64,000 nucleotides of DNA from a virus, in IMG/VR virus record IMGVR_UViG_3300006893_000001. One strand, 5' to 3'. This document shows positions 1 to 64,000 of this stretch, piece by piece. Below the pieces are notes generated by a model. That model was given only the letters and a program-made list of their open reading frames with translations. It was not told where the DNA came from and did not search any database. The position numbers and the translations under genes were made by a program. Positions within the stretch are counted from its first letter, which is position 1; each line of letters starts with the position of its first letter.

Positions 1-220
1 TCTCTTCCATTCGGACTGCGACTTTTTCGCCAAACGACAGCGCTACAATGCTCGTCAAATCGCAGTCAGACTCTCGACGAAGCGACGATACAATTCCACC
101 ATGGGAAAATAGCGAAAGACTCAGACGCTTGACGACTCTGAGTGTTCGCTTGGTTCTCGTGTTCTAGAATCCTCGGAGCGAGCCTAATCCGATTTTTATC
201 TGTGCTCTTATTTGGAAGTT

Positions 221-331
221 CTAGTAGGCGAGTGGGTTGATGCTGATTCGCTTGCTCCACACATCGCTCGTGAAACCTTGCAGTTGGTTCAGGAAGTTGA
301 TGGTGTCTTTGGTCGTTGTCTCGGTTTGCAT
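221..331 (-). CDS. small hypothetical protein (36 aa, MQTETTTKDTINF...)
   Basis: ATG with AAGGAGA Shine-Dalgarno 6 nt upstream; below ORF-track size cutoff; found by reading the minus strand. Confidence 0.3.
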   Translation of the reverse strand: MQTETTTKDTINFLNQLQGFTSDVWSKRISINPLAY

Positions 332-401
332 TGTCGTTCTCCTTGGCTTCGAGTGATTTGTCTCTATACCTATTAGACCACAAATTACATGGTTTGTGTC
401 A

Positions 402-413
402 TGACGTACGTCA
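402..413. promoter_or_regulatory. perfect 12-bp palindrome TGACGTACGTCA (core of recurring TGCGAY-N4-GTCGCA motif)
   Basis: Self-complementary; sits in an intergenic gap just past terminator 460..490. Confidence 0.4.
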
Positions 414-459
414 CTGAAAGCAGATTCTCCGGCAGTGAGTGACGCACATCACAGGTACG

Positions 460-490
460 AAAAATGGGACAGCAATTCAGCTCTGTCCCA
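460..490 (-). terminator. intrinsic terminator closing the 3795->521 minus-strand operon
   Basis: Minus strand reads TGGGACAG-N10-CTGTCCCA followed by TTTTT, about 30 nt after the stop of 521..832. Confidence 0.7.
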
Positions 491-520
491 TTCTCCGATG
501 AAACGACGAATCTTGCTTGC

Positions 521-832
521 TTAGAAGTTGACGTTTGACGTGTATACCCAAAACGAGCGAATCTTCGTTTGGACTTCGGTACAATGCTTGCTCGTTGCAA
601 CGAGGCGTCCTTCCGTATCATCCGTTAGAACATCGTCAACCGAACCGACGAATGGATAGTTAAATTCACACGCCGATTCCGATGAGAAGAAGTTCGAACC
701 ACCATTTGCAAGAACGATTTGCGGGGTTGGAGTAGGTTGTGGCGAAGCAATCGGCGAGGTGATTGCGACTCCAATGGATGCGAGAACAATGACAGCGACG
801 ATTGTGCTAACAACGATGAGTAGAACGCGCAT
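521..832 (-). CDS. exported or membrane-anchored protein (103 aa)
   Basis: N-terminal hydrophobic helix MRVLLIVVSTIVAVIVLASIGVAI then PQPTPTPQ linker; last gene before the terminator. Confidence 0.55.
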   Translation of the reverse strand: MRVLLIVVSTIVAVIVLASIGVAITSPIASPQPTPTPQIVLANGGSNFFSSESACEFNYPFVGSVDDVLTDDTEGRLVATSKHCTEVQTKIRSFWVYTSNVNF

Positions 833-833
833 T

Positions 834-1094
834 TTAGATTTGTCCTTTCCGTAGACAGTTTGCGATTAGGTAGGTTCCGATAGGAACGAGCATGAACATC
901 CAAAGCGAAGACCAAACGGTCTTCGACGTTAGACATTCCATGTTGAAATAGTGATACCAATGCAGAATGAGTGCATCGAATATCGCGTAGATGGCAATTC
1001 CGAAGCCAAGAATCCATGGAACAATTGCTTTCGTTGATGGAATTGGTGGAAGTTCGGACAATGCGACTTTTGGTCCGTTGAAGAAGTCGTTCAT
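834..1094 (-). CDS. small membrane protein (86 aa, two hydrophobic helices)
   Basis: ORF track; ATGA start/stop overlap with 1091..1390; stop 1 nt before next start. Confidence 0.55.
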   Translation of the reverse strand: MNDFFNGPKVALSELPPIPSTKAIVPWILGFGIAIYAIFDALILHWYHYFNMECLTSKTVWSSLWMFMLVPIGTYLIANCLRKGQI

Positions 1095-1390
1095 TTTGCA
1101 ACACTGCTTCCTTCGTGCTTACGGCACGCAACAACGATGTGTTCGCTCCATGAATCTGGAAGCAAAAGTCGGTACGTGTAAAAACCTCGACTAGCCACAT
1201 CGAGAGCGAGTTTTCGGCAAAGTTCGCAATGAGTTTCGAGTGGGCACACATATTTCATTGGAATTAGTCTCCTTAAATACGACATTGAGGATAGTACCAG
1301 TTTATGACGAACGTATTGTCGACGCAACCAACGTATGATTGTGGAGCCGATAACAACGCACTCGACGATGGAATCACGAAGAGTGAACAA
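1091..1390 (-). CDS. hypothetical protein (99 aa)
   Basis: ORF track; translationally coupled to downstream gene; no recognisable domain. Confidence 0.5.
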   Translation of the reverse strand: MFTLRDSIVECVVIGSTIIRWLRRQYVRHKLVLSSMSYLRRLIPMKYVCPLETHCELCRKLALDVASRGFYTYRLLLPDSWSEHIVVACRKHEGSSVAK

Positions 1391-1430
1391 GCAAGCAGAA
1401 CAACGAGTGCGTATTTCACTTGATTTCCTC

Positions 1431-1446
1431 TGCGACGTACGTCGCT
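1431..1446. promoter_or_regulatory. operator-like inverted repeat TGCGACGTACGTCGCT
   Basis: Contains perfect 14-bp palindrome GCGACGTACGTCGC; the 30-mer TGCGACGTACGTCGCTTnGAAGATTAAnAT recurs at 3893. Confidence 0.55.
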
Positions 1447-1476
1447 TCGAAGATTAAAATCAGATTAAGTCTTCAA

Positions 1477-1492
1477 TGCGACTTTAGTCGTA
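1477..1492. promoter_or_regulatory. degenerate operator-like repeat TGCGACTTTAGTCGTA
   Basis: Matches TGCGAC-N4-GTCGyA; overlaps the stop codon of 1484..1813. Confidence 0.35.
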
Positions 1493-1813
1493 GTCATGTT
1501 GGGACAGATTTCCGTATCCATCATCGTTCCAACCATAAGCGTCTTTGACGTTCTGTTCTGCGACTGCATTAAAGTGACGAAGCTGTTCGTCAAGCTCTTT
1601 GTCCATCATATCAAGATATTCGTTGCTTTGGTTTTTTGGCATCAACATTTCCTCTGTTATGTCGTTGTTGCAAAGAACATCTAGCAAATCTACGTATGCT
1701 CTAACTATCGTCTCATCTGAGAGTTGTGCCAATTGCGCAGATTTGCCCTTACACGAAATGCAACCACACGCTTTACCGCGCACAATCGTTTCGGCTTGTT
1801 CTAAGATGTTCAT
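1484..1813 (-). CDS. hypothetical protein (109 aa)
   Basis: Start moved to internal ATG (MNILEQAE...) with GGAGGAG SD; ATGA overlap with upstream 1810..1998. Confidence 0.6.
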   Translation of the reverse strand: MNILEQAETIVRGKACGCISCKGKSAQLAQLSDETIVRAYVDLLDVLCNNDITEEMLMPKNQSNEYLDMMDKELDEQLRHFNAVAEQNVKDAYGWNDDGYGNLSQHDYD

Positions 1814-1998
1814 TTCGACTCCTCCGTTAATGCGAATCTTGCTGCATCCGAACGTACTCGTTTGCCAGAACAAGGAAGTGTTAAACCAAAACGACGAATC
1901 ATACACACTAATGTGTAATAATGTGAACCGTAAGCTTCAGCAATAGACATCGATGTATAGACTTTGTTCTTGTGAAACTTGCTGCTTAGGACTGACAT
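1810..1998 (-). CDS. hypothetical protein (62 aa)
   Basis: TGATG overlap with GAT-like gene stop and ATGA overlap with the next gene; no domain recognised. Confidence 0.45.
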   Translation of the reverse strand: MSVLSSKFHKNKVYTSMSIAEAYGSHYYTLVCMIRRFGLTLPCSGKRVRSDAARFALTEESK

Positions 1999-2786
1999 CA
2001 GATTACTCCTTGATGATTGATGAGCGCGATGTTTCGGCGAAGCAACACAGATTTGCGTCCGTCTCTGGTTGCTTGCTCGTATCCAACTTTGTCACGATTC
2101 TTCGCGATGTAGTTGCGAACGTATGCGAGTTCGTGTCCAGACAATCCGCAATACCAGGGATTTCGTCCATCCCATGAATCCTTGACCTTCGCGAACCGAT
2201 TCGTCTTGACTTTGTGACGATAGTTCATCTGCGTGATTTGACGCGGCGTGAAACTATCGTCGTTCGAATACCAACAACCGTCGAACCAAAGTCCGAATTG
2301 CTCGTTGACTATTCGAAGACTTTCCTTCGTGACAACGACCAATTTGTTGTGATAACCGACTTTGATTCGATTAGCGAGTTCGTTGAAGAACAAATCGTCG
2401 TTCATTATGTCATTCGATTGCTCGAAGACAGGACGAAGAATCATGTTTGCAAGAGTCCACGTGTCTGATTTCGTGTCGTCGAGCATTTCGATGTTGCGTA
2501 TGATTCCATTATGGAACAACCAAGCATCCGTCGTGATTTCGAATGGATGAGTCATTTCGATGGTTTTGACTCCACGAGTTGCCCATCGCATGTGAATAAC
2601 ACATTCCTCGTTCTTGTGTCGATTATACGACTGAACGAGTTCGTTCGTATCAAAACCACGCTCGACAACGATTCCATTGTCGGTTTTTGCGAGCAAACCC
2701 CATCCATGAGGATTTTGCTTGTTTGCGTTCGCGAGAGTCTTGTTATTGACTCTGCGATTCTTCGGTTTTACGATGATGAGACACAT
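1998..2786 (-). CDS. class II (Ntn, Cys1) glutamine amidotransferase-like thiol peptidase, paralog 1
   Basis: MCLIIVKP N-terminal nucleophile, NPHGWG, HMRWATRG..THPF, LFHNG; directly downstream of amidoligase. Confidence 0.8.
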   Translation of the reverse strand: MCLIIVKPKNRRVNNKTLANANKQNPHGWGLLAKTDNGIVVERGFDTNELVQSYNRHKNEECVIHMRWATRGVKTIEMTHPFEITTDAWLFHNGIIRNIEMLDDTKSDTWTLANMILRPVFEQSNDIMNDDLFFNELANRIKVGYHNKLVVVTKESLRIVNEQFGLWFDGCWYSNDDSFTPRQITQMNYRHKVKTNRFAKVKDSWDGRNPWYCGLSGHELAYVRNYIAKNRDKVGYEQATRDGRKSVLLRRNIALINHQGVI

Positions 2787-2790
2787 GTTC

Positions 2791-3795
2791 TTAGTTTCCT
2801 CTTACGCAGCGAAGTCTTTCGACTGCACGACGTTCTAATTCTGTTCCAGTGAGTACGTTTCCTTGTGTCGTTACGAACCTGCCTTCGCACTGTTCGAAAT
2901 ACCATCTTATGTAGAGTCTGCGAGAGTAGTTCGATTCTGGCATTCCATTCGTGTTGACGTAGTTTCTAACTTGTGCTGTTGTTGGATTTGAACCACGTCC
3001 ATTTGCAGGCATGATTCTTGCATTCAACGATACTCGATTCGTTCGTGCCACAACTTCTGTCGTCGTTTCAAACCTAGCAAATCGTTCTGATGCATTTGCT
3101 ATTCTCGCAACTAAGTCTGGATATTCAGTCGCATGTTCTTTCACGAAAGCAATGAATGCTTTCGGCGAATCAAGTCGACGTCCATCCTCTTTGCAATATT
3201 CCGCAACTGCGTGAGCGAAGTCAATGTCTGCTAACATTTGTTCTTTTGTATTCGTCGATGCAAACTGGCGAAATTCGACTGTTCCTGGTTTTTGTGTATT
3301 CAGTACAGCGTAACGAGTTGTCGTCCGACCACGACGAATTGATGCAGACACACGTTGTGGCGTCATTCTTTGGCAAAAATGATTTGATTTACGTCTTGCA
3401 ATAGTTGTCGTAAAGTCTGCATTGTTTCGATGGTTCATGAAAACAAGCATTCTGTTTATTTGCTGCATCGACAAAGCAGATTTTGACATGTGAATGTGAA
3501 GTCCACAAGATGCAGAACGTTGATACTTTTCGAGTGGAAGTAGATGATGAACGAATGCTTTTGCGTCGTTCTTCTTCATTGGAACACTGATAACTTCGAC
3601 ACCATTCAAACCTATCGAACCATCTTGTTCGCAGACGAATTTCGTTTGGTCTTTGTTGCCGAGTTCGTCGAGCAAATCTTCTCTCGACGTCGATGACATA
3701 ACTTCGTTTTCGATTCCGAAATACATTTCGCCACGGTTTAATGAGACAAGATTTGCAGGATTGATTCCGTGATAACCGTGAAGTTGTGCTCGCAT
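2791..3795 (-). CDS. Amidoligase_2-type (glutamine synthetase-like) carboxylate-amine ligase, paralog 1
   Basis: FGIENEV, DGSIGLNGVEVISVP, CGLHIHMS, TVEFRQFASTN motifs; SD GAGAAAGGA before ATG. Confidence 0.8.
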   Translation of the reverse strand: MRAQLHGYHGINPANLVSLNRGEMYFGIENEVMSSTSREDLLDELGNKDQTKFVCEQDGSIGLNGVEVISVPMKKNDAKAFVHHLLPLEKYQRSASCGLHIHMSKSALSMQQINRMLVFMNHRNNADFTTTIARRKSNHFCQRMTPQRVSASIRRGRTTTRYAVLNTQKPGTVEFRQFASTNTKEQMLADIDFAHAVAEYCKEDGRRLDSPKAFIAFVKEHATEYPDLVARIANASERFARFETTTEVVARTNRVSLNARIMPANGRGSNPTTAQVRNYVNTNGMPESNYSRRLYIRWYFEQCEGRFVTTQGNVLTGTELERRAVERLRCVRGN

Positions 3796-3861
3796 TTTAT
3801 TCCTTTCTCATTATAGATGTTAGTCTATGACTCTATTATCGACTATTTCGAAGGAAAAGCG

Positions 3862-3877
3862 TATGACGTACGTCGCA
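3862..3877. promoter_or_regulatory. operator-like inverted repeat TATGACGTACGTCGCA
   Basis: Half of a 16-bp-arm inverted repeat with 3893..3908; centre-to-centre 31 bp. Confidence 0.55.
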
Positions 3878-3892
3878 GCAGATTTTCCTTGC

Positions 3893-3908
3893 TGCGACGT
3901 ACGTCGCT
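3893..3908. promoter_or_regulatory. operator-like inverted repeat TGCGACGTACGTCGCT
   Basis: Perfect 14-bp palindrome GCGACGTACGTCGC; about 100 nt upstream of amidoligase-1 start. Confidence 0.6.
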
Positions 3909-3986
3909 TAGAAGATTAAGATTGGATTAAAATTCTGGGTTACGGCAAACGTCGCAATTAAGGGGCTCTATGCGATAACTTGTCTC

Positions 3987-3995
3987 TGATATAAT
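3987..3995 (+). promoter_or_regulatory. extended -10 promoter element TGaTATAAT
   Basis: Exact TGnTATAAT consensus; weak -35; points into the small ORF at 4035. Confidence 0.5.
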
Positions 3996-4034
3996 CCGGG
4001 AAGCGGAAATCTATTTCGTGGAAAGGTATCTAAT

Positions 4035-4163
4035 ATGGCGAAGAGAGCTTGTGCCGAATACGATGTCGTATGGAACGGCAAACGGTATTCAGTGGTTGAA
4101 CGCCTCCGTTTGCGACAAAAGTCGCAAATGACGCTTTCGACTGCGATAAAAGTCGCAAAGTGA
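4035..4163 (+). CDS. small basic hypothetical protein (42 aa)
   Basis: ATG with GAAAGG 9 nt upstream; body contains both operator copies 4111 and 4142, so coding status is uncertain. Confidence 0.3.
   Translation: MAKRACAEYDVVWNGKRYSVVERLRLRQKSQMTLSTAIKVAK
4111..4126. promoter_or_regulatory. operator-like inverted repeat TGCGACAAAAGTCGCA
   Basis: Perfect 6-bp arms with 4-bp spacer; paired with 4142..4157 at 31 bp. Confidence 0.6.
4142..4157. promoter_or_regulatory. operator-like inverted repeat TGCGATAAAAGTCGCA
   Basis: 5 of 6 arm positions complementary; same N4 spacer (AAAA) as 4111. Confidence 0.55.
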
Positions 4164-4176
4164 TGTGCGTCCTTCC

Positions 4177-4204
4177 TTTACTCGTAAATAGAAGCGCGTA
4201 AAAT
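4177..4204 (+). promoter_or_regulatory. sigma70-like promoter TTTACT-N16-TAAAAT (copy 1)
   Basis: Part of a 35-nt direct repeat (4174..4208 and 4228..4262) conserving exactly the -35 and -10 blocks. Confidence 0.55.
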
Positions 4205-4230
4205 TTCATGAGCACCAGAAAATTGAGTCC

Positions 4231-4258
4231 TTTACTCATTTCGAGGTACACGTAAAAT
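4231..4258 (+). promoter_or_regulatory. sigma70-like promoter TTTACT-N16-TAAAAT (copy 2)
   Basis: Second copy, 54 nt downstream of copy 1, same hexamers and spacer length. Confidence 0.55.
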
Positions 4259-4325
4259 TTCAACGATAGTCGTTATCCTGGTGGCGTGGTTCGTGTGGGC
4301 TAATTTTATTCGGCCGCTGAAGTGG

Positions 4326-4574
4326 ATGAAGCCCGGAATATGTGTAATGTGCGGACATGCGATGAACGTTCACTTTCCAGCACCTTTTCGTGGTTTTCAA
4401 GCGTGCCATCATTATCCGATGTGCGATTGCGAAATTGCGTTGGAATATGTTCCAGAGCGTCAAATCAATTCTGTTCCAGAGCGCGAAATACGTTCCAGAG
4501 CGTCGAAACATTTCTGTAGCAGTACTGCAACACAATTACTACGTGTACAAAGAGACTCGTACGTCGTATACTAG
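4326..4574 (+). CDS. possible Cys/His-rich small protein (82 aa)
   Basis: CVMCGH...CHHYPMCDCE; weak SD; contains three GTTCCAGAGCG DNA repeats, so may be non-coding. Confidence 0.25.
   Translation: MKPGICVMCGHAMNVHFPAPFRGFQACHHYPMCDCEIALEYVPERQINSVPEREIRSRASKHFCSSTATQLLRVQRDSYVVY
4449..4502. repeat. three direct copies of GTTCCAGAGCG (4449, 4473, 4492)
   Basis: Exact 11-mers spaced 24 and 19 nt; first copy is preceded by TGGAA-TATG-TTCCA inverted repeat. Confidence 0.8.
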
Positions 4575-4591
4575 AGACAGAAAGGTAAATT

Positions 4592-4870
4592 ATGAACGTT
4601 CACCTCGAACACGCTATCATTTGGACTGCGATGGTGTTCCTCGGCGTATCAATCCTTGCGTCGTATATTCGTCTCAGAGAATCAAAGCTTCAATCTCCTC
4701 CACGAGCCGTTCCACAGGCATTTTACTATCCTCATACATTCGGTAAGTGGCACGTGCATTATGACGATGGTGGATTCTCGGCTGCGATGAGTAAAGCAAT
4801 CGCATGTGATTACGCTCGAATCTTTGGCGGTTCGGCGCATGATATGAATCGGTGCGGACATGGCGTTTAG
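4592..4870 (+). CDS. membrane-anchored hypothetical protein (92 aa)
   Basis: AGAAAGG SD; N-terminal helix IIWTAMVFLGVSILASYI; first solid gene of the rightward block. Confidence 0.6.
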   Translation: MNVHLEHAIIWTAMVFLGVSILASYIRLRESKLQSPPRAVPQAFYYPHTFGKWHVHYDDGGFSAAMSKAIACDYARIFGGSAHDMNRCGHGV

Positions 4871-5039
4871 TAAAGACTTTTACATCGGTCATGCATTTGG
4901 GTATGTGGTTGTGCGCATAAAGCAGGGACTGCTTCAAATGATGCCGCTGCCTGCGACTATGAATCTAACCAGAGCACAAGCAACGTTCCTACGCGACGAA
5001 TTGACTCGCGAGTTAGAGTCTGGAGTCGCGTTCAAATGA
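4860..5039 (+). CDS. hypothetical protein (59 aa)
   Basis: Below track cutoff; overlaps previous stop by 11 nt; ATGA-coupled to a 24-aa TM peptide ORF (5036..5110) that ATGA-couples to 5107. Confidence 0.4.
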   Translation: MAFSKDFYIGHAFGYVVVRIKQGLLQMMPLPATMNLTRAQATFLRDELTRELESGVAFK

Positions 5040-5106
5040 GTCAGAACGATGTAGCATTCGTGCTCATTATCCTCATGTTCATCTTCGCGATGGCTCGGAG
5101 ACGCAG

Positions 5107-5517
5107 ATGAGCGATTCAATCGTAGCCGAGAACGTTAAGCGTGCGCTGCGCGGCACCGAACTGCATATCGATGAAGCGAACGCTATCATCGCTATGGTTC
5201 GTGAACGTACGCGTCTACCCCATAAACCCTTAATTACACGACCCGAGTATCCAGCATTTGGGTACACGACTGGATTTGAAGATGCTCAATCGCGATACAA
5301 ACCGTATTATGACAGAGCACTCAAAGCAGCGAAGCAGCTCCACGATATTATCCGAGCGCATGGCTTACTGAATCGGAATCTTGCTTCACTATCTGTTAAC
5401 TTCCTCGCGAATCTGCGTGATTCACTTCGCTTCATCAATATAGACGAAGATGGTCAAGATGGCGGATACTTCCACTATGACCGCAGCGCACAGTTCAAGG
5501 ATAATCAAATAACATGA
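5107..5517 (+). CDS. hypothetical protein (136 aa)
   Basis: ORF track; coupled on both sides by ATGA overlaps. Confidence 0.65.
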   Translation: MSDSIVAENVKRALRGTELHIDEANAIIAMVRERTRLPHKPLITRPEYPAFGYTTGFEDAQSRYKPYYDRALKAAKQLHDIIRAHGLLNRNLASLSVNFLANLRDSLRFINIDEDGQDGGYFHYDRSAQFKDNQIT

Positions 5518-5651
5518 TGCACGAACTATTGTGTCGCTTGGGTATTCATGTTCCGATGCACTTGAAGACAGAGTACTTCGGACGTGATTCAGAGTCGCAT
5601 AACATGCGCCGAGTTTGCTTTCACAAATGGATTGAGTACCACAATGCTTAG
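5514..5651 (+). CDS. small hypothetical protein (45 aa)
   Basis: ATGA overlap with 5107..5517; fills an otherwise empty gap. Confidence 0.35.
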   Translation: MMHELLCRLGIHVPMHLKTEYFGRDSESHNMRRVCFHKWIEYHNA

Positions 5652-5859
5652 GTGTGACAGTTGTGCTCGAGAATCTGAAATTCTATTTCAACTCGTTACG
5701 AGTAACAAAAAATATGTAAAGGCACGGCATCGAGAACTAATGGGCGTGTACGGCATGGATTATGCTACACCGTCTGTCTTTCAAATTGTTTGGTGTTTTA
5801 GATGTGTTTCGATGGAGCTGACTGCGACTGAAATCGTTGAGGCTAAGTCTCGTGGCTAA
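5644..5859 (+). CDS. small Cys-containing protein (71 aa)
   Basis: Start trimmed to MLRCDSCARE; CxxC...CFRC pattern suggests a zinc ribbon. Confidence 0.5.
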   Translation: MLRCDSCARESEILFQLVTSNKKYVKARHRELMGVYGMDYATPSVFQIVWCFRCVSMELTATEIVEAKSRG

Positions 5860-5860
5860 A

Positions 5861-6037
5861 ATGTCCGGCAATTGGTTAACTCGATTCCTCGATAATCTAT
5901 CGTGTCGCATTGGCTGGCACATGGACCCGCATACGTATTATGTTACGAGACGCGGTACCAATTGGGCGTATCATCAAGAGTGTCAGGCGTGCGGCGCTGA
6001 TTATGTTGAAATCAGAGCAGGAAGTAGGCGATTTTAA
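5861..6037 (+). CDS. small Cys-containing protein (58 aa)
   Basis: Start trimmed to MSGNWL, 1 nt after previous stop; HQECQACG motif. Confidence 0.5.
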   Translation: MSGNWLTRFLDNLSCRIGWHMDPHTYYVTRRGTNWAYHQECQACGADYVEIRAGSRRF

Positions 6038-6153
6038 TGGGTGACGACTATATCAAACAGATTATGGCGCTGTCATTCCTTACGTTCTTCGCAGGCATCG
6101 GCATGGGAATGCTTGGTGCAATGCTAGTGAAATACATTTCGAGACGCAAATGA
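6037..6153 (+). CDS. single-pass membrane peptide (38 aa)
   Basis: TAATG overlap; hydrophobic core ALSFLTFFAGIGMGMLGAMLV. Confidence 0.4.
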   Translation: MGDDYIKQIMALSFLTFFAGIGMGMLGAMLVKYISRRK

Positions 6154-6208
6154 GTGTATTCGCCTACATTAAGTGGCTTACTATTGAACTGAATCCAGGA
6201 AGGAAGTC

Positions 6209-6754
6209 ATGAATTTCATCACGATTGATACGGAGACTACGGGACTGTTTCCTGAGAAGCATGGAATTGTTTCAATCGGTTACGTTTTGACCGACCAGAA
6301 TGGCGAGCGATTCGACGAAGGATATACCATTTGCAATCCTGGTCGAGTTCAGTACACTAAGGAAGCGATGGACATAAACGGTCTTGCCAAGAAGATTATT
6401 GGTGCTCCTCGCGTCACTGTGGCTCTTAATGAGTTGCAAGATAAGTTTGCGCATTATAAACGAATGGGCGAATTGATAGCAGTCATGCACAACGCGCCGT
6501 TTGATGCTGGATTCATTTCAACGTCATTACGCCGACACAAATGTCAGTATAAAGACGTCAACATGTTTCGTCGTACGCTCGACACCATCTCGGTTGGATT
6601 CATGGCATTCGGCGAAGTCTTGTCGCTTGATAAACTCTGTCAGCGCTTAGAAGTCAAGAACGCCGAAGCTCACAACGCATTAGAAGATGCTCGTGCCACA
6701 AGTGTAGTGTTTCATAAGCTCAAAGATTACATTCAAGAGCGTGTGTATGGATAA
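6209..6754 (+). CDS. DnaQ-like DEDDh 3'-5' exonuclease
   Basis: Exo motifs DTETTG, HNAPFDAGF, HNALEDA; GGAAGGAAG SD. Confidence 0.85.
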   Translation: MNFITIDTETTGLFPEKHGIVSIGYVLTDQNGERFDEGYTICNPGRVQYTKEAMDINGLAKKIIGAPRVTVALNELQDKFAHYKRMGELIAVMHNAPFDAGFISTSLRRHKCQYKDVNMFRRTLDTISVGFMAFGEVLSLDKLCQRLEVKNAEAHNALEDARATSVVFHKLKDYIQERVYG

Positions 6755-6998
6755 GGAGAAGCTCAATGCCGACTTCGCAACACTCGAAGAAGCTGAAACC
6801 GCACAGAGTGGGATTACGCCACCCGAGCGATTCATTAACCCCGATACGCTTCGTGCGATTAAAAGAATTACCGGTGCGCGCACCCGTATGGTCAACCGAA
6901 TTGTGCAGAGAGTTAAGACGAAAGCTAAGCGTCGCACTAAGAATAAGTTAGCTCGTAAATCTAGGCAAACAAACCGCAAAGTGAAAGGGAAATCATGA
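6741..6998 (+). CDS. hypothetical protein with highly basic C-terminus (85 aa)
   Basis: ORF track; KTKAKRRTKNKLARKSRQTNRKVKGKS tail; true start may be 6747. Confidence 0.55.
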   Translation: MCMDKEKLNADFATLEEAETAQSGITPPERFINPDTLRAIKRITGARTRMVNRIVQRVKTKAKRRTKNKLARKSRQTNRKVKGKS

Positions 6999-7333
6999 AG
7001 AAATTACTCATCGCTCTTATGGCTGCCGCAGTCCTCGCATCCGTGAGTACAGCGAAAGCCGACACTACAAGCTTCACAGTTACAGTTGTCAACCAGTCGT
7101 CCTATACCATTGAGTATATCCAGGTTCAAGACGCAGGCGCAGGCAACTATTCGTCAGACTTGCTCGCGTCAGACCAAACAATTGCGCCGGGTCAGTCAGC
7201 TACAATACAGTTTGACGAACATCGCGGCTATTGCACATTCAACGTGGCTATCACTACGTTGAGTGGTGATACAAGCTATTTGACAGATGAGAACTTCTGT
7301 CAGAAGTCTACACTCTACGTAGTCAATCAATGA
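6995..7333 (+). CDS. secreted protein (signal peptide, 112 aa)
   Basis: MKKLLIALMAAAVLASVSTAKA-D signal-peptide-like N-terminus; ATGA coupling. Confidence 0.7.
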   Translation: MKKLLIALMAAAVLASVSTAKADTTSFTVTVVNQSSYTIEYIQVQDAGAGNYSSDLLASDQTIAPGQSATIQFDEHRGYCTFNVAITTLSGDTSYLTDENFCQKSTLYVVNQ

Positions 7334-7566
7334 CAGAGACCCGAGTCTATTCGTTCTTAGGTCGACTATACCCGGAAGGCACATCACCTTTCGGGTATTA
7401 TCCATGGCCTAGCGCCATCGAAACATTTAGAAAATTCGGCGAGACTGATTCTGAACTTAGGGACCGTATTTACAACTCAATTCAATCATCGGGTGTGACA
7501 CGAGACCACGATGCTCCACTCATTAAACCGCTATTGAATAGGCATGATAAGAATGCCAGACGTTAA
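7330..7566 (+). CDS. hypothetical protein (78 aa)
   Basis: ORF track; ATGA coupling. Confidence 0.55.
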   Translation: MTETRVYSFLGRLYPEGTSPFGYYPWPSAIETFRKFGETDSELRDRIYNSIQSSGVTRDHDAPLIKPLLNRHDKNARR

Positions 7567-7747
7567 AACGTGCGTTCATATTGACGAATTGCATGTGGTT
7601 ACACTATCATTTTCTGAATGGCCAACAAAGCGTACGTATTGTGGTGATTGTGGCCGATACGTTTGCGAGGTTTGTTGGGCCGAAGAATTACGACGGACTT
7701 ACATGAATTGTACGTCTTATCATTGCTACGCATGTTGTGATACGTGA
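7544..7747 (+). CDS. Cys-rich hypothetical protein (67 aa)
   Basis: CGDCGRYVCEVC...CTSYHCYACC. Confidence 0.5.
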   Translation: MIRMPDVKTCVHIDELHVVTLSFSEWPTKRTYCGDCGRYVCEVCWAEELRRTYMNCTSYHCYACCDT

Positions 7748-7851
7748 TAGCGAACATTGCGGCGGTTATCGGCATCGCGTTCGTGCTTTTAGTCGATATA
7801 CCGCGGCACATTATCACGGGTGCAATCTACAAGTTTAGAGGTGGACAATGA
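7744..7851 (+). CDS. single-pass membrane peptide (35 aa)
   Basis: GTGA overlap upstream and ATGA downstream; IAAVIGIAFVLLV helix. Confidence 0.35.
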   Translation: MIANIAAVIGIAFVLLVDIPRHIITGAIYKFRGGQ

Positions 7852-8126
7852 ACATGCCAAATGCTCCGAAGGCTGTGCAAGCAATGGTTATGGCTGTTAA
7901 TCGCGTCTGCGGTCAGCCAGAGGTGTCCAAAGACTTGTTCAAGATTCCAGTACAGGACCAAGAAGGTCAGTATGTAATCTTAATCTTTCGCTCGGATATG
8001 TTCAAGGAACTGAGCAAGGTCATCACCGATTTGCATTCTCGGTACGAAAAGACAGTCGTAGCCGCGACTGAAAGTGACTTGCGTCGCATCCGTGCTGGGA
8101 CGGACCTTGGTATAATTAAGCCATGA
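7848..8126 (+). CDS. hypothetical protein (92 aa)
   Basis: ORF track; coupled. Confidence 0.6.
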   Translation: MNMPNAPKAVQAMVMAVNRVCGQPEVSKDLFKIPVQDQEGQYVILIFRSDMFKELSKVITDLHSRYEKTVVAATESDLRRIRAGTDLGIIKP

Positions 8127-8578
8127 TTCAACGTTTGAACAGAATTGCTGAAGGCGTCGTCAACGCAATCGTCGTAATACTTATGCTGTTCCTCGCGTAT
8201 CACATTGGTTTTGTGTATGGCTTCCAAGCTGGACAGAATGCAGCGCCGTTCCATCCAACCGTTCAAACCAGGCAAATGTTCCACAGAATCCACCACACAT
8301 TTGCTGTCGCTACGGCGTACTGCGACAACGGCCGTACGGCTTCTGGAATGTGGACAGGTCCAGGGGTTGTAGCGATTGACCCGAATGTGATAAGATTAGG
8401 TACCGAAGTGTACTTGAATAACCATAGATACTTGGCAGCAGATACAGGCGGTGTCATTCGGTGGCACCGTCATCCGCGAAGCCAGTACGCAGACGTCGAT
8501 ATATGGATGGCGTCGTGCACAGAAGCAACAAATTGGGGCAGACGAGTAGTATCGTTTGACCAATACGCGAAAGGATAA
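8123..8578 (+). CDS. membrane-anchored 3D-domain (MltA/RlpA-like barrel) cell-wall protein
   Basis: N-terminal TM helix; TASGMWTGPGVVAIDPNVIRLGTEVYL..AADTGGVI..VDIW matches the 3D-domain pattern. Confidence 0.6.
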   Translation: MIQRLNRIAEGVVNAIVVILMLFLAYHIGFVYGFQAGQNAAPFHPTVQTRQMFHRIHHTFAVATAYCDNGRTASGMWTGPGVVAIDPNVIRLGTEVYLNNHRYLAADTGGVIRWHRHPRSQYADVDIWMASCTEATNWGRRVVSFDQYAKG

Positions 8579-8583
8579 AAATC

Positions 8584-8703
8584 ATGTTAGCAACAATCAT
8601 TCAATACGTAATCATCGGCTTTGGCTTCGGGATTGGATTCGCTCTCGGAACTGGACTCGTTGGTGCGGTGCTTAGTCTCACGAATCGTAAGGGTAACAAG
8701 TGA
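8584..8703 (+). CDS. Gly-rich membrane peptide (39 aa)
   Basis: VIIGFGFGIGFALGTGLVGAVL; GTGA overlap with the next gene. Confidence 0.4.
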   Translation: MLATIIQYVIIGFGFGIGFALGTGLVGAVLSLTNRKGNK

Positions 8704-9206
8704 AAACCGTTTACGCAGCTGGCCCTATTACGGGTATCAGCTATGGCGTGTCGACGTCGTGGCGCACAGAGTTACAGAAGCTACTTCCATTCAATGACGT
8801 AGTTATCATGTCACCGTTGCGCTCTAAGACATACCTCGCCGGTGAAACGGAAATCAAAGACCACTACGACCAAATTATGTCGACTCAGCGCGGCATCACA
8901 ACTCGTGACCGTTGGGACTGCATGTCGTGTGACGCCGTGGTCATCAATCTTCTCGGCGCTGGTCGAGTCTCAATTGGTACAATGATTGAGGTTGGCTGGT
9001 GCGACTCACGACGTATCCCTATCATCTTGGTGATGGAGGAGGAAGGCAACATTCACGAACATGCAATGCTTCGTGAGTGCTCCTCATTCAGAGTTAAGAC
9101 GCTGGCTGAAGCTGCTCATGTAATCAGCTCGCTCTTCAACCTCAGATGTGAGACGTGTGGAAAGTATCACAACGATTCCGAGTTCTGCGCGCCTGCTAAA
9201 ATATAA
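8700..9206 (+). CDS. nucleoside 2-deoxyribosyltransferase / DNPH1-like protein
   Basis: VYAAGPITG start, GTMIEVGWCDSRRIPIILV; C-terminal CxxC...C tail; GTG start. Confidence 0.55.
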   Translation: MKTVYAAGPITGISYGVSTSWRTELQKLLPFNDVVIMSPLRSKTYLAGETEIKDHYDQIMSTQRGITTRDRWDCMSCDAVVINLLGAGRVSIGTMIEVGWCDSRRIPIILVMEEEGNIHEHAMLRECSSFRVKTLAEAAHVISSLFNLRCETCGKYHNDSEFCAPAKI

Positions 9207-9222
9207 GAAAGGAGAAACAATA

Positions 9223-9465
9223 GTGAAGAATAACCTACTTGTTCTTGCGGCAATTGCTGTATTGGCTTTGACTGCGTGTACGACCAATAGTACGTATCCA
9301 AACACAAACTCAGTTCTACTGGTCCCAGTTCCTACGCACAAACCAGTCGCTACAGCCACGCCAACTGCTACGCCTACAGATGAACCGGAACCCACGCCAA
9401 AGCCGAGTCATTCACCGAAGCCTACGCCGACCCCATGCCCAACGGAAACACCAGACGGAGAGTAA
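9223..9465 (+). CDS. Pro/Thr-rich lipoprotein (80 aa)
   Basis: GTG start after AGGAGA; lipobox LALTAC; PTPTDEPEPTPKPSHSPKPTPTP. Confidence 0.6.
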   Translation: MKNNLLVLAAIAVLALTACTTNSTYPNTNSVLLVPVPTHKPVATATPTATPTDEPEPTPKPSHSPKPTPTPCPTETPDGE

Positions 9466-9722
9466 TGAACCTCTATACGAACGGCCGCGATTATGTGATT
9501 GCTGAGACGTTGTCTCAAGCGGTTCAGATTGCGGCTGACTTTTTTGGTATCCCGTTGGCTGAGTTCGTCGCTGATGTGCCTAACGATTCCTGGGAAATAA
9601 TTCCGCCGGAAGAAGCTTTCACGTATCATCACACTGAAGAGGACCCAATTCGTCCCGAGCGTCGCATTGTAGCTGATTGGCTAGCTACTGAGTCCGCTGG
9701 CTATTTTGCGTATTCAGACTAA
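9465..9722 (+). CDS. hypothetical protein (85 aa)
   Basis: Start trimmed to TAATG-coupled ATG. Confidence 0.6.
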   Translation: MNLYTNGRDYVIAETLSQAVQIAADFFGIPLAEFVADVPNDSWEIIPPEEAFTYHHTEEDPIRPERRIVADWLATESAGYFAYSD

Positions 9723-10693
9723 TGCAAGCACCATTTGAGACCGGCTTCGGGGAGCTTGACGAGACTCTTAAAATAGTCTTGGCACCGAGCCTTGCTCGTA
9801 ATGGTCCACCGAAACCACCTTTACCATTTGGCTTCCGATGGGAACATGTTCGTGAGACAGGCGACGTAATCCAGTATTGTCTTATGAGCGTGTGCCGCCA
9901 AGAAATTATTCAATCAAGCTTCGTCATCAATGCGCGAAGTATTGGATTCGCGGATAGTGGACTGCTGCCATACGACGAACTTTGCCAACTTGTTCAACAT
10001 AATATGCAGCAAGCTGTGCTTGAGGTGTTACGCCGCTTCCAAACAGAGTCTGAAGCGCTGTATAACTGTCTCGCCGCTTGTGTGCAATATTGGAATCAGG
10101 GTCTTGAACCTGCTATAATACGACAGTCATATCGCGAAGGCGCGTTGCAACACATACCCCACGCGACACCGTCACCGAACGAACATGTGTATCGCCAAGG
10201 CGAAATTCACGAACGCACTATTCATGATAACTTGACGCATGCGTATCGCAACCTTAGGTTCATTACAAGTGACCCAACTCGAGACGTCAATGTCTACAAC
10301 ATCTGGAGCAACGAGCGCGTTGCAGTTATTCGGATTCAAGACTTTTTGACCGAAGAGCAGATAATTGCAAATTGTGACCAACTCAACGAAGTCAACTCGC
10401 CTGACCGTACGTACAATCGCATGTGGCAGTGGGCAACCTTCCCGAACGGCACCATTGACCCCGCTGCGCCATTGAACTTGAATCCATTTCCACGTATTCG
10501 CATTCGACGTCCACAGGACCGTTTAGGTATGCGTCTCGCTGTGTTCAACCCTAACAACGAGAGTGACTTCTGCCACGTGGAGATGGTTCAATCACGCGAG
10601 GACATTTTACGTAACTTGTTACGTTGCCAGACCGCGGTGGATAATGGCTTAATTTTACGTACTAAAATACAAGAATATGAAGTTGGCGTCTGA
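9722..10693 (+). CDS. hypothetical protein (323 aa)
   Basis: Long ORF, coupled on both sides; no motif recognised. Confidence 0.7.
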   Translation: MQAPFETGFGELDETLKIVLAPSLARNGPPKPPLPFGFRWEHVRETGDVIQYCLMSVCRQEIIQSSFVINARSIGFADSGLLPYDELCQLVQHNMQQAVLEVLRRFQTESEALYNCLAACVQYWNQGLEPAIIRQSYREGALQHIPHATPSPNEHVYRQGEIHERTIHDNLTHAYRNLRFITSDPTRDVNVYNIWSNERVAVIRIQDFLTEEQIIANCDQLNEVNSPDRTYNRMWQWATFPNGTIDPAAPLNLNPFPRIRIRRPQDRLGMRLAVFNPNNESDFCHVEMVQSREDILRNLLRCQTAVDNGLILRTKIQEYEVGV

Positions 10694-10887
10694 TGTGGCA
10701 GGTAATGGAGCGCATTGACAAGTTCATCGGCGACCCGAATTTCAAAGGACCGCTGGAATGGGTCTATATTGGTCCGCCGCATAGTACAGAAGAGAAGGCA
10801 CAGCTTTACGCCGCGGATAAGTATGGAGTTCCGTGGCAGAACTTAAACCATGACCATGTGGTCGTGACTGAAACAGCACCGAGGTAA
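10693..10887 (+). CDS. hypothetical protein (64 aa)
   Basis: ORF track; TGATG coupling. Confidence 0.5.
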   Translation: MWQVMERIDKFIGDPNFKGPLEWVYIGPPHSTEEKAQLYAADKYGVPWQNLNHDHVVVTETAPR

Positions 10888-10891
10888 AATC

Positions 10892-11482
10892 ATGGCAACT
10901 ATGAAAGAACGCGCAAGAGTCGCGGTTGAAGGTTATCCTGGAAGTACAGCATCGCAAATTGCGAAGCTCATTGGTGAGCGACGTATGTCTAATGGTTATG
11001 GCACGACGTCATCTGCTCTTGTGAAGCTCGCTCACGCTGGTCTCGTATTCCGTAAAGAAGACGCTAAGGGAACTTGGCGCTACTATCCACCGCGTACGGC
11101 ATACGTGGGTGATGGTCCAGAAACTGCAGCTCCACGTCGTAAAGAAGCACCAGTTGTCGCAATTCAACAAACAAAGTGTAACTCTACGTGTAAATGCAAA
11201 GAACCACATATTCATCAAGCCGTTACTACGCACAAACCCGTCGACAAATTCTTGCTAGAGATTCCGATGGACCCAGAGGCAAAAGCTCGTATGCAGATTC
11301 GCAAGGGTGTCGAGCGCATCGCTGCCCTTACGCAGCTTGAGCACCGGCTTGAAGATAAGATTCGTTGGTTCCTATCAGAAGGCGAACGACGTAACGACCA
11401 ACTAGGTATCAAAGAAGTCGCTGCATTCGCTGCTCTCGAGGTAGAGCGTTGGCTCAATGACTATAAACTCCTATTCCCCTGA
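10892..11482 (+). CDS. winged-helix (MarR-like) DNA-binding protein, candidate regulator
   Basis: GSTASQIAKLIGE...SSALVKLAHAGLVFRKEDAKGTWRYY resembles an HTH plus wing; C-terminal coiled coil. Confidence 0.5.
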   Translation: MATMKERARVAVEGYPGSTASQIAKLIGERRMSNGYGTTSSALVKLAHAGLVFRKEDAKGTWRYYPPRTAYVGDGPETAAPRRKEAPVVAIQQTKCNSTCKCKEPHIHQAVTTHKPVDKFLLEIPMDPEAKARMQIRKGVERIAALTQLEHRLEDKIRWFLSEGERRNDQLGIKEVAAFAALEVERWLNDYKLLFP

Positions 11483-11651
11483 TTTAATCTGGTTCTCCGT
11501 CTGCGTAACAGTGGCGTGGATGGCTTACCAGCTAGGTCATAACGCTGCAATAGCGCAAGATAAGCTGACGAGGTTGCGAAACTTGCGTCAGCGTCAGCGT
11601 TTAGCGACTCATGTCTATCACGAGGAATACGAGGCTCGTCGAAAGCGATAG
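11457..11651 (+). CDS. small membrane protein (64 aa)
   Basis: LIWFSVCVTVAWMAYQL helix; basic tail. Confidence 0.45.
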   Translation: MTINSYSPDLIWFSVCVTVAWMAYQLGHNAAIAQDKLTRLRNLRQRQRLATHVYHEEYEARRKR

Positions 11652-11667
11652 TGCGACTTATGTCGCA
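11652..11667. promoter_or_regulatory. operator-like inverted repeat TGCGACTTATGTCGCA
   Basis: Perfect 6-bp arms; ends 1 nt before the -35 hexamer. Confidence 0.6.
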
Positions 11668-11668
11668 G

Positions 11669-11697
11669 TTTGCAGCGAAGTCTTAATCTGGTATAAT
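11669..11697 (+). promoter_or_regulatory. sigma70-like promoter TTTGCA-N17-TATAAT
   Basis: Consensus -10 and near-consensus -35 with optimal spacer; 42 nt upstream of amidoligase-2. Confidence 0.7.
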
Positions 11698-11739
11698 TGT
11701 AATCGTCAGACCCGACGGTAAATAGGAAGGGGCACAAAG

Positions 11740-13089
11740 TTGCCGCAACTGGAAATTCACGGCTATCATGGCTCAAATGCCCTGCATCTTTTAGGCCGTG
11801 GCGAAGTTCTCGACCCAAAGATTCCCCACTTCGGAATAGAGCTCGAAATGAATCCAGGACCCGATACAAATCGGGCCTCGCTTATGACTGAGCTTTATGC
11901 AAAATTCCACGGGACTGATGGTCGAGCATCCAGGTCGTTTACATGCCAACGCGATGGCTCTGTTCCAAACGGCATCGAAATCATCAGCCGCCCGCTTACG
12001 TTCCAAGCGTCCCTCGAGTTCTTAGACGACCTGCTACCGTTGCAGAATGGTACCGACGAATATCAGCGTCTTCGTGCGTGCGGAATGCATGTCCATATAT
12101 CACGTAGTGCTTTGTCTCAGAATCAGCTCGGGCGTATGGTGCTATTCGTGCACAGTCCACCGATGTTCGACTTCATGAGCAGAGTGGCTCGTCGTCAACT
12201 AACTAATCATTTTTGCCGCGCAGGTCAAAAGAGGTCGTGGTTGCAAGGGTTTACGGAGTTAACGCCACACCAACGTCAGGCAGTTAAGACTCGCATAACT
12301 GGCCTTGATTATCGAGGACGGATACAAAATCATGGAAAGTATCAAGCGCTGAACACAGAACGGCGCGACACAATTGAAGTCAGAATGTTTGCATCTACGA
12401 ATGACCCATTATATGCTAAGTCGAACATTGAGTTCTGCGAGGCGATGCTGACATACTGCAAGCCTATGGTGAGTCCACTCAAAGATTTAGTGATACCGCA
12501 CAAGTTCATCGATTTCGTGACTAGTAATCGGATGGCGTATCCTAGTCTCTCTGAGCGCTTCGGTTATCGAGACCGCTTCGGCGAGTTCTATGAGTTTCCA
12601 GTGACAGCATCAGGTCGTCCACGCAGACCACGAACCGACGTATCTGGACTGCCACGCGGTCAGCGTACTATGAGAATCACTCCAGCAGGACTTGAAGGAC
12701 ACGACGCTGAAGTAGCAGCAGCATTACGTTTTAACACAGAACGACTGGCAACTGAAGCAGCTATGAACTTAGACAGGTCAATAGCAGCGAGTATGGTTGC
12801 AACAAGTCAGCATCCAAGGTATCGTCGAGCCACGGTTCCGGCGGCGCGACGAATGCCTGGTATAGTGGACTTCGGAGTAGCACTTGGCGGAGGCTCGCGC
12901 CCACATACTACAGAGATTCGAGCATACGTTGCTGAGCATGGAATGCCGGTAGGATATAGACGACGTCGCGAATACCTCGAGTGGTACCGGCAACTATGCA
13001 ACAACAGATTTGTCACGGCTCGTGGCAATGTCTTGACGGGTGACGAACTCAGCCGTCGAGCAATTGAGCGCTTGCGTTGCGCTAGGTAA
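11740..13089 (+). CDS. Amidoligase_2-type carboxylate-amine ligase, paralog 2 (449 aa)
   Basis: TTG start after AGGAAGGGG; FGIELEM, DGSVPNGIEIISRP, CGMHVHIS, TIEVRMFASTN. Confidence 0.8.
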   Translation: MPQLEIHGYHGSNALHLLGRGEVLDPKIPHFGIELEMNPGPDTNRASLMTELYAKFHGTDGRASRSFTCQRDGSVPNGIEIISRPLTFQASLEFLDDLLPLQNGTDEYQRLRACGMHVHISRSALSQNQLGRMVLFVHSPPMFDFMSRVARRQLTNHFCRAGQKRSWLQGFTELTPHQRQAVKTRITGLDYRGRIQNHGKYQALNTERRDTIEVRMFASTNDPLYAKSNIEFCEAMLTYCKPMVSPLKDLVIPHKFIDFVTSNRMAYPSLSERFGYRDRFGEFYEFPVTASGRPRRPRTDVSGLPRGQRTMRITPAGLEGHDAEVAAALRFNTERLATEAAMNLDRSIAASMVATSQHPRYRRATVPAARRMPGIVDFGVALGGGSRPHTTEIRAYVAEHGMPVGYRRRREYLEWYRQLCNNRFVTARGNVLTGDELSRRAIERLRCAR

Positions 13090-13100
13090 GAAAGGAAACT

Positions 13101-14060
13101 ATGTGCGTTATTATTGTTAAACCAGTCGACAAGCAAGTCGAGTTCAAGACTTTGCGGCAAGCCAACAAGGCTAATCCGCATGGCTGGGGTGTGCTTGCGA
13201 AGACTCCTGAAGGAATGGTTGTGACCAAAGGCTGGTCTGGCACCAAACTATGCGAAGCTTATGCGAAGTATAAGCAATATGAGCAAGTCATCCACTGCCG
13301 TATAGGAACCTGTGGTATCCTCGACGAACGCAACATCCACCCATTTGCGGTGGACGACGCTTCGACTACCTACTTGTTTCATAACGGCGGTATGCTGAAC
13401 GTCAACCGGCATAACCCGGACTTCAATGACACGTGGCATTTTGCACGATTGATTCAGAAGCCTGTGGAGAAATATCCAGACCTTTTGGAAAATCCGGAGT
13501 TCTACAAGTACTTGCAGGAGTTTGCCGGTGGGTCTCACAAGTTCGTCATCGTGACCGCGGGCAAAACTGTGATTGTCAACGAAGGCCTTGGCCGGTGGGT
13601 CAACGGATGCTGGCACTCGAATATGTCGGCTCTACAGTGTCGCGCGCAAGTCAAACCACGGTGGCAGAAGCAAATCAATAACAATCTACGCTACTTCAAC
13701 AACTTAACGCCGCTCAACACAGATGTGCCACATCTGATAGACGATTGGACACCAGACTCAGGTCCATGGTACGACGGGCTTACGAACATCGAACAGGACT
13801 TTGTCCATAAGACTATCGTTGCAAACCATAGTCAAGTTGACGGATACGAACGCTACATCGAAACCATCAAGAACGCTCGCGATGAAGTCTTTCGGCTTCG
13901 TATGCAGGCAGCCACAGAGACGAATATGGTCTCACCAACGCAGCTTCCGCTCGTGGCGTTGCGTTCCGCGGGTCGACGTAATAGATTCAAACGAGGAAAT
14001 CGTCCTACTAAAACATCGGCCATTGTGCCGGTAGAAGCGAGAATCGTATATGGAGACTAG
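13101..14060 (+). CDS. class II (Ntn, Cys1) GAT-like thiol peptidase, paralog 2 (319 aa)
   Basis: MCVIIVKP, NPHGWG, HCRIGTCG..IHPF, LFHNG; GAAAGGAAA SD. Confidence 0.8.
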   Translation: MCVIIVKPVDKQVEFKTLRQANKANPHGWGVLAKTPEGMVVTKGWSGTKLCEAYAKYKQYEQVIHCRIGTCGILDERNIHPFAVDDASTTYLFHNGGMLNVNRHNPDFNDTWHFARLIQKPVEKYPDLLENPEFYKYLQEFAGGSHKFVIVTAGKTVIVNEGLGRWVNGCWHSNMSALQCRAQVKPRWQKQINNNLRYFNNLTPLNTDVPHLIDDWTPDSGPWYDGLTNIEQDFVHKTIVANHSQVDGYERYIETIKNARDEVFRLRMQAATETNMVSPTQLPLVALRSAGRRNRFKRGNRPTKTSAIVPVEARIVYGD

Positions 14061-14526
14061 AGCATTCGGCATTGACTACTTCGGCTTCGGCGATAAGCAA
14101 GAGGATGTGCTAGAGCTTATCAAACTAAACGGCGATAAGCGAATCCCACAGTCGACAGTGGATTTCTACAAGAATCCCGATGGTTCGGGTGTAGTGGTTC
14201 GCGCCTTCTATCAAGGACGACTCATTGGCTTCAGCGCCTCAGCACTAATGGAGCCAGGACACTCTATCACAGTCATTGACCGCGACTTCCGTGGTTGGGG
14301 AATAGGCTCGTCTCTGCTTGCCAAGAAGCTGCGCCTCTGCCGCACAAAGGCATACGTGGCTGAGGATAACGCTGGTTCCATCCGAATCTGTGAACGGGTT
14401 GGAATGGTGGTTACTGGTCGGCGACTTGGGCGTCGACAATCAGGTGACTTCACACAAGTCGTCTATGAGTTCAAGTCTAAGAAGGGAATTATGGCATGGC
14501 TCGAAAAGTTACTACCGACGGGTTAA
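14050..14526 (+). CDS. GNAT-family N-acyltransferase
   Basis: Acyl-CoA motif A FRGWGIGSSLL; overlaps upstream gene by 11 nt. Confidence 0.75.
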   Translation: METRAFGIDYFGFGDKQEDVLELIKLNGDKRIPQSTVDFYKNPDGSGVVVRAFYQGRLIGFSASALMEPGHSITVIDRDFRGWGIGSSLLAKKLRLCRTKAYVAEDNAGSIRICERVGMVVTGRRLGRRQSGDFTQVVYEFKSKKGIMAWLEKLLPTG

Positions 14527-14756
14527 GCGTCAAAGAAGCTGCGTTTGTAACGTTTCTGAATAACTTCAGAGCGCCAAAGCTTGAGTACTTCACTGTTCCT
14601 TGGGGCCGCGATGAGTTTATGTCATACTACGAGAAGCGTAGACTTGACCCAGCCAAGGTCGATGAATGGGTCGATATGGCAATTCGATACGCCTGCGATG
14701 GCAGGACCATTGAAGAGTACGCGAAGATATGGAGAAAACGCAATGTCCCTGCCTGA
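14496..14756 (+). CDS. hypothetical protein (86 aa)
   Basis: ORF track; overlaps both neighbours. Confidence 0.5.
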   Translation: MARKVTTDGLSVKEAAFVTFLNNFRAPKLEYFTVPWGRDEFMSYYEKRRLDPAKVDEWVDMAIRYACDGRTIEEYAKIWRKRNVPA

Positions 14757-15282
14757 TTACTTCGAACAAGGCAGCTATCGGTATCTATTAACTCGAACAC
14801 TGCCAGATGTTCCGCTTGCATTCTCGAAGGAACGAACACTGCTCTACATCATGCTAAATCCATCTACCGCGGATGATACGGTTGATGACCCGACAATACG
14901 GCGCTGCGTAGGACAGGCTCGAGCGTGGGACTTCAACCGCATTCGGGTCGTGAATTTGTTTGCTCAGCGAGCCACAAATCCAAAGGACCTCGAGCCCGTA
15001 TCCTCAGTAGGCATGCACAACGACTCAATTATGCACCGAGTTTTAGATGAAGTTGACATGGTTGTAGCCGCTTGGGGAAACCCTGTTGGGAAGTTCAGAA
15101 AGCAGATGAAGATTGACTTCGGGATACAGGTGGCTAGTACCATTAGGACAGTAACGGAACGCATGGACTTATACTGCCTCGAGGTTCTACGGTCAGGCCA
15201 GCCCAAACATCCGCTGTATTGTCGTCGAAAAGAGAGGGGTTTACTTTACCAACGCAAAAGGGTAGAATCGGTCCTAGTGTAG
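14743..15282 (+). CDS. DUF1643-family protein
   Basis: Start trimmed to MSLPDYF; YRYLLTR, LYIMLNPSTAD, DPTIRRC, VNLFA, AAWGN, PKHPLY match the DUF1643 pattern. Confidence 0.75.
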   Translation: MSLPDYFEQGSYRYLLTRTLPDVPLAFSKERTLLYIMLNPSTADDTVDDPTIRRCVGQARAWDFNRIRVVNLFAQRATNPKDLEPVSSVGMHNDSIMHRVLDEVDMVVAAWGNPVGKFRKQMKIDFGIQVASTIRTVTERMDLYCLEVLRSGQPKHPLYCRRKERGLLYQRKRVESVLV

Positions 15283-15340
15283 GACTTCCATAGAGCCACC
15301 GAACAGAAATGTCTCCGTGGCTCAACTATGTCCGGTTCGG

Positions 15341-15414
15341 TGGGAAGTAGTGTAGCGGCAACACGCGTGGTTTGGGACCATGTATTGCGGGTTCGACTCC
15401 TGTCTTTCCAACCA
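15341..15414 (+). tRNA. tRNA-Pro (anticodon UGG)
   Basis: Acceptor TGGGAAG/CTTTCCA, anticodon loop TTTGGGA, T-loop TTCGACT, CCA encoded. Confidence 0.85.
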
Positions 15415-15421
15415 TAACATC

Positions 15422-15450
15422 CTCGGCCTTGCGTGCAATGCCGAGTTTTT
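15422..15450 (+). terminator. terminator-like hairpin inside the tRNA array
   Basis: CTCGGC-N12-GCCGAG (inner TTG/CAA pairs) followed by TTTTT; abuts tRNA-Phe start. Confidence 0.5.
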
Positions 15451-15524
15451 GTCGGGACAGCTCAAAGGTAGAGCATCGGTCTGAAAAGCCGAGGGTCTTG
15501 GTTCGATTCCAAGTCGCGACACCA
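15451..15524 (+). tRNA. tRNA-Phe (anticodon GAA)
   Basis: Anticodon stem TCGGT/GCCGA, loop CTGAAAA, T-arm CTTGG-TTCGATT-CCAAG, CCA encoded; one acceptor mismatch. Confidence 0.85.
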
Positions 15525-15528
15525 ATAT

Positions 15529-15605
15529 GCCCGAGTAGCCCAATTGGAAGAGGCGTTGGTCTTAGAAACCAAGCGTTACAGGTTCGAGTCCTGTGTCGGG
15601 TACCA
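15529..15605 (+). tRNA. tRNA with Leu anticodon UAG but class-I (5-nt) variable loop
   Basis: Loop CTTAGAA, stem TTGGT/ACCAA, Leu-like 3-bp D stem TAGCCCAATTGGAAGAGGC, A73, CCA; no long extra arm. Confidence 0.65.
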
Positions 15606-15608
15606 AAT

Positions 15609-15682
15609 GGTTCTGTTGCATAATGGAAGTGCATGCCCCTGTCCAGGGTAAAGCGCGGGTTCGATTCCCGCCAGAATCGCCA
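15609..15682 (+). tRNA. tRNA-Asp (anticodon GUC)
   Basis: Acceptor GGTTCTG/CAGAATC, loop CTGTCCA, T-arm GCGGG-TTCGATT-CCCGC, CCA encoded. Confidence 0.85.
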
Positions 15683-15683
15683 T

Positions 15684-15757
15684 GGGGATTTCGTTCAACG
15701 GCAGGACCACTGCCTTGCAAGCAGTGTATTAGGGTTCGATTCCCTAAGTCTCCACCA
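15684..15757 (+). tRNA. tRNA-Ala (anticodon UGC)
   Basis: Stem ACTGC/GCAGT, loop CTTGCAA, T-arm TAGGG-TTCGATT-CCCTA, CCA encoded. Confidence 0.85.
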
Positions 15758-15761
15758 ATGT

Positions 15762-15835
15762 TGTCTTGTAGTATAAGGGCATTACGGTCGGCTGTTAACC
15801 GACTTATGAGGGTTCGAGTCCTTCCGAGACAGCCA
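15762..15835 (+). tRNA. tRNA-Asn (anticodon GUU)
   Basis: Stem GTCGG/CCGAC, loop CTGTTAA, T-loop TTCGAGT, CCA encoded. Confidence 0.85.
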
Positions 15836-15836
15836 T

Positions 15837-15908
15837 GCCCTTATAGCTCAGTAGGAAGAGCGTCAGTCTTGTAAACTGATGAGGCCGGTTCGAATCCGGA
15901 CTGGGGCT
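15837..15908 (+). tRNA. tRNA-Thr (anticodon UGU)
   Basis: GCTCAGTAGGAAGAGC D-arm, stem TCAGT/ACTGA, loop CTTGTAA; two mismatches at the acceptor base; no encoded CCA. Confidence 0.75.
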
Positions 15909-15910
15909 CC

Positions 15911-15988
15911 GCACGCTTGATGTTTAACGGACAAGCATGTCTGCCTTCCAAGCAGAACGAACGGGTTCGAATCCCGTAGTGTGCTCCA
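15911..15988 (+). tRNA. tRNA-Gly (anticodon UCC)
   Basis: Acceptor GCACGCT/AGTGTGC, stem TCTGC/GCAGA, loop CTTCCAA, enlarged D region, CCA encoded. Confidence 0.8.
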
Positions 15989-16000
15989 AGTTTAGAAAAT

Positions 16001-16050
16001 GTTTCCGTTCGGCTCGCGACTGTACGGAAGCCAGGAGCCGCGAGCTCCTG
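16001..16050 (+). ncRNA. structured spacer RNA of unknown function (possible pseudoknot)
   Basis: 8-bp helix 16001-08/16024-31; 7-bp hairpin 16032-38/16044-50; loop 16011-18 can alternatively pair with 16039-46 (8 bp). Confidence 0.35.
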
Positions 16051-16053
16051 TGA

Positions 16054-16125
16054 TGCAGGGTCTTAAGGCAAGACCGCGGTCTCATAAGCCGCCGGGTTGA
16101 GGTTCGAGTCCTCTCTCTGCAACCA
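16054..16125 (+). tRNA. tRNA with CAU anticodon (Met or Ile2), compact D-arm
   Basis: Acceptor TGCAGGG/CTCTGCA, stem GCGGT/GCCGC, loop CTCATAA, T-loop TTCGAGT, CCA; only 15 nt between acceptor and anticodon stems. Confidence 0.65.
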
Positions 16126-16126
16126 T

Positions 16127-16198
16127 GGTAGAGATAGTGTAGTGGCAGCACGGCAGGCTGTGAACCTGTTGGCTAGGGTTCGATTCCCGACTTTACCC
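16127..16198 (+). tRNA. tRNA-His (anticodon GUG)
   Basis: Acceptor GGTAGAG/CTTTACC, loop CTGTGAA, discriminator C; nucleotide -1 is T, so no encoded G-1. Confidence 0.8.
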
Positions 16199-16204
16199 CA
16201 ATGT

Positions 16205-16279
16205 ACGCTCGTGGTATAACGGATGTGCCTCCGGCTACGAACCGGTTGTATGCGGGTTCGATTCCTGTCGAGCGTGCCA
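16205..16279 (+). tRNA. tRNA-Arg (anticodon ACG)
   Basis: Perfect acceptor ACGCTCG/CGAGCGT, loop CTACGAA, CCA encoded. Confidence 0.85.
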
Positions 16280-16280
16280 T

Positions 16281-16355
16281 AACTCCTTCGCCAAGTGGGA
16301 AGGCGGCGGTCTGCAAAACCGCCAAGAGCGGGTTCGATTCCCGCAGGAGTTTCCA
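16281..16355 (+). tRNA. tRNA-Cys (anticodon GCA)
   Basis: Perfect acceptor AACTCCT/AGGAGTT, stem GCGGT/ACCGC, loop CTGCAAA, CCA encoded. Confidence 0.85.
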
Positions 16356-16356
16356 T

Positions 16357-16447
16357 GTAGAGGTAGTCCAAGTGGCTGAAGGCATCCGGCTGTAACCCGG
16401 ATACGTCGCAAGGCGTCTCGTTGGTTCGAATCCAACTCTCTACACCA
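16357..16447 (+). tRNA. tRNA-Tyr (anticodon GUA), class II
   Basis: Stem TCCGG/CCGGA, loop CTGTAAC, long variable arm, CCA encoded. Confidence 0.85.
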
Positions 16448-16448
16448 C

Positions 16449-16540
16449 GGATGTTTGTCTGAGAGGTTGAAGGTGGTCGCCCGCTAAGCGACTTAGGTAG
16501 TAAAGTGCCTACGGAGGTTCGAATCCTCCAACATCCGCCA
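16449..16540 (+). tRNA. tRNA-Ser (anticodon GCU), class II
   Basis: Perfect acceptor GGATGTT/AACATCC, loop CCGCTAA (C at position 33), long variable arm, CCA. Confidence 0.8.
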
Positions 16541-16545
16541 AGTTT

Positions 16546-16631
16546 GGATGATGCCGCTGAATGGTCGGCGAACGGTCTTGAAAACCGTGGGGACTGAAAG
16601 GTTCGGGGTTCGATTCCTCAATCATCCGCCA
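16546..16631 (+). tRNA. tRNA-Ser (anticodon UGA), class II
   Basis: Perfect acceptor GGATGAT/ATCATCC, stem ACGGT/ACCGT, loop CTTGAAA, long variable arm, CCA. Confidence 0.85.
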
Positions 16632-16633
16632 AT

Positions 16634-16709
16634 GCGCTTGTAGCCCAACGGCAGAGGCAGCGGCTTCAAAACCCGCTCAGTAGTGGTTCAAATCCACTCT
16701 TGCGCACCA
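16634..16709 (+). tRNA. tRNA with Leu anticodon CAA but class-I (5-nt) variable loop
   Basis: Loop TTCAAAA closed by a C-C mismatch, D-arm TAGCCCAACGGCAGAGGC like 15529 tRNA, A73, CCA; two T-T acceptor mismatches. Confidence 0.6.
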
Positions 16710-16712
16710 TGT

Positions 16713-16787
16713 ACTCCGTTCGTCTAACTGGCAGGACGGCTGACTCTGAATCAGTAAATCGGGGTTCGAATCCCTGATGGAGTGCCA
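16713..16787 (+). tRNA. tRNA-Gln (anticodon CUG)
   Basis: Acceptor ACTCCGT/ATGGAGT, loop CTCTGAA, CCA; near-duplicate of the next tRNA. Confidence 0.85.
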
Positions 16788-16791
16788 ATGT

Positions 16792-16866
16792 ACTGGGTTC
16801 GTCTAACTGGCAGGACGGTGGACTTTGAATCCACCTATCGTGGTTCGAATCCATGACCCAGTGCCA
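16792..16866 (+). tRNA. tRNA-Gln (anticodon UUG)
   Basis: Perfect acceptor ACTGGGT/ACCCAGT, stem GTGGA/TCCAC, loop CTTTGAA, CCA. Confidence 0.85.
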
Positions 16867-16869
16867 AAT

Positions 16870-16941
16870 ATCGTCGTGGTATAACGGATGTGCCTCCGCC
16901 TTCTAAGCGGAACGATGCGGGTTCGACTCCTGCCGACGATG
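16870..16941 (+). tRNA. tRNA-Arg (anticodon UCU)
   Basis: Perfect acceptor ATCGTCG/CGACGAT, stem TCCGC/GCGGA, loop CTTCTAA; no CCA. Confidence 0.85.
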
Positions 16942-16944
16942 CAT

Positions 16945-17020
16945 ACTCGGGTAGCTTAGTGGCTAAAGCGCCTGTCCTACAAACAGGTTAGCGGAGGTTC
17001 GACTCCTCTTCCGAGTACCA
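16945..17020 (+). tRNA. tRNA-Val (anticodon UAC)
   Basis: Stem CCTGT/ACAGG, loop CCTACAA (C at position 33), T-arm GGAGG-TTCGACT-CCTCT, CCA. Confidence 0.8.
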
Positions 17021-17021
17021 T

Positions 17022-17096
17022 ACCTGTGTGGCGCAATGGCAGCGCAACCGGCTTTTAACCGGATGGTTGCGGGTTCAAGTCCCGCTGCAGGTACCA
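17022..17096 (+). tRNA. tRNA-Lys (anticodon UUU)
   Basis: Loop CTTTTAA, T-arm GCGGG-TTCAAGT-CCCGC, CCA. Confidence 0.85.
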
Positions 17097-17097
17097 T

Positions 17098-17169
17098 GCT
17101 CGCGTGGCGCAATGGCAGCGCAGCCGGCTCTTAACCGGATGGTTGTAGGTTCGACTCCTACTGTGAGCA
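17098..17169 (+). tRNA. tRNA-Lys (anticodon CUU)
   Basis: Loop CTCTTAA; body nearly identical to the previous Lys tRNA; no CCA. Confidence 0.85.
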
Positions 17170-17175
17170 CATTAT

Positions 17176-17248
17176 ACTGGAGTAGCTAAATGGTTACGGC
17201 ACACGCCTGATAAGCGTGGGATTGATGGTTCGAATCCATCCTTCAGTA
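17176..17248 (+). tRNA. tRNA-Ile (anticodon GAU)
   Basis: Stem CACGC/GCGTG, loop CTGATAA, T-arm GATGG-TTCGAAT-CCATC. Confidence 0.85.
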
Positions 17249-17249
17249 C

Positions 17250-17322
17250 ACTAGGATAGCACAACGGTCAGTGCTCCAGGCTTATATCCTGGTCGATGTT
17301 GGTTCGAATCCAGCTCCTAGTA
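17250..17322 (+). tRNA. tRNA-Ile (anticodon UAU)
   Basis: Perfect acceptor ACTAGGA/TCCTAGT, stem CCAGG/CCTGG, loop CTTATAT. Confidence 0.8.
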
Positions 17323-17329
17323 CAGATTT

Positions 17330-17401
17330 GTTGGCGTAGTGTAACGGTAACACAGCAGCCTCTCAGACTGCGAAATTCGGGTTCAAATCCCGACGCTAAT
17401 A
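17330..17401 (+). tRNA. tRNA-Glu (anticodon CUC)
   Basis: D-arm GTGT-AACGGTA-ACAC, loop CTCTCAG with a C-A closing mismatch, T-loop TTCAAAT. Confidence 0.75.
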
Positions 17402-17402
17402 C

Positions 17403-17473
17403 GTTGACATGATGTAATGGAAACATCCTGCCCTTTCAAGGCGGTCATCCGGGTTCGAATCCCGGTGTCAATG
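17403..17473 (+). tRNA. tRNA-Glu (anticodon UUC)
   Basis: Acceptor GTTGACA/TGTCAAT, stem CTGCC/GGCGG, loop CTTTCAA. Confidence 0.85.
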
Positions 17474-17474
17474 C

Positions 17475-17545
17475 GGGCTGGGCGCTGAGCGCAGACGAGC
17501 CTCCAAAGCTTGTCGTGCTGGGTTCAATTCCTAGACGGCCCGCCA
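17475..17545 (+). tRNA. tRNA-Trp (anticodon CCA), compact D-arm
   Basis: Stem CGAGC/GCTTG, loop CTCCAAA, T-arm CTGGG-TTCAATT-CCTAG, CCA; D region only 14 nt (GCGC-TGA-GCGC). Confidence 0.7.
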
Positions 17546-17757
17546 CATTTCGTCCACTGGCGGTAGCAATATATGTAGACCGCAGAATACGCTACCGCAG
17601 GGACTAACAAAGCGTAGTCATGTGAATAGAATGCGTACACAACCCACAAAATCTGCGATAGCAAAGCGACAAGCCATCCAACCGCGTTGTATTTGCCCGT
17701 CATCCACATGCCAATAAATCCGCACAGTGTAATCAAGGTTGTCATAAATTCGTTCAT
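17524..17757 (-). CDS. small three-helix membrane protein (77 aa), possible PnuC/SemiSWEET-like
   Basis: GMWMTGKYNAVGWLVALLSQILWVVYAF...VYIYCYRQW; 3' end overlaps tRNA-Trp by 22 nt on the opposite strand. Confidence 0.5.
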   Translation of the reverse strand: MNEFMTTLITLCGFIGMWMTGKYNAVGWLVALLSQILWVVYAFYSHDYALLVPAVAYSAVYIYCYRQWTKCGGPSRN

Positions 17758-18170
17758 ACTATGTGACCAGACCTTATTGTTTCTCGTGCTTGAATAATTC
17801 CAAGCGACTTTATCTTATCGTCGTCCATTCGTTTCCCATCTCGATTCAATTCTGCTTTACGGGCCACCAGGTACCAAGCAATGTAAGCATCGCGAAGTGG
17901 TCCGGATTTCAATCCACCAGCTGGCGTCGCAACAGCATCAAGCCCATGTTCTTGAATAACTGGACGAAGGTATCCTGCAATTCTTGCCCTGACTGAGTTT
18001 GGTGAAAGCTTATCTAACGCTACTTTAGCAACCTTCTTCATAGGTTGCTGCGAATTTTTACGAGGAATGAGACCACGAAGAGAGTCTAGCAGCTCGTCAT
18101 AAGTCATATCGTGAATTAGTTTCTTAAGGCGCTGTCGCACCTCTAGAGCCTTGGCGCGAGCTTCGGTCAA
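17754..18170 (-). CDS. hypothetical protein (138 aa)
   Basis: ORF track; ATGA coupling on both sides. Confidence 0.6.
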   Translation of the reverse strand: MTEARAKALEVRQRLKKLIHDMTYDELLDSLRGLIPRKNSQQPMKKVAKVALDKLSPNSVRARIAGYLRPVIQEHGLDAVATPAGGLKSGPLRDAYIAWYLVARKAELNRDGKRMDDDKIKSLGIIQARETIRSGHIV

Positions 18171-18550
18171 AGTTTAGGTTGCTGACCTTTTCCCCAGCTC
18201 TTCTCGTATGCCAGGAGTACTGGATGAATTGGCTCTTCTGTCTTACCGCTTTTGATAATGTTTTCCATAGTGTCGGTTATGATTTCAGTTGAAGCCATAA
18301 GGGTCTCAGATTCAGGTAGTCCACTGACTACAGCTAGGAATATAGAGCCGCATAGAGAGCGAGGCGTGTGATTGATGTTAGGGTTGTAAACAACCCGCCA
18401 ATCTAAATTGAATGCTTCGGTGATGATGCCAACTGCGAGGTCACGGGCTCTTGAAGGTTGCTGCTGAATTATTCTTTCGCGCACTGCAACTGCTAGACTA
18501 ATAGTTTGTCTGAACAAGTTTTCAAGTTCCACAGGAGGATAGTTCTGCAT
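18167..18550 (-). CDS. hypothetical protein (127 aa)
   Basis: ORF track; coupled. Confidence 0.6.
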   Translation of the reverse strand: MQNYPPVELENLFRQTISLAVAVRERIIQQQPSRARDLAVGIITEAFNLDWRVVYNPNINHTPRSLCGSIFLAVVSGLPESETLMASTEIITDTMENIIKSGKTEEPIHPVLLAYEKSWGKGQQPKL

Positions 18551-18552
18551 AG

Positions 18553-18828
18553 CTACCTACCTTTTCTCGCAAGTTTACGGCGTCGCACCGCTTGTTGTCG
18601 CAGGACGTCAAGGACATGCAGGAGACACCGAGGCTCACCATTCCTGCGTGTAACCCAGAAGATTGCTATATGGGGACAGTATTTCCCGAGTTCTACTATG
18701 TGCTGGCAGCGAGGCGTGTCTTCAAGACCCTTGGTCTCCACCGCTGCAATTTCTTTGTCATCAGCCGCTTTTTGAATGACCTGCAGTAATACACTACGAA
18801 AGGCGTTACCGCGAGGATAAGTTGTCAT
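18553..18828 (-). CDS. hypothetical protein (91 aa)
   Basis: ORF track; basic C-terminus. Confidence 0.55.
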   Translation of the reverse strand: MTTYPRGNAFRSVLLQVIQKAADDKEIAAVETKGLEDTPRCQHIVELGKYCPHIAIFWVTRRNGEPRCLLHVLDVLRQQAVRRRKLARKGR

Positions 18829-18863
18829 TTAGTAAATACCGAAAGAATGGGTAGAAGGGAAAA

Positions 18864-19016
18864 TCATGTCTCGCGTGGAAGCCTTATGTTCACCTCATCG
18901 CAAGCATCAAGATATTCTCTCGCAAGTTTGCGCTGATGTGGAGTGAGTTCCAGGCATTTGAGTAAACCTTCAACTAAGCGACGCAAAGTTTCAAGTTCAA
19001 CTGTGTACTCTTCCAT
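18864..19016 (-). CDS. small hypothetical protein (50 aa)
   Basis: Below track cutoff; ATG 26 nt from the divergent primase start; helical sequence MEEYTVELETLRRLVEGLL. Confidence 0.4.
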   Translation of the reverse strand: MEEYTVELETLRRLVEGLLKCLELTPHQRKLAREYLDACDEVNIRLPRET

Positions 19017-19042
19017 GAAAATATTGTATCATAATCTAGCTA

Positions 19043-21643
19043 ATGCCGTACACCCGGCAGAATAAGGACGAAACTATAATTGTGATGGAACCGACGGTTC
19101 TGTTCGACTTGTCACCCGCACACCAAGACAAACTATTCCGCCAGTCTGGCATTTCTGTAGAAGTTGCTGCTGGTCGCGGATACCGCACGGTGACCAAGGA
19201 CGAAGACGGTCTCAACTACCGTGAAAATGGTTGGGGCTCACTTGTTCGATTCATGCCTGCGCTCGAAATACCCATTTGGACACCAAATGGTAGGTCTTCT
19301 GTTCCTCAACTTCGCCCAGACAATCCGCGTGTTCGTGATGGCAAAGTCGTTAAGTATGAGTTCCCTCCTGGAGAATCGCTCCATTTAGACGTTCACCCAT
19401 CATTGGTTGAACGAGTCAAGGGACTTGAGCCTCTGTACATTACAGAAGGCGTGCTCAAGGCCGACTCAGCAACATCGCGTGGAGCTTGTTGCGTCGCGCT
19501 CATGGGTGTCTACGGATTCCGTGGCACGAACCTATATGGCGGATTAACTGCACTCGCTGAGTGGCAGGACATTAACCTCGCCAACCGCGACGTTTACATC
19601 GTATTCGACTCTGACGTCGTGCAGAAGATTCAAGTCCGTCAAGCATTGCTCGCATTTTCAAACTTTCTCAATGGCAAAAGGGCTCGCGTTCATGTCGTCC
19701 GCTTCGTCCCGGGTGACAATGGCGCGAAAGTTGGCCTCGACGACTACCTCGTTGCTGGCGGAACAATCGAAGGCTTGTCCGCTCTTTCTACAGATACGGA
19801 CCGTCAACCCGACCTCATTATCGAAGATAAAGTTGTTTATCAAACTCATGGCGGTGTTATTTGTGAGATGGACCAGAACAGTGATGGTTCGCGCACAGCT
19901 ACTCGCCTTTGCAACTTCGACGCTCGCGTTAAGAAGCTTGTCGTTGTTGACGACGGCGTGATGATAAACCGTGAAGTTCTCATTGGCGGGTCAACGGCAC
20001 TAGGTACGTTGCCTGACATTCGCATTCCAACCACAGACTTTGCGTCCATGTCTTGGGTTGAGGACAAGTGGGCAGGTAAGGCATTCGTTGAGTCTGGTAC
20101 ATCTAAGGACAAGCTGCGTGTAGGAATCTGGGATTTGACTATCAAGGAAGTAGGTGTTATCGATGAAGAAGTACACTATGCCCATGTCGGTTGGCGAAAA
20201 ATTGGACAACACCATTATTACCTCACAGCTAGCGGAGGACTACATGGCGATGGTCTCGACGGTAGTATTATCGTTGAACATATACCTCATTTGCGCAACT
20301 ACAGCCTTGAAGACCAAGCGCATAGTTCCTCGTTGGTTGAAGATGTGCGCCAATCTATCGGACTACTTGACTTGGGACCCTTGGCAACCTACTCCGCTCT
20401 CCTTGGAGCAACATACCTTGCGCCTTTGGGCGAGTGGGTCGATACTAACTTCGCCGTTTTCATCGAGGGTCAGACCGGTTCGTTAAAGACCGAATCTGCT
20501 GCCCTGATGCAGGGACATTACGGTAAGGAGTTCAACGCAAGTTCGCTTCCAGGTGCGTGGATTTCAACCGGTAACTCTCTCGAACATCAGGCATCGCAAA
20601 CTAAAGACGCAGTCTTTGTGGTCGACGATTATAAGCCAGCTGGTAATCGTTACGAAATGCAGAAGATGCAGAGCACGGCGGAGCGATTCATTCGTAGCAT
20701 CGGTAATCGTGCGGGACGCGGCCGTCTTAATCCTGACGCTACTTCTAAGGCAACGTACATTCCTCGAGGCGTAGTCATCTGCACCGGCGAAGATTTGCCT
20801 AACGGCGAGTCTCTCAGAGCTCGCATCGCATCTGTCTCATTAAAGCCAGGTGATTTTAACCTCGAGGAATTGACTCGAGCGCAGCAACGAAGAGACGAAG
20901 GGGTTTACGCTCGAGCGATGTCTGGTTATATTCAGTGGATAGCTCGTCAAACTGAAACTATTCAAGCTACAGTCGATGCCGACGTTGAAATTCTGCGTAC
21001 CCAGTTCCATGGAACTGATGCTCATCTTCGTTCGCGAACTATCTTTGGTATTCTTTTGGTTGGCCTAAAGAACATTTTGCGGTTCGCTGTCGACATTGAA
21101 GCATACTCGCAAGCAGAGGCAGATTCCATTTTTAATCGTAGCGTTCACGCGCTCCTTGGTCATTTACCAGAGCAGACAGCACAATCTCGCGAGCAGGACC
21201 CAGTTAACAAGTTTCTGGAGGCGCTGCAGTCAGGCTTTGCTGGTGGCCGATGCCACTTGATGGCCACTAATACAAACATCTTTACTGAAGGTCTCGAAGC
21301 ATTCGGTTGGCGCACACGCGATAATGGTGACCATTATCCTACGGGCCCGTGCGTTGGATTCGTTGATTTTGACCATAACGAAGTATTCCTTATCGGGTCT
21401 GAAGCTTACGAAGTAGCGGCGAATCGTGGTGGCATCGATGTTACGCAGCGCCGACTCTTCCAAACAATGAAAGAACGCCAAATGCTTGGACCGCGTCAAG
21501 AGCAGAACGTCGTGTCTATCGTTAAGCGCACTGCGTCGGGTCGAGTTCGCGTCATTCCGTTGAAGAGAGACCTAATACAAATCGACGAGCCAGTATCTGA
21601 CGAACAGGTTGCAGCTAATCTTGAAGAGGAGCAGAACTTCTAA
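19043..21643 (+). CDS. Toprim (DUF3854-like) primase fused to a P-loop NTPase/helicase-like domain
   Basis: KYEFPPG, ITEGVLKADS, IVFDSDVV, VGLDDYL; later GQTGSLKT and VFVVDDYKP. Confidence 0.7.
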   Translation: MPYTRQNKDETIIVMEPTVLFDLSPAHQDKLFRQSGISVEVAAGRGYRTVTKDEDGLNYRENGWGSLVRFMPALEIPIWTPNGRSSVPQLRPDNPRVRDGKVVKYEFPPGESLHLDVHPSLVERVKGLEPLYITEGVLKADSATSRGACCVALMGVYGFRGTNLYGGLTALAEWQDINLANRDVYIVFDSDVVQKIQVRQALLAFSNFLNGKRARVHVVRFVPGDNGAKVGLDDYLVAGGTIEGLSALSTDTDRQPDLIIEDKVVYQTHGGVICEMDQNSDGSRTATRLCNFDARVKKLVVVDDGVMINREVLIGGSTALGTLPDIRIPTTDFASMSWVEDKWAGKAFVESGTSKDKLRVGIWDLTIKEVGVIDEEVHYAHVGWRKIGQHHYYLTASGGLHGDGLDGSIIVEHIPHLRNYSLEDQAHSSSLVEDVRQSIGLLDLGPLATYSALLGATYLAPLGEWVDTNFAVFIEGQTGSLKTESAALMQGHYGKEFNASSLPGAWISTGNSLEHQASQTKDAVFVVDDYKPAGNRYEMQKMQSTAERFIRSIGNRAGRGRLNPDATSKATYIPRGVVICTGEDLPNGESLRARIASVSLKPGDFNLEELTRAQQRRDEGVYARAMSGYIQWIARQTETIQATVDADVEILRTQFHGTDAHLRSRTIFGILLVGLKNILRFAVDIEAYSQAEADSIFNRSVHALLGHLPEQTAQSREQDPVNKFLEALQSGFAGGRCHLMATNTNIFTEGLEAFGWRTRDNGDHYPTGPCVGFVDFDHNEVFLIGSEAYEVAANRGGIDVTQRRLFQTMKERQMLGPRQEQNVVSIVKRTASGRVRVIPLKRDLIQIDEPVSDEQVAANLEEEQNF

Positions 21644-21801
21644 TGCCTCGACCTGATAATATTCGATCGTGCGATTGGCCTGAAGATTATTCTCATGAAA
21701 ACGGGAACTATGAGTGCGAATGTTGTTATTGCCATGTTCACTTCAAGGGGCATAAACGACGTGTTGTTTGCAAAGTTTGTGCAGAACGGAGAAAACGATG
21801 A
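21643..21801 (+). CDS. Cys-rich small protein (52 aa)
   Basis: TAATG and ATGA coupling; CECCYCHVH...CKVC. Confidence 0.4.
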   Translation: MPRPDNIRSCDWPEDYSHENGNYECECCYCHVHFKGHKRRVVCKVCAERRKR

Positions 21802-22238
21802 GACCATCATGGGACGAAACGTTTCTTAGGGTTTGCGAAATCATGAAGGAGCGTGGTACATGTCAGCGACTCCAAGTTGGTGCTGCAGTTGTCAAAGGTT
21901 GTCGTATCATCTCGACGGGATACAACGGCGCACCCAGAAGCCTTGAGCATTGTCATCACGATTTGTATAATGGCCATGCACAAGACGACCCACATTTAGT
22001 AGGTGGACATTGTGCTAACGCAGAACACGCTGAGTCCAATGCACTAATGGTTGCGGGCGAACGAGCTGACGGAGCGACGCTCTACTCCACCGTGAGTCCC
22101 TGCCTCAATTGCATGAGACTCGCCGTCACCGCGGGCATCAAGCGTATCGTATTCGCTGAATGGTTCCGCAAGACAGAACCATCTAAGGCTTTAGCCGCAG
22201 CTGCAGGAATCCAATTGTCGCATGTCCTCATCCCGTAA
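21798..22238 (+). CDS. dCMP deaminase (CMP/dCMP zinc deaminase family)
   Basis: Start trimmed to MRPSWDETF; HAESNAL and PCLNC zinc-binding motifs. Confidence 0.85.
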   Translation: MRPSWDETFLRVCEIMKERGTCQRLQVGAAVVKGCRIISTGYNGAPRSLEHCHHDLYNGHAQDDPHLVGGHCANAEHAESNALMVAGERADGATLYSTVSPCLNCMRLAVTAGIKRIVFAEWFRKTEPSKALAAAAGIQLSHVLIP

Positions 22239-23751
22239 CCTCTTCGCTCATCAAATTCGTATCACCTCGTTCGCTGAGAAGCGAGCGTATACGTATTTGT
22301 CTTGCGAGACTGGTACCGGCAAGAGTTTAATCGTCATCGAGCTACTCGAGAAGTGGGGCATGCGCGCTATCTGGGTGACTATGAATCAATGCACCGGAGT
22401 AGTCTGTGACGAGTTCGCCAAGTGGGGTTCACCACTACGAGCTGTCCGTCTTGAAGGTTCTAAGAAACAGCGTCAGCAGATAATTGCTTCTGGCAATTGG
22501 GATATTCTCGTCGTTAACTATGAAGCGACGCGTGGGCTTGCCGAGGAGCTTAAGGACTGCGAAGTTAACGTAATCATTTTTGACGAATCTCAACGCATTA
22601 AGAACCGCCGCAGTGCCCAATCGCAGGCTTGTCGCAAAATCGCTCTTAGCATTAAGAAGCGAGCGCAGATGGAGTCGATGCTGACGGGCCGAAAGCAATG
22701 TGGCCACATCATCGTTATGACTGGCACGCCCATCACGAAGAACATTCTCGACCTCTGGTCTCAAACAGACGTTCTGTGCCCAACCGATAGCATCAAAGAT
22801 TTTAAGCAACATGTGCTAGGATTCGGGTCATACACATCCTATGAGAAGTCGGTTGCAATCGTGACACCGCATCCACGCCTTGGGTACCGCGCTAAGATAT
22901 ATGAGTTCCCTGATGACCGTACTCGCATGGTGACGGAGCAGATGGCGAAGTTCAGTCAGATGGCGATGAAGGTTGATTGTCTTGACCTTCCACCTCAGCT
23001 TTTCAAGGAAGTTCGCATAGATATGCTTCCGCCTCAGGCCCATATTTACGCGGCTCTCCGCAACGATATGATTGCAGCGATTGACGATGTGCCGGTGCCT
23101 ATGTATAGTCGTGCGGTCCTCGATACATTTGGCATCGTGCCGTTGAAGCACGAAGACCTACTCGATAAGCGAGGATTCGTGTCTGCCGATATGGCTGTGA
23201 CACTTCAGACTCGACTTCAACAGGTGACGTCCGGCTTCGTTAAGACCGACGATGGTCGCGAGGTTAACATTGCGTCATGCAAGATAGATATGCTTCGCGA
23301 AATGCTACCTAACTTGACTGAGACAATTGGCGACCATAAGGTCGTCATTTGGGCTCGCTTCACTCGAGACGTAGACAACATCATGGCTCTTTGCAATGAA
23401 ATGGGCCTGAATCCGGTCCGCCTCGATGGAAGAACGTCGCATGACGCTCACAATATCGTTACTCTGTTTCAATCGCGTCCAGGAGTTCGCGTTCTCGTAG
23501 GCAATATTCAACTTGGAGTCGGCATTACGCTGACTGCTGCAGACTATTGTGTCTTCTATTCACATTCGTTCAACGGCGAACATCGAATGCAAGCTCTTGA
23601 CCGCATCCATCGCATCGGACAAACTCGCGCTGTGACCTATTATGATTTTGAAGCTAGGGCTTCTGTTGACGGCAAAATCATAAGCAGTAATCGTGAGAAG
23701 ACAGGGTTTGCTGTGCGAACTTTGAACGATTTGAAGAAACTACTAGGTTGA
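22222..23751 (+). CDS. SNF2-family (SF2) helicase/translocase
   Basis: ETGTGKS, DESQRIKN, C-terminal QALDRIHRIGQTR. Confidence 0.85.
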   Translation: MSSSRNLFAHQIRITSFAEKRAYTYLSCETGTGKSLIVIELLEKWGMRAIWVTMNQCTGVVCDEFAKWGSPLRAVRLEGSKKQRQQIIASGNWDILVVNYEATRGLAEELKDCEVNVIIFDESQRIKNRRSAQSQACRKIALSIKKRAQMESMLTGRKQCGHIIVMTGTPITKNILDLWSQTDVLCPTDSIKDFKQHVLGFGSYTSYEKSVAIVTPHPRLGYRAKIYEFPDDRTRMVTEQMAKFSQMAMKVDCLDLPPQLFKEVRIDMLPPQAHIYAALRNDMIAAIDDVPVPMYSRAVLDTFGIVPLKHEDLLDKRGFVSADMAVTLQTRLQQVTSGFVKTDDGREVNIASCKIDMLREMLPNLTETIGDHKVVIWARFTRDVDNIMALCNEMGLNPVRLDGRTSHDAHNIVTLFQSRPGVRVLVGNIQLGVGITLTAADYCVFYSHSFNGEHRMQALDRIHRIGQTRAVTYYDFEARASVDGKIISSNREKTGFAVRTLNDLKKLLG

Positions 23752-23759
23752 TTGTAATG

Positions 23760-23788
23760 TTTACAAATCGCCACAATTGAGGTATGAT
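23760..23788 (+). promoter_or_regulatory. sigma70-like promoter TTTACA-N17-TATGAT
   Basis: Good hexamers and spacer in the 194-nt gap after the SNF2 gene. Confidence 0.6.
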
Positions 23789-23945
23789 AAACCAGTGAAA
23801 AGCTTAACCGCGTACACGTTGTTTGGATTCATGGCGACTAACGCTAAAATCATCAACGTCCTAGCCAGAATACAATGCAAAAATGTTCGTTAAGTTTCTG
23901 GCAGCAATCAAGTCCTACTAAGTCTGGTCTTGAAAAGAGTAAATT

Positions 23946-24275
23946 ATGAAACCGAGGGTCTATGCCCTTAACTATCTTGGGCACGATATTTCTGACGCCG
24001 AACGCTTCACCGACGAACCAGTTATTTTTCTCACCGAAGGTTCCGTCAATATCTTCTACCCAGACCGACTTGCTTACGACATTGCGAAGAAGCTCCACGA
24101 TTTCCAACAAGACGATTACATCCTCATCTCCGGTTCACCCGTCATCGCGATGATTGCTATGGGTGTACTTAAGGAGACGTTTAAGTTTAAGACCATCAAT
24201 GTTCTCATCTACAACGTCAAGAAGGGCGAATATGTAGCTCGCCGAATCTCTGGAGCAGTGGCGCGTGGATACTAA
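23946..24275 (+). CDS. hypothetical protein (109 aa)
   Basis: ORF track. Confidence 0.6.
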   Translation: MKPRVYALNYLGHDISDAERFTDEPVIFLTEGSVNIFYPDRLAYDIAKKLHDFQQDDYILISGSPVIAMIAMGVLKETFKFKTINVLIYNVKKGEYVARRISGAVARGY

Positions 24276-24780
24276 TCGAGACTATATGACGGAGCAAGTC
24301 TTAGACGTAACCGGAGAGTTCCCAGACCAAGCATTCGACCTTGCAGATGAAGTCGAGGAAGAAGCTCCACTTGACGTCGACCCAACTAACGAACCGGCAC
24401 TGCACGCCGACCTCGTAGCATTGAAGGCTGCAAAAACTAAGAAGTCTCAGTTGGAGTTGGACCTTAAAGTCTGCAACAAAGAGCTTGAGACGCTTAGACT
24501 TCGCATCACAACTGTGTTCGAAGCTCGCGGCATTACGAATATGCGCGTCACCGGTGTTGGCATGGTCTACTCGAAAGAGGACTTGTATTGCACTGTCGTC
24601 GACAATGAAGGTTTGAATAAGTGGCTTGCTGACCGCGGTGAAGATGCTCTTATCAAACACGCTGTAAACCCACAAACGTTGAAGGCGTATTTGAAGGAGC
24701 GTCGCGAAGGTGGACTCGACCTTCCGCCAGAGGCAGTCATTAAGATTTACGAGCAGAAAAACGTGGCACTACGCAAATGA
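24265..24780 (+). CDS. acidic coiled-coil protein, possibly Gp157/Gam-like
   Basis: Acidic N-terminus, coiled coil, then a beta-rich C-terminus; family assignment is weak. Confidence 0.55.
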   Translation: MDTNRDYMTEQVLDVTGEFPDQAFDLADEVEEEAPLDVDPTNEPALHADLVALKAAKTKKSQLELDLKVCNKELETLRLRITTVFEARGITNMRVTGVGMVYSKEDLYCTVVDNEGLNKWLADRGEDALIKHAVNPQTLKAYLKERREGGLDLPPEAVIKIYEQKNVALRK

Positions 24781-25085
24781 AAGGTGACCGTTCGACGTAC
24801 ATGTGGCATTGCGATGACGAATACTGCGACTGTTCGCGTCCTATAATTGTTGAAGATACCGGCAACGTGCTCGCAATACATTTACCTAAAGCAGGTAATT
24901 TGTTCAGAACCATATACGACGGCGAATGGGTATCTGAATGTGATGGTCCGGATTACGTAGACTATATAGACCAGCTTTCTAAATGGAAAGAAGCCTGTAT
25001 AGAGTTCGAAGTAGAATTTCCTAAAGATGCCGAGAGAAAACTGTGCTATTATCAAAATCAAGTCGCTCGCGGTGTACATCTATGA
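24777..25085 (+). CDS. hypothetical protein (102 aa)
   Basis: ORF track; ATGA coupling. Confidence 0.55.
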   Translation: MKGDRSTYMWHCDDEYCDCSRPIIVEDTGNVLAIHLPKAGNLFRTIYDGEWVSECDGPDYVDYIDQLSKWKEACIEFEVEFPKDAERKLCYYQNQVARGVHL

Positions 25086-25276
25086 AGATTCGGCTGAATC
25101 CTGTCATCTACGTACTGCTGGTGTTTTACGCAGTCGTCGCAACCATTATCTTCTACCCAACAGAGTATCAAATCGCTGAGTCACTATCTGATAAAATCGT
25201 TTCACACTTCTATCCGCAATTAAAAGACACATTCACGACGAACTTACATATCAAAGGAGTAAACCGTAATGACTAG
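25082..25276 (+). CDS. small membrane protein (64 aa)
   Basis: Start trimmed to ATGA-coupled MKIRLNPVIYVLLVFYAVVATIIF. Confidence 0.45.
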   Translation: MKIRLNPVIYVLLVFYAVVATIIFYPTEYQIAESLSDKIVSHFYPQLKDTFTTNLHIKGVNRND

Positions 25277-26090
25277 AAATAACGAAAACCTCGCTGTGCG
25301 TCCTGGTGCAGCTTTGGCGAATGCTGAAATCGCCGAAATGCTCGGGCAAGAAGGCGCACAAGGACTTGAGAACGTTGGCGCTGACGAAATCCAGCTTCCA
25401 CGTCTCGCAGTTCTTCAACCTATGTCACCACTTGTGACCGATAACAAGGCACGCGCTGGTGAAATCGTCAACCTATTGACTGGTGACAACTATGGCAAAG
25501 AGTGCTTCATGTATCCACTCTTGTACTGGACTTCTCGCACACAGTGGGCTTCGAAGGAGCTTAACAGCGAAATCGAATGCCAGGCACGAGACGGTATCCA
25601 CGGAACTAATAAAGACGTCGCTCACGCTGGCGGCAACTGCGCAATGTGTCCGATGGCTAAGTGGCACGAGGACAAGGCGCCGCGTTGCACGCAGTTCAAG
25701 AACATCCTACTCATCCCGTTCAACGACCCCGCTTCGCTCGGCGACTCAGTGCCAGCTGTTTACAGCGGCAAGCGTGCTAGCATTCAGCCCGTCAACAAGT
25801 TCCTATCCGCAGCCATCGCTCTTCGCTTGAACGGTAAGAAGATGCCGCTGTGGTCGTCGCTCTATAAGCTTTCAACGAAGAAGGAGCAAAACGACAAGGG
25901 TACATACTACATGCCCGTCATCGAGCGTGTAGGGTATATCGAATCCAAAGAGGTGTTTGGTTATCTGAAGGAGACCTACGCTCAGATGAAAGACGCCTTT
26001 GACCGCATGATTGTCACAGTGGCAGACGAGACACCTGAAGAAGGCGTTGACCGTCCAGCCGACGTTCATGCAGAAAGTGAAGAGTTCTAA
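25269..26090 (+). CDS. possible ssDNA-binding/annealing protein with acidic C-terminal tail
   Basis: Ends ...PADVHAESEEF (acidic tail with terminal Phe, as in SSBs); CxxC...C cluster; sits in the recombination-type neighbourhood. Confidence 0.6.
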   Translation: MTRNNENLAVRPGAALANAEIAEMLGQEGAQGLENVGADEIQLPRLAVLQPMSPLVTDNKARAGEIVNLLTGDNYGKECFMYPLLYWTSRTQWASKELNSEIECQARDGIHGTNKDVAHAGGNCAMCPMAKWHEDKAPRCTQFKNILLIPFNDPASLGDSVPAVYSGKRASIQPVNKFLSAAIALRLNGKKMPLWSSLYKLSTKKEQNDKGTYYMPVIERVGYIESKEVFGYLKETYAQMKDAFDRMIVTVADETPEEGVDRPADVHAESEEF

Positions 26091-26097
26091 CGTGTTG

Positions 26098-26298
26098 ATG
26101 AAACTAATTCTCGGTCTTGGAGCTATTCTAGTCGTACTTGCCATCGTTGTGGCGGGCGTATCACTCGACGGGTATCTTCTGCACCTAGCATCGCCGGTTC
26201 CAATGTCGTTTGAATACGGCGTGCGATTGACAGTGTGCGTCATGCTCTTGACATTCATTGTGAAAGGCATCTGGACAATTGGTCAGAAAAACTCTTAA
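26098..26298 (+). CDS. two-helix membrane protein (66 aa)
   Basis: Start trimmed to MKLILGLGAILVVLAIVVAGV. Confidence 0.45.
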   Translation: MKLILGLGAILVVLAIVVAGVSLDGYLLHLASPVPMSFEYGVRLTVCVMLLTFIVKGIWTIGQKNS

Positions 26299-26752
26299 CG
26301 ACTTAGCGGCGCTTCCTTCGAATCCATGGGTGCAGATGGTCCGTGAGTTCCACGAGAACCATCTGCCTTCTCCACCACCTAAGTCGCTACATCAACTCTC
26401 AGCCCAGGAACGTCTCGATGAAATCGCATCTATCGGGTCAGAGTACTTCGAATTGGTCGAAGCTATGCGCCAGGGCGATATTGTTGAATCTATTGACGCG
26501 CTATGTGACGTCATCTACGTCGCCATTGGCATTGGCCTTCGCCATGGAATCGATATCACCGCAGCTTTTGATGAGGTCCATGCGTCGAATCGTGAGAAAT
26601 TGAAAGCAGCACCTGGTACAATGGGTCGCGGTGACGGTAAAGGTGGTGGCATAAAGCCGCCAGGTTGGGTAAAACCTCGTATCAAGGAAATTATCGTTGC
26701 TCAAGCGGAGCGCGAACTTGTAAAGGAAATGCAAAACAATGTCACCAGTTGA
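26279..26752 (+). CDS. MazG-like all-alpha NTP pyrophosphohydrolase
   Basis: VREFHENH, EYFELVEA, IDALCDVIYVAIG, AFDEVHASNREK; start uncertain (TTG 26279 or ATG 26336). Confidence 0.6.
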   Translation: MVRKTLNDLAALPSNPWVQMVREFHENHLPSPPPKSLHQLSAQERLDEIASIGSEYFELVEAMRQGDIVESIDALCDVIYVAIGIGLRHGIDITAAFDEVHASNREKLKAAPGTMGRGDGKGGGIKPPGWVKPRIKEIIVAQAERELVKEMQNNVTS

Positions 26753-27080
26753 TTTAGTATTCGAGTTTGGGCCGTGCGATTTAACACGAGCCTTAGCGTA
26801 TGCGTCTGCAGGTCTTGTGTGTTCGACTCAGACAAGACAAAGTAAAAACGTTATGTATTTACTCCGCGCTGTTCATCAACGACCATCCAAGACAATTATT
26901 CATTTAGTTGCTATGTGCGATTTTCGTCGTGACAACGATGGTGGCCCTGGATGCGACCCGTATGACTTTGACCGTGACGACGGTAAAAGTAAGCGAGTCG
27001 CCTTGGCAAACGCGTTATTCGTTAATTTTGGCGACTGTTTGCATCATACCGCTTGCTACGAAGACGGGGTAGACCACTAA
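26739..27080 (+). CDS. hypothetical protein (113 aa)
   Basis: ORF track. Confidence 0.5.
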   Translation: MSPVDLVFEFGPCDLTRALAYASAGLVCSTQTRQSKNVMYLLRAVHQRPSKTIIHLVAMCDFRRDNDGGPGCDPYDFDRDDGKSKRVALANALFVNFGDCLHHTACYEDGVDH

Positions 27081-27721
27081 TGTTAGTATTAGAAGGCGGC
27101 GATTTAGCCGGTAAAACAACTCTTGGTGCAATGCTCGCGAAGACGTATGGCGTTGAAATGGTCCACATGTCCGCGCCTAAGGACGGCGAGCGAGACTTCG
27201 CAAACGTTGCTAAGGTAATCCTCGGCAATCCGAATAACCTCATCGTAGACCGCATGGCTCTCGGTGATTTTGCGTATCGGTCATTCTGGCCGCGTGAACC
27301 GCAAACAACACAACAAGAGCTTGAGTGCTGGCTCAAATATTTGACGCTGAGCCAATCGTATATCGTTTTTGCAGACCCAACCGATGAAACAATCGAGCAG
27401 CGCTACAATGCTCGTGGTGACGAGTTCTTGACTCTCGATAAGATTCTTATCGCGGCCAATAACTATCGTGGCATCTTTGAGAGCATCTACGAGTCGTCCA
27501 ATTTTCGTCGCGTACTCATCTACGATTCAGGTACGTATAGCCCAGATGGTTTCTTGCAGCGCTACGAATCAGCAATCAATGAAGCTATCCTAACTGCAGA
27601 CATTCCGTTTGACCTAGCTTACGATGTGCTTCATGACAACGAAGCTACGACAACAGAAGTTAGCCGACCAACCGAAGACGACCCCGTCGCTCAAGGAGTT
27701 GACCCGGCGGCATTGCTCTAA
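27080..27721 (+). CDS. P-loop dNMP kinase (thymidylate-kinase-like fold)
   Basis: Start trimmed to TAATG-coupled MLVLEG; Walker A GGDLAGKTT; IVDRMALGDFAY. Confidence 0.7.
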   Translation: MLVLEGGDLAGKTTLGAMLAKTYGVEMVHMSAPKDGERDFANVAKVILGNPNNLIVDRMALGDFAYRSFWPREPQTTQQELECWLKYLTLSQSYIVFADPTDETIEQRYNARGDEFLTLDKILIAANNYRGIFESIYESSNFRRVLIYDSGTYSPDGFLQRYESAINEAILTADIPFDLAYDVLHDNEATTTEVSRPTEDDPVAQGVDPAALL

Positions 27722-28774
27722 ATGCAATACGCTCCTCGAGTATTCTCGTCATCGGGCGCTGCGCATCTAATGCGCGACGTCCTTGTCGAGTTGCTCAGCG
27801 AGAAGTATCCGCCAGGTAATAAGGGCACACTCTCTGAAATGCGTGGAACAACGCTTATCATGCACTCACCGGCGTGCAATCTGGTCGCGTCGCCAACTCG
27901 CAAGTTCAACTATGCCTACAATCTTATGGAGTCCATCTGGAACTTAACTGATACTCGTGAGCTTTATGCTCTCAAGCTGTTTAATAGCAAGATTGAGAAC
28001 TTCGTCCAAGACCAGGACGAGTGGAATAGGGATGAAGCAACATGGGCATACGGTCCGTATTCGAATCCTCAAATGCGTTGGGTTATGCGCGAGTTGCTCC
28101 AAGACTCAGGCAGTCGCCGAGCGAACATCAGCGTCGTAACCGGAGACGCGCTAGAATATGGTGGACTCGCCGGCACACCGCCTTGTCTAGTATCAAGTCA
28201 ATTCTTGATTCGGGACGGATGGCTGCATCAATTTGTCACGATGCGTTCGAACGACGCGTGGCTAGGACTACCTCTCGACCTGATGCAATTTTCGTTCTGG
28301 GGTCAGATGCTCTCGGCATACCTCAGCATACCGTTCGGCTCGTACACACATCATGTTGCGTCGTTGCACCTATATCGGAGAGATGTGGAAGCAGCGCAGA
28401 AGTTCATCGACGGCGGCTTGGCGGACTCGCATATTGGTGGGATAACATCGATGGTGACGCCACCTCCGGGCAAGAACGCCCTGCCAGAAGTTCTCGATGG
28501 TTTGGCATACGGCGTAATTGTGGGCGACCTACCAATTGAAGTTCTCAGCGAAGATGGCATCAGGGGTCACGTAAGCATGCTCGTTGGTGGTATAATGCCT
28601 TACGGGTATCAGTGGATGAAAAAGCACGGACATGGCATCGGATGGCCAAAGCCTGCTATGAGACTCTACACCTCAACCGGTTCGCCACTACATGGCGAGG
28701 GCATCGTCACCAACGACGAAGGAAGTTCATGCGAACCTACAATCGATTCAACCTCGACTCAAGTCCAGAACTAG
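27722..28774 (+). CDS. ThyA-fold pyrimidine C5 transferase, predicted dCMP-specific (hydroxymethylase or methylase)
   Basis: Aligns without gaps to the E. coli ThyA core: PPC(L)..QF..DG..RS.D..LGLP(L)D; Asp replaces the specificity Asn (E. coli N177); LHLY; about 100-aa C-terminal extension. Confidence 0.7.
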   Translation: MQYAPRVFSSSGAAHLMRDVLVELLSEKYPPGNKGTLSEMRGTTLIMHSPACNLVASPTRKFNYAYNLMESIWNLTDTRELYALKLFNSKIENFVQDQDEWNRDEATWAYGPYSNPQMRWVMRELLQDSGSRRANISVVTGDALEYGGLAGTPPCLVSSQFLIRDGWLHQFVTMRSNDAWLGLPLDLMQFSFWGQMLSAYLSIPFGSYTHHVASLHLYRRDVEAAQKFIDGGLADSHIGGITSMVTPPPGKNALPEVLDGLAYGVIVGDLPIEVLSEDGIRGHVSMLVGGIMPYGYQWMKKHGHGIGWPKPAMRLYTSTGSPLHGEGIVTNDEGSSCEPTIDSTSTQVQN

Positions 28775-30795
28775 TCGACACTCTTCTTAAGGACGTTCGT
28801 GTCTGCGGCCGTATCGCAGTTGACACCGAGACATTCGGTGACCGTCCGCTCATCCTCAAAGAGAAGTACGCAGGTCTACGATGGTCACTCGGCGACCATC
28901 CGTTTATGTGCCAATTCGCTGCAAGTTCCTCGACGGCGTACATAACGTATAAACCGGAGACTGCGAAGCGAGTTCTCGAAGGCGCGTGGAATCTTGAAGA
29001 GCCATACTTCCTGTTTCACAATGCTAAGTTCGACCTGCACATGCTTCGTTGTTGGCCAGGGTGCGACTGGATTCCAGGCGGGGATTACGACAATTTAGTT
29101 GAGCCACGCATTCGTATCCAAGATACCATGCTTTCGTACTCCATCCTGTACCCAGGCAAGCGCAAAGCGTTGAAGATTGCGTCCAAGGATTTCGTCACTG
29201 ACCTAGACGTTGATGGGCCACAGAAACGCGTTGAGCAAGCTATGACACGGATTCGCTCTGAGCGCCGTACTCGAGTTGGCCGTGGCAAGTGGATGATGGG
29301 TAAACCTGTAACATTCAAAGACGTACCTCCTGAAATCATGGAGCCGTACGCGACGCAGGACGTCATTCTGACACTTCTAATGGACGACGCTCTTGAAGCT
29401 GCTTGGGTAACTAAGAGCGACAAACTTCGCGAAAACTATGAAATCGAACTCAAACTTCTTCCACTGCTTATTCAAATGGAGAAGGCTGGCGAAGACATCG
29501 ATGAAGTCGAACTTAAGCGTCAACTGCTTGAAGCTGAAGAGCAGCGCAGCGTATGGCGCGACAAGCTCGCTACGTTCACTGACGCTGACCCGAATAAGCC
29601 CGTCGAACTGAGACGTTATCTGTACACAGACCCAGCGGGTCTTCGAGAAGAAGTCAAATTCAAGACTGATTCAGGTGAACCGTCCACTGACGAACTTTCG
29701 CTCCGCTCCTTGAAAAACAAAGAAGTATCTGACGTTCTGCTGCACTGGCGCTGGTGGAACAAGGCACACTCGAAACTCAACGAACTGTCAGCGTTCTGCA
29801 TAAACGGTAAGGTTTACTGCGATATGAAGCAAGACGGAGCTAAGACAGGTCGGTTCTCAGCCGTGGCTCCTGCACTTCAGAATATCCCGCGATACGACCC
29901 AGCGAAGCCTTGGGCCCAGTGTCGTCGTATCTTCCGTGCCGCCGGTGGGTACATATCACTTTACATCGACTACTCGGCTATTGAGATGCGCATTTTTGCA
30001 GACTTCTCGAAAGACGCGGGTCTCATCAAGACCTTCAACGAAGGCGGTGACCCGCACAAGTATGTCACCTCGCTTATGTACGGAATTGCTCAAGAAGTCG
30101 TTACGAAGCTGCAGCGCGACTTTGGTAAGACTATGAGCTTCACCATCTTGTATGGCGGCGGACAGAATCGAGTGTACGAAGCCTTGGCGTTCGGCGCAGC
30201 AGCGTCCGACCCACTTCCAATCGAAGAAGCGGCGCATGCCTTGTGCGAGCTTCGGCCTGAAGCTGCGCGAGACGAAGAGATGATGGCGTTGCCGCACCGC
30301 TTCCTCGCAAAAGCTCTCATCGACGCGTATTATACAGCTATCCCAGCGTCTAAGGAGTTCAAAAACGAAGTCATTGGGGTTGTTAAGACGCGTAGCAGAC
30401 CTGTGGACCCGAAGTATCCCGCGTACAAGGGTCGTGGGTACGTAGTCACGAAGTTTGGCCGCGAGGTCACGGTTCCACCCGAAGCGAGTCATATCGCTGT
30501 CAACGCTTTGATTCAAGGCACCGCCTCCGATATGCTGAAACGCGCGCTGCTCATAGCATACAAGGAGTGCAAGGAGTTCTGCCGCTTCAATGAGCTTAAG
30601 ATGTGGGAAGATGTACAGATGAACCTGTCAATCCACGACGAAATCAAGTTCCGTCTGCGAGATAATATTCCACCTAAAAACTTTGTGACTCAGCTCGAAG
30701 GTCCGCTCACGGTGTGGCCGGAGTTCAAAGACGTCAAGTTCAAAGTAGAAGCTAAGTTTGGTGGCAACTGGGCTGAAACGGAGAAAGTAGCATGA
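28729..30795 (+). CDS. family A DNA polymerase with 3'-5' exonuclease domain
   Basis: Start trimmed to MRTYNRF after GAAGGAAG; AVDTETFG; DYSAIEMRIFA; RDFGKTMSFTILYGGG; SIHDEI. Confidence 0.9.
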   Translation: MRTYNRFNLDSSPELVDTLLKDVRVCGRIAVDTETFGDRPLILKEKYAGLRWSLGDHPFMCQFAASSSTAYITYKPETAKRVLEGAWNLEEPYFLFHNAKFDLHMLRCWPGCDWIPGGDYDNLVEPRIRIQDTMLSYSILYPGKRKALKIASKDFVTDLDVDGPQKRVEQAMTRIRSERRTRVGRGKWMMGKPVTFKDVPPEIMEPYATQDVILTLLMDDALEAAWVTKSDKLRENYEIELKLLPLLIQMEKAGEDIDEVELKRQLLEAEEQRSVWRDKLATFTDADPNKPVELRRYLYTDPAGLREEVKFKTDSGEPSTDELSLRSLKNKEVSDVLLHWRWWNKAHSKLNELSAFCINGKVYCDMKQDGAKTGRFSAVAPALQNIPRYDPAKPWAQCRRIFRAAGGYISLYIDYSAIEMRIFADFSKDAGLIKTFNEGGDPHKYVTSLMYGIAQEVVTKLQRDFGKTMSFTILYGGGQNRVYEALAFGAAASDPLPIEEAAHALCELRPEAARDEEMMALPHRFLAKALIDAYYTAIPASKEFKNEVIGVVKTRSRPVDPKYPAYKGRGYVVTKFGREVTVPPEASHIAVNALIQGTASDMLKRALLIAYKECKEFCRFNELKMWEDVQMNLSIHDEIKFRLRDNIPPKNFVTQLEGPLTVWPEFKDVKFKVEAKFGGNWAETEKVA

Positions 30796-31280
30796 AGTAT
30801 TTAATTTGTAATACGTGTCAACTTAATTTGCCGAAAACTGCATTTCATAACAATGAAGGATATACGAGTCGTGGAGGTAAAGATGGTTCTTGTAAAGTAT
30901 GTAAACAAGGAATTGGTGCGAAGCACAGAGCCGCAAACCCGCGCTCAATTAGAGTTGCGAAACAGAAACGGCTCGCCGCTAGCTATAACACAAAGCGAAA
31001 ATGTTTAGTAGATATTTATAAATCAACTGGGCACCGCTGTAACGCATGTGGTCAATTAGGCCGACATGCAGGATATCGATGGAAGTCGAAATTACCAAAA
31101 CTTGTTATTGACCATGACCACAGTCTTGGTAAAACTGAAGAAAGTATTCGTGGTCCACTGTGCGAGGACTGTAATAAATCACTTGGATTTGCTCATGATA
31201 GTATTCCGAGACTGCGTGGTTTAATTAGACATATATCGCAATTCGATGAAAAGCAAAAACTTTTAGCGGGCGTCGAATGA
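30792..31280 (+). CDS. endonuclease VII-family (junction-resolving) nuclease with N-terminal zinc finger
   Basis: VIDHDHSLGKTEESIRGPLCEDCNKSLG. Confidence 0.75.
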   Translation: MKYLICNTCQLNLPKTAFHNNEGYTSRGGKDGSCKVCKQGIGAKHRAANPRSIRVAKQKRLAASYNTKRKCLVDIYKSTGHRCNACGQLGRHAGYRWKSKLPKLVIDHDHSLGKTEESIRGPLCEDCNKSLGFAHDSIPRLRGLIRHISQFDEKQKLLAGVE

Positions 31281-31657
31281 GAATCATTGCAATCCGCTTT
31301 GAAGACCTTGATGAGAGTCAAGTCAACGATATTCGCTGGGACATCGAACAACTACTTAACGAGAAGATAGGCTCGTACGCTTATCGAATTGCTTCAGGAC
31401 TAGAAGATGACCCACTAGATTTCGGCGGGGACTCTGAAAAGCCTGGTGACCGTCAGATGTGGTTCTTCAAGAAGATGCTTGGAGACCTTTCTGCGTTCTA
31501 CTACAAAACTGAAAAGATAATACCGGACCATCCACACCTGTCACAAGCTAAAACGGTGCTACAGGTCGCGGTTGAAGAAACAGAAACGATGGATAAGATG
31601 CGCTGCAGTCAGCTCATCGACGCCATGAAAGAAGTTCTAGGAGAGCTTAGAACATGA
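31277..31657 (+). CDS. hypothetical protein (126 aa)
   Basis: ORF track; coupled. Confidence 0.6.
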   Translation: MRIIAIRFEDLDESQVNDIRWDIEQLLNEKIGSYAYRIASGLEDDPLDFGGDSEKPGDRQMWFFKKMLGDLSAFYYKTEKIIPDHPHLSQAKTVLQVAVEETETMDKMRCSQLIDAMKEVLGELRT

Positions 31658-31995
31658 GCGGACAATTCAGAATTGCATCACCTGGTCAACCCGGCATCGT
31701 AGAGCCAGTTGTCTCTACAGAGCTGAAGCTTTGCACTAAGTGCTTCACCAACCCACGAGTCAACTACGCAAATTGCAATCATACCTGGTGCCGAGTTTGC
31801 TTGAGCGCCGATGCTAAGGCTCGCCGTCAGGCAGCTGCGACTCCAACTACAACTGAGAATACATCGGCTAATGCTATATTGACTCGTTTAGAAAATGAAT
31901 TAGCAACCGAAGGAACCGACGCTACAGTTTACGAAGTACCAATGCCTACAACGCCGCCGATACGAAAACCAAGGAAGGTAAAAATAGATGAGTGA
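31654..31995 (+). CDS. zinc-finger-like hypothetical protein (113 aa)
   Basis: CTKC...CNHTWCRVC. Confidence 0.55.
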   Translation: MSGQFRIASPGQPGIVEPVVSTELKLCTKCFTNPRVNYANCNHTWCRVCLSADAKARRQAAATPTTTENTSANAILTRLENELATEGTDATVYEVPMPTTPPIRKPRKVKIDE

Positions 31996-32539
31996 AGTTC
32001 TTACAGTCGGGCGAGTAGAAGCTTTAGACAATAATCCGCCATCTCATAGACCAGTGGAGCGACGTATCGTCACAAGTCGCTGCTCCAACAATCCGCGCCG
32101 CTTTTACATTGCTGGCGACCTTCGCAAAGCATCGTTCATTCACGAGTTAGCCGATACACTGGTGAACCTAGGCATGGAACCAACGTATCCGTGGTGGAAT
32201 AATACGGCTATGCGTCAAGGCGCAGCTCTCAAAGACCTCGCAGCTATGGAAGTTCGTGGTGTAACCGAAGCTGATGACTTCATTGGCATTCTGCCTGGAC
32301 GTCGCGGTTCAGCGTCCGAGCTAGGTATGGCCATTGCAGCTCACAAGCTAACTCGCAAGCCGCACCGCATCCTTCTATGGACAGACAACGAAGAGATGCT
32401 TACTAAGCGCACTGAAGAGCTTGATAGCTATAACATCTTCTGGCATGCACCGGGTGTCCGAGTCGCAGTCAGCGATACACCTGTTGCAACAATTCTGTTT
32501 GAACTTTATGGGCGCGAACCCAAAGGATTAGTCCTATGA
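31988..32539 (+). CDS. second nucleoside 2-deoxyribosyltransferase-like protein
   Basis: RRFYIAGDL, GRRGSASELGMAIAA pattern. Confidence 0.45.
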   Translation: MSEVLTVGRVEALDNNPPSHRPVERRIVTSRCSNNPRRFYIAGDLRKASFIHELADTLVNLGMEPTYPWWNNTAMRQGAALKDLAAMEVRGVTEADDFIGILPGRRGSASELGMAIAAHKLTRKPHRILLWTDNEEMLTKRTEELDSYNIFWHAPGVRVAVSDTPVATILFELYGREPKGLVL

Positions 32540-32772
32540 TTCCACATCGTTTAGTTTTAGAAGTCAAAACCAAGATTGAGACAGCCATGTCTCATGGTCG
32601 TCGTGATGGCAATCTGCTCCATGCACTCCGGTTGCTCGACAAAGCTTCGTTAACTGAAGCAGATATTAAGCAAATTCAAAGTGATATTGCCGCAGCTATG
32701 TATGCTGGCATGCACGATTTCAATCTTGATGATTCACTCGGTATTCTTGAGTACATGGGGCAATTGGCGTGA
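32536..32772 (+). CDS. hypothetical protein (78 aa)
   Basis: ORF track. Confidence 0.55.
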   Translation: MIPHRLVLEVKTKIETAMSHGRRDGNLLHALRLLDKASLTEADIKQIQSDIAAAMYAGMHDFNLDDSLGILEYMGQLA

Positions 32773-33299
32773 CTTACAATCCATATCGCGACAAACATTT
32801 CGGAGCACCTGGCGAACGTTGCGTCATTCGTTCGATGCGAGCCAAAGGCTGGTTCTGCGAACATACGTCCATAGCAATGGGCAAGGATGGCCGTGACTTC
32901 GATTTCAGATTTTGGCGTGACCCGGACCGCAAGTGGACTGGTGAGGTTAAGACGCAGGAACGTTATGGTGAGACAGGCAACTTATGGGTCTTATGGGAAA
33001 ATCGTCCAGATGGACAGCGTCGTACGATTCAAACTTGCGTCGCTACGTTTTTCTTTATAGTTTGCAGCGACGGCATATACGGAGTTCGACCCGAGAAGTT
33101 AGCACAGGAGTTAACTACCGCCTATCGTTGTAATGACCCGGCAGTTTGGAAATGGGTCAACGAAGACCTTGAGACCTTGGCCATGTTCACCGGCGAGTGG
33201 TTCCGCAGGGTGGTGAAACCATTCACTGTCCCTGTCTGCGGGTCAAATCCTACCGTTACCCGCCACCTCAAGCTTCTGAATGCCACCTCAAGCTTCTGA
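32769..33299 (+). CDS. possible PD-(D/E)xK nuclease-fold protein, C-terminally truncated by a 20-bp duplication
   Basis: GERCVIRSMRAKGW...DFDF...GEVKT; reading frame is broken by the tandem repeat at 33263. Confidence 0.5.
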   Translation: MTYNPYRDKHFGAPGERCVIRSMRAKGWFCEHTSIAMGKDGRDFDFRFWRDPDRKWTGEVKTQERYGETGNLWVLWENRPDGQRRTIQTCVATFFFIVCSDGIYGVRPEKLAQELTTAYRCNDPAVWKWVNEDLETLAMFTGEWFRRVVKPFTVPVCGSNPTVTRHLKLLNATSSF

Positions 33300-33307
33300 A
33301 TGCCACC
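33263..33307. repeat. tandem duplication of CCACCTCAAGCTTCTGAATG (2.25 copies)
   Basis: Exact 20-nt copies at 33263 and 33283 plus CCACC. Confidence 0.95.
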
Positions 33308-33419
33308 GAACAGGTTCCGTTCGCCAAATATCGGCGTTCTCCTGACAACCTGGACATGAATCTTATCCCACCTGAGTCACGCATCGTCGAGGAGTAAACC
33401 TGCGTCCTAGGTCACTAGA

Positions 33420-33788
33420 ATGCAAATGCGATATACGTCGCATTCTACAGGGTTCCCGAACCTAGCAAAATCCTGGTATGTTATAGGCATGTCTTCAGCA
33501 GCGCAGTGCAAACCAGAACCGGTTACCTTCGATTGGAACGCCCGTTGGTGGTATACCACATTTGCAATCGGATACAAACAAACATCCGAGACACCACGTC
33601 AACCGGACTTCCTTTGTGTCAAGGGTGGTTTCAAACGAGTGCAAGACGCTGTAGAATATCTGGTAAACATTCCAGGTCTCGAAGTGGAGACACTTCGCCA
33701 CGGTCTCACCGTTGTGCAGTTTGCTGGCATGGGACCAAGGTCTGGAGAGTTGTGCTACGTCGATTCACTTAAGAAAGGGAAATCGTAA
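33420..33788 (+). CDS. hypothetical protein (122 aa; start may be 33489)
   Basis: ORF track; first 8 codons overlap the operator, so the internal ATG (MSSAAQ) is plausible. Confidence 0.5.
   Translation: MQMRYTSHSTGFPNLAKSWYVIGMSSAAQCKPEPVTFDWNARWWYTTFAIGYKQTSETPRQPDFLCVKGGFKRVQDAVEYLVNIPGLEVETLRHGLTVVQFAGMGPRSGELCYVDSLKKGKS
33427..33442. promoter_or_regulatory. operator-like inverted repeat TGCGATATACGTCGCA
   Basis: Same motif family; followed by TCTACA-N16-CAAAAT with the geometry seen at 11652. Confidence 0.5.
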
Positions 33789-33912
33789 TGCCAACCGAAG
33801 CGCCGATAGCCGTACTCAGCAACTTCTCATGGCGAGTTAATGCGTCGAGCTCGTAGTATGCACGACCAGTGGAAATGGGAAGTATTGGTTCACGCACCGA
33901 AGGAGTTAGAAA

Positions 33913-34038
33913 ATGTCCAGCGAGAATGCGAAACTCAACAAAGAATGGGGCAAGCACGTCTCGAAGTTCGAGAAGCGCAAAACCTCCAAGAAGCGCCGCG
34001 CAGTTAATAAGAAGGTTGTCAAACATGCAACCAGTTGA
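33913..34038 (+). CDS. small highly basic protein (41 aa)
   Basis: GGAG SD; KFEKRKTSKKRRAVNKKVVKH. Confidence 0.4.
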   Translation: MSSENAKLNKEWGKHVSKFEKRKTSKKRRAVNKKVVKHATS

Positions 34039-34126
34039 CGTAGCCTTCACAATAGGACTGATTGGTACGATAGTTTCGGCTGTTGCGCTTATCATTCTTG
34101 CAATATACGAAAGGAATAAACGATGA
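34025..34126 (+). CDS. single-pass membrane peptide (33 aa)
   Basis: FTIGLIGTIVSAVALIILAIY; ATGA coupling to the GGCT gene. Confidence 0.4.
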   Translation: MQPVDVAFTIGLIGTIVSAVALIILAIYERNKR

Positions 34127-34671
34127 TTAGACTATTCACCTACGGCACACTGATGCGCGGCGAAGGTAACTACCATCGTATGGAAAAGCAAACGTTCCTT
34201 AGTCGTGGCCGCACCGAAGGTCGACTATTCACCAATGAGTCTTATCCATACTTCCGTCCCGGACGGAACCAAGGTACGGTACTTGGTGAAATCTTTGAAA
34301 TTGACGACCAATGCCTCGCAGGTCTAGACTCAATGGAGCTCAATTCTGGGTATACCCGTGAAACGATTTTGGTCGACCTGTACGATGTTGCGGACTGCCG
34401 TGTAATGACGATAGAATGCCAAGTTTACGTTGGACCAGAACGCGTCGAGCAGCAATATCGTCTAATCGAGGACGGTAACTATTCTAAGGACAATGCACGA
34501 GTTCGCGAAGAGCAACGCCTGGACCCAGATGAATGCGAAGGTTGCCAGATAGAACAAGACGATAACATTGAGTGGGCTTGTGCAGCGTGTGGGCAATGCG
34601 GAGATTGCTGTGGAGATAGAGACAATCCGCTCTCATGCGAACACGCTGCTATGGGTTCAAGTTATGGATAG
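34123..34671 (+). CDS. gamma-glutamylcyclotransferase (GGCT/AIG2-like) with Cys-rich C-terminal tail
   Basis: FTYGTLMRGEGN, YPYF, VLGEIFEI; tail CEGCQ...CAACGQCGDCCGD. Confidence 0.75.
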   Translation: MIRLFTYGTLMRGEGNYHRMEKQTFLSRGRTEGRLFTNESYPYFRPGRNQGTVLGEIFEIDDQCLAGLDSMELNSGYTRETILVDLYDVADCRVMTIECQVYVGPERVEQQYRLIEDGNYSKDNARVREEQRLDPDECEGCQIEQDDNIEWACAACGQCGDCCGDRDNPLSCEHAAMGSSYG

Positions 34672-34726
34672 AGCCTACGAAACCATGGTCAAGATGGCGT
34701 ACGGAGCAGCGTTACTGAAAGTTGAT

Positions 34727-35113
34727 TTAGTAGCGAACCTGTGGGCGTGTATTCGAGAGTTGTGCTAACCAAAGTCCCATCAAATCGATAGGTGGTCGTA
34801 GCTGACCATCTGTTTGCATTTCTTCCCAGAGGAAGTACCGCTTATTGCTAGGATGAGGACGTAAGACGCCAGCAAGATTGCCGGAACGAGCAATACCAGT
34901 GAGACGGTTCTTTTGAAGCTGCGAGAGTTTGCCATTGGGCGCCTTCAGTTCTACTGCAAAGTACATGCCGTACGCGAGTACCGAGAGGTCAGGAAGTCCA
35001 GACGAGTAGGCCATTGCATTCGACCAGTACTCGATATGTGTAATCGAGTCCTCACACTGCTTTTTCAAGCTTGCAAGGACTCGACGTCGTAGGTTAGCTT
35101 CGGGTGTGGCCAA
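34727..35113 (-). CDS. VRR-NUC domain nuclease
   Basis: GLPDLSVLAYGMYFAVELKAPNGKLSQLQ; TTG start. Confidence 0.7.
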   Translation of the reverse strand: MATPEANLRRRVLASLKKQCEDSITHIEYWSNAMAYSSGLPDLSVLAYGMYFAVELKAPNGKLSQLQKNRLTGIARSGNLAGVLRPHPSNKRYFLWEEMQTDGQLRPPIDLMGLWLAQLSNTRPQVRY

Positions 35114-35114
35114 T

Positions 35115-35258
35115 TTAGCTTACGCGAGTAAGCTTATAGTTGGCTGTGCCGACGCGGAATGGGGCTGATTCGCCACCAGGTACGCTCAACGCTGCGGCAT
35201 CTGCTGCTAGGACAGGCAGAAGTGCAAGTGCGAGACGTAGTGCCTTCATAAAGTTCAT
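35115..35258 (-). CDS. small secreted protein (47 aa), lysis-cassette accessory candidate
   Basis: GGAGGT SD; signal-like MNFMKALRLALALLPVLAADA. Confidence 0.45.
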   Translation of the reverse strand: MNFMKALRLALALLPVLAADAAALSVPGGESAPFRVGTANYKLTRVS

Positions 35259-35304
35259 ATCATACCTCCATGGAAGATTTGAGCTCGTAGATACGCTTTG
35301 ACGT

Positions 35305-35469
35305 TTACGAGACCATTCCTTTGATAAGACACGTGATTACTGCAACGCCCCATAACCACATACAAACCAACCAGTACTTGTCTGGACGCTTTGTAAATAG
35401 TAACTGCGTCGCTCTGATGAGCATCCAACCAGTTACGAGGAAGCCAAGTATGAGAAGCGCCGCAATCAT
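35305..35469 (-). CDS. two-helix membrane protein (54 aa), lysis-cassette accessory candidate
   Basis: MIAALLILGFLVTGWMLI...WLVCMWLWGVAVITCLI. Confidence 0.45.
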   Translation of the reverse strand: MIAALLILGFLVTGWMLIRATQLLFTKRPDKYWLVCMWLWGVAVITCLIKGMVS

Positions 35470-35521
35470 TAGCAGCCGTCGTTGACGAGTATGTCGAGTT
35501 CCGAAGGGCTATCGTAGTCCA

Positions 35522-35824
35522 TTATGGCTTCTTCGTAGCTGTGATAACAGCTTTAGCGACGAGAGCCGCATCTGCGAGTGCCGCAGCTTTAGCAGCTGCG
35601 TCTGCTTGCGGAGCCTTGCCAAGCACACCAAGAACTGCTCCAGCCACGATACAAGACAATGATACATCCATTGCAACTTGCTTATTTGTAAATATTTGTG
35701 GCACGACATTGGAAAATGCAGGTTGCGCTATAATACCAGCAATGGTCAGAATAGCGCCACCAACTGTAACTTCTACGGAGTGCAGCGCGAGACCAGCCTT
35801 TGATAGAACATCTACGAATTTCAT
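35522..35824 (-). CDS. holin-like membrane protein (100 aa)
   Basis: Two or three hydrophobic helices and an Ala/Lys-rich C-terminus; downstream of the amidase-like gene. Confidence 0.5.
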   Translation of the reverse strand: MKFVDVLSKAGLALHSVEVTVGGAILTIAGIIAQPAFSNVVPQIFTNKQVAMDVSLSCIVAGAVLGVLGKAPQADAAAKAAALADAALVAKAVITATKKP

Positions 35825-35973
35825 TGTTTGTTACGTTCCTTCCAATATGGAGAATCTATGGGTTCGTCTATGTGTGCAATATCCTCACGAGTCTGCTTAG
35901 AATATGTCATTCGGTCAGCCCACGCACGGAACCGCTTTGGCCAATCAGTGAAGATAGCTTGAACGATGTTCAT
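35821..35973 (-). CDS. small hypothetical protein (50 aa)
   Basis: ATGA overlaps on both sides. Confidence 0.4.
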   Translation of the reverse strand: MNIVQAIFTDWPKRFRAWADRMTYSKQTREDIAHIDEPIDSPYWKERNKQ

Positions 35974-36716
35974 GTAGGACTTTTGTCAAGACCCCACATA
36001 TCCTTCGAGATGGAACCATCTATGTCCATCATCTTGATTACGTGAGTTTGAAGGCGAAGCCATCCAGCTGAAGCTTGCATTACATGTTCAGCAGGAATAA
36101 GTCCGCTCAACATGTTTGCATCGCGTTCGTCAAGCGCGGCACAGTCCCAACGGCATTGAGAGTCGCCGGAGTATGCGAAGTATCCGGCAGATGGGATAGA
36201 ATCTTGTCCTTCGTCCTGTGTCTGATACGCTCGTTCGCCGTGAGTTGACAGGTTCCATACAGGTGGATTCTGCAGAATACCAGGGTCTGATGATATTGGA
36301 ATCTGACCTGCGACGTCAATCTTCTTGAGGATAGCGGCTCTGGCGTTGCATCCTGCGTGCATCCAGGCATGAGCTTTCAAGTATGGCCAGGTTCCCCAAG
36401 GGCCAGTGACTGAAGCAGCAACGCCTGTAGCTGGGTCGGTACCCATGCACAGAGCCGCAATTTCGATGTTGGAGCTATGGTCACGTGGGTCGGTGTTGAA
36501 ATGCCACGTGCCATAGCCTGTTGGCGTACCAAGGTCGAAGTTCTTGTAAACAGTGAACAGGGATTTCAGCTTTTCCCAGTCAACCAGTGTAGCACTTGTA
36601 GTGCCGTACAGTTGGTCAGCAAATGCCTTATCAAGAAAGCCGGTTAGGGCGAACTCGATATGATAGTCGCGCATGCGTTTAGGCGAAGTGACGCTCCAGT
36701 GGTCAGTGATTATCAT
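35970..36716 (-). CDS. putative endolysin, Amidase_2/PGRP-like N-acetylmuramoyl-L-alanine amidase
   Basis: IITDHWS, YHIEF, WHFN...SSNIEIAALCMG, STHGE resemble Amidase_2 zinc and substrate motifs; adjacent to the holin-like gene. Confidence 0.45.
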   Translation of the reverse strand: MIITDHWSVTSPKRMRDYHIEFALTGFLDKAFADQLYGTTSATLVDWEKLKSLFTVYKNFDLGTPTGYGTWHFNTDPRDHSSNIEIAALCMGTDPATGVAASVTGPWGTWPYLKAHAWMHAGCNARAAILKKIDVAGQIPISSDPGILQNPPVWNLSTHGERAYQTQDEGQDSIPSAGYFAYSGDSQCRWDCAALDERDANMLSGLIPAEHVMQASAGWLRLQTHVIKMMDIDGSISKDMWGLDKSPT

Positions 36717-36805
36717 GGCTTACGAAATAGCTTTGGACAGCCGACACATTTCCATGTACCGCGCCCAGCACTTGAAACTTTGACGAGCTTATGCTTGTGT
36801 ATCAT
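36713..36805 (-). CDS. very small ORF (30 aa)
   Basis: ATGA coupled; CxxC; low support. Confidence 0.25.
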   Translation of the reverse strand: MIHKHKLVKVSSAGRGTWKCVGCPKLFRKP

Positions 36806-36807
36806 TT

Positions 36808-37029
36808 TTATGCTCCGTCCGCGATGTTAGTTGTTTCGTACGCAATACCTATAAGCGCGGGGTCAACGGCATGAAAGACACGCTTCTTATCGGTTGTAAT
36901 AGCTGCGATGAGACCATGTTCGCAGTACCATGTATCGGGCTCCTCGCCGACGATAAGGCCACTTTGAATCCTTTCGCCTGCGTTATTCTCGATGTTGGCT
37001 TTCAATCGGTCAAATACATTGCAAATCAT
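36808..37029 (-). CDS. hypothetical protein (73 aa)
   Basis: AGGAGAAG SD. Confidence 0.5.
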   Translation of the reverse strand: MICNVFDRLKANIENNAGERIQSGLIVGEEPDTWYCEHGLIAAITTDKKRVFHAVDPALIGIAYETTNIADGA

Positions 37030-37039
37030 ATTTCTTCTC

Positions 37040-37186
37040 CTAGGCTGACGTTGACGTTACAGTTATAGTTTTCACGTCTAATTGAGGCCAAAATAAACTT
37101 TTAAGAGCGGCGCTAATTTCGTCGTTTGAAAGTTGCGTCCCAGTTATTGGTTCCTCCGCGAGGATTGTAATGTGAATTAGTTTCAT
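37040..37186 (-). CDS. small hypothetical protein (48 aa)
   Basis: ATGA coupling with the upstream ORF. Confidence 0.4.
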   Translation of the reverse strand: MKLIHITILAEEPITGTQLSNDEISAALKSLFWPQLDVKTITVTSTSA

Positions 37187-37353
37187 GATTCTCTCACCTT
37201 TACGTTGTAATCGTCGCTAGCGACGATAGCTGGTTGCGTAGCTTTACCTGCGGCGAGAAGTGCCTTGCCAATTTCTAAGCATTGCTCTTTAGTAAGAGAC
37301 GCTTGAAGATAAACGGGGGCTCGCGCTTTCTCTATAAGTATACTCGCGACCAT
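37183..37353 (-). CDS. small hypothetical protein (56 aa)
   Basis: Start trimmed to MVASIL; competes with the overlapping 37289..37693 frame. Confidence 0.35.
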   Translation of the reverse strand: MVASILIEKARAPVYLQASLTKEQCLEIGKALLAAGKATQPAIVASDDYNVKVRES

Positions 37354-37508
37354 CAGTAGTATCTTGAAGTGGGCTGACCGCAATCGTCAAGCGATAATCA
37401 ACATCGCGTTGAGAACCACGAATGGATATACCGTTCATAACTTGTACTTCAACAGTCCACGGATGGCGTCCAGTAGGAGCAATCCATGCTTTGTTGACGC
37501 CTTTATGT

Positions 37509-37823
37509 CTAGGCAATTGAGACAGCCTCCGTGATTGTTCCATCGGGTTGAATGCTGAACGGACCTTTGAGGTCGTAGCTCTTAGCAATATCAGCTTGGA
37601 ACTTCTGGTAGTTAGCGGAAATGTTGTCAAGGTCTGCACAAATAGCTCTTCGCTCCTGCTCCGCCTTGTGTGCGGCGTAGGTGACACGGGCAAGCTTAAC
37701 CTGTGCCTGTTGCTCCGAGGTCACGAGTCCCTCGAGAGTTTTGTATTCGGATGGAGCTAGTTTACGAACTGGCTTTATAACCGGTTCGGTGTTTTGTGCC
37801 TCGGGCATGTTGTTAACAGTCAT
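37509..37823 (-). CDS. hypothetical protein (104 aa), fibre-associated by position
   Basis: ORF track; follows the distal fibre gene. Confidence 0.6.
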   Translation of the reverse strand: MTVNNMPEAQNTEPVIKPVRKLAPSEYKTLEGLVTSEQQAQVKLARVTYAAHKAEQERRAICADLDNISANYQKFQADIAKSYDLKGPFSIQPDGTITEAVSIA

Positions 37824-37840
37824 AGTAGTTTCCTTTCAGT

Positions 37841-39433
37841 TTAGAGTATGCGAATTGCGTCGAGTGTGTACGCGCCGGGGTTAACGACTGAACCACCACC
37901 GGTTGATGTAATGTTGAAAGTGAAGTGAAGCGTCTGTCCACCGACAGCTTGACAGACAAACAGAGCACCGCAAGAAGTACCACCAGAACCACCGCTGCCC
38001 TGAGAGCTTGCAGATTGACTTGTAACTGTACCAGCCGAAAGCGTAATATACGTTGTAACAGAAAGACCAGAGGTATTCCACATTAGACGAACTAGCCATG
38101 TTCCAGGCGGAAGTACAATAGACGTACTTGAAATTGGTCCAGAGCCATGCGAGACGTTAGCTGGCGTACTTCCTTGCACAGGAACCGTATCACCAATTTG
38201 ATTGTTCAAACGAGCGATATTATTGTTTGGCCATACGCCAGTAATAGCGATACCGGCGCCAGCCGTCAATGCTGGAGACGATTGTCCTGTACCGCCGAAG
38301 ACGATAGGAAGCGGAAGACCTGGCGCAAACGAAATCGTGTTATTAGGCCAAGTACCAGTGATGGCAATACCTACGCCGGCTGTCATTCCTGGAGTAGCGG
38401 TTCCAGTACCACCGTCTGCAATCGTGATAGGAGTCGACGGCGCAAAAGTTATAATTTGATTAGGCCATGCACCAGTGATGCTGATACCATAACCAGCAAG
38501 TAGTGACGGCGCGGAGTTACCTGAACCACCGTATAGAACTGGCAGAATGCCGCTGAATGGAATCTTGAATACTAGCGAAGCACCCAAGTAAATATCGAGC
38601 AAGTCACCACCGAACCCGCCAACGCTATTCTGGAATGTAAAGGCTGGATTCGTTGCCGTAGCTGCTGAAACGAGTAGACCACCATTCGCGTTATTGAAGT
38701 CTATTTCACCAGCTGCTGTCTCGTACGCGCCAGTGATTGATACAAAGCCAATATCTGGTGAACCAGGCGATAGATGAACGAAACCGCCGCCCGCTGATAC
38801 AGTGGCAAAACCAGTGAACGCCGGATACGGAGCTTGGTTGATGTAACCAGCAAGCATCTGAGTAACGCCAGAAGGAATCGTAATAGCTGCGACGCCTACA
38901 TAACCAGCATCGACTGTCGGAGTTGAAACTGTAGAAGGTCCTTTGACTTTGAACTGAATCGCAACAACGCGGTTCTGATACATGTACTGCGTTGTATAAA
39001 TGCCAGCGGTGTCAGTGAATGTCAATAGCTCGAGGTTCGTATCTTCCTCGAGGAGTGTCGCTTCCAACAAGTAATAATTCGAACCAGCGCCAGGCGACAC
39101 GAACAAATTCGTTGGGTCTTGGTAATTGTCTAGGAGCGCATCGTTCGAACCGAATTTGAGAACAGTCGTAGCATCAGCCGAAATTCCATGGCTGATTGAA
39201 CCCCATGGAGTGCCATCTTCAGGTAGACCTTTGTACACACGGCCGGCGCCGATGCCAAGGTCGAGAAGATTGTCTGAGCCAGGAATGACTGCTAGGCCTG
39301 CGTAGAATGGAGACGTACCACCACCAAAGGCGTCAAGAATAAAGAGCGCGAGGTCCTTCTGGGCAAACTGTTCTAGCGACAATACGTCGCTATCTGCAAG
39401 TTGCTGTCCGAAGTAGACGGTTTGTCGTAGCAT
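37841..39433 (-). CDS. tail fibre protein with three internal repeats
   Basis: Thrice-repeated GGTG...LTAG.GI.ITG.WPNN.I units (residues about 297-408). Confidence 0.75.
   Translation of the reverse strand: MLRQTVYFGQQLADSDVLSLEQFAQKDLALFILDAFGGGTSPFYAGLAVIPGSDNLLDLGIGAGRVYKGLPEDGTPWGSISHGISADATTVLKFGSNDALLDNYQDPTNLFVSPGAGSNYYLLEATLLEEDTNLELLTFTDTAGIYTTQYMYQNRVVAIQFKVKGPSTVSTPTVDAGYVGVAAITIPSGVTQMLAGYINQAPYPAFTGFATVSAGGGFVHLSPGSPDIGFVSITGAYETAAGEIDFNNANGGLLVSAATATNPAFTFQNSVGGFGGDLLDIYLGASLVFKIPFSGILPVLYGGSGNSAPSLLAGYGISITGAWPNQIITFAPSTPITIADGGTGTATPGMTAGVGIAITGTWPNNTISFAPGLPLPIVFGGTGQSSPALTAGAGIAITGVWPNNNIARLNNQIGDTVPVQGSTPANVSHGSGPISSTSIVLPPGTWLVRLMWNTSGLSVTTYITLSAGTVTSQSASSQGSGGSGGTSCGALFVCQAVGGQTLHFTFNITSTGGGSVVNPGAYTLDAIRIL
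38210..38545. repeat. three tandem in-frame coding repeats (about 35-40 aa each) in the fibre gene
   Basis: ISITGAWPNQIITFAP / IAITGTWPNNTISFAP / IAITGVWPNNNIARL. Confidence 0.8.
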
Positions 39434-39443
39434 TCTTTATTCC

Positions 39444-40121
39444 TTAGACGAACGCAAGCCAGACTCGCTGCCCGTCGGCCTTGACCTGATTGATGAGTGC
39501 CTTGGCAGTGAATGTCGATTCGCCTGCCGGAAGCGGATTGTAAATCGTAATATAGACAGCAGATTTTCCTTGCTGCTGAGCGCCAAGCGCTCCGAATGTT
39601 CCAAGGCCACCGGAGCGACCAAGGCTGATTATGTCGTTAACGTTGCCGTCTTCGACAATTTTGAACGTAAAGCCTACATTCGACAGGGCTGCTGCGATAC
39701 CCGCTCTTGTGGTAGCATTGCCCAGCAAAGCGTTGAGGATTCGAATACGAAAGTGGTCATCAGTTTCACTAGGTAGTCGTGGCAGCGTTCCTCCAAAGAA
39801 GTCAGAGCTTATTTGGTCTAGGTTTATATCGGTTGCAGTCTTGATGCGGGTCTGAAGCTTGACGTATGCGAGCATCGCGTAGAGGGAAGCAAACGGACCG
39901 GCGATAGCATTGAAGACGGAGTACAGTAGACCGCCAACTGCAAACGCTTGGTCTGACGCCCATGAACGCGGAAACAGGCTAAGTAGACGATACGTCCAGT
40001 CGCCTTGGTCATACGTTGGACCTGGAGGTCCAGGCGGCCCTGGAGGAGGAACGAAGGTAGGAGTCGTCGTTGTAGGCGACGAACTGATAACGAAAATATC
40101 AGGTGGAATGAAGAACGACAT
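39444..40121 (-). CDS. tail-associated protein with short PPG run (225 aa)
   Basis: PPPGPPGPPGPT near the N-terminus; sits between fibre genes. Confidence 0.6.
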   Translation of the reverse strand: MSFFIPPDIFVISSSPTTTTPTFVPPPGPPGPPGPTYDQGDWTYRLLSLFPRSWASDQAFAVGGLLYSVFNAIAGPFASLYAMLAYVKLQTRIKTATDINLDQISSDFFGGTLPRLPSETDDHFRIRILNALLGNATTRAGIAAALSNVGFTFKIVEDGNVNDIISLGRSGGLGTFGALGAQQQGKSAVYITIYNPLPAGESTFTAKALINQVKADGQRVWLAFV

Positions 40122-40252
40122 TAGCCAGCCGTAGTTCCAGCGGGAAAAATCTGACCAGTTTCATTCAACGGCGAAGTGCTACCTGACGTATTCGCTACGA
40201 TGAATACGTTGATTTTTTGTGCTACTGTACCAAAAGGAACTTCGTACGTCAT
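40121..40252 (-). CDS. small hypothetical protein (43 aa)
   Basis: TAATG coupling; below track cutoff. Confidence 0.35.
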   Translation of the reverse strand: MTYEVPFGTVAQKINVFIVANTSGSTSPLNETGQIFPAGTTAG

Positions 40253-40256
40253 CTAA

Positions 40257-41117
40257 TTATTCCCACAGAATGATGCACATCGCGGCACCATTTGAAAACA
40301 CAGACCCGGGTGCAAAATCCAAAGCGATAAATGTGTGCGGACCGCCATAGACGTTCATCACCAACGTCGTGAACTCCGCAATGTCTGAGTTGTTGCAAGT
40401 ACCGAACATATCAAGTCCAGGCTGCTGCGGAGCGGGTGAGAAGTAGACTGGAGTTGTGAAACCAGTTACATTGCCATCAATACCACTGTTGGTACCGTTT
40501 GCTGCGACTAATTCACGATCTGTTGACGTTGTTTGAGGGTTTGCTGCTTTCAAGAATTGAACAACAGCATTATCCCATGAAAATAGTGCAAGCTGGAATC
40601 CAGATGCAGAATCGCCACCGGACTGATTCTTAGAACGTTCAATAGTTAGAAGTACAGGATACGAGAACTGTCCACCCGCGGTACCGCGGAACAACATAAA
40701 TGCAAGACGGTTAGCATCACCAGTTACGTAGCTACGAAATAGTGTTGCATTGTTCTGGCCACAACCAAATAGCGTCGGAGTAAGGTAAACAACACCAGTT
40801 AGATTACCAGCTCCATCTGTAGAACTAGCGAACGAAACTCTAAGCGCAGGACGAGCGGCGTTATTATCTGAGCCGTACTCTAACTTCATGAACAGTGGTG
40901 TTGTTCCCTGAAGTGCGTCGTTCATACGCCAGATTTCATAGCCCTGAAACGTATAGTTGGCGACAGGAGCAAGAACAGTCGTCCAGTCTATTTGACCGGT
41001 ATCCGCTGTACGAATCCAATTGACTGCGAGAAGAGCGGCACGAAGAGCCAAACCCCAAAGACGGAAATTCGCGTCTGTGGTCTGGTCCGGTGCCTGGTCG
41101 AAGGTCGTAATTGGCAT
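40257..41117 (-). CDS. tail fibre/receptor-binding candidate (286 aa)
   Basis: Beta-rich sequence; position in the fibre cluster. Confidence 0.6.
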   Translation of the reverse strand: MPITTFDQAPDQTTDANFRLWGLALRAALLAVNWIRTADTGQIDWTTVLAPVANYTFQGYEIWRMNDALQGTTPLFMKLEYGSDNNAARPALRVSFASSTDGAGNLTGVVYLTPTLFGCGQNNATLFRSYVTGDANRLAFMLFRGTAGGQFSYPVLLTIERSKNQSGGDSASGFQLALFSWDNAVVQFLKAANPQTTSTDRELVAANGTNSGIDGNVTGFTTPVYFSPAPQQPGLDMFGTCNNSDIAEFTTLVMNVYGGPHTFIALDFAPGSVFSNGAAMCIILWE

Positions 41118-41122
41118 TATCG

Positions 41123-41881
41123 TTACTCCATTATCAAGTATTCAAATTGGACGTTCACTGTGTGAGTACTTCCGCTTTGATTCTGAATTGCTAGGTAAAT
41201 CGTTGTATTCGGAACCAAGTCATCGTTTGACCCGAATGGTTCTGGGCTAGTCGTAATAGTCAAATTCAATGCAGTTGTTACACCGTCGAAAATGACGCCA
41301 GTACCAGCAAGTGGAAGCGTAGAACTTGGACGACTAGCATCAGCTGCGCGAGCCGCCGCGGTCTGATACATACGAACTCTAGCAGGACGGTCAGTCGTCA
41401 CAGCGAGCAAAATGAATGACTTCGCGATAACTACGTTGGTTGCGTTGTCTGTTGCTCCAGCCACGAGTGAAACAGTTGTAATGTTCGTATTAGTACGAGG
41501 TGCAAGAACACTTCCGCCAGGACCTGGAGGTCCAGGAGGTCCCGCTGGTCCGCCAGGACCAACCGGTCCAACACTTCCAGTAGCACCAGTCAATCCCGCA
41601 GGTCCAGCTACACCTGGAGGTCCTGCAATGAGAATGACTTCGGATGGAAGCGGTGTTGTAAGTTCACCCGTTGGCATTGCACTAGACGATGTGACGAAGT
41701 CATACGCTGTTCCAATAGCGAGCGATACAGGCGACGTACGGCCATTGATATCAGTTGTTGCAACTCCAGCGACGTTACCAGGAATATGCGCAAGACCGTG
41801 TGGATAGAACGTAACAACGACACCTTGCAGCGGGTTACCGTTGAAGTCCTCAAGTACGAACTGATAGGCGAAGTTAGCCAT
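41123..41881 (-). CDS. collagen-like tail fibre protein
   Basis: 12 uninterrupted G-X-Y triplets; N-terminal domain paralogous to 41881..43155. Confidence 0.75.
   Translation of the reverse strand: MANFAYQFVLEDFNGNPLQGVVVTFYPHGLAHIPGNVAGVATTDINGRTSPVSLAIGTAYDFVTSSSAMPTGELTTPLPSEVILIAGPPGVAGPAGLTGATGSVGPVGPGGPAGPPGPPGPGGSVLAPRTNTNITTVSLVAGATDNATNVVIAKSFILLAVTTDRPARVRMYQTAAARAADASRPSSTLPLAGTGVIFDGVTTALNLTITTSPEPFGSNDDLVPNTTIYLAIQNQSGSTHTVNVQFEYLIME
41513..41623. repeat. collagen-like G-X-Y coding repeat
   Basis: GPPGVAGPAGLTGATGSVGPVGPGGPAGPPGPPGPGG. Confidence 0.9.
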
Positions 41882-43155
41882 TATGAAATTTGTCCTGGGT
41901 AATGATACAAGTCACCGGCGAGCACGCTCGGCGCTGCATAGTGGGCATCTGAACCGTTAATATTAGCAAACAAACCTACTCGAAGCAAAGTCACAGCCGT
42001 CCAGTCAGGACCCGACGTATCTGTGAACGAACGGTCAGCAATCTGACCTGGTGCGCGAAGAATAAACATAATATGTGTCGAATCAACAATTACCATGCAC
42101 AACTCAATGAACGACCAACGATTCGCGGCTGTATCTGTCAATCCTGCTGAGTATAGTGGTCCACGGTAAGTTAGCGCACCTGTTGTGAAAGCGTCACCAG
42201 TATATGCATATGCAACAGCTTGGCCATTATTGAGGAACCAGATATATCCGCCAATTGTGCTATTCTGAACACCAACGCCGGGTGATTCATTTCCTACGCT
42301 AGTATCAACTTTTACCCATGAACTAAGGACAAACATTTGAAGTGGAGCTGCAATCGTGATTGGGCTCTCGTTAGCTTCAAGTTCTGTTCCGCCAGATACC
42401 CAATTAAGAATATACGAACCATCAGACTGCACAGTTTTTGTGATGCCCGCTGTCCCTGTTACTGTCAAATGCGTACGAGTTGAACCACCTCCGCCAGATG
42501 CTGGTTTGTTTTTCCACTTAGTCGAAGATGTTTCGTACGTCAATACGTCGTTATTTGCAGGCGCTGTAATAAGCACATCGTTATCAGCTACAAGTGTAGG
42601 ACCTACGTTATCCCATTTGCTTGTACCGGAATTATATGCGAGGATATTGCCGTTCGCAAGTCCAGATAGAGCGACGTCAGTAAGCGCAGCGAGGGTAGAC
42701 GCTCCTGGAGCACCGGCTGCGGCGAGCACATTCCAGTACGTTGCATTCGGTGGTGTATGATTCGTGTGCGCAAGAATGCAAACATAGGATGAGCCGCTCA
42801 ACGAAACCGCGTCATCAACGTGATAGGCAGTTGCTCCTGACCACGCTCCAGTCCAGTTAAGACCTACTCCAGGCGCTCCTGGAGGTCCAGGGACAAGCGC
42901 AAACGTCCCAACCACGGGATTAGGCGCTGTGAACGTCCCCGATGGCATAAGAACTGATGTGGTTGTAAAATCGTACGATGAGCCTATGTCGAGTACAGCG
43001 GGCGGTTGAACGAAGCCAGCAGCGTCAGTTATTCCTGAAGCTACAATGTTTCCAAGAATCTGAGGAGCACCGTGAGGATAAATATCAATGTTAACGTTTG
43101 GCAGTGGGTTGCCAGACGAATCAGCGACCTTCAGTGCATACTGAAAGCTAGCCAT
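41881..43155 (-). CDS. tail fibre protein (424 aa)
   Basis: N-terminus MASFQYALKVADSSGNPLPNVNIDIYPHG parallels MANFAYQFVLEDFNGNPLQGVVVTFYPHG; GPPGAPG. Confidence 0.7.
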   Translation of the reverse strand: MASFQYALKVADSSGNPLPNVNIDIYPHGAPQILGNIVASGITDAAGFVQPPAVLDIGSSYDFTTTSVLMPSGTFTAPNPVVGTFALVPGPPGAPGVGLNWTGAWSGATAYHVDDAVSLSGSSYVCILAHTNHTPPNATYWNVLAAAGAPGASTLAALTDVALSGLANGNILAYNSGTSKWDNVGPTLVADNDVLITAPANNDVLTYETSSTKWKNKPASGGGGSTRTHLTVTGTAGITKTVQSDGSYILNWVSGGTELEANESPITIAAPLQMFVLSSWVKVDTSVGNESPGVGVQNSTIGGYIWFLNNGQAVAYAYTGDAFTTGALTYRGPLYSAGLTDTAANRWSFIELCMVIVDSTHIMFILRAPGQIADRSFTDTSGPDWTAVTLLRVGLFANINGSDAHYAAPSVLAGDLYHYPGQIS

Positions 43156-44279
43156 TAAATCACCGTCACCGTAATAGTGTTTGCACGAGCCAGATGCTTG
43201 AAATCAATCGGAATATCAATCACTCCACCATTGACTTGCAACAAAGTCGTCGAGTCTACGTTGGGTACACCGGCAATAACTGTTGCAAGCGCAGCATATA
43301 CAACGTTCACGCCTACCCCGGGAGTATTGATGTAGTTCGTAATAGCTGCCACAACCGCTGCTTGTACTGTTACAGGATTCGAACCTACATGATGAACAAC
43401 TGTAGCAGTAACATTGATAGGCGTATTTACTGGAGCGAGTACCGCGTAACCGATTCCATCTGCTTTGACTGGAGCAATGGCTGCGGAGATGGCATCGAGT
43501 GTAGGTGTTGGAATTGCCCCTGTGCCATCGTCAACCACAATTGTGAATCCACCTGGCCAGTCGAGACCAGTGAAGTACAACTGGTCGTTATTTGTGAACG
43601 TAAGTCCGGCTTGAACACCCTCAATGGCTGCGTCGATAGCTGCAATCGTTCCCTTACCAAGGGACTGAATGTACAACGTGAACCGCGCTTTAAGCGCAGC
43701 ATCTGTTTCTTGATTTGAACCGCCAGTCCCTGGAGCCGAGTTATCAACTGAGTTAAAACCAAAGACGCCAGATACAATCTGTACAATTGTATGCGCCGCA
43801 ACGTTTCCGCTTGTTCCAGCTATGGCTGCAACTGTTGTTACGTCTACCGTTGCGAAAGATGATGTACACAAATACGCGTTCTGGCTAATCTGATAATTGA
43901 TGTTTGTTGGATCGGCAACTACAATGAACTGAATACCGCTGAGCGTCTGAACAACCGCTCCAACGGGAATGAATACGTCAACGCCTATAATGAGGCGAGT
44001 AACTTGTACATGAACACTCGAAAATGTAGCTGCGTCTCTGGCGAGACCGTAGTCAGCGACGTATGAATCGACGTCTATACCAGTAGATGTTGCAAGACGA
44101 GCGATGTTATACACATGCGCGATGAGCTGCTGAAGCGTAATGCTGTTACCAGTGACTGCTTGGAGCAGAGCGTAGGCAACAGAACCAGGACGCAAATTCG
44201 TAACGTTTGGCGTGTTGTTCACCAACGTTGCAATCATGTTCTGCAGGTACGAATTAAACGTTTGTACCGGTAGTGGCAT
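43155..44279 (-). CDS. baseplate J-like protein
   Basis: Size, position after the gp25/W-like gene, and the N-terminal pattern typical of the Baseplate_J family. Confidence 0.75.
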   Translation of the reverse strand: MPLPVQTFNSYLQNMIATLVNNTPNVTNLRPGSVAYALLQAVTGNSITLQQLIAHVYNIARLATSTGIDVDSYVADYGLARDAATFSSVHVQVTRLIIGVDVFIPVGAVVQTLSGIQFIVVADPTNINYQISQNAYLCTSSFATVDVTTVAAIAGTSGNVAAHTIVQIVSGVFGFNSVDNSAPGTGGSNQETDAALKARFTLYIQSLGKGTIAAIDAAIEGVQAGLTFTNNDQLYFTGLDWPGGFTIVVDDGTGAIPTPTLDAISAAIAPVKADGIGYAVLAPVNTPINVTATVVHHVGSNPVTVQAAVVAAITNYINTPGVGVNVVYAALATVIAGVPNVDSTTLLQVNGGVIDIPIDFKHLARANTITVTVI

Positions 44280-44695
44280 TATCTAGTAACCTCAAGCTCC
44301 GGAATCGCAATCACTTGACCATTCGCGAGTGCTACCTGAGCATTCACAATGATACCGTCTGGTAGTGTCTTTGTGTCTACACTTATAACAGGAGCTGGCG
44401 TAACGGCCACTTCAGCCTCCTGCGAAATTTGTTGCTGCAAACGCTGCTGAATAGCCTGCACAGTCTCTTCGTCGGAGTTCTTATCCACATATAGACGAGC
44501 GTTTCCGCCGTACTGCGGCTGGAATATGTAGTCAGGTGGAGACGTTACATTCCCATTCAAATCTGTCTGGACCGCGTTTGTCAAGAAACGACGAATAACA
44601 CGCTGTTGAAGCTCAGCCGCTCCATCAACGGTTGCAAGGTCGCCTGTAGCATCTAGGGACAGGTCTCCGCCCCAAGGTAGTGACAAATCAGCCAT
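44279..44695 (-). CDS. baseplate wedge protein (gp25/W or XkdS-like)
   Basis: LSLDATGDLATVDGAAELQQRVIRRFLT...YGG pattern. Confidence 0.6.
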   Translation of the reverse strand: MADLSLPWGGDLSLDATGDLATVDGAAELQQRVIRRFLTNAVQTDLNGNVTSPPDYIFQPQYGGNARLYVDKNSDEETVQAIQQRLQQQISQEAEVAVTPAPVISVDTKTLPDGIIVNAQVALANGQVIAIPELEVTR

Positions 44696-44716
44696 TCCGT
44701 ATAGCCTTCGACGGGG

Positions 44717-45391
44717 TTAGTCCGCCGCCTTCACCTTAGTAGAACCTGCTGGGCTCATCGACGCAGACGGTCCTCCAGTCTGAGTCGGTCCTCCTCCACC
44801 AGGATTGTACGTGTGCGTGTGATTGTTGAAAATGTTGGTTACGTAAGTTACTAGGTCCTTCTTACGAATCACGGCATTGTCCCCAGCCGGCAAACCCTCA
44901 GCTGCGAGTTCAAGCAGAGTCGCAACTTTGATACTTGCGTAATCGCCGCCACCCATACGAGTCCCACCAAGACCATCTCCAGGAGACGAACCATCTTGAG
45001 TGGTCTTGACGAAGTTACCTTTCCCATCAAGCCATCCAGCCGACTTGCCGTCCGTAAATGGAGGTGTGTCGACGTCGTTGCACATGAACACAGCCGCAAC
45101 CGGATACACACGTCCCAAGTCAATGTAAACAACAAGAGCCTGTGCGTCGAGTACAGGCGGAAACTGCATACCGATTTTAGGTCCAGCGAACGGAGTTCCA
45201 AGTTGAATGAAACCAGTTTCTATTGGCAGATCAGTTACTGGGTCACGATGCAGTGGAAGCTTAAACTTACCACAATTCGTCGCAGGGTCATACGCTGACA
45301 ATTCACCAAAGGTGACCATCAATTGGGTATGACCTTGCTGAGACGCTATCTTGGTATGTTGGAACATATCTCGGATGTTACTGTCAGACAT
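44717..45391 (-). CDS. baseplate spike/hub protein (gpV / Mu gp45-like)
   Basis: Start trimmed to TAATG-coupled MSDSNIRD; position and OB-like N-terminal pattern. Confidence 0.55.
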   Translation of the reverse strand: MSDSNIRDMFQHTKIASQQGHTQLMVTFGELSAYDPATNCGKFKLPLHRDPVTDLPIETGFIQLGTPFAGPKIGMQFPPVLDAQALVVYIDLGRVYPVAAVFMCNDVDTPPFTDGKSAGWLDGKGNFVKTTQDGSSPGDGLGGTRMGGGDYASIKVATLLELAAEGLPAGDNAVIRKKDLVTYVTNIFNNHTHTYNPGGGGPTQTGGPSASMSPAGSTKVKAAD

Positions 45392-46629
45392 TATACGTTC
45401 CCCTGTGGTACTGGAATTGGGTGATTCACGCACGTTGCAAGAAGAGAATACGCTCCAGACCCAACGTCGTATGTCCAATCGAGCTTGCGTGGATAATAAA
45501 CACCGTTCATTGACGCCATTGCAAGTCCACTCATAACGATAGCAACATTCGGGGCATTCTGCACCCACTTAGTCAAATCATCGCCAGTTGGTGACCATTC
45601 AAGTTCCATCACAAATTCATGTGCACTGATTTCGTCGCGCAGCGCATTCGCAATGGACAGGCACTGCTCTGGCGTTAGGCCAGGAATGTGCTCAATGTAT
45701 TCCTCGTTGTTAACACTAACTGCGCCGACAGAAGATGAACCTGTCAAACGACGTCCGCCAGATGAACGAGGCTTCGCGGCTGGCGACGGAAGAGGTGTTA
45801 CACCAATGAGCGAATAATACGCAAGGTCAGCTGCCGATGGTTGACTGTTAGCAATCGTCTTAGCTTTTTGCTTCGGAATGTAACTAATAACCTTTACCTT
45901 AACATCATGAGCGTGCAGAGCTGCATGCGTAACGCGACACTTCATACCCGCGTTAGATTTCCAATTCATTTTGAATACGAATGGGTTAGTAGATTGCGCA
46001 CCTACATAAACTGTTGAGTTCTGAGCACGAATCTTCCAACCGCAATAAACTGCAAGAGCTTCTACGTACTCAAGGAGCATCATATTACGCGCCGTAGACA
46101 CGAAGTCTGCTTGAAGCACTTTACCGACTGTAGGCGGCAGCGAACCATCAGGTAGATGCGAATCAACCTTCACAGTGACACCAGGAACATACTTTGTGAT
46201 GAGTTGCGCAATAGCTTTATCTACCGAAACGTTCATATCGGCACGAGCTGTAATGCGCTGGTCAGCCATAAGCGACAAAATACCACGAGCTGAAAACGTG
46301 AGTATATCCTCTTCGTGAATAGCAACAAGGTCATCGAGGAATCCAAAGAATAGTTGATTCTCTGCGACCACATGTCCCTGTGTTTCTTGCGCTACCCGAA
46401 TAGTGAATGGAACTGTCTGGGGCGGGTTCTTCTCCGCAAATTTCTGTGTCAAAGCGCCCCAATCGATATTCTGGTCCCACAGACTCGTATCTAGTGTTAC
46501 GGTATCCGCAACGCTGTACGCTGTTTGAGTAACAGTAATCTTATTCGATTCAACATACTGACCATTAACGTACGCTTTGAAGCGAGGCGTTGAGAATACT
46601 GGCGTTGGTGCTGGCGCAATTGAAGGCAT
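45391..46629 (-). CDS. tail/baseplate hub protein (P2 gpD / XkdQ-like)
   Basis: Size and position, two genes after the tape measure. Confidence 0.5.
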   Translation of the reverse strand: MPSIAPAPTPVFSTPRFKAYVNGQYVESNKITVTQTAYSVADTVTLDTSLWDQNIDWGALTQKFAEKNPPQTVPFTIRVAQETQGHVVAENQLFFGFLDDLVAIHEEDILTFSARGILSLMADQRITARADMNVSVDKAIAQLITKYVPGVTVKVDSHLPDGSLPPTVGKVLQADFVSTARNMMLLEYVEALAVYCGWKIRAQNSTVYVGAQSTNPFVFKMNWKSNAGMKCRVTHAALHAHDVKVKVISYIPKQKAKTIANSQPSAADLAYYSLIGVTPLPSPAAKPRSSGGRRLTGSSSVGAVSVNNEEYIEHIPGLTPEQCLSIANALRDEISAHEFVMELEWSPTGDDLTKWVQNAPNVAIVMSGLAMASMNGVYYPRKLDWTYDVGSGAYSLLATCVNHPIPVPQGNV

Positions 46630-47546
46630 TATTCGAACAACGGCGGAATAACAAGCTGAGTTGGTGCGTAGATAAAGTTGTCAGTCATATTGTTCGCCGC
46701 TGCAAGAGCTGCAACTGCTGTTGGCAAGTCTGCATTTGGGTAGAACTGGGATGCAACATCGAACAAATTCGAACCTGCTTGCGCTGTAAAGGTAGTTGGA
46801 GACGGACTCTGACCAAGAAGCAGGACTAAGTTCGCGAGAACAACGCCCCAAGCTTGCATCGCATTGAACATATTGCTAAGCGTCGTAAGGTCAGTTTCAC
46901 TTGTTGCAGTGGCTTCAAGTGGACCTACGAAAATCTGAGTCGACGCAATTACAGCCTTTACGAGTTCGACGATAGCGAGAATTTCAAGATATGCGGCGTT
47001 TCCAAGCGGATACGCCGCCTGAATCGCCGCATTAAGCTGATTAGACTCGTTGATGATATTCTGAGGCACAGCTGGCGTAGTCAATACCGCGGTGTTTGCA
47101 GTTGACAGAGCCGATTGAGCTGTAGTGTCTACTGTGATTGTGAGACTAGGTAGCGGTGTCGCTCCATTATTATCGGTGATTACAACGAGGTCAATCGTAT
47201 AGTGAACTTCGCTTTGATAGAAGACCTTCGCGACATACTTCTGAATAACGACGGTGTACTGCAAAGGTCCGTACTGCCATGTAATTGGCTGTTGTGCGCA
47301 GCAGAGACGGTCAAGTGTTTGATGGCGCGGCAGAGCATTCTGCCCATATAGGATACCGGTCCAATTCGTTGGAATCGGAAAGGCGCCCATGTTATGGACT
47401 TTGATAACTGGCTGGCCACTCTCAGAAATATATTTGTGAACCGCGAGTTGAAGCTCATGGCCAATTTCAAATTCCGCAGGTACTTCAAAGTTTTGAAGTT
47501 CAACCTGGTCAAGCTTAAACGTAAAGTGACTAGGTGTCACAGGCAT
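46629..47546 (-). CDS. tail protein following the tape measure (Mu gpN / XkdP position)
   Basis: Position only. Confidence 0.4.
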   Translation of the reverse strand: MPVTPSHFTFKLDQVELQNFEVPAEFEIGHELQLAVHKYISESGQPVIKVHNMGAFPIPTNWTGILYGQNALPRHQTLDRLCCAQQPITWQYGPLQYTVVIQKYVAKVFYQSEVHYTIDLVVITDNNGATPLPSLTITVDTTAQSALSTANTAVLTTPAVPQNIINESNQLNAAIQAAYPLGNAAYLEILAIVELVKAVIASTQIFVGPLEATATSETDLTTLSNMFNAMQAWGVVLANLVLLLGQSPSPTTFTAQAGSNLFDVASQFYPNADLPTAVAALAAANNMTDNFIYAPTQLVIPPLFE

Positions 47547-49477
47547 TAGTGGTGAGCTCCTGCAATACCGACAGCCGGTAGATACGGCGAGTTACGCGTT
47601 CCGCCAGTTGTGCGAAGCGCTCTCGCTGCACCCTGGTTAATCACGCGAGTGACTCCATGCGCAATCTGTCGGCTATCAAGATGAACATGGGTGTGAATAT
47701 CGACAGGACGCGTGTCAACTTGCGGCATTCCAGCTCGATAACCCTGAGCGAATCCAGCTTGTTCCTTCTGAAACCAACCAGTGACGCTCTTATAGATGCT
47801 TGACATGTCTTGAACGGGGTGAGTCACGATATACACGATGTTATTCATGAAGTTCTGCCACGCTGTAAGTGCAGCAATGAAACCGTTAGCCAACGCATTC
47901 ATAAGCCATGGGAAGAACTTGTACTGAACAAAAGCCATAACAGCGCCAAAGAATTTACCAACGTTGAATGGGTGCTTCATCAAGTAAGCCAAAGCCTGCG
48001 CAATCGCAAGAATCCAACCGATGACTGGGATAATCTTTGTTCCAAGGAACATAAACCCAGGCGCTAGACGACCAACAAGCCCTAGCACTTTGCTCATCAC
48101 GCCACCAACAGCGGCGGTTCCTCCGAAGCCAAACTTAAACAACGCTACAGATGCAAGGGTGCTTAGGGCACCACCGATAACAGTGAATAGGACTGCAAGC
48201 CCACCGGCCGCTGACGAAATCGCCATACCAATTTGTGGATGCAGGTTAATTGCAACCGCAAGTTTAGAGATGCCATCCGCAATCATACGAATGATAGGCA
48301 TCAAATGTAGAGCCATAGGAACAAATGTTGTTTGCATCAACGTTCCCCATGAAGCCTGGAGACGCTGCATTTGGAACGCTGGTGTTTTTTGCAATCCCTG
48401 CCACGCTTGGTCAAGAGTCTGTTTGTTGCGCATGGCCGACATAACTGACTGCCACTGATGATACGCACCAGGAGACACAAGCTGTGACGCCATAGGTAGA
48501 GCCGTCTGACCGAATGCGCTAACCAAGTCTTTAATGAGCAAATCAGGACGACCAGTAGCACGACGCGCTGTAGCGTCTACATACAATTGCTTAACAACCG
48601 CGTCCCAATTTAATCCACCGCCAGGACCATTACGGAACTTAGACATGATTTCGCCATCAGCGCCCATCATGCCGAGGTTGTGAAGAGCTACCGCATTGCG
48701 TGATTGCAAATGACCAGTCATCAAAGTAGCACCAAGTGACTGCGTGAACATACGAGCTACACCAGTACCACCGCGACCCTTAAGCAATCCTGATTGAGCC
48801 ATCAAAAGCGACAAACCCATCAACTGGTCTGGCTTAACACCCAACGCAGTACCAAGCGGGAAGAAATACTTGGCTTGACGTACAAGCGTCGCCAATGACT
48901 CCGGCATGGTTTGCTGCGTTTTCCACAGCAAATTCATCGTGCTAGAAACTTGTCCAGTCTTATACGACTGCGTTTGGTGAATAAGCTGCAATGACTCGCG
49001 AATTGATTCGTCTGGGCTCATGCCGTACGCATATTTCATCATGTCAGCGTACTTCATAACCTGGGGCATCAAACTCTTACGACCAAATACCTGGTCAGGA
49101 GTCAACTGCGAACGGAGAGCCATCGCATATTCGCCAGCGATTGTCGAAGCGCTCTGAGCGTACGTCAACGAACCCTGAACAACACGAGCTTGAAGCGAGG
49201 CATCTGAAATGTGATAATTCGTTGGAATAGCCCAACGAAGTTTAGTCAATGACAGAAGGAAGTCATCTGCGCCTTTTACGCCAGATGTGAAGAAAGCTCC
49301 GAGCCCTTCACCCATGTTTGTGAAAGCAGCTCCAGCTTGCTGAAGCGCATAAATCTTAGCATGGACATTGCCCAAAGCACCAGCTGCTCGATTCGCACCA
49401 GCGGCGAGTGAGCTAAGTCCAGCTCCGGCCTGATTGACCGCGGTGAATACAACCGCGACCTTCCACATTGAAAACAT
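47546..49477 (-). CDS. tail tape measure protein
   Basis: 643 aa; helical N-terminus and a Gly/Ala-rich hydrophobic middle; located between chaperone and baseplate genes. Confidence 0.8.
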   Translation of the reverse strand: MFSMWKVAVVFTAVNQAGAGLSSLAAGANRAAGALGNVHAKIYALQQAGAAFTNMGEGLGAFFTSGVKGADDFLLSLTKLRWAIPTNYHISDASLQARVVQGSLTYAQSASTIAGEYAMALRSQLTPDQVFGRKSLMPQVMKYADMMKYAYGMSPDESIRESLQLIHQTQSYKTGQVSSTMNLLWKTQQTMPESLATLVRQAKYFFPLGTALGVKPDQLMGLSLLMAQSGLLKGRGGTGVARMFTQSLGATLMTGHLQSRNAVALHNLGMMGADGEIMSKFRNGPGGGLNWDAVVKQLYVDATARRATGRPDLLIKDLVSAFGQTALPMASQLVSPGAYHQWQSVMSAMRNKQTLDQAWQGLQKTPAFQMQRLQASWGTLMQTTFVPMALHLMPIIRMIADGISKLAVAINLHPQIGMAISSAAGGLAVLFTVIGGALSTLASVALFKFGFGGTAAVGGVMSKVLGLVGRLAPGFMFLGTKIIPVIGWILAIAQALAYLMKHPFNVGKFFGAVMAFVQYKFFPWLMNALANGFIAALTAWQNFMNNIVYIVTHPVQDMSSIYKSVTGWFQKEQAGFAQGYRAGMPQVDTRPVDIHTHVHLDSRQIAHGVTRVINQGAARALRTTGGTRNSPYLPAVGIAGAHH

Positions 49478-49998
49478 TAAGCCACTTCATGCGGGATTGA
49501 ACGACCCGCTGACTGATGAATTGCAAAGAAGATAGACTTGAACAAATACGGTCCGATGAGTTCCTCGATTTTCTTTTCACTCTCGATAAGAGCAGGCCCG
49601 AGAATAGGACGTGGTGGAATCGGTCCGAGACCTGGAATTGGGTTGACAGGTACGCCTACTTCGTGTCCTAGAGCCTTCCCTAGCTCAGAACCTACGCCAA
49701 CGGCTTCTCCTTCCTGAGCGACGTTATACGAGTCTCTCAGCTCACCAGAGCGCAAAATGGGATTGTTATCAGGATAGCCTTGGGCAGCACGGTCAGCCAT
49801 CGTCATTTCAGATAGCGGAGCCCACGCAGCAAACGGTCCTACTTCAGTCTGATATTCGCCGATTTTCTCGCGTGCTCTGTCGCGTACAACATTCGCAGCC
49901 ATGAGACGGGCGGTAATCAAAGCAGGGTTCGTCACCTGACGAGCCCTGTTGATGTGCTGTATTAGAGCACCGATACCATTGAAGTAGAGAGTCTGCAC
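49477..49998 (-). CDS. hypothetical virion-module protein (173 aa)
   Basis: ILRSGELRDSY resembles morphogenesis/tail-completion families; weak. Confidence 0.35.
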   Translation of the reverse strand: MQTLYFNGIGALIQHINRARQVTNPALITARLMAANVVRDRAREKIGEYQTEVGPFAAWAPLSEMTMADRAAQGYPDNNPILRSGELRDSYNVAQEGEAVGVGSELGKALGHEVGVPVNPIPGLGPIPPRPILGPALIESEKKIEELIGPYLFKSIFFAIHQSAGRSIPHEVA

Positions 49999-50026
49999 CC
50001 GCTTTACTTTGACGGGTGGACCTTCT

Positions 50027-50497
50027 TTACTTAGCCTTAGCTTTGTTTAATGCTGGGCATGTAAACGAGAATGTTGTGTTGTTCATGCTCCAAGGAACTA
50101 GCTGGTCGAGAACATTTGTGCCAAGTAGAGGAACAGGACCGGCAGCTGCGAGTACGTGGTGCAACGTGCAGTCGCCTACTGTATAGTCGTTGACTTCGTA
50201 CATAAACACATCGACCTTCGAATTATCTGCAAGTTGAACCGTAACTGTTCCAATCGGTCTCGCCTCATTTTGAATAACCAAATCTAGAAGCACGCCTTCT
50301 GGAAGAGCTGAAGAACCGACTGAGCCAGAATCAATCATGACAATGCCGCTCTTTTGTATACCAGCTGATGAACCGACTGAAACAACGACAACCTTGGCGG
50401 GCAAATAATCTTGGTCAAGAGGAACTGAATCAGCGAATGCTAATATTGGCGCGCATAGAACTACGACTAATAGGGCGAGAGACAATAGCTTTTTCAT
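50027..50497 (-). CDS. secreted retropepsin-like (clan AA) aspartic protease
   Basis: Signal peptide MKKLLSLALLVVVLCAPILAFA; VMIDSGSVGS (D-S-G) and LLGTNVLDQL flap-region pattern. Confidence 0.55.
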   Translation of the reverse strand: MKKLLSLALLVVVLCAPILAFADSVPLDQDYLPAKVVVVSVGSSAGIQKSGIVMIDSGSVGSSALPEGVLLDLVIQNEARPIGTVTVQLADNSKVDVFMYEVNDYTVGDCTLHHVLAAAGPVPLLGTNVLDQLVPWSMNNTTFSFTCPALNKAKAK

Positions 50498-51027
50498 GGA
50501 AGTTTTCCTGCGTCTGACGATTGAGTAATACTTGCTTGGTAGGCGAAGTTAGCAATGGCAAAAGATTGATGACTTACGAATGTGCCAAGCGGTGTATCAC
50601 CGTAGGCTTCAGCCAACTTAACTAATTTTTGGAGAACGTCTAATGCTGTCCAGAAATGTTTACGCGCACTAGGAATATCGTTGTATTCAGCGACGTACAC
50701 ATACGTCTGATTCCATTCACAAACATATTCGCCGATGTAAGCTGTACGCAATTGAACTTCGATAGCTCCGTCGGTAGCAGCAACGTAGTGCTTCGAGTTC
50801 ATGTCCGCACCGCGCTTAGCGTTTAATGCCGCGGCACAAGTAGCCCAATCGGAAGCAAATGCAGCATTTTTCGCTACATCTGTGTAATCCCATTTGTGGC
50901 GCCACACTGCAAGGATGTTTTTAACGCACCCAGTTGGGTGCGCATTTGGAAGAGCGTCAGCTTTAGAAATCGCTGGAGCGAGAAGCGCTATTACGAGCGC
51001 TATTGTTGTGACTATTTTAGAAAGCAT
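50494..51027 (-). CDS. secreted protein of unknown function (177 aa)
   Basis: Signal peptide ...ALLAPAISKA-D; ATGA-coupled to the protease gene. Confidence 0.6.
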   Translation of the reverse strand: MLSKIVTTIALVIALLAPAISKADALPNAHPTGCVKNILAVWRHKWDYTDVAKNAAFASDWATCAAALNAKRGADMNSKHYVAATDGAIEVQLRTAYIGEYVCEWNQTYVYVAEYNDIPSARKHFWTALDVLQKLVKLAEAYGDTPLGTFVSHQSFAIANFAYQASITQSSDAGKLP

Positions 51028-51041
51028 TTCTTCTCCAATCT

Positions 51042-51260
51042 CTAGGTCTCAGACTCTTCTCCGCGGAACGACGCTTTATGTTTCTGTAGCCAAGATTTCC
51101 AAGCCCCTACCATGTGTTTACCGGACTCTGGGTCAACCCCTTCGAAGTCCCAGATGAACTCATCGCCTTGGGTTAGCCCCTTAACGATGGCGATAGCTGT
51201 TCGTTCCAGTGTTCCCATCCTCTGGACCTCGGCCCATGTCGGATACGTAATAGCCGCCAT
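51042..51260 (-). CDS. tail assembly chaperone, -1 frame extension segment
   Basis: In the -1 frame relative to 51284..51793 with an open connection from the slippery site. Confidence 0.55.
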   Translation of the reverse strand: MAAITYPTWAEVQRMGTLERTAIAIVKGLTQGDEFIWDFEGVDPESGKHMVGAWKSWLQKHKASFRGEESET

Positions 51261-51283
51261 GGATGAGAACTCCGGGTCCTCGA

Positions 51284-51793
51284 CTAATTTTTTACGTCTT
51301 CAATCTGTCGGCGTTGGTAGGCAATAACGTCTTGAGCTACGACAGCTGGAAGCTCAGTCGGACTTGTGCCTGCCTTAAGAGCTTTCTCAACGGATTCCTG
51401 AATAACTTCAGCCAATCTCGGGTCAATAAACTTCTGGTAGTTATTCATAAAGTCGTCAAGGTACTTATCCTGACCAAACTTATCAAGGAAAGCGTCGAAC
51501 ACAAGACGATTATTGAGAACTAATGACGAACCATCGTACTTGCGAATGCTCAGCATCGCCGTCGCGATTTGAACAAGCTCAGTATCTTGAAGCTCTTCGA
51601 TACTAAGAATATTGCGAAGTTTGAGCTTCAGCACGCCTTGAGGACGACCAACTTCAATTATCTTGCCGTCGGCAAGCATATAGCGGAACGTGTCTGCAGT
51701 TGGAACTTTGCCTTCTTCTGGTTTGATTTCACCCGGAGTGGCGGGTGTTTTTGCTACTTTGACTTTGATTGGTTTACCGGTTTCTTCAGACAT
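51284..51793 (-). CDS. tail assembly chaperone (zero-frame product)
   Basis: Start trimmed to MSEETGK (AAGGA SD); lies between the tube and tape measure genes. Confidence 0.6.
   Translation of the reverse strand: MSEETGKPIKVKVAKTPATPGEIKPEEGKVPTADTFRYMLADGKIIEVGRPQGVLKLKLRNILSIEELQDTELVQIATAMLSIRKYDGSSLVLNNRLVFDAFLDKFGQDKYLDDFMNNYQKFIDPRLAEVIQESVEKALKAGTSPTELPAVVAQDVIAYQRRQIEDVKN
51287..51293 (-). other. programmed -1 frameshift slippery heptamer A_AAA_AAT
   Basis: GTA AAA AAT TAG at the end of the upstream ORF; the -1 frame reads AAA AAA TTA GTC ... TCC ATG GCG into 51260. Confidence 0.6.
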
Positions 51794-51840
51794 AGAGGAT
51801 TCCTTTTGACAGTAGTCAGTGGTGTCTATATATAATAACA

Positions 51841-51870
51841 CAAGGACTAGCACTTTCACACTAGTCCTTG
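51841..51870 (-). terminator. 10-bp perfect hairpin between the tube and chaperone genes (attenuator/terminator)
   Basis: CAAGGACTAG-N10-CTAGTCCTTG, followed on the minus strand by the U-rich TGTTATTATATATA. Confidence 0.55.
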
Positions 51871-51891
51871 TTTCTGTAGACGAATCTGCTG

Positions 51892-52377
51892 TTAAACTAC
51901 AATGCCAGGAATCACATTACCAGAGACCGTAGCATTGGACTGCAGACTAACTGCTTGGCGCTGCGGGAAGAAGAACTTGAATGTCTGCGGAACATCCTCT
52001 GCACCCTTCCATGAACCGAGGTCAGTTGGATACATGATGCCGTTGATGTACTGGTACTGATTGATGGTACCGTCGTAGTTACGAATTGTCTCAAGCATCG
52101 TTACGTTAAAGTCTGGAAAGCCTGCTTCGAAGTTATTCTCAAGGAACTGAGCAAGGTCATCACCAACGCTGTTTACACGAGCGTAGGTAAGGTCGACTTC
52201 GTATCCACCGAAGATAGGACGAGCTACAAAGATACCACCGTTATTGGTTGGGCGTACCTTGCTCTCTGTCCACTGTGGCTTAATTGAAGTGTCCGTGTGC
52301 AGACCAAACTGCGCAATGACAGCTCCGTTGACCGAGAATGAGACCGATAGGTCTCGGCCGATATTCTGCTTAGCCAT
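51892..52377 (-). CDS. tail tube protein
   Basis: 161 aa immediately downstream of the sheath gene. Confidence 0.75.
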   Translation of the reverse strand: MAKQNIGRDLSVSFSVNGAVIAQFGLHTDTSIKPQWTESKVRPTNNGGIFVARPIFGGYEVDLTYARVNSVGDDLAQFLENNFEAGFPDFNVTMLETIRNYDGTINQYQYINGIMYPTDLGSWKGAEDVPQTFKFFFPQRQAVSLQSNATVSGNVIPGIVV

Positions 52378-52396
52378 GTGTTACTGCACCTACTCC

Positions 52397-53977
52397 TTAG
52401 CGGGCTGGCTGCGCGCCGGTGTTAGTTACAACAGTCTGGCCAGCAGTCATATTGATTACGAACTTATCGATGACAGCCAAGTACTTGATAATGACAGTGC
52501 AAATCAAGAAGCCTGCGGCAATCGAGTTGGGTGGGTTGTTATTCAGGTCGCACTGGACACTGAAGTCGTCGATTTGACGATTGGCCAGCAATCCACCAAG
52601 GAAGCCGTTCATCGCAGCCGTTACCGACTCACGAGTTGGGTCATCTTGACGAGTTGACTGGTTCAAGTTGACAAACTGGCCCATAACTTCGCTTACGAAG
52701 GCTGAAGTCAAGAAGTTCGTCATGTTAGCATAAGTGATTTCACTTGTTGCTGGATTTGTAGATGTGCTCTTGCCGTGACGCAATCCGAAGGCACGAGCGC
52801 CCGGAATCGGAATCGCAATCAAGTTAATACCAGCCTGCTCAAGCGCTGACAAGTCATCGAATGAGTACGGCTGTGGCGCTGTTCCAAGAGTCGCTTCAGT
52901 TCCAACAAGTGCATAAGCCTGGTTGTTGCCGGGTGACTGGTGCGCCGCAAGACGGCACATAATACCAGCTGCGACTGACGCCGGTGGAACCTGGACGTTC
53001 CCACCGACGAACGAGTCGAAGTAGGTCACGTAATCCTTGAGCAGTACTGCCCAAGGACTGTTGAGACCAGCCGCGAGAATCGCTGAAACCGCCGTAGCAA
53101 CTCCAGTTCCCTCCGGCAAACTGCAAAATGCGATAGACTTCTCAGACTGAGCTAGAGCTTGGAGAGTTGTCCAAACCGTGCTATCTGAGTTACCACATAG
53201 CCACATAGCATTGACGCCTGTTTCACGAAGCGCATACGCACCTGTTCGTGCACCGGCTCCGCCATCAACACCAATGAGGTCCGCTGATGTGATGCCCGTA
53301 GCACCATCAAGTCCGCCAGTCAATGTAATTGTTTGACCCACTGTTGGAGCTTCAAGAGCTGAAGCTGCAATTGCTGCGGTTACGTACTGAGACGGTTGAG
53401 TATATCCAGCCTGACCATTGTTAATGGCGTCAGCAATATTCTGCCACAACGCGCCTGAACCAGCACCGTCTGAGATGCGGTCATAAACTTCTGGAAGATT
53501 CGGAACGCCTGGTTGAATAACAACCTTCCAAGTCTTTGTGCCGGTCTGATAGTTTGAACCTTTACCAAGGAAAACCTGAATTGTGTTACCGTACGAACCG
53601 GTGTACTTACCTGTGAGCGTCAAACCTGTTGCGGGCGCTGTGTCGAGCAGTGTTCCTGACGCAGCAGCGTCAGTCGTTGCGTGTACAACACGAACAGCTT
53701 TTACGCCACCGCGAGGGAGTTGCTTAAGGAATAGTGAACCCTCTTGAACGAGGTCAAATCCTGAATTGATTGGAGTACCAAAGTTCTGCATTAACTCTTG
53801 TGGAGTGCCGCAAGTTACTGGAGTATTTTTCGGACCCCAACCTGCTCCGCCGGCCAAACCACCTTGATTTGTGTTTCCGCCACCGACAAGAACTGGCTGA
53901 GGCGGATTGACTACGACATATACGTCGTCAACGCCGAAAGCGTTCTGCGAGAGCTGACCATAGATTAGCTGGCCCAT
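52397..53977 (-). CDS. contractile tail sheath protein
   Basis: 526 aa; VPPASVAAGIMCRLAAHQSPGNNQAY...LEQAGINLIAIPIPGARAFGLRHGKST matches the sheath C-terminal pattern. Confidence 0.85.
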   Translation of the reverse strand: MGQLIYGQLSQNAFGVDDVYVVVNPPQPVLVGGGNTNQGGLAGGAGWGPKNTPVTCGTPQELMQNFGTPINSGFDLVQEGSLFLKQLPRGGVKAVRVVHATTDAAASGTLLDTAPATGLTLTGKYTGSYGNTIQVFLGKGSNYQTGTKTWKVVIQPGVPNLPEVYDRISDGAGSGALWQNIADAINNGQAGYTQPSQYVTAAIAASALEAPTVGQTITLTGGLDGATGITSADLIGVDGGAGARTGAYALRETGVNAMWLCGNSDSTVWTTLQALAQSEKSIAFCSLPEGTGVATAVSAILAAGLNSPWAVLLKDYVTYFDSFVGGNVQVPPASVAAGIMCRLAAHQSPGNNQAYALVGTEATLGTAPQPYSFDDLSALEQAGINLIAIPIPGARAFGLRHGKSTSTNPATSEITYANMTNFLTSAFVSEVMGQFVNLNQSTRQDDPTRESVTAAMNGFLGGLLANRQIDDFSVQCDLNNNPPNSIAAGFLICTVIIKYLAVIDKFVINMTAGQTVVTNTGAQPAR

Positions 53978-54061
53978 GCTTGTTTTATCCTGTCCTTATC
54001 GAGCTAGTAATACCCGATACTTAACCTTCAGAATCTACTTTCCTACGTTACTGCCAGGCTA

Positions 54062-54997
54062 TTACGAGCCGGAGCCAGGTGGAATTGGTGCAAGTAGAGG
54101 AATAATGTCGAGCGAAGCCGAAGCAGATTCGACTTGAGTCTCGCCATACGATTGAGTAACCACAAAATCAACCTGGTAAATCATCTGACGTACGTAAATG
54201 GTGTCTCTTTCCTCCATATCCAGGTCGTTAATTCCTTGATAACGAAAGAGAGAAACGGTGCCGTCTATTTCAGTCTGACGAAATGCATCAGACATAAACT
54301 GACGAATGACGTCGGCCAAATGTTCTCTGTCAGGACGTGTTGGCGCCCACACTTCGATGAACACATCCTTAAGCGAACGACCTACTGCGTAATACACGGT
54401 ATATTGCTGCGGAAGCGGCGGACTTCCCGTTGCGACAAATGGAGCCGCTTGCGTCCAGTCAGTCCCAATAGTGATGTATCCAGACTGAGGATAAAACGGT
54501 CCAATTGGTGACAACGACGCGTATACCTTGTACTTTGTCTGCCCAGCCAACGGCGGTGGAGACGTAACCTTCAAGAAATGGTTAACATCAATCACGATTT
54601 GAGTCTCAGGTCCTGCACCAGTTTCAATCGTTCCGTTGTAATACACAATCACGACGTAATACGTCAGTGCGGGATTCGTTCCACCAGATACTGGTTGACA
54701 CGTAGGTGACGGCGGAATTGGTCCAAGTGGAACTGTAAGCTCCGCAACGTCGCGATTGATGTAGGGGTAAAGCTTTTCAGTCTTTGAACTATAGAACGCT
54801 ACTTGTGCAAGGTGGTTCTCCAAGCGCGTAGTTACGTGATACTGTATTGGATGGCCTACGCCAAATATAGTCGATAGAATCGTTCCGGCTCTTGGGTCGT
54901 TATTGATAAAATTAGGCGGAACGTTAGGTTGATATGGTACACAACCAACTGTAACGTTATGTTTCAGATTATCCAATACCTGGTCAATCGACGGCAT
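54062..54997 (-). CDS. virion structural/neck protein (311 aa)
   Basis: Position upstream of the sheath gene; no motif recognised. Confidence 0.55.
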   Translation of the reverse strand: MPSIDQVLDNLKHNVTVGCVPYQPNVPPNFINNDPRAGTILSTIFGVGHPIQYHVTTRLENHLAQVAFYSSKTEKLYPYINRDVAELTVPLGPIPPSPTCQPVSGGTNPALTYYVVIVYYNGTIETGAGPETQIVIDVNHFLKVTSPPPLAGQTKYKVYASLSPIGPFYPQSGYITIGTDWTQAAPFVATGSPPLPQQYTVYYAVGRSLKDVFIEVWAPTRPDREHLADVIRQFMSDAFRQTEIDGTVSLFRYQGINDLDMEERDTIYVRQMIYQVDFVVTQSYGETQVESASASLDIIPLLAPIPPGSGS

Positions 54998-55346
54998 TCA
55001 ACGCCTCATAAATGGCATGATATAGTTGCATACTTGAAAACGGTTTCACAAGACAGTGAAATTCGCCACTGCGCCCTGAAGCTCTTTGGGCCATGGACGT
55101 CACAAGTAGCACCTTGCATAGATTCTCTTCCCGACACACTCTAGCTACTTCAAGCCCAGTCATCAAAATCATCTGTACGTCGAGTAGAGCAATATCAGGC
55201 TTATGCTCACGAATAGCAGACATAGCCCGTTCGCCGTTCTCACAAATAGCCAGCACCTCTGCACCTCCAGGCATATGTTGAAGTGGACCGAGCATTCGGC
55301 CTTGCATAACCTTATTGTCGTCAGCTACGATAATTCTTAGTGACAT
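54984..55346 (-). CDS. stand-alone CheY-like response-regulator receiver (REC) domain
   Basis: Start trimmed to MSLRIIVADDN; acidic pair DD, phospho-acceptor in DIALLDVQM, LLVTS, LVKPF. Confidence 0.75.
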   Translation of the reverse strand: MSLRIIVADDNKVMQGRMLGPLQHMPGGAEVLAICENGERAMSAIREHKPDIALLDVQMILMTGLEVARVCREENLCKVLLVTSMAQRASGRSGEFHCLVKPFSSMQLYHAIYEALNAVD

Positions 55347-55653
55347 CTTCCACCACAAATGAGACTTTCGCGTCATATTGACGGTCGAGTGCCTCTATTT
55401 TCTTCTGTAACTCAATCATAACATCACTGTCTGGGTCCGATTGCTTGTCAATCCAGTTCTGACTTACGGCTAAAGGACGAATAGCTTCAGTAACCATTGC
55501 GATTTTATCTGCAATTTGTTTGTGCGCCTCAGCTTCAAACTTAAGCACACATTCTTCTCGCGCCGCCTGTAATATCTTCATGCGCTTATCAATCTCGTGC
55601 GCAAGTTTTTCAGTACGAAGAATGTAGTCACTAAGCGACTCACCTTTAGGCAT
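55321..55653 (-). CDS. coiled-coil hypothetical protein (110 aa)
   Basis: ORF track; overlaps the REC start by 26 nt. Confidence 0.5.
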   Translation of the reverse strand: MPKGESLSDYILRTEKLAHEIDKRMKILQAAREECVLKFEAEAHKQIADKIAMVTEAIRPLAVSQNWIDKQSDPDSDVMIELQKKIEALDRQYDAKVSFVVEDVTKNYRS

Positions 55654-55654
55654 A

Positions 55655-56410
55655 TTAGATGAACACTGAGTGCATTGTTAACTGCCAGCCTTGAAGACCA
55701 GTAGTGAAGACATGCGCAATCTGAATTTGATAACGATTGCCGACTGCATCTGCGACCATATCGCCTGGTTGAATCTGAAGACCAGGAAGAAGCGGACACC
55801 ATCCGTAATAAACACCACGAGGCGTAGACGTAGGATACTTAATTTCTTGACCAGGACCCATGCGAATATGAGGCTGAAGGCCCATCGGAATAACGGCAGG
55901 TGAACCAGTTCCCTGCATATCGTAGAAACCGTTAGTAAGAACGGAAATCCATTCGGTAAACTTTGTTTGACCTTGATAGTCGACTTCACCCTGAAGTGGT
56001 TGGTCCACGATACTATCGTCGTTTGGACGAGTAAGAGCACCTAATACTTCACAACGAGCGAATATAGGAGCGCGCATTGACGTCACATCCACGAGACAGA
56101 AAATACGTCCATCTGGCGTGTCCGTAAGACTTGGCCCAACTTCAACGAGCATATCGCCCATCTTCAATTGACGTGTATCCACCATCGCAGTATACCACTG
56201 ATTATACAATTCAGTTTGTTCGAGTAATGTCTTAGGCGGCATGAAAGAAAAACGGGCGTTGAAGCTAGAAATGACTTTGTTCGAAGTTTGAATGATACTT
56301 CCAGTAGAAGCGTTGTTTAGACGATAGACATCATATTGGTTACCAATAACTTTGGCACCCAATCCCAATCCACGTCGCAGCGCGTTGTCAATACGAGCAA
56401 TCTGCGACAT
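55655..56410 (-). CDS. head-tail joining region protein (251 aa)
   Basis: Position only. Confidence 0.55.
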   Translation of the reverse strand: MSQIARIDNALRRGLGLGAKVIGNQYDVYRLNNASTGSIIQTSNKVISSFNARFSFMPPKTLLEQTELYNQWYTAMVDTRQLKMGDMLVEVGPSLTDTPDGRIFCLVDVTSMRAPIFARCEVLGALTRPNDDSIVDQPLQGEVDYQGQTKFTEWISVLTNGFYDMQGTGSPAVIPMGLQPHIRMGPGQEIKYPTSTPRGVYYGWCPLLPGLQIQPGDMVADAVGNRYQIQIAHVFTTGLQGWQLTMHSVFI

Positions 56411-56412
56411 AA

Positions 56413-57210
56413 TTACACCTGAATGCCGAAGCTACCGATACCGCTTCCTGAGTAAGGAGGTGGATAATACGACAACATCACACCAAGTTGATAAACATAG
56501 GACTTATACAACGCCTGACGAACTTGAAGTTCATCTGGACGGAACGTAGCACGACCTGTTGCAGTTGAACCAACATCAGAGAACGACAAGTTTGGACTTG
56601 CATTAACGACCTGCTGTTCGAGCGCATCACAAATCGGCAAGATGCCGTGAGCGAGGATTATTGCATTCGGATTACTGTCATCGATTACAAACGTTGGCGG
56701 CGGATAAACTTGACCATTAGCTTCTACGATAGTTGAAGCTGTGCCACTCGTTGCAAGCGTAAATGTTACGTTGTAAGCAATCGTAACTTGCGCAGGTGTT
56801 GGTTGAGCGGCGAACGCTAGATTCAGGTCACTTCCAGTATATAGACCCGTTGACGCTGTCGGACCAAGCGTTGCGTTGTTAATCATAAGTGCAACATTGG
56901 CCGCGATAACTTGTGATGGAATCTTAGACGCCATATCTTGAGGCGTAATTATATACGTCAGCGGAGTTGAATTGATTGTAACAATGACTGTCTGACCGGC
57001 GACATACGGACCAATAAGCAATATTGTCCCATACGGCTTACCAAGAAGAATTGCTTCTTCCTCCGCCTGCAGTAGGTTCATGTACAGCTCGAGTTGACCA
57101 GCCTTAGTAATGGCACGAATACCTTGCGTCTGACCACTAAATGGACTACCAGCAAATGGTAGACGAAGGTGACGACGGATGTTGGCCTTAGTCAGATACG
57201 ATAGCGCCAC
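56413..57210 (-). CDS. head-tail joining region protein (265 aa)
   Basis: Position only. Confidence 0.55.
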   Translation of the reverse strand: MALSYLTKANIRRHLRLPFAGSPFSGQTQGIRAITKAGQLELYMNLLQAEEEAILLGKPYGTILLIGPYVAGQTVIVTINSTPLTYIITPQDMASKIPSQVIAANVALMINNATLGPTASTGLYTGSDLNLAFAAQPTPAQVTIAYNVTFTLATSGTASTIVEANGQVYPPPTFVIDDSNPNAIILAHGILPICDALEQQVVNASPNLSFSDVGSTATGRATFRPDELQVRQALYKSYVYQLGVMLSYYPPPYSGSGIGSFGIQV

Positions 57211-57226
57211 AGCGGATTACCTCCGC

Positions 57227-57514
57227 TTAAGCGATGGCTCGGAGCTTACTGTCCAATCCCAGTCGCTTGATTTTCTCTATGACAAATGGGTCTCGAATAA
57301 TCGTACCAGCGTCATACTTCAGATTAGTCCCACCTGATGGGAATCGAAGAGTTGCCAACACGACATACTGCGTTGGATTCTCGATAGCAGGAGCATTCTG
57401 AGCTTCAGCCAAAGTTACCTTCTGACCACGGTTCGCGTAGTCACGTAGTTGCTTCTGCTCAAGTAAACGCTTAACAATATCTGGGTCGGAACCCAAAGCA
57501 CCTTTCTTAGCCAT
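57227..57514 (-). CDS. hypothetical protein (95 aa)
   Basis: ORF track; TAATG coupling. Confidence 0.55.
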   Translation of the reverse strand: MAKKGALGSDPDIVKRLLEQKQLRDYANRGQKVTLAEAQNAPAIENPTQYVVLATLRFPSGGTNLKYDAGTIIRDPFVIEKIKRLGLDSKLRAIA

Positions 57515-58119
57515 TAAGATACGAGTCCTTTCGCGAGCAAGTCTGCTCGCACGGTTTGAGGAACGACCTTAGGCATTCCCTTATAGAATGCCTGTGGTTG
57601 TCCGCCAGGCATCAAATAGGAGAATGACTTAAGTGGCGTTACTTTACCACTTGAGGTGTCTGTTGCTGACGGTGTTTCACCGCTTGTAGCAAGTGGTGTC
57701 GCAATATCTTGCGTCCAATTTGTACCAATGGGGACGTTCTCAGCCTGAATGTAATATGGTCCACCAGAGACAGCACCTGAATAGACGTCGTACGCAACAG
57801 CTAGATGATTTGCATCTGGGGCTGGAGAGTCGACTTCAAGGACATGAGCGTCAGCTATAACCTGATGAGTTTCTAGCGCTGACTGCAACGACTCACCACC
57901 CTCCGCATCTGCGTAAGTAATTACGACGTATGCATCTGGCTGGCCTGCCATTATGCCACCAACTACTGAGTGGGTTACAGCATTAGGTGCCACACCAATT
58001 GGACCTGGAACTAAACTTGTGTTGACGTCAAGAGCACCACCAGCACCCAAGAACACCTTTGCGATGTAATGGAAAGCACGGGCGGGCATACCTGGACGAA
58101 CGTTTGCATCTGCTTGCAT
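57514..58119 (-). CDS. possible head decoration/accessory protein (201 aa)
   Basis: First gene after the capsid terminator; GGAAGAGGAG SD. Confidence 0.5.
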   Translation of the reverse strand: MQADANVRPGMPARAFHYIAKVFLGAGGALDVNTSLVPGPIGVAPNAVTHSVVGGIMAGQPDAYVVITYADAEGGESLQSALETHQVIADAHVLEVDSPAPDANHLAVAYDVYSGAVSGGPYYIQAENVPIGTNWTQDIATPLATSGETPSATDTSSGKVTPLKSFSYLMPGGQPQAFYKGMPKVVPQTVRADLLAKGLVS

Positions 58120-58156
58120 GGGACTCCTCTTCCGCTTAACGCGGCTCCTTATTCTT

Positions 58157-58192
58157 AAAAGGGCTCCATCCGTTGTTGCGGTTGGAGCCCTT
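58157..58192 (-). terminator. intrinsic terminator after the major capsid gene
   Basis: Minus strand reads GGGCTCCA-N14-TGGAGCCC then TTTT. Confidence 0.7.
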
Positions 58193-58221
58193 CACGGTGA
58201 TTTCGCTACGTTGCGTTAGCC

Positions 58222-59679
58222 TTAGTCGGCTGTTGCAACCTCAACCACAACCGCTGACTTGTATCGCGAAGCCGTAGCTGACGGGATAACAGTCTTGTTG
58301 ATTGTAGCGTTGGTTGGAACCACGAATCCGCCGATGTACCACCACATCTGGGACAGAATCTGTCCAGCGCGGTCAATCGGTAGACGAGTGACAAAGGCGA
58401 TGCGCTCAACGAGACGGATATCGCTTACGCCCATATCCGGCATGTTAGAGATGGCATCATCAACACCAGCGAACGGAGATTCTTGCAGCCACGCTGTGCC
58501 GCACACGATAGCACGGCGAGTCGCAGCAACCTGAAGTCCCGAATTTGTGTTGTCGGCGCTTGAGTACACCGGCGCGTTCGTTGTTGGGACGAATGTTACG
58601 CCGAAGTTCTGTGACACGCGGGCACCCTTGAAGTCAGGAGACTCCATCTGGCCTTGTGACATAATCTGGTACTGAGCATCTGTGAAGAACTGAGCATCGA
58701 CAATCGGGTCGATGTAGCATGGATACGTTCCGTTCGAAAGCGGAGGCTTAATTCCGTTACGACGAAGCTGAGCTACAGCGTCGATGATGAGCTGCGCACC
58801 GATTGTGTCGGTAGCAGCCAACTCGTAGCGGTTCAACTTACCGTTAGGACGGAGAACCTGCTGCGCGTCGAACGCCTGAATTGTGTCGCCAACAACAAGC
58901 GCATCGGCCAAGTCAGACGCAAGTGTCAACTTACCAGACCAACCAGTGTTCAAACCAGAAGCCTGCATAGAAGACGCGTTGCCTGATGTTGGATACGTTC
59001 CGTCGTAAACTACGCCGGTAACGTTCTTTGTCTCAACGATACCTGTCAAGTGGGTAACCTTAACAGCCAGCGTATACGTTGCCGATGTTGCCTGTGGAAG
59101 GCCAGTCGAGAATACGTTGCCGTTAATTGTGACCTGTTGGAACGCCTTGTCGAATCCAAGAACGTTGTCAACGTGGCAGTTAGCCGCAGAGCCAACAGCA
59201 GCATACGATTCGTCAACAAAGGTGCTTCCACCTTCATAGGCTTGGAAGCCAAGACGAGCGGCACGAAGGTCGAGAGACAGAGCAGCCTGCTCAGCAAGAT
59301 TGTCAACGTTCTCCTTGAAGAGAGAAGCGATAATCTGTTCGTCCTGAATCAGGTTCAAGTCAATTTCTTGACCCTGAAGCATTCCGATGCCAACCGCGAA
59401 CTGTTCCATTGGGAAAGCTGGATACGCAGAACCGACGCCGGCAGGAGTTCCTGCGTTCAACGGTCCTGTCTGCGATGCTGGCGCAATATCTTCCAGAACA
59501 GGAGAGATACGACCTGCACGAGAGTAAATCATCGTTTCGCCTGAACGCTTCTCGAGCGGCAGGACATACGCTGACTTACGATAAACGTTATTTGCGCCAA
59601 GCTTCAACAGCCAACGCTTGTCCAACATGTTCTGTTGGAAAGCTGGCTGAAGGACGGCGGGAAAGTTTTCAAAGCCCAT
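58222..59679 (-). CDS. major capsid protein
   Basis: Follows the ClpP-like protease; long 5' UTR and own terminator; PLEKRSGETMIYSR resembles the N4-gp56/HK97-fold N-terminal region. Confidence 0.65.
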   Translation of the reverse strand: MGFENFPAVLQPAFQQNMLDKRWLLKLGANNVYRKSAYVLPLEKRSGETMIYSRAGRISPVLEDIAPASQTGPLNAGTPAGVGSAYPAFPMEQFAVGIGMLQGQEIDLNLIQDEQIIASLFKENVDNLAEQAALSLDLRAARLGFQAYEGGSTFVDESYAAVGSAANCHVDNVLGFDKAFQQVTINGNVFSTGLPQATSATYTLAVKVTHLTGIVETKNVTGVVYDGTYPTSGNASSMQASGLNTGWSGKLTLASDLADALVVGDTIQAFDAQQVLRPNGKLNRYELAATDTIGAQLIIDAVAQLRRNGIKPPLSNGTYPCYIDPIVDAQFFTDAQYQIMSQGQMESPDFKGARVSQNFGVTFVPTTNAPVYSSADNTNSGLQVAATRRAIVCGTAWLQESPFAGVDDAISNMPDMGVSDIRLVERIAFVTRLPIDRAGQILSQMWWYIGGFVVPTNATINKTVIPSATASRYKSAVVVEVATAD

Positions 59680-59722
59680 AGTGAATGCTACATTCCTCTT
59701 GATTAGAGTTGGTTTGTAGGCT

Positions 59723-59770
59723 TCACTGGCTCAACCAGGGTATCAGCCGGACATTCTCACCGGCTCAACC
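59723..59770. repeat. duplicated 14-nt element TCAC(T/C)GGCTCAACC in the capsid 5' UTR
   Basis: Copies at 59723 and 59757; on the mRNA each forms C(C/T)GG-TTGAG-CC(G/A)G. Confidence 0.7.
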
Positions 59771-59848
59771 GGAGTGTCGCAATGCCGCGAGTAAATCGCT
59801 GTGCCTATCGATTTAGCTAGGAACCCTCTCTTTCCTCTACAGCTTCTT

Positions 59849-60562
59849 TTAAGAATGTCTGCGGCGGAACCGCTTGTACACCACAGGGCTCGATACTTCA
59901 TCTACCAAGTTTTCGTCAAGTGCTTCTTGCGCAGATAAGAACCAATGACGGCGGTCATATTTCTTTCGGAAGTAGGTCCACGGCTTGCCGGTACGAGCCG
60001 CAAATAGCTCATCACAGGCCTGGTCTTGTCGTTTTACATAGTCTATGTAGTCTTCGTGATGGTCGAGACGATGTTCTTCGCTTCCATAATGGAAGGCGTG
60101 CAACAAAAAGAAACTGTAGGGTTCGCAAGTTCTCTTAGTTGCGGCCTGTAAAATGATGGCGCCCATGGAGTAGGCCCCACCTTGAACATGAATATTTACT
60201 GGGCGACCTTCGCGTTGAATGCCCTGAATGGTAGAAACAAGGCCAAGGCCAGCATCAACTTCGCCGCCTGGGCTCGTCATGTACATATATATGGGCTTTT
60301 TACTGGGTAGCGTAAGATGAACATCCATCAGCTCCTGTTGACGCGCCTTCATATTCTCTTCGCTTGTTTCACCGTGGAACAGAATATGACCCGCGTGGGT
60401 GGAGTTGACTGGCTCATACGCCTCTGATGGAACTTTGTCCATCATCTGCGGCACAATGTCTGCAATAGCGCTATGCACATTCTTGACTTTCAGCGTACGA
60501 AGACGCTGTTCAAGAATCGTAGTGAACCAATACGAAAGTTCCTGTGGTAGGATACGAGGCAT
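59849..60562 (-). CDS. ClpP-family (S14) prohead protease
   Basis: YMYMTSPGGEVDAGLGLVSTI, GGAYSMGAIILQA, LLHAF. Confidence 0.85.
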   Translation of the reverse strand: MPRILPQELSYWFTTILEQRLRTLKVKNVHSAIADIVPQMMDKVPSEAYEPVNSTHAGHILFHGETSEENMKARQQELMDVHLTLPSKKPIYMYMTSPGGEVDAGLGLVSTIQGIQREGRPVNIHVQGGAYSMGAIILQAATKRTCEPYSFFLLHAFHYGSEEHRLDHHEDYIDYVKRQDQACDELFAARTGKPWTYFRKKYDRRHWFLSAQEALDENLVDEVSSPVVYKRFRRRHS

Positions 60563-61867
60563 TTACTTCGCCTTTCTAGCTACGTACTCTTTGTCGCGAA
60601 AGATGCTGAACCCATTTTCGATAGGGACGATTTCAACACGGTGATGTTTGTGGTCTTTTGTAAGAGTCGCAACGCCAAAGCCTTGTGACCAGTTAAGACG
60701 AGTTCCGCCTGAGGGCACAAGCGTACGGTTCAAGACCATTGGGTCTTGATGGTCGCCGAGACGCATAAGACCTGGAATGCAGTGCGTTGTATAGACTTTG
60801 TGACCATCCTTATAATGAACTGTGTGGCCATTGACAGCAATTTGTGGATGATGACCATGGATGATGCTAGCGCGCAGGTCGGTTTTAGACGTTAAACCCT
60901 GGTGCTGACAAACCAAGTCGTCAGCGAGCCAGTGTTGGCCGCCAGGATATTCGGCCTCACATTTGATATTGAGTTGGTCGAAGCAAAGTAGATTCTGAAG
61001 GGATAGGACTGGCCAGTGGTCCGGTGTATCCGCACGCTTAAGACCGTAGCAGGCTTTTGCATTGGTGATGATGTACTCCTGAATACGACGCTCATGATTG
61101 CCCGGAATGAAGATGATTTCGCACTTCGGTCCAACAATCCGACGGACTTGAAGTAGAAACTCATAAGCATACTGAATCGCAGGCTGCAGCGTTTTCTGGA
61201 ACTCCGGTACCTGAAGATAGCGACTAATTTCGCTACAGTCAAGCAGGTCACCGAGGATTACGACTTTCTGTGGATGAACATCTTGCAAAGCTTGAAGACA
61301 GACGTCGACAGCCTTCTCGTCGTGCATATTTACAAGCTTACCGTTAATCCACCAATACCCAATCTGAGCATCTGGGATTATAAAGACATAATCAAGATTA
61401 CGTGAACGAGTAGCTGTAAACGGAATATATTCAATAGCTCGTTGTGTTGCAGGTTGCATTGGCGGCCATTGAGGACCTGTTTTCCAAGTCGGGTCGAGGA
61501 CAAGCTGAGTTGAATACAAACCTTCACGAACGAACTTATGTGTACCGTCGGCTTGCTTTATCTTAGCGCCTACGCCCCATTCATTAAGTTTAATCTTGCT
61601 GATTTTACCGATTGATTCAACAGGAACGCCGCTACGGTCAAGCAACTCTTTGAGACGATTAAGACCTTCTTCCTTAGAAGGCTCCAGCACAGACTTAGGA
61701 ACTTCACCGCGAGATGCGGCGAGCAACCAATCCTGAGCTGTACGAAGAGAAATTCGACCATTTTTGCCTATACACTTAGGCGCGATAGACTTACCTGCGG
61801 CGGAAATGCTGCCATGCTCTGCGATGAGTTTAGCAGCAACTTCCGCTGTTAGTTCAGAACGCTTCAA
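60563..61867 (-). CDS. calcineurin-like metallophosphoesterase with N-terminal helical/HTH-like region
   Basis: IIPDAQ, VVILGDLLD, IFIPGNHE, IIHGHH. Confidence 0.7.
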   Translation of the reverse strand: MKRSELTAEVAAKLIAEHGSISAAGKSIAPKCIGKNGRISLRTAQDWLLAASRGEVPKSVLEPSKEEGLNRLKELLDRSGVPVESIGKISKIKLNEWGVGAKIKQADGTHKFVREGLYSTQLVLDPTWKTGPQWPPMQPATQRAIEYIPFTATRSRNLDYVFIIPDAQIGYWWINGKLVNMHDEKAVDVCLQALQDVHPQKVVILGDLLDCSEISRYLQVPEFQKTLQPAIQYAYEFLLQVRRIVGPKCEIIFIPGNHERRIQEYIITNAKACYGLKRADTPDHWPVLSLQNLLCFDQLNIKCEAEYPGGQHWLADDLVCQHQGLTSKTDLRASIIHGHHPQIAVNGHTVHYKDGHKVYTTHCIPGLMRLGDHQDPMVLNRTLVPSGGTRLNWSQGFGVATLTKDHKHHRVEIVPIENGFSIFRDKEYVARKAK

Positions 61868-61891
61868 GGAAAGACTCCTTTCTGAGTCTGA

Positions 61892-62614
61892 TTACGCTTT
61901 GGACTTCTTACCGAATGAGTCCCACATTTCTTGTGCAACTTCGTCGGTTTGCTTCATAGCGTCTTTTGCTTTGCCCTCTTTGCCTTCGTTGGAAGCAGGA
62001 GCAACTTTACGAGTCACTCGGCGGTCAGTACTTTCAGACCCTTCGGTCTTGAACAAGTACGAACGCTCTTCTTTCAACTTAGCAATAGCTGCGTCGACGC
62101 CAGTCAAGTTTCCGTTTTCGTACTTGACTTCTTTCATATCGAGAAAGAGAAGCGCATCGTCAGGATTACGTAGTCCCGCAGCTGCAGCAACTGCTTTGAT
62201 TTCTGCATTCACCTCGCGCTTGTCGCGGGCAGAAAGTTCTTTGTCGAACTCTGCCTTCGCATCTGCGAGGTCTTTCTGTGCTTTATCTGCAAGCTTCTTA
62301 AACTCACCAGCTTCTGCAAGCTTAGCGTTTTCAATAGCGTCGAGCTTCGCCTTGGCATCAGCGGCGTCTTTCTTTGCCTGACGCGCTTCAGTCTCAGCTT
62401 CATTGCGCTCTCGCTCAAGACGTTCTATGTACTTTGGGTCCTTAGCGCGCTCAGCGGCGTCTGCAGCTTTCTTATCAGCGGCAGCTTTATCGGCTGCGGC
62501 TTTATCAGTAGCGGCTTTGGCATCAGCGGCAGCTTTATCGGCTGCGGCTTTATCAGTAGCGGCTTTGGCATCAGCGGCAGCTTTATCGGCTGCAGCTTGT
62601 TCTTCAGTTGTCAT
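61892..62614 (-). CDS. scaffolding protein
   Basis: Ala/Lys/Asp-rich coiled coil with repeated DKAAADAKAATDKAAA; sits between portal and protease. Confidence 0.75.
   Translation of the reverse strand: MTTEEQAAADKAAADAKAATDKAAADKAAADAKAATDKAAADKAAADKKAADAAERAKDPKYIERLERERNEAETEARQAKKDAADAKAKLDAIENAKLAEAGEFKKLADKAQKDLADAKAEFDKELSARDKREVNAEIKAVAAAAGLRNPDDALLFLDMKEVKYENGNLTGVDAAIAKLKEERSYLFKTEGSESTDRRVTRKVAPASNEGKEGKAKDAMKQTDEVAQEMWDSFGKKSKA
62474..62594. repeat. 48-nt tandem repeat (about 2.5 copies) inside the scaffold gene
   Basis: ATCAGCGGCAGCTTTATCGGCTGCGGCTTTATCAGTAGCGGCTTTGGC repeated exactly at 62474 and 62522. Confidence 0.9.
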
Positions 62615-62672
62615 TGTCTATTCATCCTTTTTGGCCATGGGCCAAATCATTTGGTGGGACTTATTCCCTCGG

Positions 62673-64000
62673 TTACTTAGCTCCTCCGCCCGGAGGCGTT
62701 GGTGGAGGCGGTGGATTCAAATGCGTTGTTAGCAAATCCAACTGGTCCGCCTGAGGATTCTCTTTCAGCAACTCTTCAACCTGCTCGTTCGGATTAGGTT
62801 CACCAAGCAACTGAGCCGCATGACGAGCGGCAGTAGCGAGCGGAATAATTTGTTTACCAATCTTCGGCGTTCCGCCAGCGGCTTGATTCAACGCCGCAAG
62901 CGAGTACTGCAGCTCCTGACCTTGTGGTCGATACCACTCAGGCCAGAATAGACGCAGTGGAAGGTTGGGTTCGATACCTTTAGCGCTAGGCACTTCATCG
63001 AGAATAATGCTATTGTCAACAAGAGCCTGAAGCAGCATCTTAACAAGGAGTAGCATGCCGCGGTTGCCGTAGCAGATGCGCAAGCGTTCAACAAGCCAGA
63101 TAAGTGCCTGATGCAAAATTTCAAGAGCGCGACCAGAACTAGCGTTGCCACCATGGGCATGTTCTTGGTCGGCCTTCATACCAGACAAAACTTCAATAGC
63201 GTACTCACGAAGCAGCTTGACGTGGTTACCAGCTTCCTTAAGACCTTCACCAGTAATTTCCAACATCTCAACCGTCGCGCCATGTGGTAGCACAACTGCG
63301 CGAGCCGGTGACTTCTGAAGAGTTGTTGAGTTGGCATCAGCTCCAACCGCTGGAGGCTCTTCAAGTCCACCGAATCCACCAGCCGGTTCGAGACTAGACG
63401 CAATATCACCTTTTGTTACTGCGAGTAGTGGGTCAGCTGTATAGCGGAAACCGCGACCAATTTGCGAAAGCAAATAGTCGATTTCAACGTGCGTGTCGAC
63501 AACAGCGCCATACGTACTCTCGCCATCGATTTCTCTACGCTCTGGAGAGTTGCGAAGCCAGATGGCTGGACAGAATTTGAATCCGTGCGAACCAGAACTA
63601 TCCGGGTCGAGAGTCCATTCAACTTTGTGACCTAATCCATCGTCTTCGCCAAGCTTGCGATAGTCATCGTCGCAAAGCGGATACGACCACAGTTCATCGA
63701 CTGTGTCCAGAACAATCTTAATCCACCACGGTTGGTCCTGCTTATCCTGCGGAATGAAGTAGCCCAACGCCATAAGGTCGCCTGGGTCGACTTTGTAGAT
63801 GCGAATAAGAGAATTTATTTTGCTCGGGTCACCTGGGTCAAATACCGGCGTGCAATACTTACCGGGATAAACATCAAGCCATGGCTTGTTATTGTCAAGG
63901 CGCGAGATAACGATTGCAGCAGAGCCAGACGAACCTTTGAGCGCAGCTTCAAGCATAATGGACTTGAGGTCAGTCTCATACAGAATTGCTTCAATTGCAA
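62673..64000 (-). CDS. portal protein (5' end beyond the window)
   Basis: Frame stays open upstream of the listed ATG to position 64000; lies upstream of the scaffold; Pro-rich C-terminus. Confidence 0.6.
   Translation of the reverse strand, partial: AIEAILYETDLKSIMLEAALKGSSGSAAIVISRLDNNKPWLDVYPGKYCTPVFDPGDPSKINSLIRIYKVDPGDLMALGYFIPQDKQDQPWWIKIVLDTVDELWSYPLCDDDYRKLGEDDGLGHKVEWTLDPDSSGSHGFKFCPAIWLRNSPERREIDGESTYGAVVDTHVEIDYLLSQIGRGFRYTADPLLAVTKGDIASSLEPAGGFGGLEEPPAVGADANSTTLQKSPARAVVLPHGATVEMLEITGEGLKEAGNHVKLLREYAIEVLSGMKADQEHAHGGNASSGRALEILHQALIWLVERLRICYGNRGMLLLVKMLLQALVDNSIILDEVPSAKGIEPNLPLRLFWPEWYRPQGQELQYSLAALNQAAGGTPKIGKQIIPLATAARHAAQLLGEPNPNEQVEELLKENPQADQLDLLTTHLNPPPPPTPPGGGAK

Follow-up and report, generated by a model that had tools for sequence, protein, structure and literature searches.

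Replacement of cytosine by a C5-modified base is a known anti-restriction strategy. The hallmark of cytosine-modified metavirome contigs is a combination of Thymidylat_synt with N177D, dCMP_cyt_deam_1/MafB19-deam, PRA-PH and DNA_pol_A (Yang et al. 2021 eLife, PMC8670742; bioRxiv 10.1101/2024.12.05.627091). The same Pfam set, with Asp at position 177, is encoded in the 64-kb stretch of DNA analysed here (the window), from an uncultured tailed phage, where it is also phage-borne and clustered with a polymerase gene. Hence, the logic of the pathway that we propose is already known from the published module. The locus differs from that module in that the deaminase gene lies 5.5 kb upstream of ThyA rather than within 3 kb, and in that the ThyA homolog belongs to a rare subfamily whose active site fits neither of the two published classes, the 5mdC class and the predicted 5hmdC class. 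The block at 26279-30795, together with the deaminase gene, most likely represents a pre-replicative cytosine-replacement pathway, and it is highly probable that virion cytosines are C5-modified by this route. The original prediction that cytosine in the virion is C5-modified is therefore supported in its general form by the published Pfam set and N177D, but only partly in its T4-like, 5-hydroxymethylcytosine (5-hmC) form.

That prediction likened the locus to the enzyme set of phage T4 (gp42, gp1, gp56, cd and the glucosyltransferases). The likeness stands only by analogy, in that both systems would combine dCTP depletion, C5 modification by a ThyA-fold enzyme with Cys and Asp, a phage kinase and a phage polymerase. 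However, the kinase and the MazG-like protein are not homologs of gp1 and gp56: the kinase is YorR-like and matched no T4-like phage, and sequence comparison detected no similarity between the MazG-like protein and gp56. T4 gp42 is itself distant from the ThyA homolog (17.6 bits), with Asp145 and Ser94 of gp42 replaced by Thr152 and Trp108, and glucosyltransferase, td and frd genes were not found in the window.

The top solved structure for the ThyA homolog, both by sequence (E=7e-18) and by fold, is the CMP 5-hydroxymethylase MilA of Streptomyces rimofaciens (PDB 5b6d/5jnh). A fold search with the AlphaFold model (pLDDT 84.8) ranked MilA first, with ~311-320 aligned columns (chain A entries). 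The match includes the C-terminal helical domain, and residue numbering is near-identical (Cys155, Asp186, His216, Tyr218). MilA differs in having Ala176/Lys133 (ribose preference) in place of Ser176/Arg132, Asp three residues before the catalytic Cys (Cys-3), and Thr two residues before the Tyr equivalent to Tyr110 (Tyr-2); moreover, it serves antibiotic biosynthesis, not DNA modification. The VPE25/VFW phage module (kinase, ThyA homolog, dUTPase-like protein, beta-glucosyltransferase) also has a YorR-like kinase gene directly upstream of an Asp-type ThyA gene, and VPE25 DNA resists bisulfite conversion and shows cytosine modification. The VPE25 ThyA differs in retaining Asp (Cys-3) and Ser (Tyr-2), and its gene is followed by a glucosyltransferase gene; our locus shows neither trait.

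The Xp12/PaMx74 module (NTP-PPase gp53, ThyA gp52, cd gp51, frd gp50) shares with the locus Asp177 and a homologous NTP-PPase and deaminase. Position 143 is non-acidic in both, with Asn in PaMx74 and Thr in the ThyA homolog. The MazG-like protein is 31% identical to gp53, which adjoins the 5mC-type ThyA of PaMx74, and the deaminase is 38% identical to PaMx74 cd. In contrast, the PaMx74 ThyA is a canonical-clade thymidylate synthase (TS), ~30% identical to T4 td-like enzymes and 21% identical to the ThyA homolog. PaMx74 also has a DHFR gene (frd) beside its module, whereas the window and the neighbourhoods in related phages yielded none, and no YorR-like kinase was found in the 50 kb of PaMx74 examined. 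Lastly, the flavin 5-hydroxy-dCMP synthases (RB69 gp48, DLP3 gp80, HY126 AfhB; PDB 9iqc/9iqu) share the ThyA fold and Asp177, and are among the PDB matches. Their diagnostic D169N is not found here; because the equivalent Asp178 is retained, this identity was ruled out in favour of a folate-type enzyme.

The MazG-kinase-ThyA-PolA operon and the deaminase

Table 1. Genes of the proposed pathway, with the ORF inside the operon (window coordinates)
Feature	Coordinates	Strand	Details
dCMP-deaminase-family zinc deaminase	21798..22238	+	PF00383 E=3.7e-21; MafB19-deam E=3.4e-13
MazG-like (PRA-PH) NTP pyrophosphohydrolase	26279..26752	+	PF01503 E=1.8e-11; phrog_671 E=1.3e-23
113-aa ORF inside operon	26739..27080	+	called as gene on ENA contig
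YorR-like P-loop nucleotide kinase	27080..27721	+	213 aa; longest ORF from TTG 27053
ThyA homolog	27722..28774	+	350 aa; predicted ThyA-fold, folate-type, dCMP-specific C5 one-carbon transferase; Thymidylat_synt E=7.6e-13
Family A DNA polymerase with 3'-5' exonuclease (PolA)	28729..30795	+	DNA_pol_A E=2.3e-53

The ThyA, kinase, MazG-like and deaminase genes that had been predicted were all found at or near their expected positions (Table 1), and the proposed association of ThyA with a dedicated nucleotide kinase and NTP pyrophosphatase proved to be one operon, with a polymerase gene, conserved in six phage lineages. The kinase and MazG-like genes do not flank ThyA, as had been stated: both are upstream, with the 113-aa ORF between them, and polA follows ThyA. 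This ORF has no Pfam or PHROG match and no counterpart at related loci. Each of the six related lineages has a PRA-PH gene upstream of its kinase-ThyA pair; the gene adjoins the pair in L093, L094 and L095 and is ~4.6 kb from it in L089/L090. The polA gene, whose call overlaps the 3' end of ThyA, is the last gene of the conserved block and is directly downstream of ThyA in L003, L089-L091, L093, L094 and L095. Among 80 IMG/VR viral loci, the kinase gene is present in 57 and adjoins an Asp-type ThyA gene in 39; it does so also in Enterococcus phage VPE25.

The true start of the kinase gene is probably the ATG at 27080, not 27053. Its family profile matches SPbeta YorR (PDB 2axp; E=2.9e-29), followed by dNK and thymidylate kinases, and family members carry Pfam Thymidylate_kin (29/41) or dNK (17/41) matches. 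The kinase was accordingly placed in the thymidylate-kinase/dNK superfamily. The P-loop GK and a DR motif are invariant in the family. Identity as a 5-hmdU DNA kinase was rejected: PF18748 is lacking and similarity to PaMx11 gp49 and SP10 gp186 is confined to the P-loop.

In the proposed pathway, the MazG-like enzyme, whose top PDB match is the dUTP-specific MazG-like enzyme DR2231 (E=5e-9), would cut dCTP (and/or dUTP) to the monophosphate, excluding canonical C and feeding the ThyA homolog. Cys155 of the latter would attack C6 of dCMP, with Asp186 recognising the cytosine N3/N4 face, and the methylene of 5,10-methylene-tetrahydrofolate would be moved to C5, as expected from the chemistry of the family. 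The kinase would then convert the modified dCMP to its diphosphate and host NDP kinase would complete the triphosphate. The co-transcribed PolA presumably incorporates this modified dCTP, and C in virion DNA would thereby be replaced by the modified base.

The dCMP deaminase assignment was confirmed by PF00383 and by the presence of HAE and PCxxC motifs. Its PDB matches are the dCMP deaminase of S. mutans (5e-21), T4 cd (1.6e-17) and the PBCV-1 enzyme (3e-7), and among relatives' neighbourhoods a deaminase gene was found only in L095. Candidate roles are conversion of dCMP to dUMP, as for T4 cd, or deamination of modified-cytosine nucleotides for dTTP, as in 5mC phages.

Predicted substrate specificity of the ThyA homolog

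All core TS catalytic residues are kept in the ThyA homolog. The gap-free active-site alignment described originally, with the nucleophilic Cys, Arg-Ser pair, Asp and H.Y motif, was reproduced with HMMER and MAFFT: Cys155-Asp186 aligns with C146-N177 of E. coli ThyA without relative gaps. The equivalent residues (ThyA homolog=E. coli) are C155=C146, R175/S176=R166/S167, D178=D169, D186=N177, H216/Y218=H207/Y209, E70=E58, Y110=Y94 and R132/R133=R126/R127. Alignment with ThyA, T4 gp42 and SPO1 gp29 also bore out the presence of Asp rather than Asn at the pyrimidine-specificity position, with Asp186 equivalent to Asn177 in E. coli ThyA and Asp179 in T4 gp42. Asp186 is not a chance occurrence, being shared without exception by our sequence and its 17 nearest homologs in the databases (together an 18-member subfamily) and by 79/79 related IMG/VR genes.

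Across eight enzymes, characterised or annotated, the residue at the N177 column follows substrate: T4 gp42, VPE25 and the ThyA of the 5mC phage PaMx74 have Asp, and E. coli ThyA and the dUMP hydroxymethylases SPO1 gp29, SP10 and PaMx11 have Asn. Asp at this position thus supports a predicted specificity for cytosine, and the deoxyribose-type residues Ser176/Arg132, which separate dCMP enzymes from MilA, support a predicted specificity for deoxyribose.

Could the enzyme instead act on dUMP supplied by the deaminase, either as an ordinary TS or by hydroxymethylating dUMP for thymidine hypermodification? Phages with hypermodified thymidine rely on a ThyA homolog and a kinase, a dCMP deaminase is encoded in the window, and amidoligase, GATase and GNAT genes are found in the same genome. 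Nonetheless, we regard this as very improbable: every dUMP enzyme compared has Asn where Asp186 is invariant, base preference is switched by D179N in T4 dCH and by N177D in TS, and neither 5-HMUDK nor aGPT-Pplase was found in the window. The suggestion that the amidoligase/GNAT genes decorate DNA found no support, since further viral contigs carry the amidoligase-GATase cassette without ThyA in the flanks, and the fetched neighbourhoods of related phages lack it.

Candidates for the predicted modified base

We estimate the chance that the modified base is 5-hmC as about even. The exocyclic-methylene intermediate would most likely be resolved by water to yield 5-hydroxymethyl-dCMP; this is suggested by the MilA/VPE25 hydroxymethylase-like clade and not by a catalytic Asp, which the ThyA homolog lacks. 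Sequence scores and fold rank group the ThyA homolog with enzymes of the hydroxymethylase type (83 bits for the Manatee "pyrimidine hmase"; VPE25, 76; MilA, 68; SPO1 gp29, 38), with lower scores for methyl-forming enzymes (PaMx74, 28; E. coli ThyA, 27). The nearest outgroups (P0019-P0021) keep Asp at Cys-3, and the clade is therefore ancestrally hydroxymethylase-like. By analogy, the kinase-ThyA(Asp) pair beside a beta-glucosyltransferase gene in VPE25 also supports 5-hmC, as do the kinase and the lack of DHFR in comparison with PaMx74, and a 5-hmdU-DNA-kinase helical-domain (HMUDK_hel-only) protein in two sister lineages.

However, the published hydroxymethylase signature, Asp/Glu at Cys-3 and Ser/Thr at Tyr-2 (Park et al. 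2019), is absent from the ThyA homolog, and 5-hmC should therefore not be assumed. At Cys-3, Thr152 takes the place of the Asp found in T4, MilA, SPO1, SP10, PaMx11, VPE25 and 76/79 viral relatives; at Tyr-2, Trp108 replaces the Ser/Gly/Ala of the other enzymes compared; and at Cys+1, Leu156 replaces their Thr. The T4 variant D145N is catalytically dead and makes no 5hm-dCMP. As originally stated, the 64-kb window has no glycosyltransferase in Pfam scans of ~75 ORFs, with 9.6 kb of the ~73.6-kb genome outside the window; nor was any other hydroxymethyl-dependent enzyme found.

It is possible, if doubtful, that the enzyme is a dCMP methyltransferase making 5-methyl-dCMP, as in Xp12 (Xanthomonas) and PaMx74 (Pseudomonas), and we hold 5-methylcytosine as the virion base to be a tentative prospect. 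The deaminase would convert part of the 5-methyl-dC nucleotide pool into thymidine nucleotides, so that a separate TS would be unneeded; the 64 kb yielded no further ThyA and no ThyX, which fits the 5mdCTP-to-dTTP route of Xp12/PaMx74. Loss of the water-activating Asp, together with Trp108 and Leu156, would make the pocket more hydrophobic, which tends to favour a methyl product formed with solvent kept out. A conserved GxGIGW motif closes the MilA-like helical domain, and in our sequence a 44-aa disordered tail comes after it; the conserved C-terminal Trp, with which most subfamily members end, could shut the active site much as the C-terminus does in true TS, and also leans to a methyl product. 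The PaMx74 enzyme, which forms 5mC, is likewise non-acidic at Cys-3, and the window MazG-like protein and deaminase have homologs in that phage. Furthermore, ThyA(N177D), PRA-PH, dCMP deaminase and PolA is the set described around 5mC-selective deaminases, and 5/7 ThyA homologs from such modules made 5mdCMP.

Against a methyl product, the ThyA homolog is outside the canonical TS clade of the PaMx74/Xp12 methylases, and in T4 dCH, a solved hydroxymethylase, the pterin is rotated and hydride transfer is impossible. The deaminase is absent from most sister lineages' neighbourhoods. It is nearer to the classical enzymes of S. mutans and T4 than to that of PBCV-1, the type to which the 5mC-selective deaminase was said to be structurally closest. 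The dedicated kinase, not found in PaMx74, also occurs in hmC-type contexts.

Trp108, Thr152 and Leu156 are invariant in the 18 subfamily sequences (~40% identity), a triad unlike every characterised class compared. A base other than 5-hmC or 5-mC is nonetheless unlikely. We likewise doubt that another nucleophile captures the exocyclic methylene, or that the product feeds DNA-level cytosine hypermodification via the helical-domain protein and/or amidoligase-GATase-GNAT enzymes. Both proposals draw on the absence of a signature rather than on positive evidence, and we know of no precedent in this family for resolution by neither water nor hydride. The window encodes no HMUDK_hel protein, PF18748 kinase (5-hmU-type DNA kinase) or aGPT-Pplase, and the distribution of the amidoligase-GATase cassette also argues against them. 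If true, either would parallel, for cytosine, the hypermodification of thymidine. In thymidine-hypermodification contigs, Pfam matches to amidoligase and glutamine amidotransferase have been recorded with no function assigned, and GNAT enzymes of PaMx11 act on DNA bases. In the two sister lineages that encode HMUDK_hel-only proteins, the only ThyA within the fetched flanks (<=10 kb each side) is of the Asp type, and all cultured-phage homologs of these proteins are in thymidine-hypermodifying phages, e.g. PaMx11 gp50, beside the kinase gp49.

A predicted cytosine-specific ThyA homolog in a conserved gene block

The window belongs to an uncultured myovirus that encodes a tail sheath and baseplate J. 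The genome is ~73.6 kb, of which 64 kb is the window and ~9.6 kb lies outside it. A megablast search for near-identical DNA among 50,697 phage genomes gave no match to the region, and in a protein search the family A DNA polymerase (PolA) is only ~25% identical to its best phage matches. Hence, no cultured phage is closely related to it. When 60436-64000 is compared with ENA contig ERZ27245849 k141_2110798 (73,649 bp), the window passes the end of the contig and resumes at its other end, so that the assembly is circularly permuted, representing a complete or terminally redundant genome.

The ThyA homolog is the last of four tightly packed genes in the same orientation, with the PolA gene directly downstream (see table). 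The MazG-kinase-ThyA-PolA order is kept in six lineages, comprising the window and the related phage loci L003, L089-L091, L093, L094 and L095, at 30-40% protein identity.

Features of the window discussed in the text
Feature	Coordinates	Strand	Remark
MazG/PRA-PH pyrophosphohydrolase	26279-26752	+	
113-aa ORF	26739-27080	+	no assigned function
P-loop kinase	27080-27721	+	ATG at 27080; start favoured by gene call and homolog alignment
ThyA homolog	27722-28774	+	350 aa
Family A DNA polymerase	from 28729	+	
dCMP-deaminase-family gene	21798-22238	+	
Amidoligase/GATase genes	1998-3795	-	the amidoligase, GATase-like, GNAT, DUF1643 and GGACT genes are spread over this and the next two rows
Amidoligase/GATase genes	11740-15282	+	
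Amidoligase/GATase genes	34123-34671	+	
2-Deoxyribosyltransferase-like protein	8700-9206	+	
2-Deoxyribosyltransferase-like protein	31988-32539	+	
Small ORF with RING/U-box-like match	31654-31995	+	
Three Pam3 gp32/gp33/gp34-type genes	23946-26090	+	
ClpP-like protease	59849-60562	-	head-module region, 59849-61867
Metallophosphoesterase-domain protein	60563-61867	-	434 aa; head-module region

The ThyA homolog falls in the thymidylate synthase (TS) superfamily PF00303 (Pfam Thymidylat_synt, E=7.6e-13). Its AlphaFold model (pLDDT 84.8) matches TS and MilA structures, and MilA, a Streptomyces CMP 5-hydroxymethylase, is the top PDB match by both sequence and fold. All core residues mapped to E. coli TS are present (C155, R175/S176, D178, E70 at Glu58, Y110 at Tyr94, H216/Y218 and the phosphate-binding pair R132/R133). 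HMMER and three MAFFT alignments agree that Cys155 corresponds to E. coli Cys146, Arg175-Ser176 to Arg166-Ser167, Asp178 to Asp169, His216 to His207 and Tyr218 to Tyr209. In the HMMER and MAFFT alignments, Asp186 falls on E. coli Asn177, T4 gp42 Asp179 and MilA Asp186. These results bear out the original prediction of a ThyA homolog with Asp at the pyrimidine-specificity position. Most members of its subfamily (the query and its 17 nearest database homologs) terminate at a conserved G-x-G-(I)-G-W. At this end of the window protein (28625-28774, residues ~302-350), a further 44 residues follow, which have low predicted confidence and overlap the PolA start.

The position equivalent to Asn177 sets uracil versus cytosine preference, and metavirome contigs with modified cytosine are enriched for ThyA homologs carrying Asp there (Yang et al. 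2021, PMC8670742; bioRxiv 2024.12.05.627091; Park et al. 2019). Asp occupies this column in T4 gp42, PaMx74 ThyA, VPE25 and the Manatee Spring virus “pyrimidine hmase”; Asn occupies it in E. coli ThyA and in the dUMP hydroxymethylases of SPO1, SP10 and PaMx11. Among the 17 nearest homologs and all 79 related IMG/VR genes, Asp is invariant. Judged by its sequence, the ThyA homolog thus belongs to the N177D class, predicted to be cytosine-specific.

Two other readings of an N177D enzyme were rejected. The CMP preference of MilA is due to Ala176 and Lys133, and an A176S/K133R mutant prefers dCMP. The aligned residues of the query are Ser176 and Arg132 (TS Ser167 and Arg126). This is the dCMP type, so the substrate should be a deoxynucleotide, ruling out a CMP-specific, MilA-like enzyme. 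Similarly, D169N marks flavin-dependent 5-hydroxy-dCMP synthases of the RB69 gp48 type (Lee et al. 2026). The query retains Asp178 at this position, as does every member of the subfamily. Hence, folate chemistry is expected, and a flavin-type 5-hydroxy-dCMP synthase is rejected.

Companion enzymes of the proposed nucleotide pathway

The kinase is a YorR-like member of the thymidylate-kinase/dNK superfamily, with a predicted nucleotide substrate: its family profile matches YorR best among PDB entries (2.9e-29), followed by dNK and TMPK, and 29 of 41 family members match Thymidylate_kin. The P-loop GK(S/T), the DR motif and the lid Arg are recognizable, and G11, K12, D57 and R58 are invariant. 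Among IMG/VR viral loci with an Asp-type ThyA (L003-L082), 57 of 80 have an ORF matching the kinase profile, in 39 cases within ~300 bp and on the same strand. The corresponding ORF of L002 (GenBank MW202657, ~10110-10640) is unannotated, and its counterpart in the Enterococcus phage VPE25 is annotated as a hypothetical protein. VPE25, the DNA of which resists bisulfite, has the same kinase-ThyA pair, with genes for a dUTPase-like protein and a beta-glucosyltransferase downstream. No YorR-like kinase was found in the 50 kb of PaMx74 that we examined. The tight pairing in many viral contigs suggests that modified-dNMP kinases form a large, still uncharacterised family. We also considered a split 5-hmdU-type DNA kinase in the style of PaMx11 gp49/gp50. 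This was rejected because the similarity to PaMx11 gp49 is confined to the P-loop (8.9 bits). Furthermore, the window kinase matches neither of the 5-HMUDK domains PF18748 and PF18723, both of which are matched by SP10 gp186, and the window has no HMUDK_hel homolog.

MazG is a predicted all-alpha NTP pyrophosphohydrolase of the PRA-PH type (PF01503, E=1.8e-11). It is closest to DR2231, a dUTP-specific MazG-like enzyme (5e-9 over residues 5-139), and is homologous to the PaMx74 NTP-PPase. The putative deaminase falls in the dCMP deaminase family (PF00383, E=3.7e-21). Its alignment to 2hvv includes the zinc motifs HAESNA and SPCLNC, and it is more like classical dCMP deaminases than the PBCV-1 type. 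When 50,697 phage records were searched by tblastn with the kinase, all matches were to Enterococcus or Bacillus phages and none to a T4-like phage, which gives no link to T4 gp1; a tblastn search of the window with T4 gp56 found nothing at E<=1.

The typical set of cytosine-modified metavirome contigs is Thymidylat_synt (N177D), dCMP_cyt_deam_1/MafB19-deam, PRA-PH and DNA_pol_A (PMC8670742; bioRxiv 2024.12.05.627091), and the Pfam set of the window is exactly the same. We consider it likely, from gene content and Asp186, that this phage replaces cytosine with a C5-modified cytosine by a pre-replicative nucleotide pathway. The cytosine specificity and pathway logic originally proposed are therefore upheld by Asp186 and the conserved block. 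The scan of ~75 window ORFs also agrees with the earlier statement that the window lacks a glycosyltransferase; aGPT-Pplase, 5-HMUDK, DHFR and ThyX were likewise absent. The sole DHFR-like matches, to ORF 24777-25085, were insignificant and lacked Pfam support.

The product base

What does the enzyme add to C5? According to Park et al., hydroxymethylases have Asp or Glu three positions ahead of the catalytic Cys and Ser or Thr two positions ahead of the catalytic Tyr (Ser94 in T4). The acidic residue, Asp145 in T4, activates the substrate water, and D145N is inactive. Lee et al. (2026) tell methyl from hydroxymethyl products by the position three before the Cys (E. coli Leu143). The query motifs are W108-A-Y110 and G-T152-P-P-C155-L156, and these residues are invariant in the 18-member subfamily and in its one IMG/VR member, L003. 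Hence, the subfamily has Thr in place of the acidic residue and Trp in place of Ser/Thr. Asp precedes the Cys by three residues in T4, SPO1, SP10, PaMx11, VPE25, the Manatee phage, MilA and 76 of the 79 viral relatives; the residue two before the Tyr is Ser in 47 of these relatives, Gly in 29, and Trp, Ala or Val in one each. The nearest outgroup ThyA sequences (P0019-P0021) also keep the Asp. Together, the relatives and outgroups indicate that the Trp/Thr/Leu state is derived within a hydroxymethylase-like clade. The query scores 68-83 bits against hydroxymethylase-type proteins but only 27-28 bits against TS-type, methyl-forming proteins. By overall similarity it groups with hydroxymethylases; by its residues it fits neither characterised class. 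Thus, the T4-like module originally predicted (gp42, gp1, gp56 and cd) stands with respect to the gp42-like Asp, but not with respect to gp1 and gp56, and the hydroxymethylase signature residues are absent. Such modules are known; the variant of the enzyme found here is new.

We rate the chance that the product is 5-hmC as about even. Clade membership, the MilA-like fold, the absence of DHFR and a kinase common to hmC-type contexts favour this base. It is also favoured by 5-hmdU DNA kinase-type helical-domain proteins in two sister lineages (L089:17058-18017 and L094:14899-15837; PF18723, E=3e-53). These proteins are stand-alone, with no PF18748 kinase nearby, and the Asp-type ThyA is the only ThyA homolog within the fetched flanks; PaMx11 gp50, beside the kinase gp49, is of the same stand-alone kind. 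They hint at DNA-level chemistry on hydroxymethyl-cytosine in the L089 and L094 lineages.

Formation of 5-mC is a more tentative reading. It would account for the loss of the water-activating residues, the more hydrophobic pocket and the conserved C-terminal Trp of the subfamily, and for a deaminase in a phage with no second thymidylate synthase; some metavirome deaminases are 5mC-selective and have been proposed as a source of dTTP from 5mdCTP (bioRxiv 2024.12.05.627091). The query nonetheless differs from the known 5mC route, a canonical-clade TS with N177D (Xp12/PaMx74 type). PaMx74 ThyA groups with T4 td-like TS and is 21% identical to the query (28 bits). The two share a non-acidic residue at the Leu143 position (Thr152 in the query, Asn in PaMx74).

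It is improbable that the product is something other than these two bases. Similarly, there is only an outside chance that the invariant pocket of Trp108, Thr152 and Leu156 marks a group of ThyA enzymes that act on C5 of dCMP in a new way. Such an outcome could take three forms: renewed evolution of methyl transfer within the hydroxymethylase clade; installation of a different substituent; or DNA-level hypermodification of cytosine, a counterpart of thymidine hypermodification. The third possibility is suggested by the helical-domain proteins of L089 and L094, which accompany an Asp-type ThyA, the one ThyA in the fetched flanks.

The restriction, CRISPR and modification-dependent defences that a phage can escape are determined by base replacement in its DNA, which has also supplied enzymes for epigenome sequencing, such as glucosyltransferases and 5mC-selective deaminases. 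The logic of the module is already established, and this phage is another environmental example. Current in silico rules predict the product from the residues at 177, 143 and 169. The subfamily breaks the position-143 rule: its members group with hydroxymethylases and yet have no water-activating acid. Knowing the product of the ThyA homolog would refine these rules, and might reveal a new 5mC route or a new cytosine derivative.

Candidate decoration genes and other features of the window

The original prediction named the amidoligase and GNAT genes as candidates for further decoration of the base. The window has two cassettes of Amidoligase_2 and class-II GATase-like genes, a GNAT, a DUF1643 protein, which has no match to solved structures, and a GGACT (gamma-glutamyl cyclotransferase) protein. 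Each Amidoligase_2 gene is followed by a class-II glutamine-amidotransferase-like gene, and the amidoligase/GATase/GGACT triad is partly duplicated, 13101-14060 being a divergent paralog of 1998-2786. We found the amidoligase-GATase cassette in 12 viral contigs with no ThyA in the flanks, and the fetched neighbourhoods of the sister phages do not contain it. In thymidine-hypermodification contigs, Lee et al. (2021) recorded domains of this type and assigned them no function. Given these observations, a role in DNA modification is conceivable, but the decoration proposal finds no support. Relatives encode an HMUDK_hel protein of 319 aa. The ORF at 13101-14060, also 319 aa, was considered as its counterpart and rejected, being the GATase-like amidoligase partner.

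Many window ORFs have no family match. Two that do encode nucleoside 2-deoxyribosyltransferase-like proteins. For the first, the best PDB matches are weak and fall on the CMP N-glycosidases BlsM (E=0.028) and 4jen (E=0.59); L089, L091, L094 and L095 conserve the second downstream of PolA. We speculate that a glycosidase acting on cytosine nucleotides would suit a phage that excludes cytosine. The small ORF with a RING/U-box-like zinc-finger match (E=5e-5) is of a type rare in phages. Three genes between the SNF2 helicase and MazG match Pfam families named for cyanophage Pam3 gp32, gp33 and gp34. The sister lineages and MW202657-like phages carry them at the same position; they probably have a role in replication or recombination. 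Lastly, the ClpP-like protease of the head module lies beside a protein with a calcineurin-like metallophosphoesterase domain, an odd neighbour for prohead protease and scaffold genes.

Follow-up and report, generated by a model that had tools for sequence, protein, structure and literature searches.

Two-component signaling is the main sensory wiring of bacteria, and to our knowledge very little is known about phage interference with this signaling at the level of phosphotransfer. In this work, we analyzed a 64,000-nucleotide stretch of viral DNA (IMG/VR record IMGVR_UViG_3300006893_000001; hereafter the window), in which a gene for a single-domain receiver (REC) is found among genes for head and tail proteins. 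The first-pass annotation of this DNA described the gene as an orphan. The questions raised by this locus are whether the gene encodes a genuine receiver, whether it is maintained among related phages, and what such a protein may do in the company of structural genes.

Receiver gene, fold, and active site

The receiver gene (54984..55346, minus strand) encodes a protein of 120 aa, and its identity is supported by Pfam, phmmer searches of PDB, AlphaFold2, and Foldseek. When read from its first ATG, the open reading frame is longer (54984..55376, minus strand; 130 aa) and includes an in-frame upstream extension, MTRKSHLWWK (55347..55376, minus strand), which follows from an earlier ATG in the ORF list. 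The orthologues start in register as MSLRI... (e.g., MSLRVILMDD in P0048), which supports the ATG at 55346 as the start, and the extension is probably not translated as part of the receiver protein. The public gene call for this protein (P0001) begins at M24 and is 107 aa in length. This call would cut off beta1 and the acidic pair, and an exact look-up of it returned no contig.

The protein matches the Pfam family Response_reg (PF00072) over residues 5-112, which correspond to profile positions 1-110 of 111 (E = 1.1e-12), and its score is 48.5 bits compared to a gathering score of 30.2. Based on phmmer, the protein also matches 63 receivers in PDB at E <= 1e-3. The AlphaFold2 model (pLDDT 92, pTM 0.87) has a (beta-alpha)5 topology with secondary structure elements in the order E-H-E-H-E-H-E-(short H)-E-H. 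The best Foldseek matches to this model are the receivers of AraT, NarL, Spo0A, EutV, and DesR (TM 0.80-0.87).

True receivers are distinguished from pseudo-receivers by five active-site residues, namely, DD, D, T/S, and K (PMC12632262). The active site of the window protein is composed of D9, D10, D56, T83, and K101, and the K101-P102 pair is also present. The four receiver motifs pointed out in the first-pass annotation (D9/D10, D56, T83, and K101-P102) are thus real. That annotation further held that loss of the acceptor Asp or the Lys would speak against a receiver; both residues are present and are invariant in the family described below. With all five residues present and conserved, a pseudo-receiver can be ruled out. 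The lack of an output domain was also recognized correctly, as the protein ends 19 residues past K101 and has no second domain. Judged from these residues, the window gene is predicted to encode a genuine, phosphorylation-competent single-domain receiver. Because the active site is intact, a structural component of the virion with merely a flavodoxin-like fold is unlikely.

Gene context and distribution among related phages

Within the window, the receiver gene lies between the capsid and sheath genes in a dense string of late head-to-tail genes, as had been proposed; all features of this string given here are on the minus strand. The major capsid protein gene (58222..59679; phrog_1357 at 4.1e-10) forms the upstream boundary. 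A 251-aa head-to-tail region gene (55655..56410; phrog_14605 at 2.9e-14) is the upstream anchor of the receiver slot and is followed by a small helical ORF of 110 aa (55321..55653), which occupies a variable slot upstream of the receiver and has no family match. Downstream of the receiver are a 311-aa gene (54062..54997; matched to phrog_13532) and, as the next large gene, the tail sheath gene (52397..53977; phrog_23 at 1.1e-43; Pfam Phage_sheath_1C). The 311-aa product has a lineage-specific insertion of ~100 aa in the alignment, and its position suggests a neck or tail-terminator-like function. Genes for a scaffold, a ClpP-like protease, and Baseplate J are also found in the window. The overlaps between neighboring genes had been given correctly: the receiver gene overlaps the 110-aa ORF by 26 nt and the 311-aa gene, which starts at 54997, by 14 nt.

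Profile searches with the flanking genes against PDB and Pfam returned no match that would indicate their function, and the AlphaFold2 model of the 251-aa protein (pLDDT 52) is too poor for use. In Pfam scans that covered essentially all ORFs of the window, neither a HisKA or HATPase_c domain nor an Hpt domain was detected, in agreement with the earlier statement that no histidine kinase is present, and che genes are also absent from the window. One sigma-70-like match is located before the upstream small ORF, and such matches are no commoner than in shuffled sequence. Similarly, matches to a promoter or terminator of its own around the receiver gene are not above the shuffled expectation. Two candidate partners were rejected. 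The 110-aa ORF, considered as a hidden Hpt/DHp partner, has no family match and is not conserved among relatives, and the Metallophos gene of the head module is absent from some of the receiver-bearing lineages.

We found 21 metagenomic homologues of the 251-aa gene. Nineteen related metagenomic loci, from independent samples, have enough downstream DNA, and each of them contains the receiver and has the gene order of the 251-aa gene, a variable slot, the receiver, the neck gene, and the sheath. One receiver locus is located at 561-581 kb of the 608,731-bp contig ENA ERZ1759910 ZJ_forest3275967. In 17 of the 17 loci checked (the window and 16 related loci), the stop codon of the receiver meets or overlaps the start of the neck gene that follows, with junctions that range between an overlap of 14 nt and a gap of 2 nt. 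The slot upstream of the receiver contains unrelated small ORFs, a Cys-rich ORF, or an HNH endonuclease in the relatives and is empty in L014 and L020; the 110-aa ORF is not a universal partner of the receiver.

The orthologues are 114-148 aa in length, and none is fused to another domain. Some members have a short acidic or proline-rich C-terminal tail, which is absent in the window protein. The family members (29 distinct sequences) are 25-46% identical to the window receiver, and the phage family is set apart from cellular receivers by its scores, which are at least 101 bits, compared with 90 bits or less for the latter. The GC content of the loci is 49-64% among the relatives, which suggests breadth of host range. 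The receiver alignment is too divergent for deriving DNA patterns.

Among the isolated phages of the phage genome collection, we found no close DNA or protein relatives, either for the region or for its 251-aa and 311-aa genes. Matches to the receiver in this collection are unrelated regulators, mostly in unannotated records and many of them on short metagenomic contigs. In a word-indexed protein search, the receiver alone matched only itself, and a prophage/host search in GTDB genomes with two alignments of the 251-aa family gave no match. The receiver represents a previously undescribed, phage-specific family in an uncultured clade of contractile-tailed phages. What had appeared to be an orphan oddity is a vertically inherited family with a fixed position across this myophage clade.

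The flanking genes also occur without a receiver. In the Ralstonia phage Raharianne, whose group has sheath proteins 38% identical to that of the window, homologues of the two flanking genes (gp32 and gp33) are directly adjacent with no receiver in between. The 251-aa protein was aligned to gp32 with an hhalign probability of 84% (E = 7e-6), and the 311-aa protein to gp33 with a probability of 94% (E = 1e-7). In the Komagataeibacter phage phiKX1, genes of the same sizes and positions are adjacent, and only the downstream one was matched, weakly. The arrangement in Raharianne indicates that the receiver is accessory, not intrinsic to neck assembly.

For sequence conservation, both residues of the acidic pair, the acceptor D, and the K are invariant in all 29 members; the T is present in 28 and replaced by S in one. 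The family signature is T83-S84-M85-x-Q87 (TS[M]xQ), in which the Ser at T+1 and the Gln at T+4 are invariant. Residues of the active-site loops with at least 80% conservation are D9, D10, D56, M59, T83, S84, Q87, K101, and P102, and the other residues at this level, among them G38, P50, and G64, occupy positions that are common to the receiver fold in general. No conserved surface patch was found in the family outside the active-site rim. Such rim-only conservation is expected if catalysis is important and the docking partner changes from host to host. The most variable elements are alpha1 and alpha5. The alpha4 region varies in length, with a T-to-K spacing of 16-22, and this helix is shortened in the sub-lineage of the window. 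The aromatic residue at K-3, which is the Y-T output switch residue, is missing in 28 of the 29 members (C98 in the window protein), and this argues against a classical allosteric output.

The receiver is under purifying selection (dN/dS = 0.22-0.36) and evolves faster than its neighbors (identity of 36% vs 53%; dN/dS of 0.22 vs 0.14). The receiver and the structural gene next to it diverge in step (r = 0.91, Mantel p ~2e-4), and therefore one old acquisition is indicated. Presence of the gene by chance is contradicted by the synteny, conservation, and purifying selection observed in all relatives examined.

Comparison with known receivers

[quoted passage not shown] The best sequence and structure matches are 3b2n, DesR (4le0), 3eul, EutV (6ww6), and Rv1626 (1s8n), and the best cellular matches to the family carry PF00196 or PF03861. 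Whereas the NarL/FixJ and ANTAR regulators have a GerE or ANTAR output domain, the phage receiver has neither. It further differs from them in the missing K-3 aromatic, the invariant T+1 Ser and T+4 Gln, and the lack of a cognate kinase in the window. CheY has the same size, fold, and active-site quintet, and CheY structures are among the significant matches to the phage receiver. However, CheY ranks below the NarL/ANTAR-type receivers as a relative. It has the aromatic Y106 at K-3, where 28 of the 29 phage proteins are non-aromatic, and the alpha4-beta5-alpha5 face is variable in the phage family. With NarL/ANTAR-type receivers nearer, the K-3 aromatic missing, and che genes absent, the initial label of a CheY-like protein and the suggested hijacking of chemotaxis have no support.

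Among defense systems, Detocs includes the standalone receiver DtcB, which was proposed to absorb phosphate (bioRxiv 10.1101/2023.01.24.525353). Like the phage receiver, DtcB is a single receiver domain without output. In contrast, DtcB is host-encoded in an operon with the kinase DtcA and the effector DtcC, whereas the neighbors of the phage receiver are structural genes at every locus. In a search with PADLOC 2.0.0, whose model set may not contain DtcB, the window protein had no match at E <= 0.01, and this search provides no direct link of the phage receiver to Detocs-type systems. Phage-encoded homologues of DtcB are reportedly described in the Detocs paper. In Sinorhizobium meliloti, CheY1 is a standalone receiver without output and with a proposed role as a phosphate sink.

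The cREC domains of jumbo phages are divergent receivers that were proposed to process phosphorylated small-molecule or cyclic nucleotide signals (PMC7824862). The cREC entries in BFVD match the window receiver weakly (E = 0.03-0.05, TM 0.41-0.54). While cREC domains are tied to NAD/ADP-ribose or cyclic-nucleotide processing genes, the window protein is a classical PF00072 receiver amid structural genes. Other viral receivers include the "CheY-like" CDS-30 of Alteromonas phage V22, PHROGs 731, 5982, and 20458, and hybrid kinases of phaeoviruses and giant viruses, all with 11-26% identity to the window receiver over structural alignments. V22 CDS-30 is classed as an auxiliary metabolic gene, and the entries from phaeoviruses and giant viruses are long histidine-kinase proteins. 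None of these viral receivers has been reported as a clade-wide syntenic neck-module gene, and none has been functionally characterized. In the spo0A homologues carried by gut phages, the DNA-binding output domain is retained and the receiver is missing (PMC10294663); these homologues represent a mirror image of the neck family, which keeps the receiver alone. In line with the first-pass annotation, which knew of no characterized example in a virion module, we found none for this arrangement on searching the phage genome collection, BFVD, and literature.

Possible roles of the receiver

The intact phosphorylation site in a receiver encoded among neck genes suggests that the phages of this clade probably intercept host phosphate signaling late in infection. 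As for how, our best reading, which we hold tentatively, is that the receiver is expressed late and serves as a decoy or phosphate sink for a kinase of the host or of a defense system. The clade ancestor would have acquired the receiver in a single event, its source being a response regulator of the NarL/ANTAR type whose output domain was lost, and the gene would have become fixed between two neck genes. There it would be co-transcribed and translationally coupled with the late structural genes, such that large amounts of the receiver may be made late in infection. The protein may then dock on a host histidine kinase or on the kinase of a two-component-type defense system, where D56 would take the phosphoryl group, and the signal would be diverted or drained from the kinase's own regulator.

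The phosphate-sink idea fits the rim-only conservation, and the retention of the active site in members with such low identity to the window protein may fit as well; DtcB offers a proposed precedent of a phosphate-absorbing standalone receiver. On the other hand, a sink does not explain why the receiver gene invariably abuts or overlaps the neck gene that follows it, and a sink would need fast autodephosphorylation. A position that is kept over deep divergence would fit a role linked to assembly equally well, and anti-host genes are more often early than late. The main rival, which we consider somewhat unlikely, is that the receiver acts as an assembly factor or chaperone for the downstream neck protein, possibly as a phospho-dependent switch, or is a minor neck component. 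The location between capsid and sheath, the presence in 19 of 19 loci with enough downstream DNA, and a junction with the neck gene that abuts or overlaps in the window as well as in the 16 related loci checked, never broken while the upstream slot is plastic, all favor such a role. However, the flanking homologues adjoin without a receiver in Raharianne, and the receiver evolves faster than its neighbors. No conserved patch exists beyond the active-site rim, even though the proposed partner is well conserved, and it is not obvious why a structural protein would need an invariant DD/D/T/K phosphorylation site. Also, the receiver could be an effector that is made late, packaged in the virion, and ejected with the DNA to act early on a host kinase or defense in the next infection. 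The protein is small and soluble, it is encoded in a structural operon and presumably co-expressed with virion proteins, and the C-terminal tail of some members could, speculatively, be a targeting peptide. We find this idea distinctly improbable, as the window protein lacks the tail and has no packaging signal or homology to known ejection proteins.

A comparably low probability is assigned to a metabolic-state sensor, in which autophosphorylation from acetyl phosphate or another small donor would signal the energy state of the host and time a late event such as assembly, lysis, or packaging through a partner that is host-specific or encoded by the phage. The intact active site and the lack of a phage kinase in the window are consistent with this idea, as is the small Ser that all members have at T+1, where the residue is known to influence the kinetics of phosphorylation; conservation of the active site alone fits a small-molecule donor. 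Yet the relay of the signal is hard to explain for a protein that has neither a conserved output surface nor an aromatic switch residue. Conservation of the catalytic-rim residues alone, including the family-specific, invariant residues at T+1 (Ser) and T+4 (Gln), is also in line with an enzyme-like use of the fold, in which a phosphorylated small molecule or cyclic nucleotide is hydrolyzed or processed as proposed for the cREC domains of jumbo phages (PMC7824862). This use is very unlikely for a classical PF00072 receiver that scores well above the threshold, has weak cREC matches in BFVD, and has no adjacent NAD/ADP-ribose or nucleotide-processing genes. Finally, the receiver could be a fragment of a host regulator that was captured recently and has no function, and the slot in which it sits also gathers HNH endonucleases and other small inserts; this explanation, or an assembly or annotation artifact, is scarcely credible, since the presence in 19 of 19 loci, the co-divergence with the phage, the dN/dS below 0.4, and the invariant active site contradict it.

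In addition to the decoy or sink that we favor, phosphoryl transfer may be built into the late program of the clade, either as counter-defense against a Detocs-like kinase or as a neck-tied phospho-switch or virion-carried effector, which we regard as quite unlikely. In the counter-defense version, a two-component-type immune kinase that is triggered by late structural proteins would be drained by the receiver.

In these phages, a phage-specific receiver family has kept all active-site residues through deep divergence, among late structural genes. The family shows a receiver under selection for chemistry alone, with no aromatic switch, a dispensable helix 4, and an invariant T+1 Ser and T+4 Gln, and this pattern is useful for understanding sink-type receivers generally. 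The family provides a clean, small, and testable candidate for phosphotransfer interference or for a new assembly control. If the version with a neck-tied switch or effector is true, this receiver would be the first two-component element in virion morphogenesis or delivery.

Receiver Domain and Its Active Site

The minus-strand ORF at 54984..55376 contains in-frame ATG codons for products of 130, 120, and 107 aa. In an alignment of orthologues, the ATG at 55346 (120-aa version) is in register with the orthologue starts, which supports this start codon. The public gene call P0001 (107 aa, window 54984-55304) takes the third in-frame Met as its start and so lacks strand 1 and the DD pair; it is probably wrong. 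For the 120-aa version, we confirmed both overlaps reported in the first-pass annotation, namely, 26 nt with the end of the ORF that precedes it (55321..55653) and 14 nt between the receiver stop and the start of the next gene (54997).

This 120-aa protein (54984..55346, minus strand) is a member of the receiver superfamily, with every testable defining feature present. PF00072 covers the entire domain (E = 1.1e-12; 48.5 bits versus the Pfam threshold of 30.2), and 63 solved receivers were matched in sequence. The AlphaFold2 model, built on 14 family members, has (beta-alpha)5 topology (pLDDT 92, pTM 0.87), with helix 4 as one short turn at residues 85-89. Its Foldseek neighbors are the receivers of AraT, NarL, Spo0A, EutV, and DesR (TM 0.80-0.87). 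Residues D9/D10, D56, T83, and K101-P102 occupy the DD, D, T, and K sites by which a catalytic receiver is defined (PMC12632262), in agreement with the hallmarks quoted earlier. A pseudo-receiver identity was rejected, as all of these residues are present. The earlier statement that the protein lacks an output domain was also borne out, and for this reason it is not a NarL-family regulator. The label "CheY-like" did not hold: the K-3 aromatic residue, a che context, and nearest-neighbor status are all lacking, so the protein does not belong to the CheY subfamily.

Conservation, Origin, and Synteny of the Family

Conservation was counted in 29 distinct family members that are 25-46% identical to the window protein. 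Both Asp residues of the DD pair, the acceptor Asp, and the Lys are invariant (29/29), so neither of the residues that a refutation would have required to be missing is lost; the T position is Thr in 28 members and Ser in one. G38, G64, S84 (T+1), Q87 (T+4), and P102 (K+1) are invariant as well. Every position that at least 80% of members share falls in an active-site loop or at a generic receiver-fold site such as G38, P50, or G64, and variation is greatest in helices 1 and 5. The spacing from T to K varies between 16 and 22 residues (18 in the window protein versus 22 in CheY), so helix 4 is dispensable in part of the family. The K-3 aromatic residue, which mediates Y-T coupling in receivers (PMC12632262), occurs in only one of the 29 members; the window protein has Cys. 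One sub-lineage (P0174-P0176 and P0181-P0183; 139-148 aa) carries a proline-rich and acidic C-terminal tail of 15-30 residues ending in DDG or DDA, which is absent from the window protein.

The receiver has dN/dS of 0.22-0.36 (L008, L009, and L011, three related metagenomic loci) versus 0.14 for the neighboring structural gene. Pairwise receiver identities follow those of the protein encoded by the upstream 251-aa gene of the head-to-tail region (55655..56410, minus strand; Pearson r = 0.91, Mantel p about 2e-4), a pattern that indicates a single ancient acquisition followed by vertical inheritance rather than repeated capture from hosts. In a profile search of 5.8 billion proteins, the phage family scored at least 101 bits and the best cellular proteins, NarL/FixJ (GerE) and AmiR/NasT (ANTAR) regulators, at most 90 bits. 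An exhaustive phmmer search agreed, recovering only a few short proteins at 38-48% identity. Phage proteins with a receiver fold number only about ten in BFVD, with identities of 26% at most, and receiver-bearing families without an assigned function are present in PHROGs. The family appears to have been undescribed until now.

The 251-aa protein has 21 metagenomic homologues (37-60% identity). Loci carrying these homologues or receiver-family members were collected from Logan, JGI, ENA, IMG/VR, and metagenome contigs, and all their ORFs were searched with HMMs of three families: the 251-aa protein, the receiver, and the downstream 311-aa protein (54062..54997, minus strand), which is neck or tail-terminator-like by position. 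The loci fall into about a dozen distinct lineages, whose GC content spans 49% to 64%. In each of the 19 related loci whose downstream DNA was long enough, a receiver gene follows the 251-aa homologue on the same strand at a distance of 0-1.1 kb. In the window and in 16/16 related loci checked, the receiver stop adjoins or overlaps the 311-aa homologue's start (14-nt overlap to 2-nt gap), and a sheath gene follows farther along in the window and in those loci that have gene calls. One of these modules (L017, ENA ERZ1759910 ZJ_forest3275967) is located at 561-581 kb of a 608,731-bp forest-soil contig, near one end; this contig may be a lysogen/prophage or a chimeric assembly.

The content of the slot that separates the 251-aa gene from the receiver varies, with inserts unrelated to one another. 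Several lineages, the window with its 110-aa ORF among them, have a small helical ORF there; other contents are a Cys-rich ORF (139-155 aa) in L008 (insert at 7901-8320) and L011 (7747-9236), an HNH endonuclease also in L011, and a 735-nt gap without gene calls in L009 (8097-8832). The slot is empty in L014/L020. Since the slot content varies between lineages, the 110-aa ORF was rejected as an obligate partner. The gene caller split the L011 receiver into a 63-aa fragment, and a full-length ORF exists.

Genome Setting

The window represents most of a tailed-phage contig of ~73 kb. It encodes DNA polymerase A, a DUF3854 protein, an SNF2 helicase, dCMP deaminase, thymidylate synthase, Pam3 gp32/33/34-like proteins, and a minus-strand late block with scaffold, ClpP-like prohead protease, major capsid protein, sheath, tape-measure-like protein, and baseplate J. 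A plus-strand array of 26 tRNA genes (15341-17545) covers most amino acids, an unusually large number for a phage genome of this size. Two paralogous two-gene cassettes, each of Amidoligase_2 plus a class-II glutamine-amidotransferase-like protein, lie in inverted orientation ~8 kb apart (1998-3795, minus; 11740-14060, plus). Tail-fibre-like ORFs at 39444-41881 (minus) contain collagen-like GPPGPPGP runs, beside an ORF with a weak CBM_5_12 carbohydrate-binding match (41881-43155, minus). In the head module, a 434-aa Metallophos calcineurin-like phosphoesterase (60563-61867, minus; E = 2e-7) sits between the scaffold (61892-62614) and protease (59849-60562) genes; a faint Metallophos gene occurs upstream in the L018 head region, and in L004 the position between scaffold and protease is taken by an RNase_H_2 gene instead.

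As stated earlier, no histidine kinase was found: scans of window ORFs detected no HisKA, HATPase_c, or Hpt domains. Between 51.5 and 60 kb, sigma-70-like promoter matches and terminator-like hairpins are not commoner than in shuffled sequence, so the one promoter-like match preceding the upstream small ORF is no evidence for separate transcription. The simplest reading is that the receiver gene belongs to the late transcript. Of the earlier claim that it is embedded in late structural transcription, the encoding alongside late structural genes stands, and co-expression with them is probable.

No close relative was found among isolated phages, and GTDB genome scans for a host were negative. 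The sheath is 38% identical to those of Ralstonia phages Raharianne, Hyacinthe, and Albius and 32% to that of Komagataeibacter phiKX1. Profile comparisons identify the 251-aa and 311-aa proteins as homologues of Raharianne gp32 and gp33 (84% and 94% hhalign probability, respectively); functions of these flanking genes are assigned from position and distant homology only. In Raharianne, gp32 and gp33 are immediate neighbors and no receiver separates them; the receiver is therefore an accessory insertion that became fixed in one clade. Genes of the same size and position also adjoin in phiKX1, where the downstream gene matched weakly only.

Possible Roles and Precedents

The protein is a catalytic-grade receiver without an output domain, and its chemistry has been under selection over long times; the conservation data exclude a functionless capture. 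Because only the active-site rim is conserved, the aromatic switch is absent, and helix 4 and the docking helices are variable, phosphoryl acceptance itself may be the function, with a partner that would differ from host to host. The role that we therefore tentatively favor is that of a decoy or phosphate sink against a host kinase. The target may be a HisKA_3/NarL-type kinase, judging from receiver ancestry, or instead a two-component-type defence kinase. The coupling to the downstream neck gene, which is never broken, suggests the main rival, an assembly-linked role; this role is weakened by the receiver-free gp32-gp33 arrangement of Raharianne and by the absence of a conserved surface patch, and we consider it unlikely. 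There is a smaller chance that the protein is an effector packaged in the virion, and a similarly slim one that it senses acetyl phosphate to time late events; an enzyme-like, cREC-type function is the least probable.

The nearest functional precedent is DtcB of Detocs, a standalone receiver with a proposed buffer role. PADLOC models (none matched at E <= 0.01) and neighboring genes gave neither a sequence nor a context link to Detocs, and a DtcB-like nature of the phage receiver is hypothetical. Receiver domains have been annotated earlier in viral genomes, for example, in Alteromonas phage V22 CDS-30 and giant-virus kinases. Copies of spo0A in phages retain the half of the regulator opposite to the receiver half kept here. 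The novelty lies in a receiver family that is clade-wide, inherited vertically, trimmed in structure, and fixed within a neck gene cluster.
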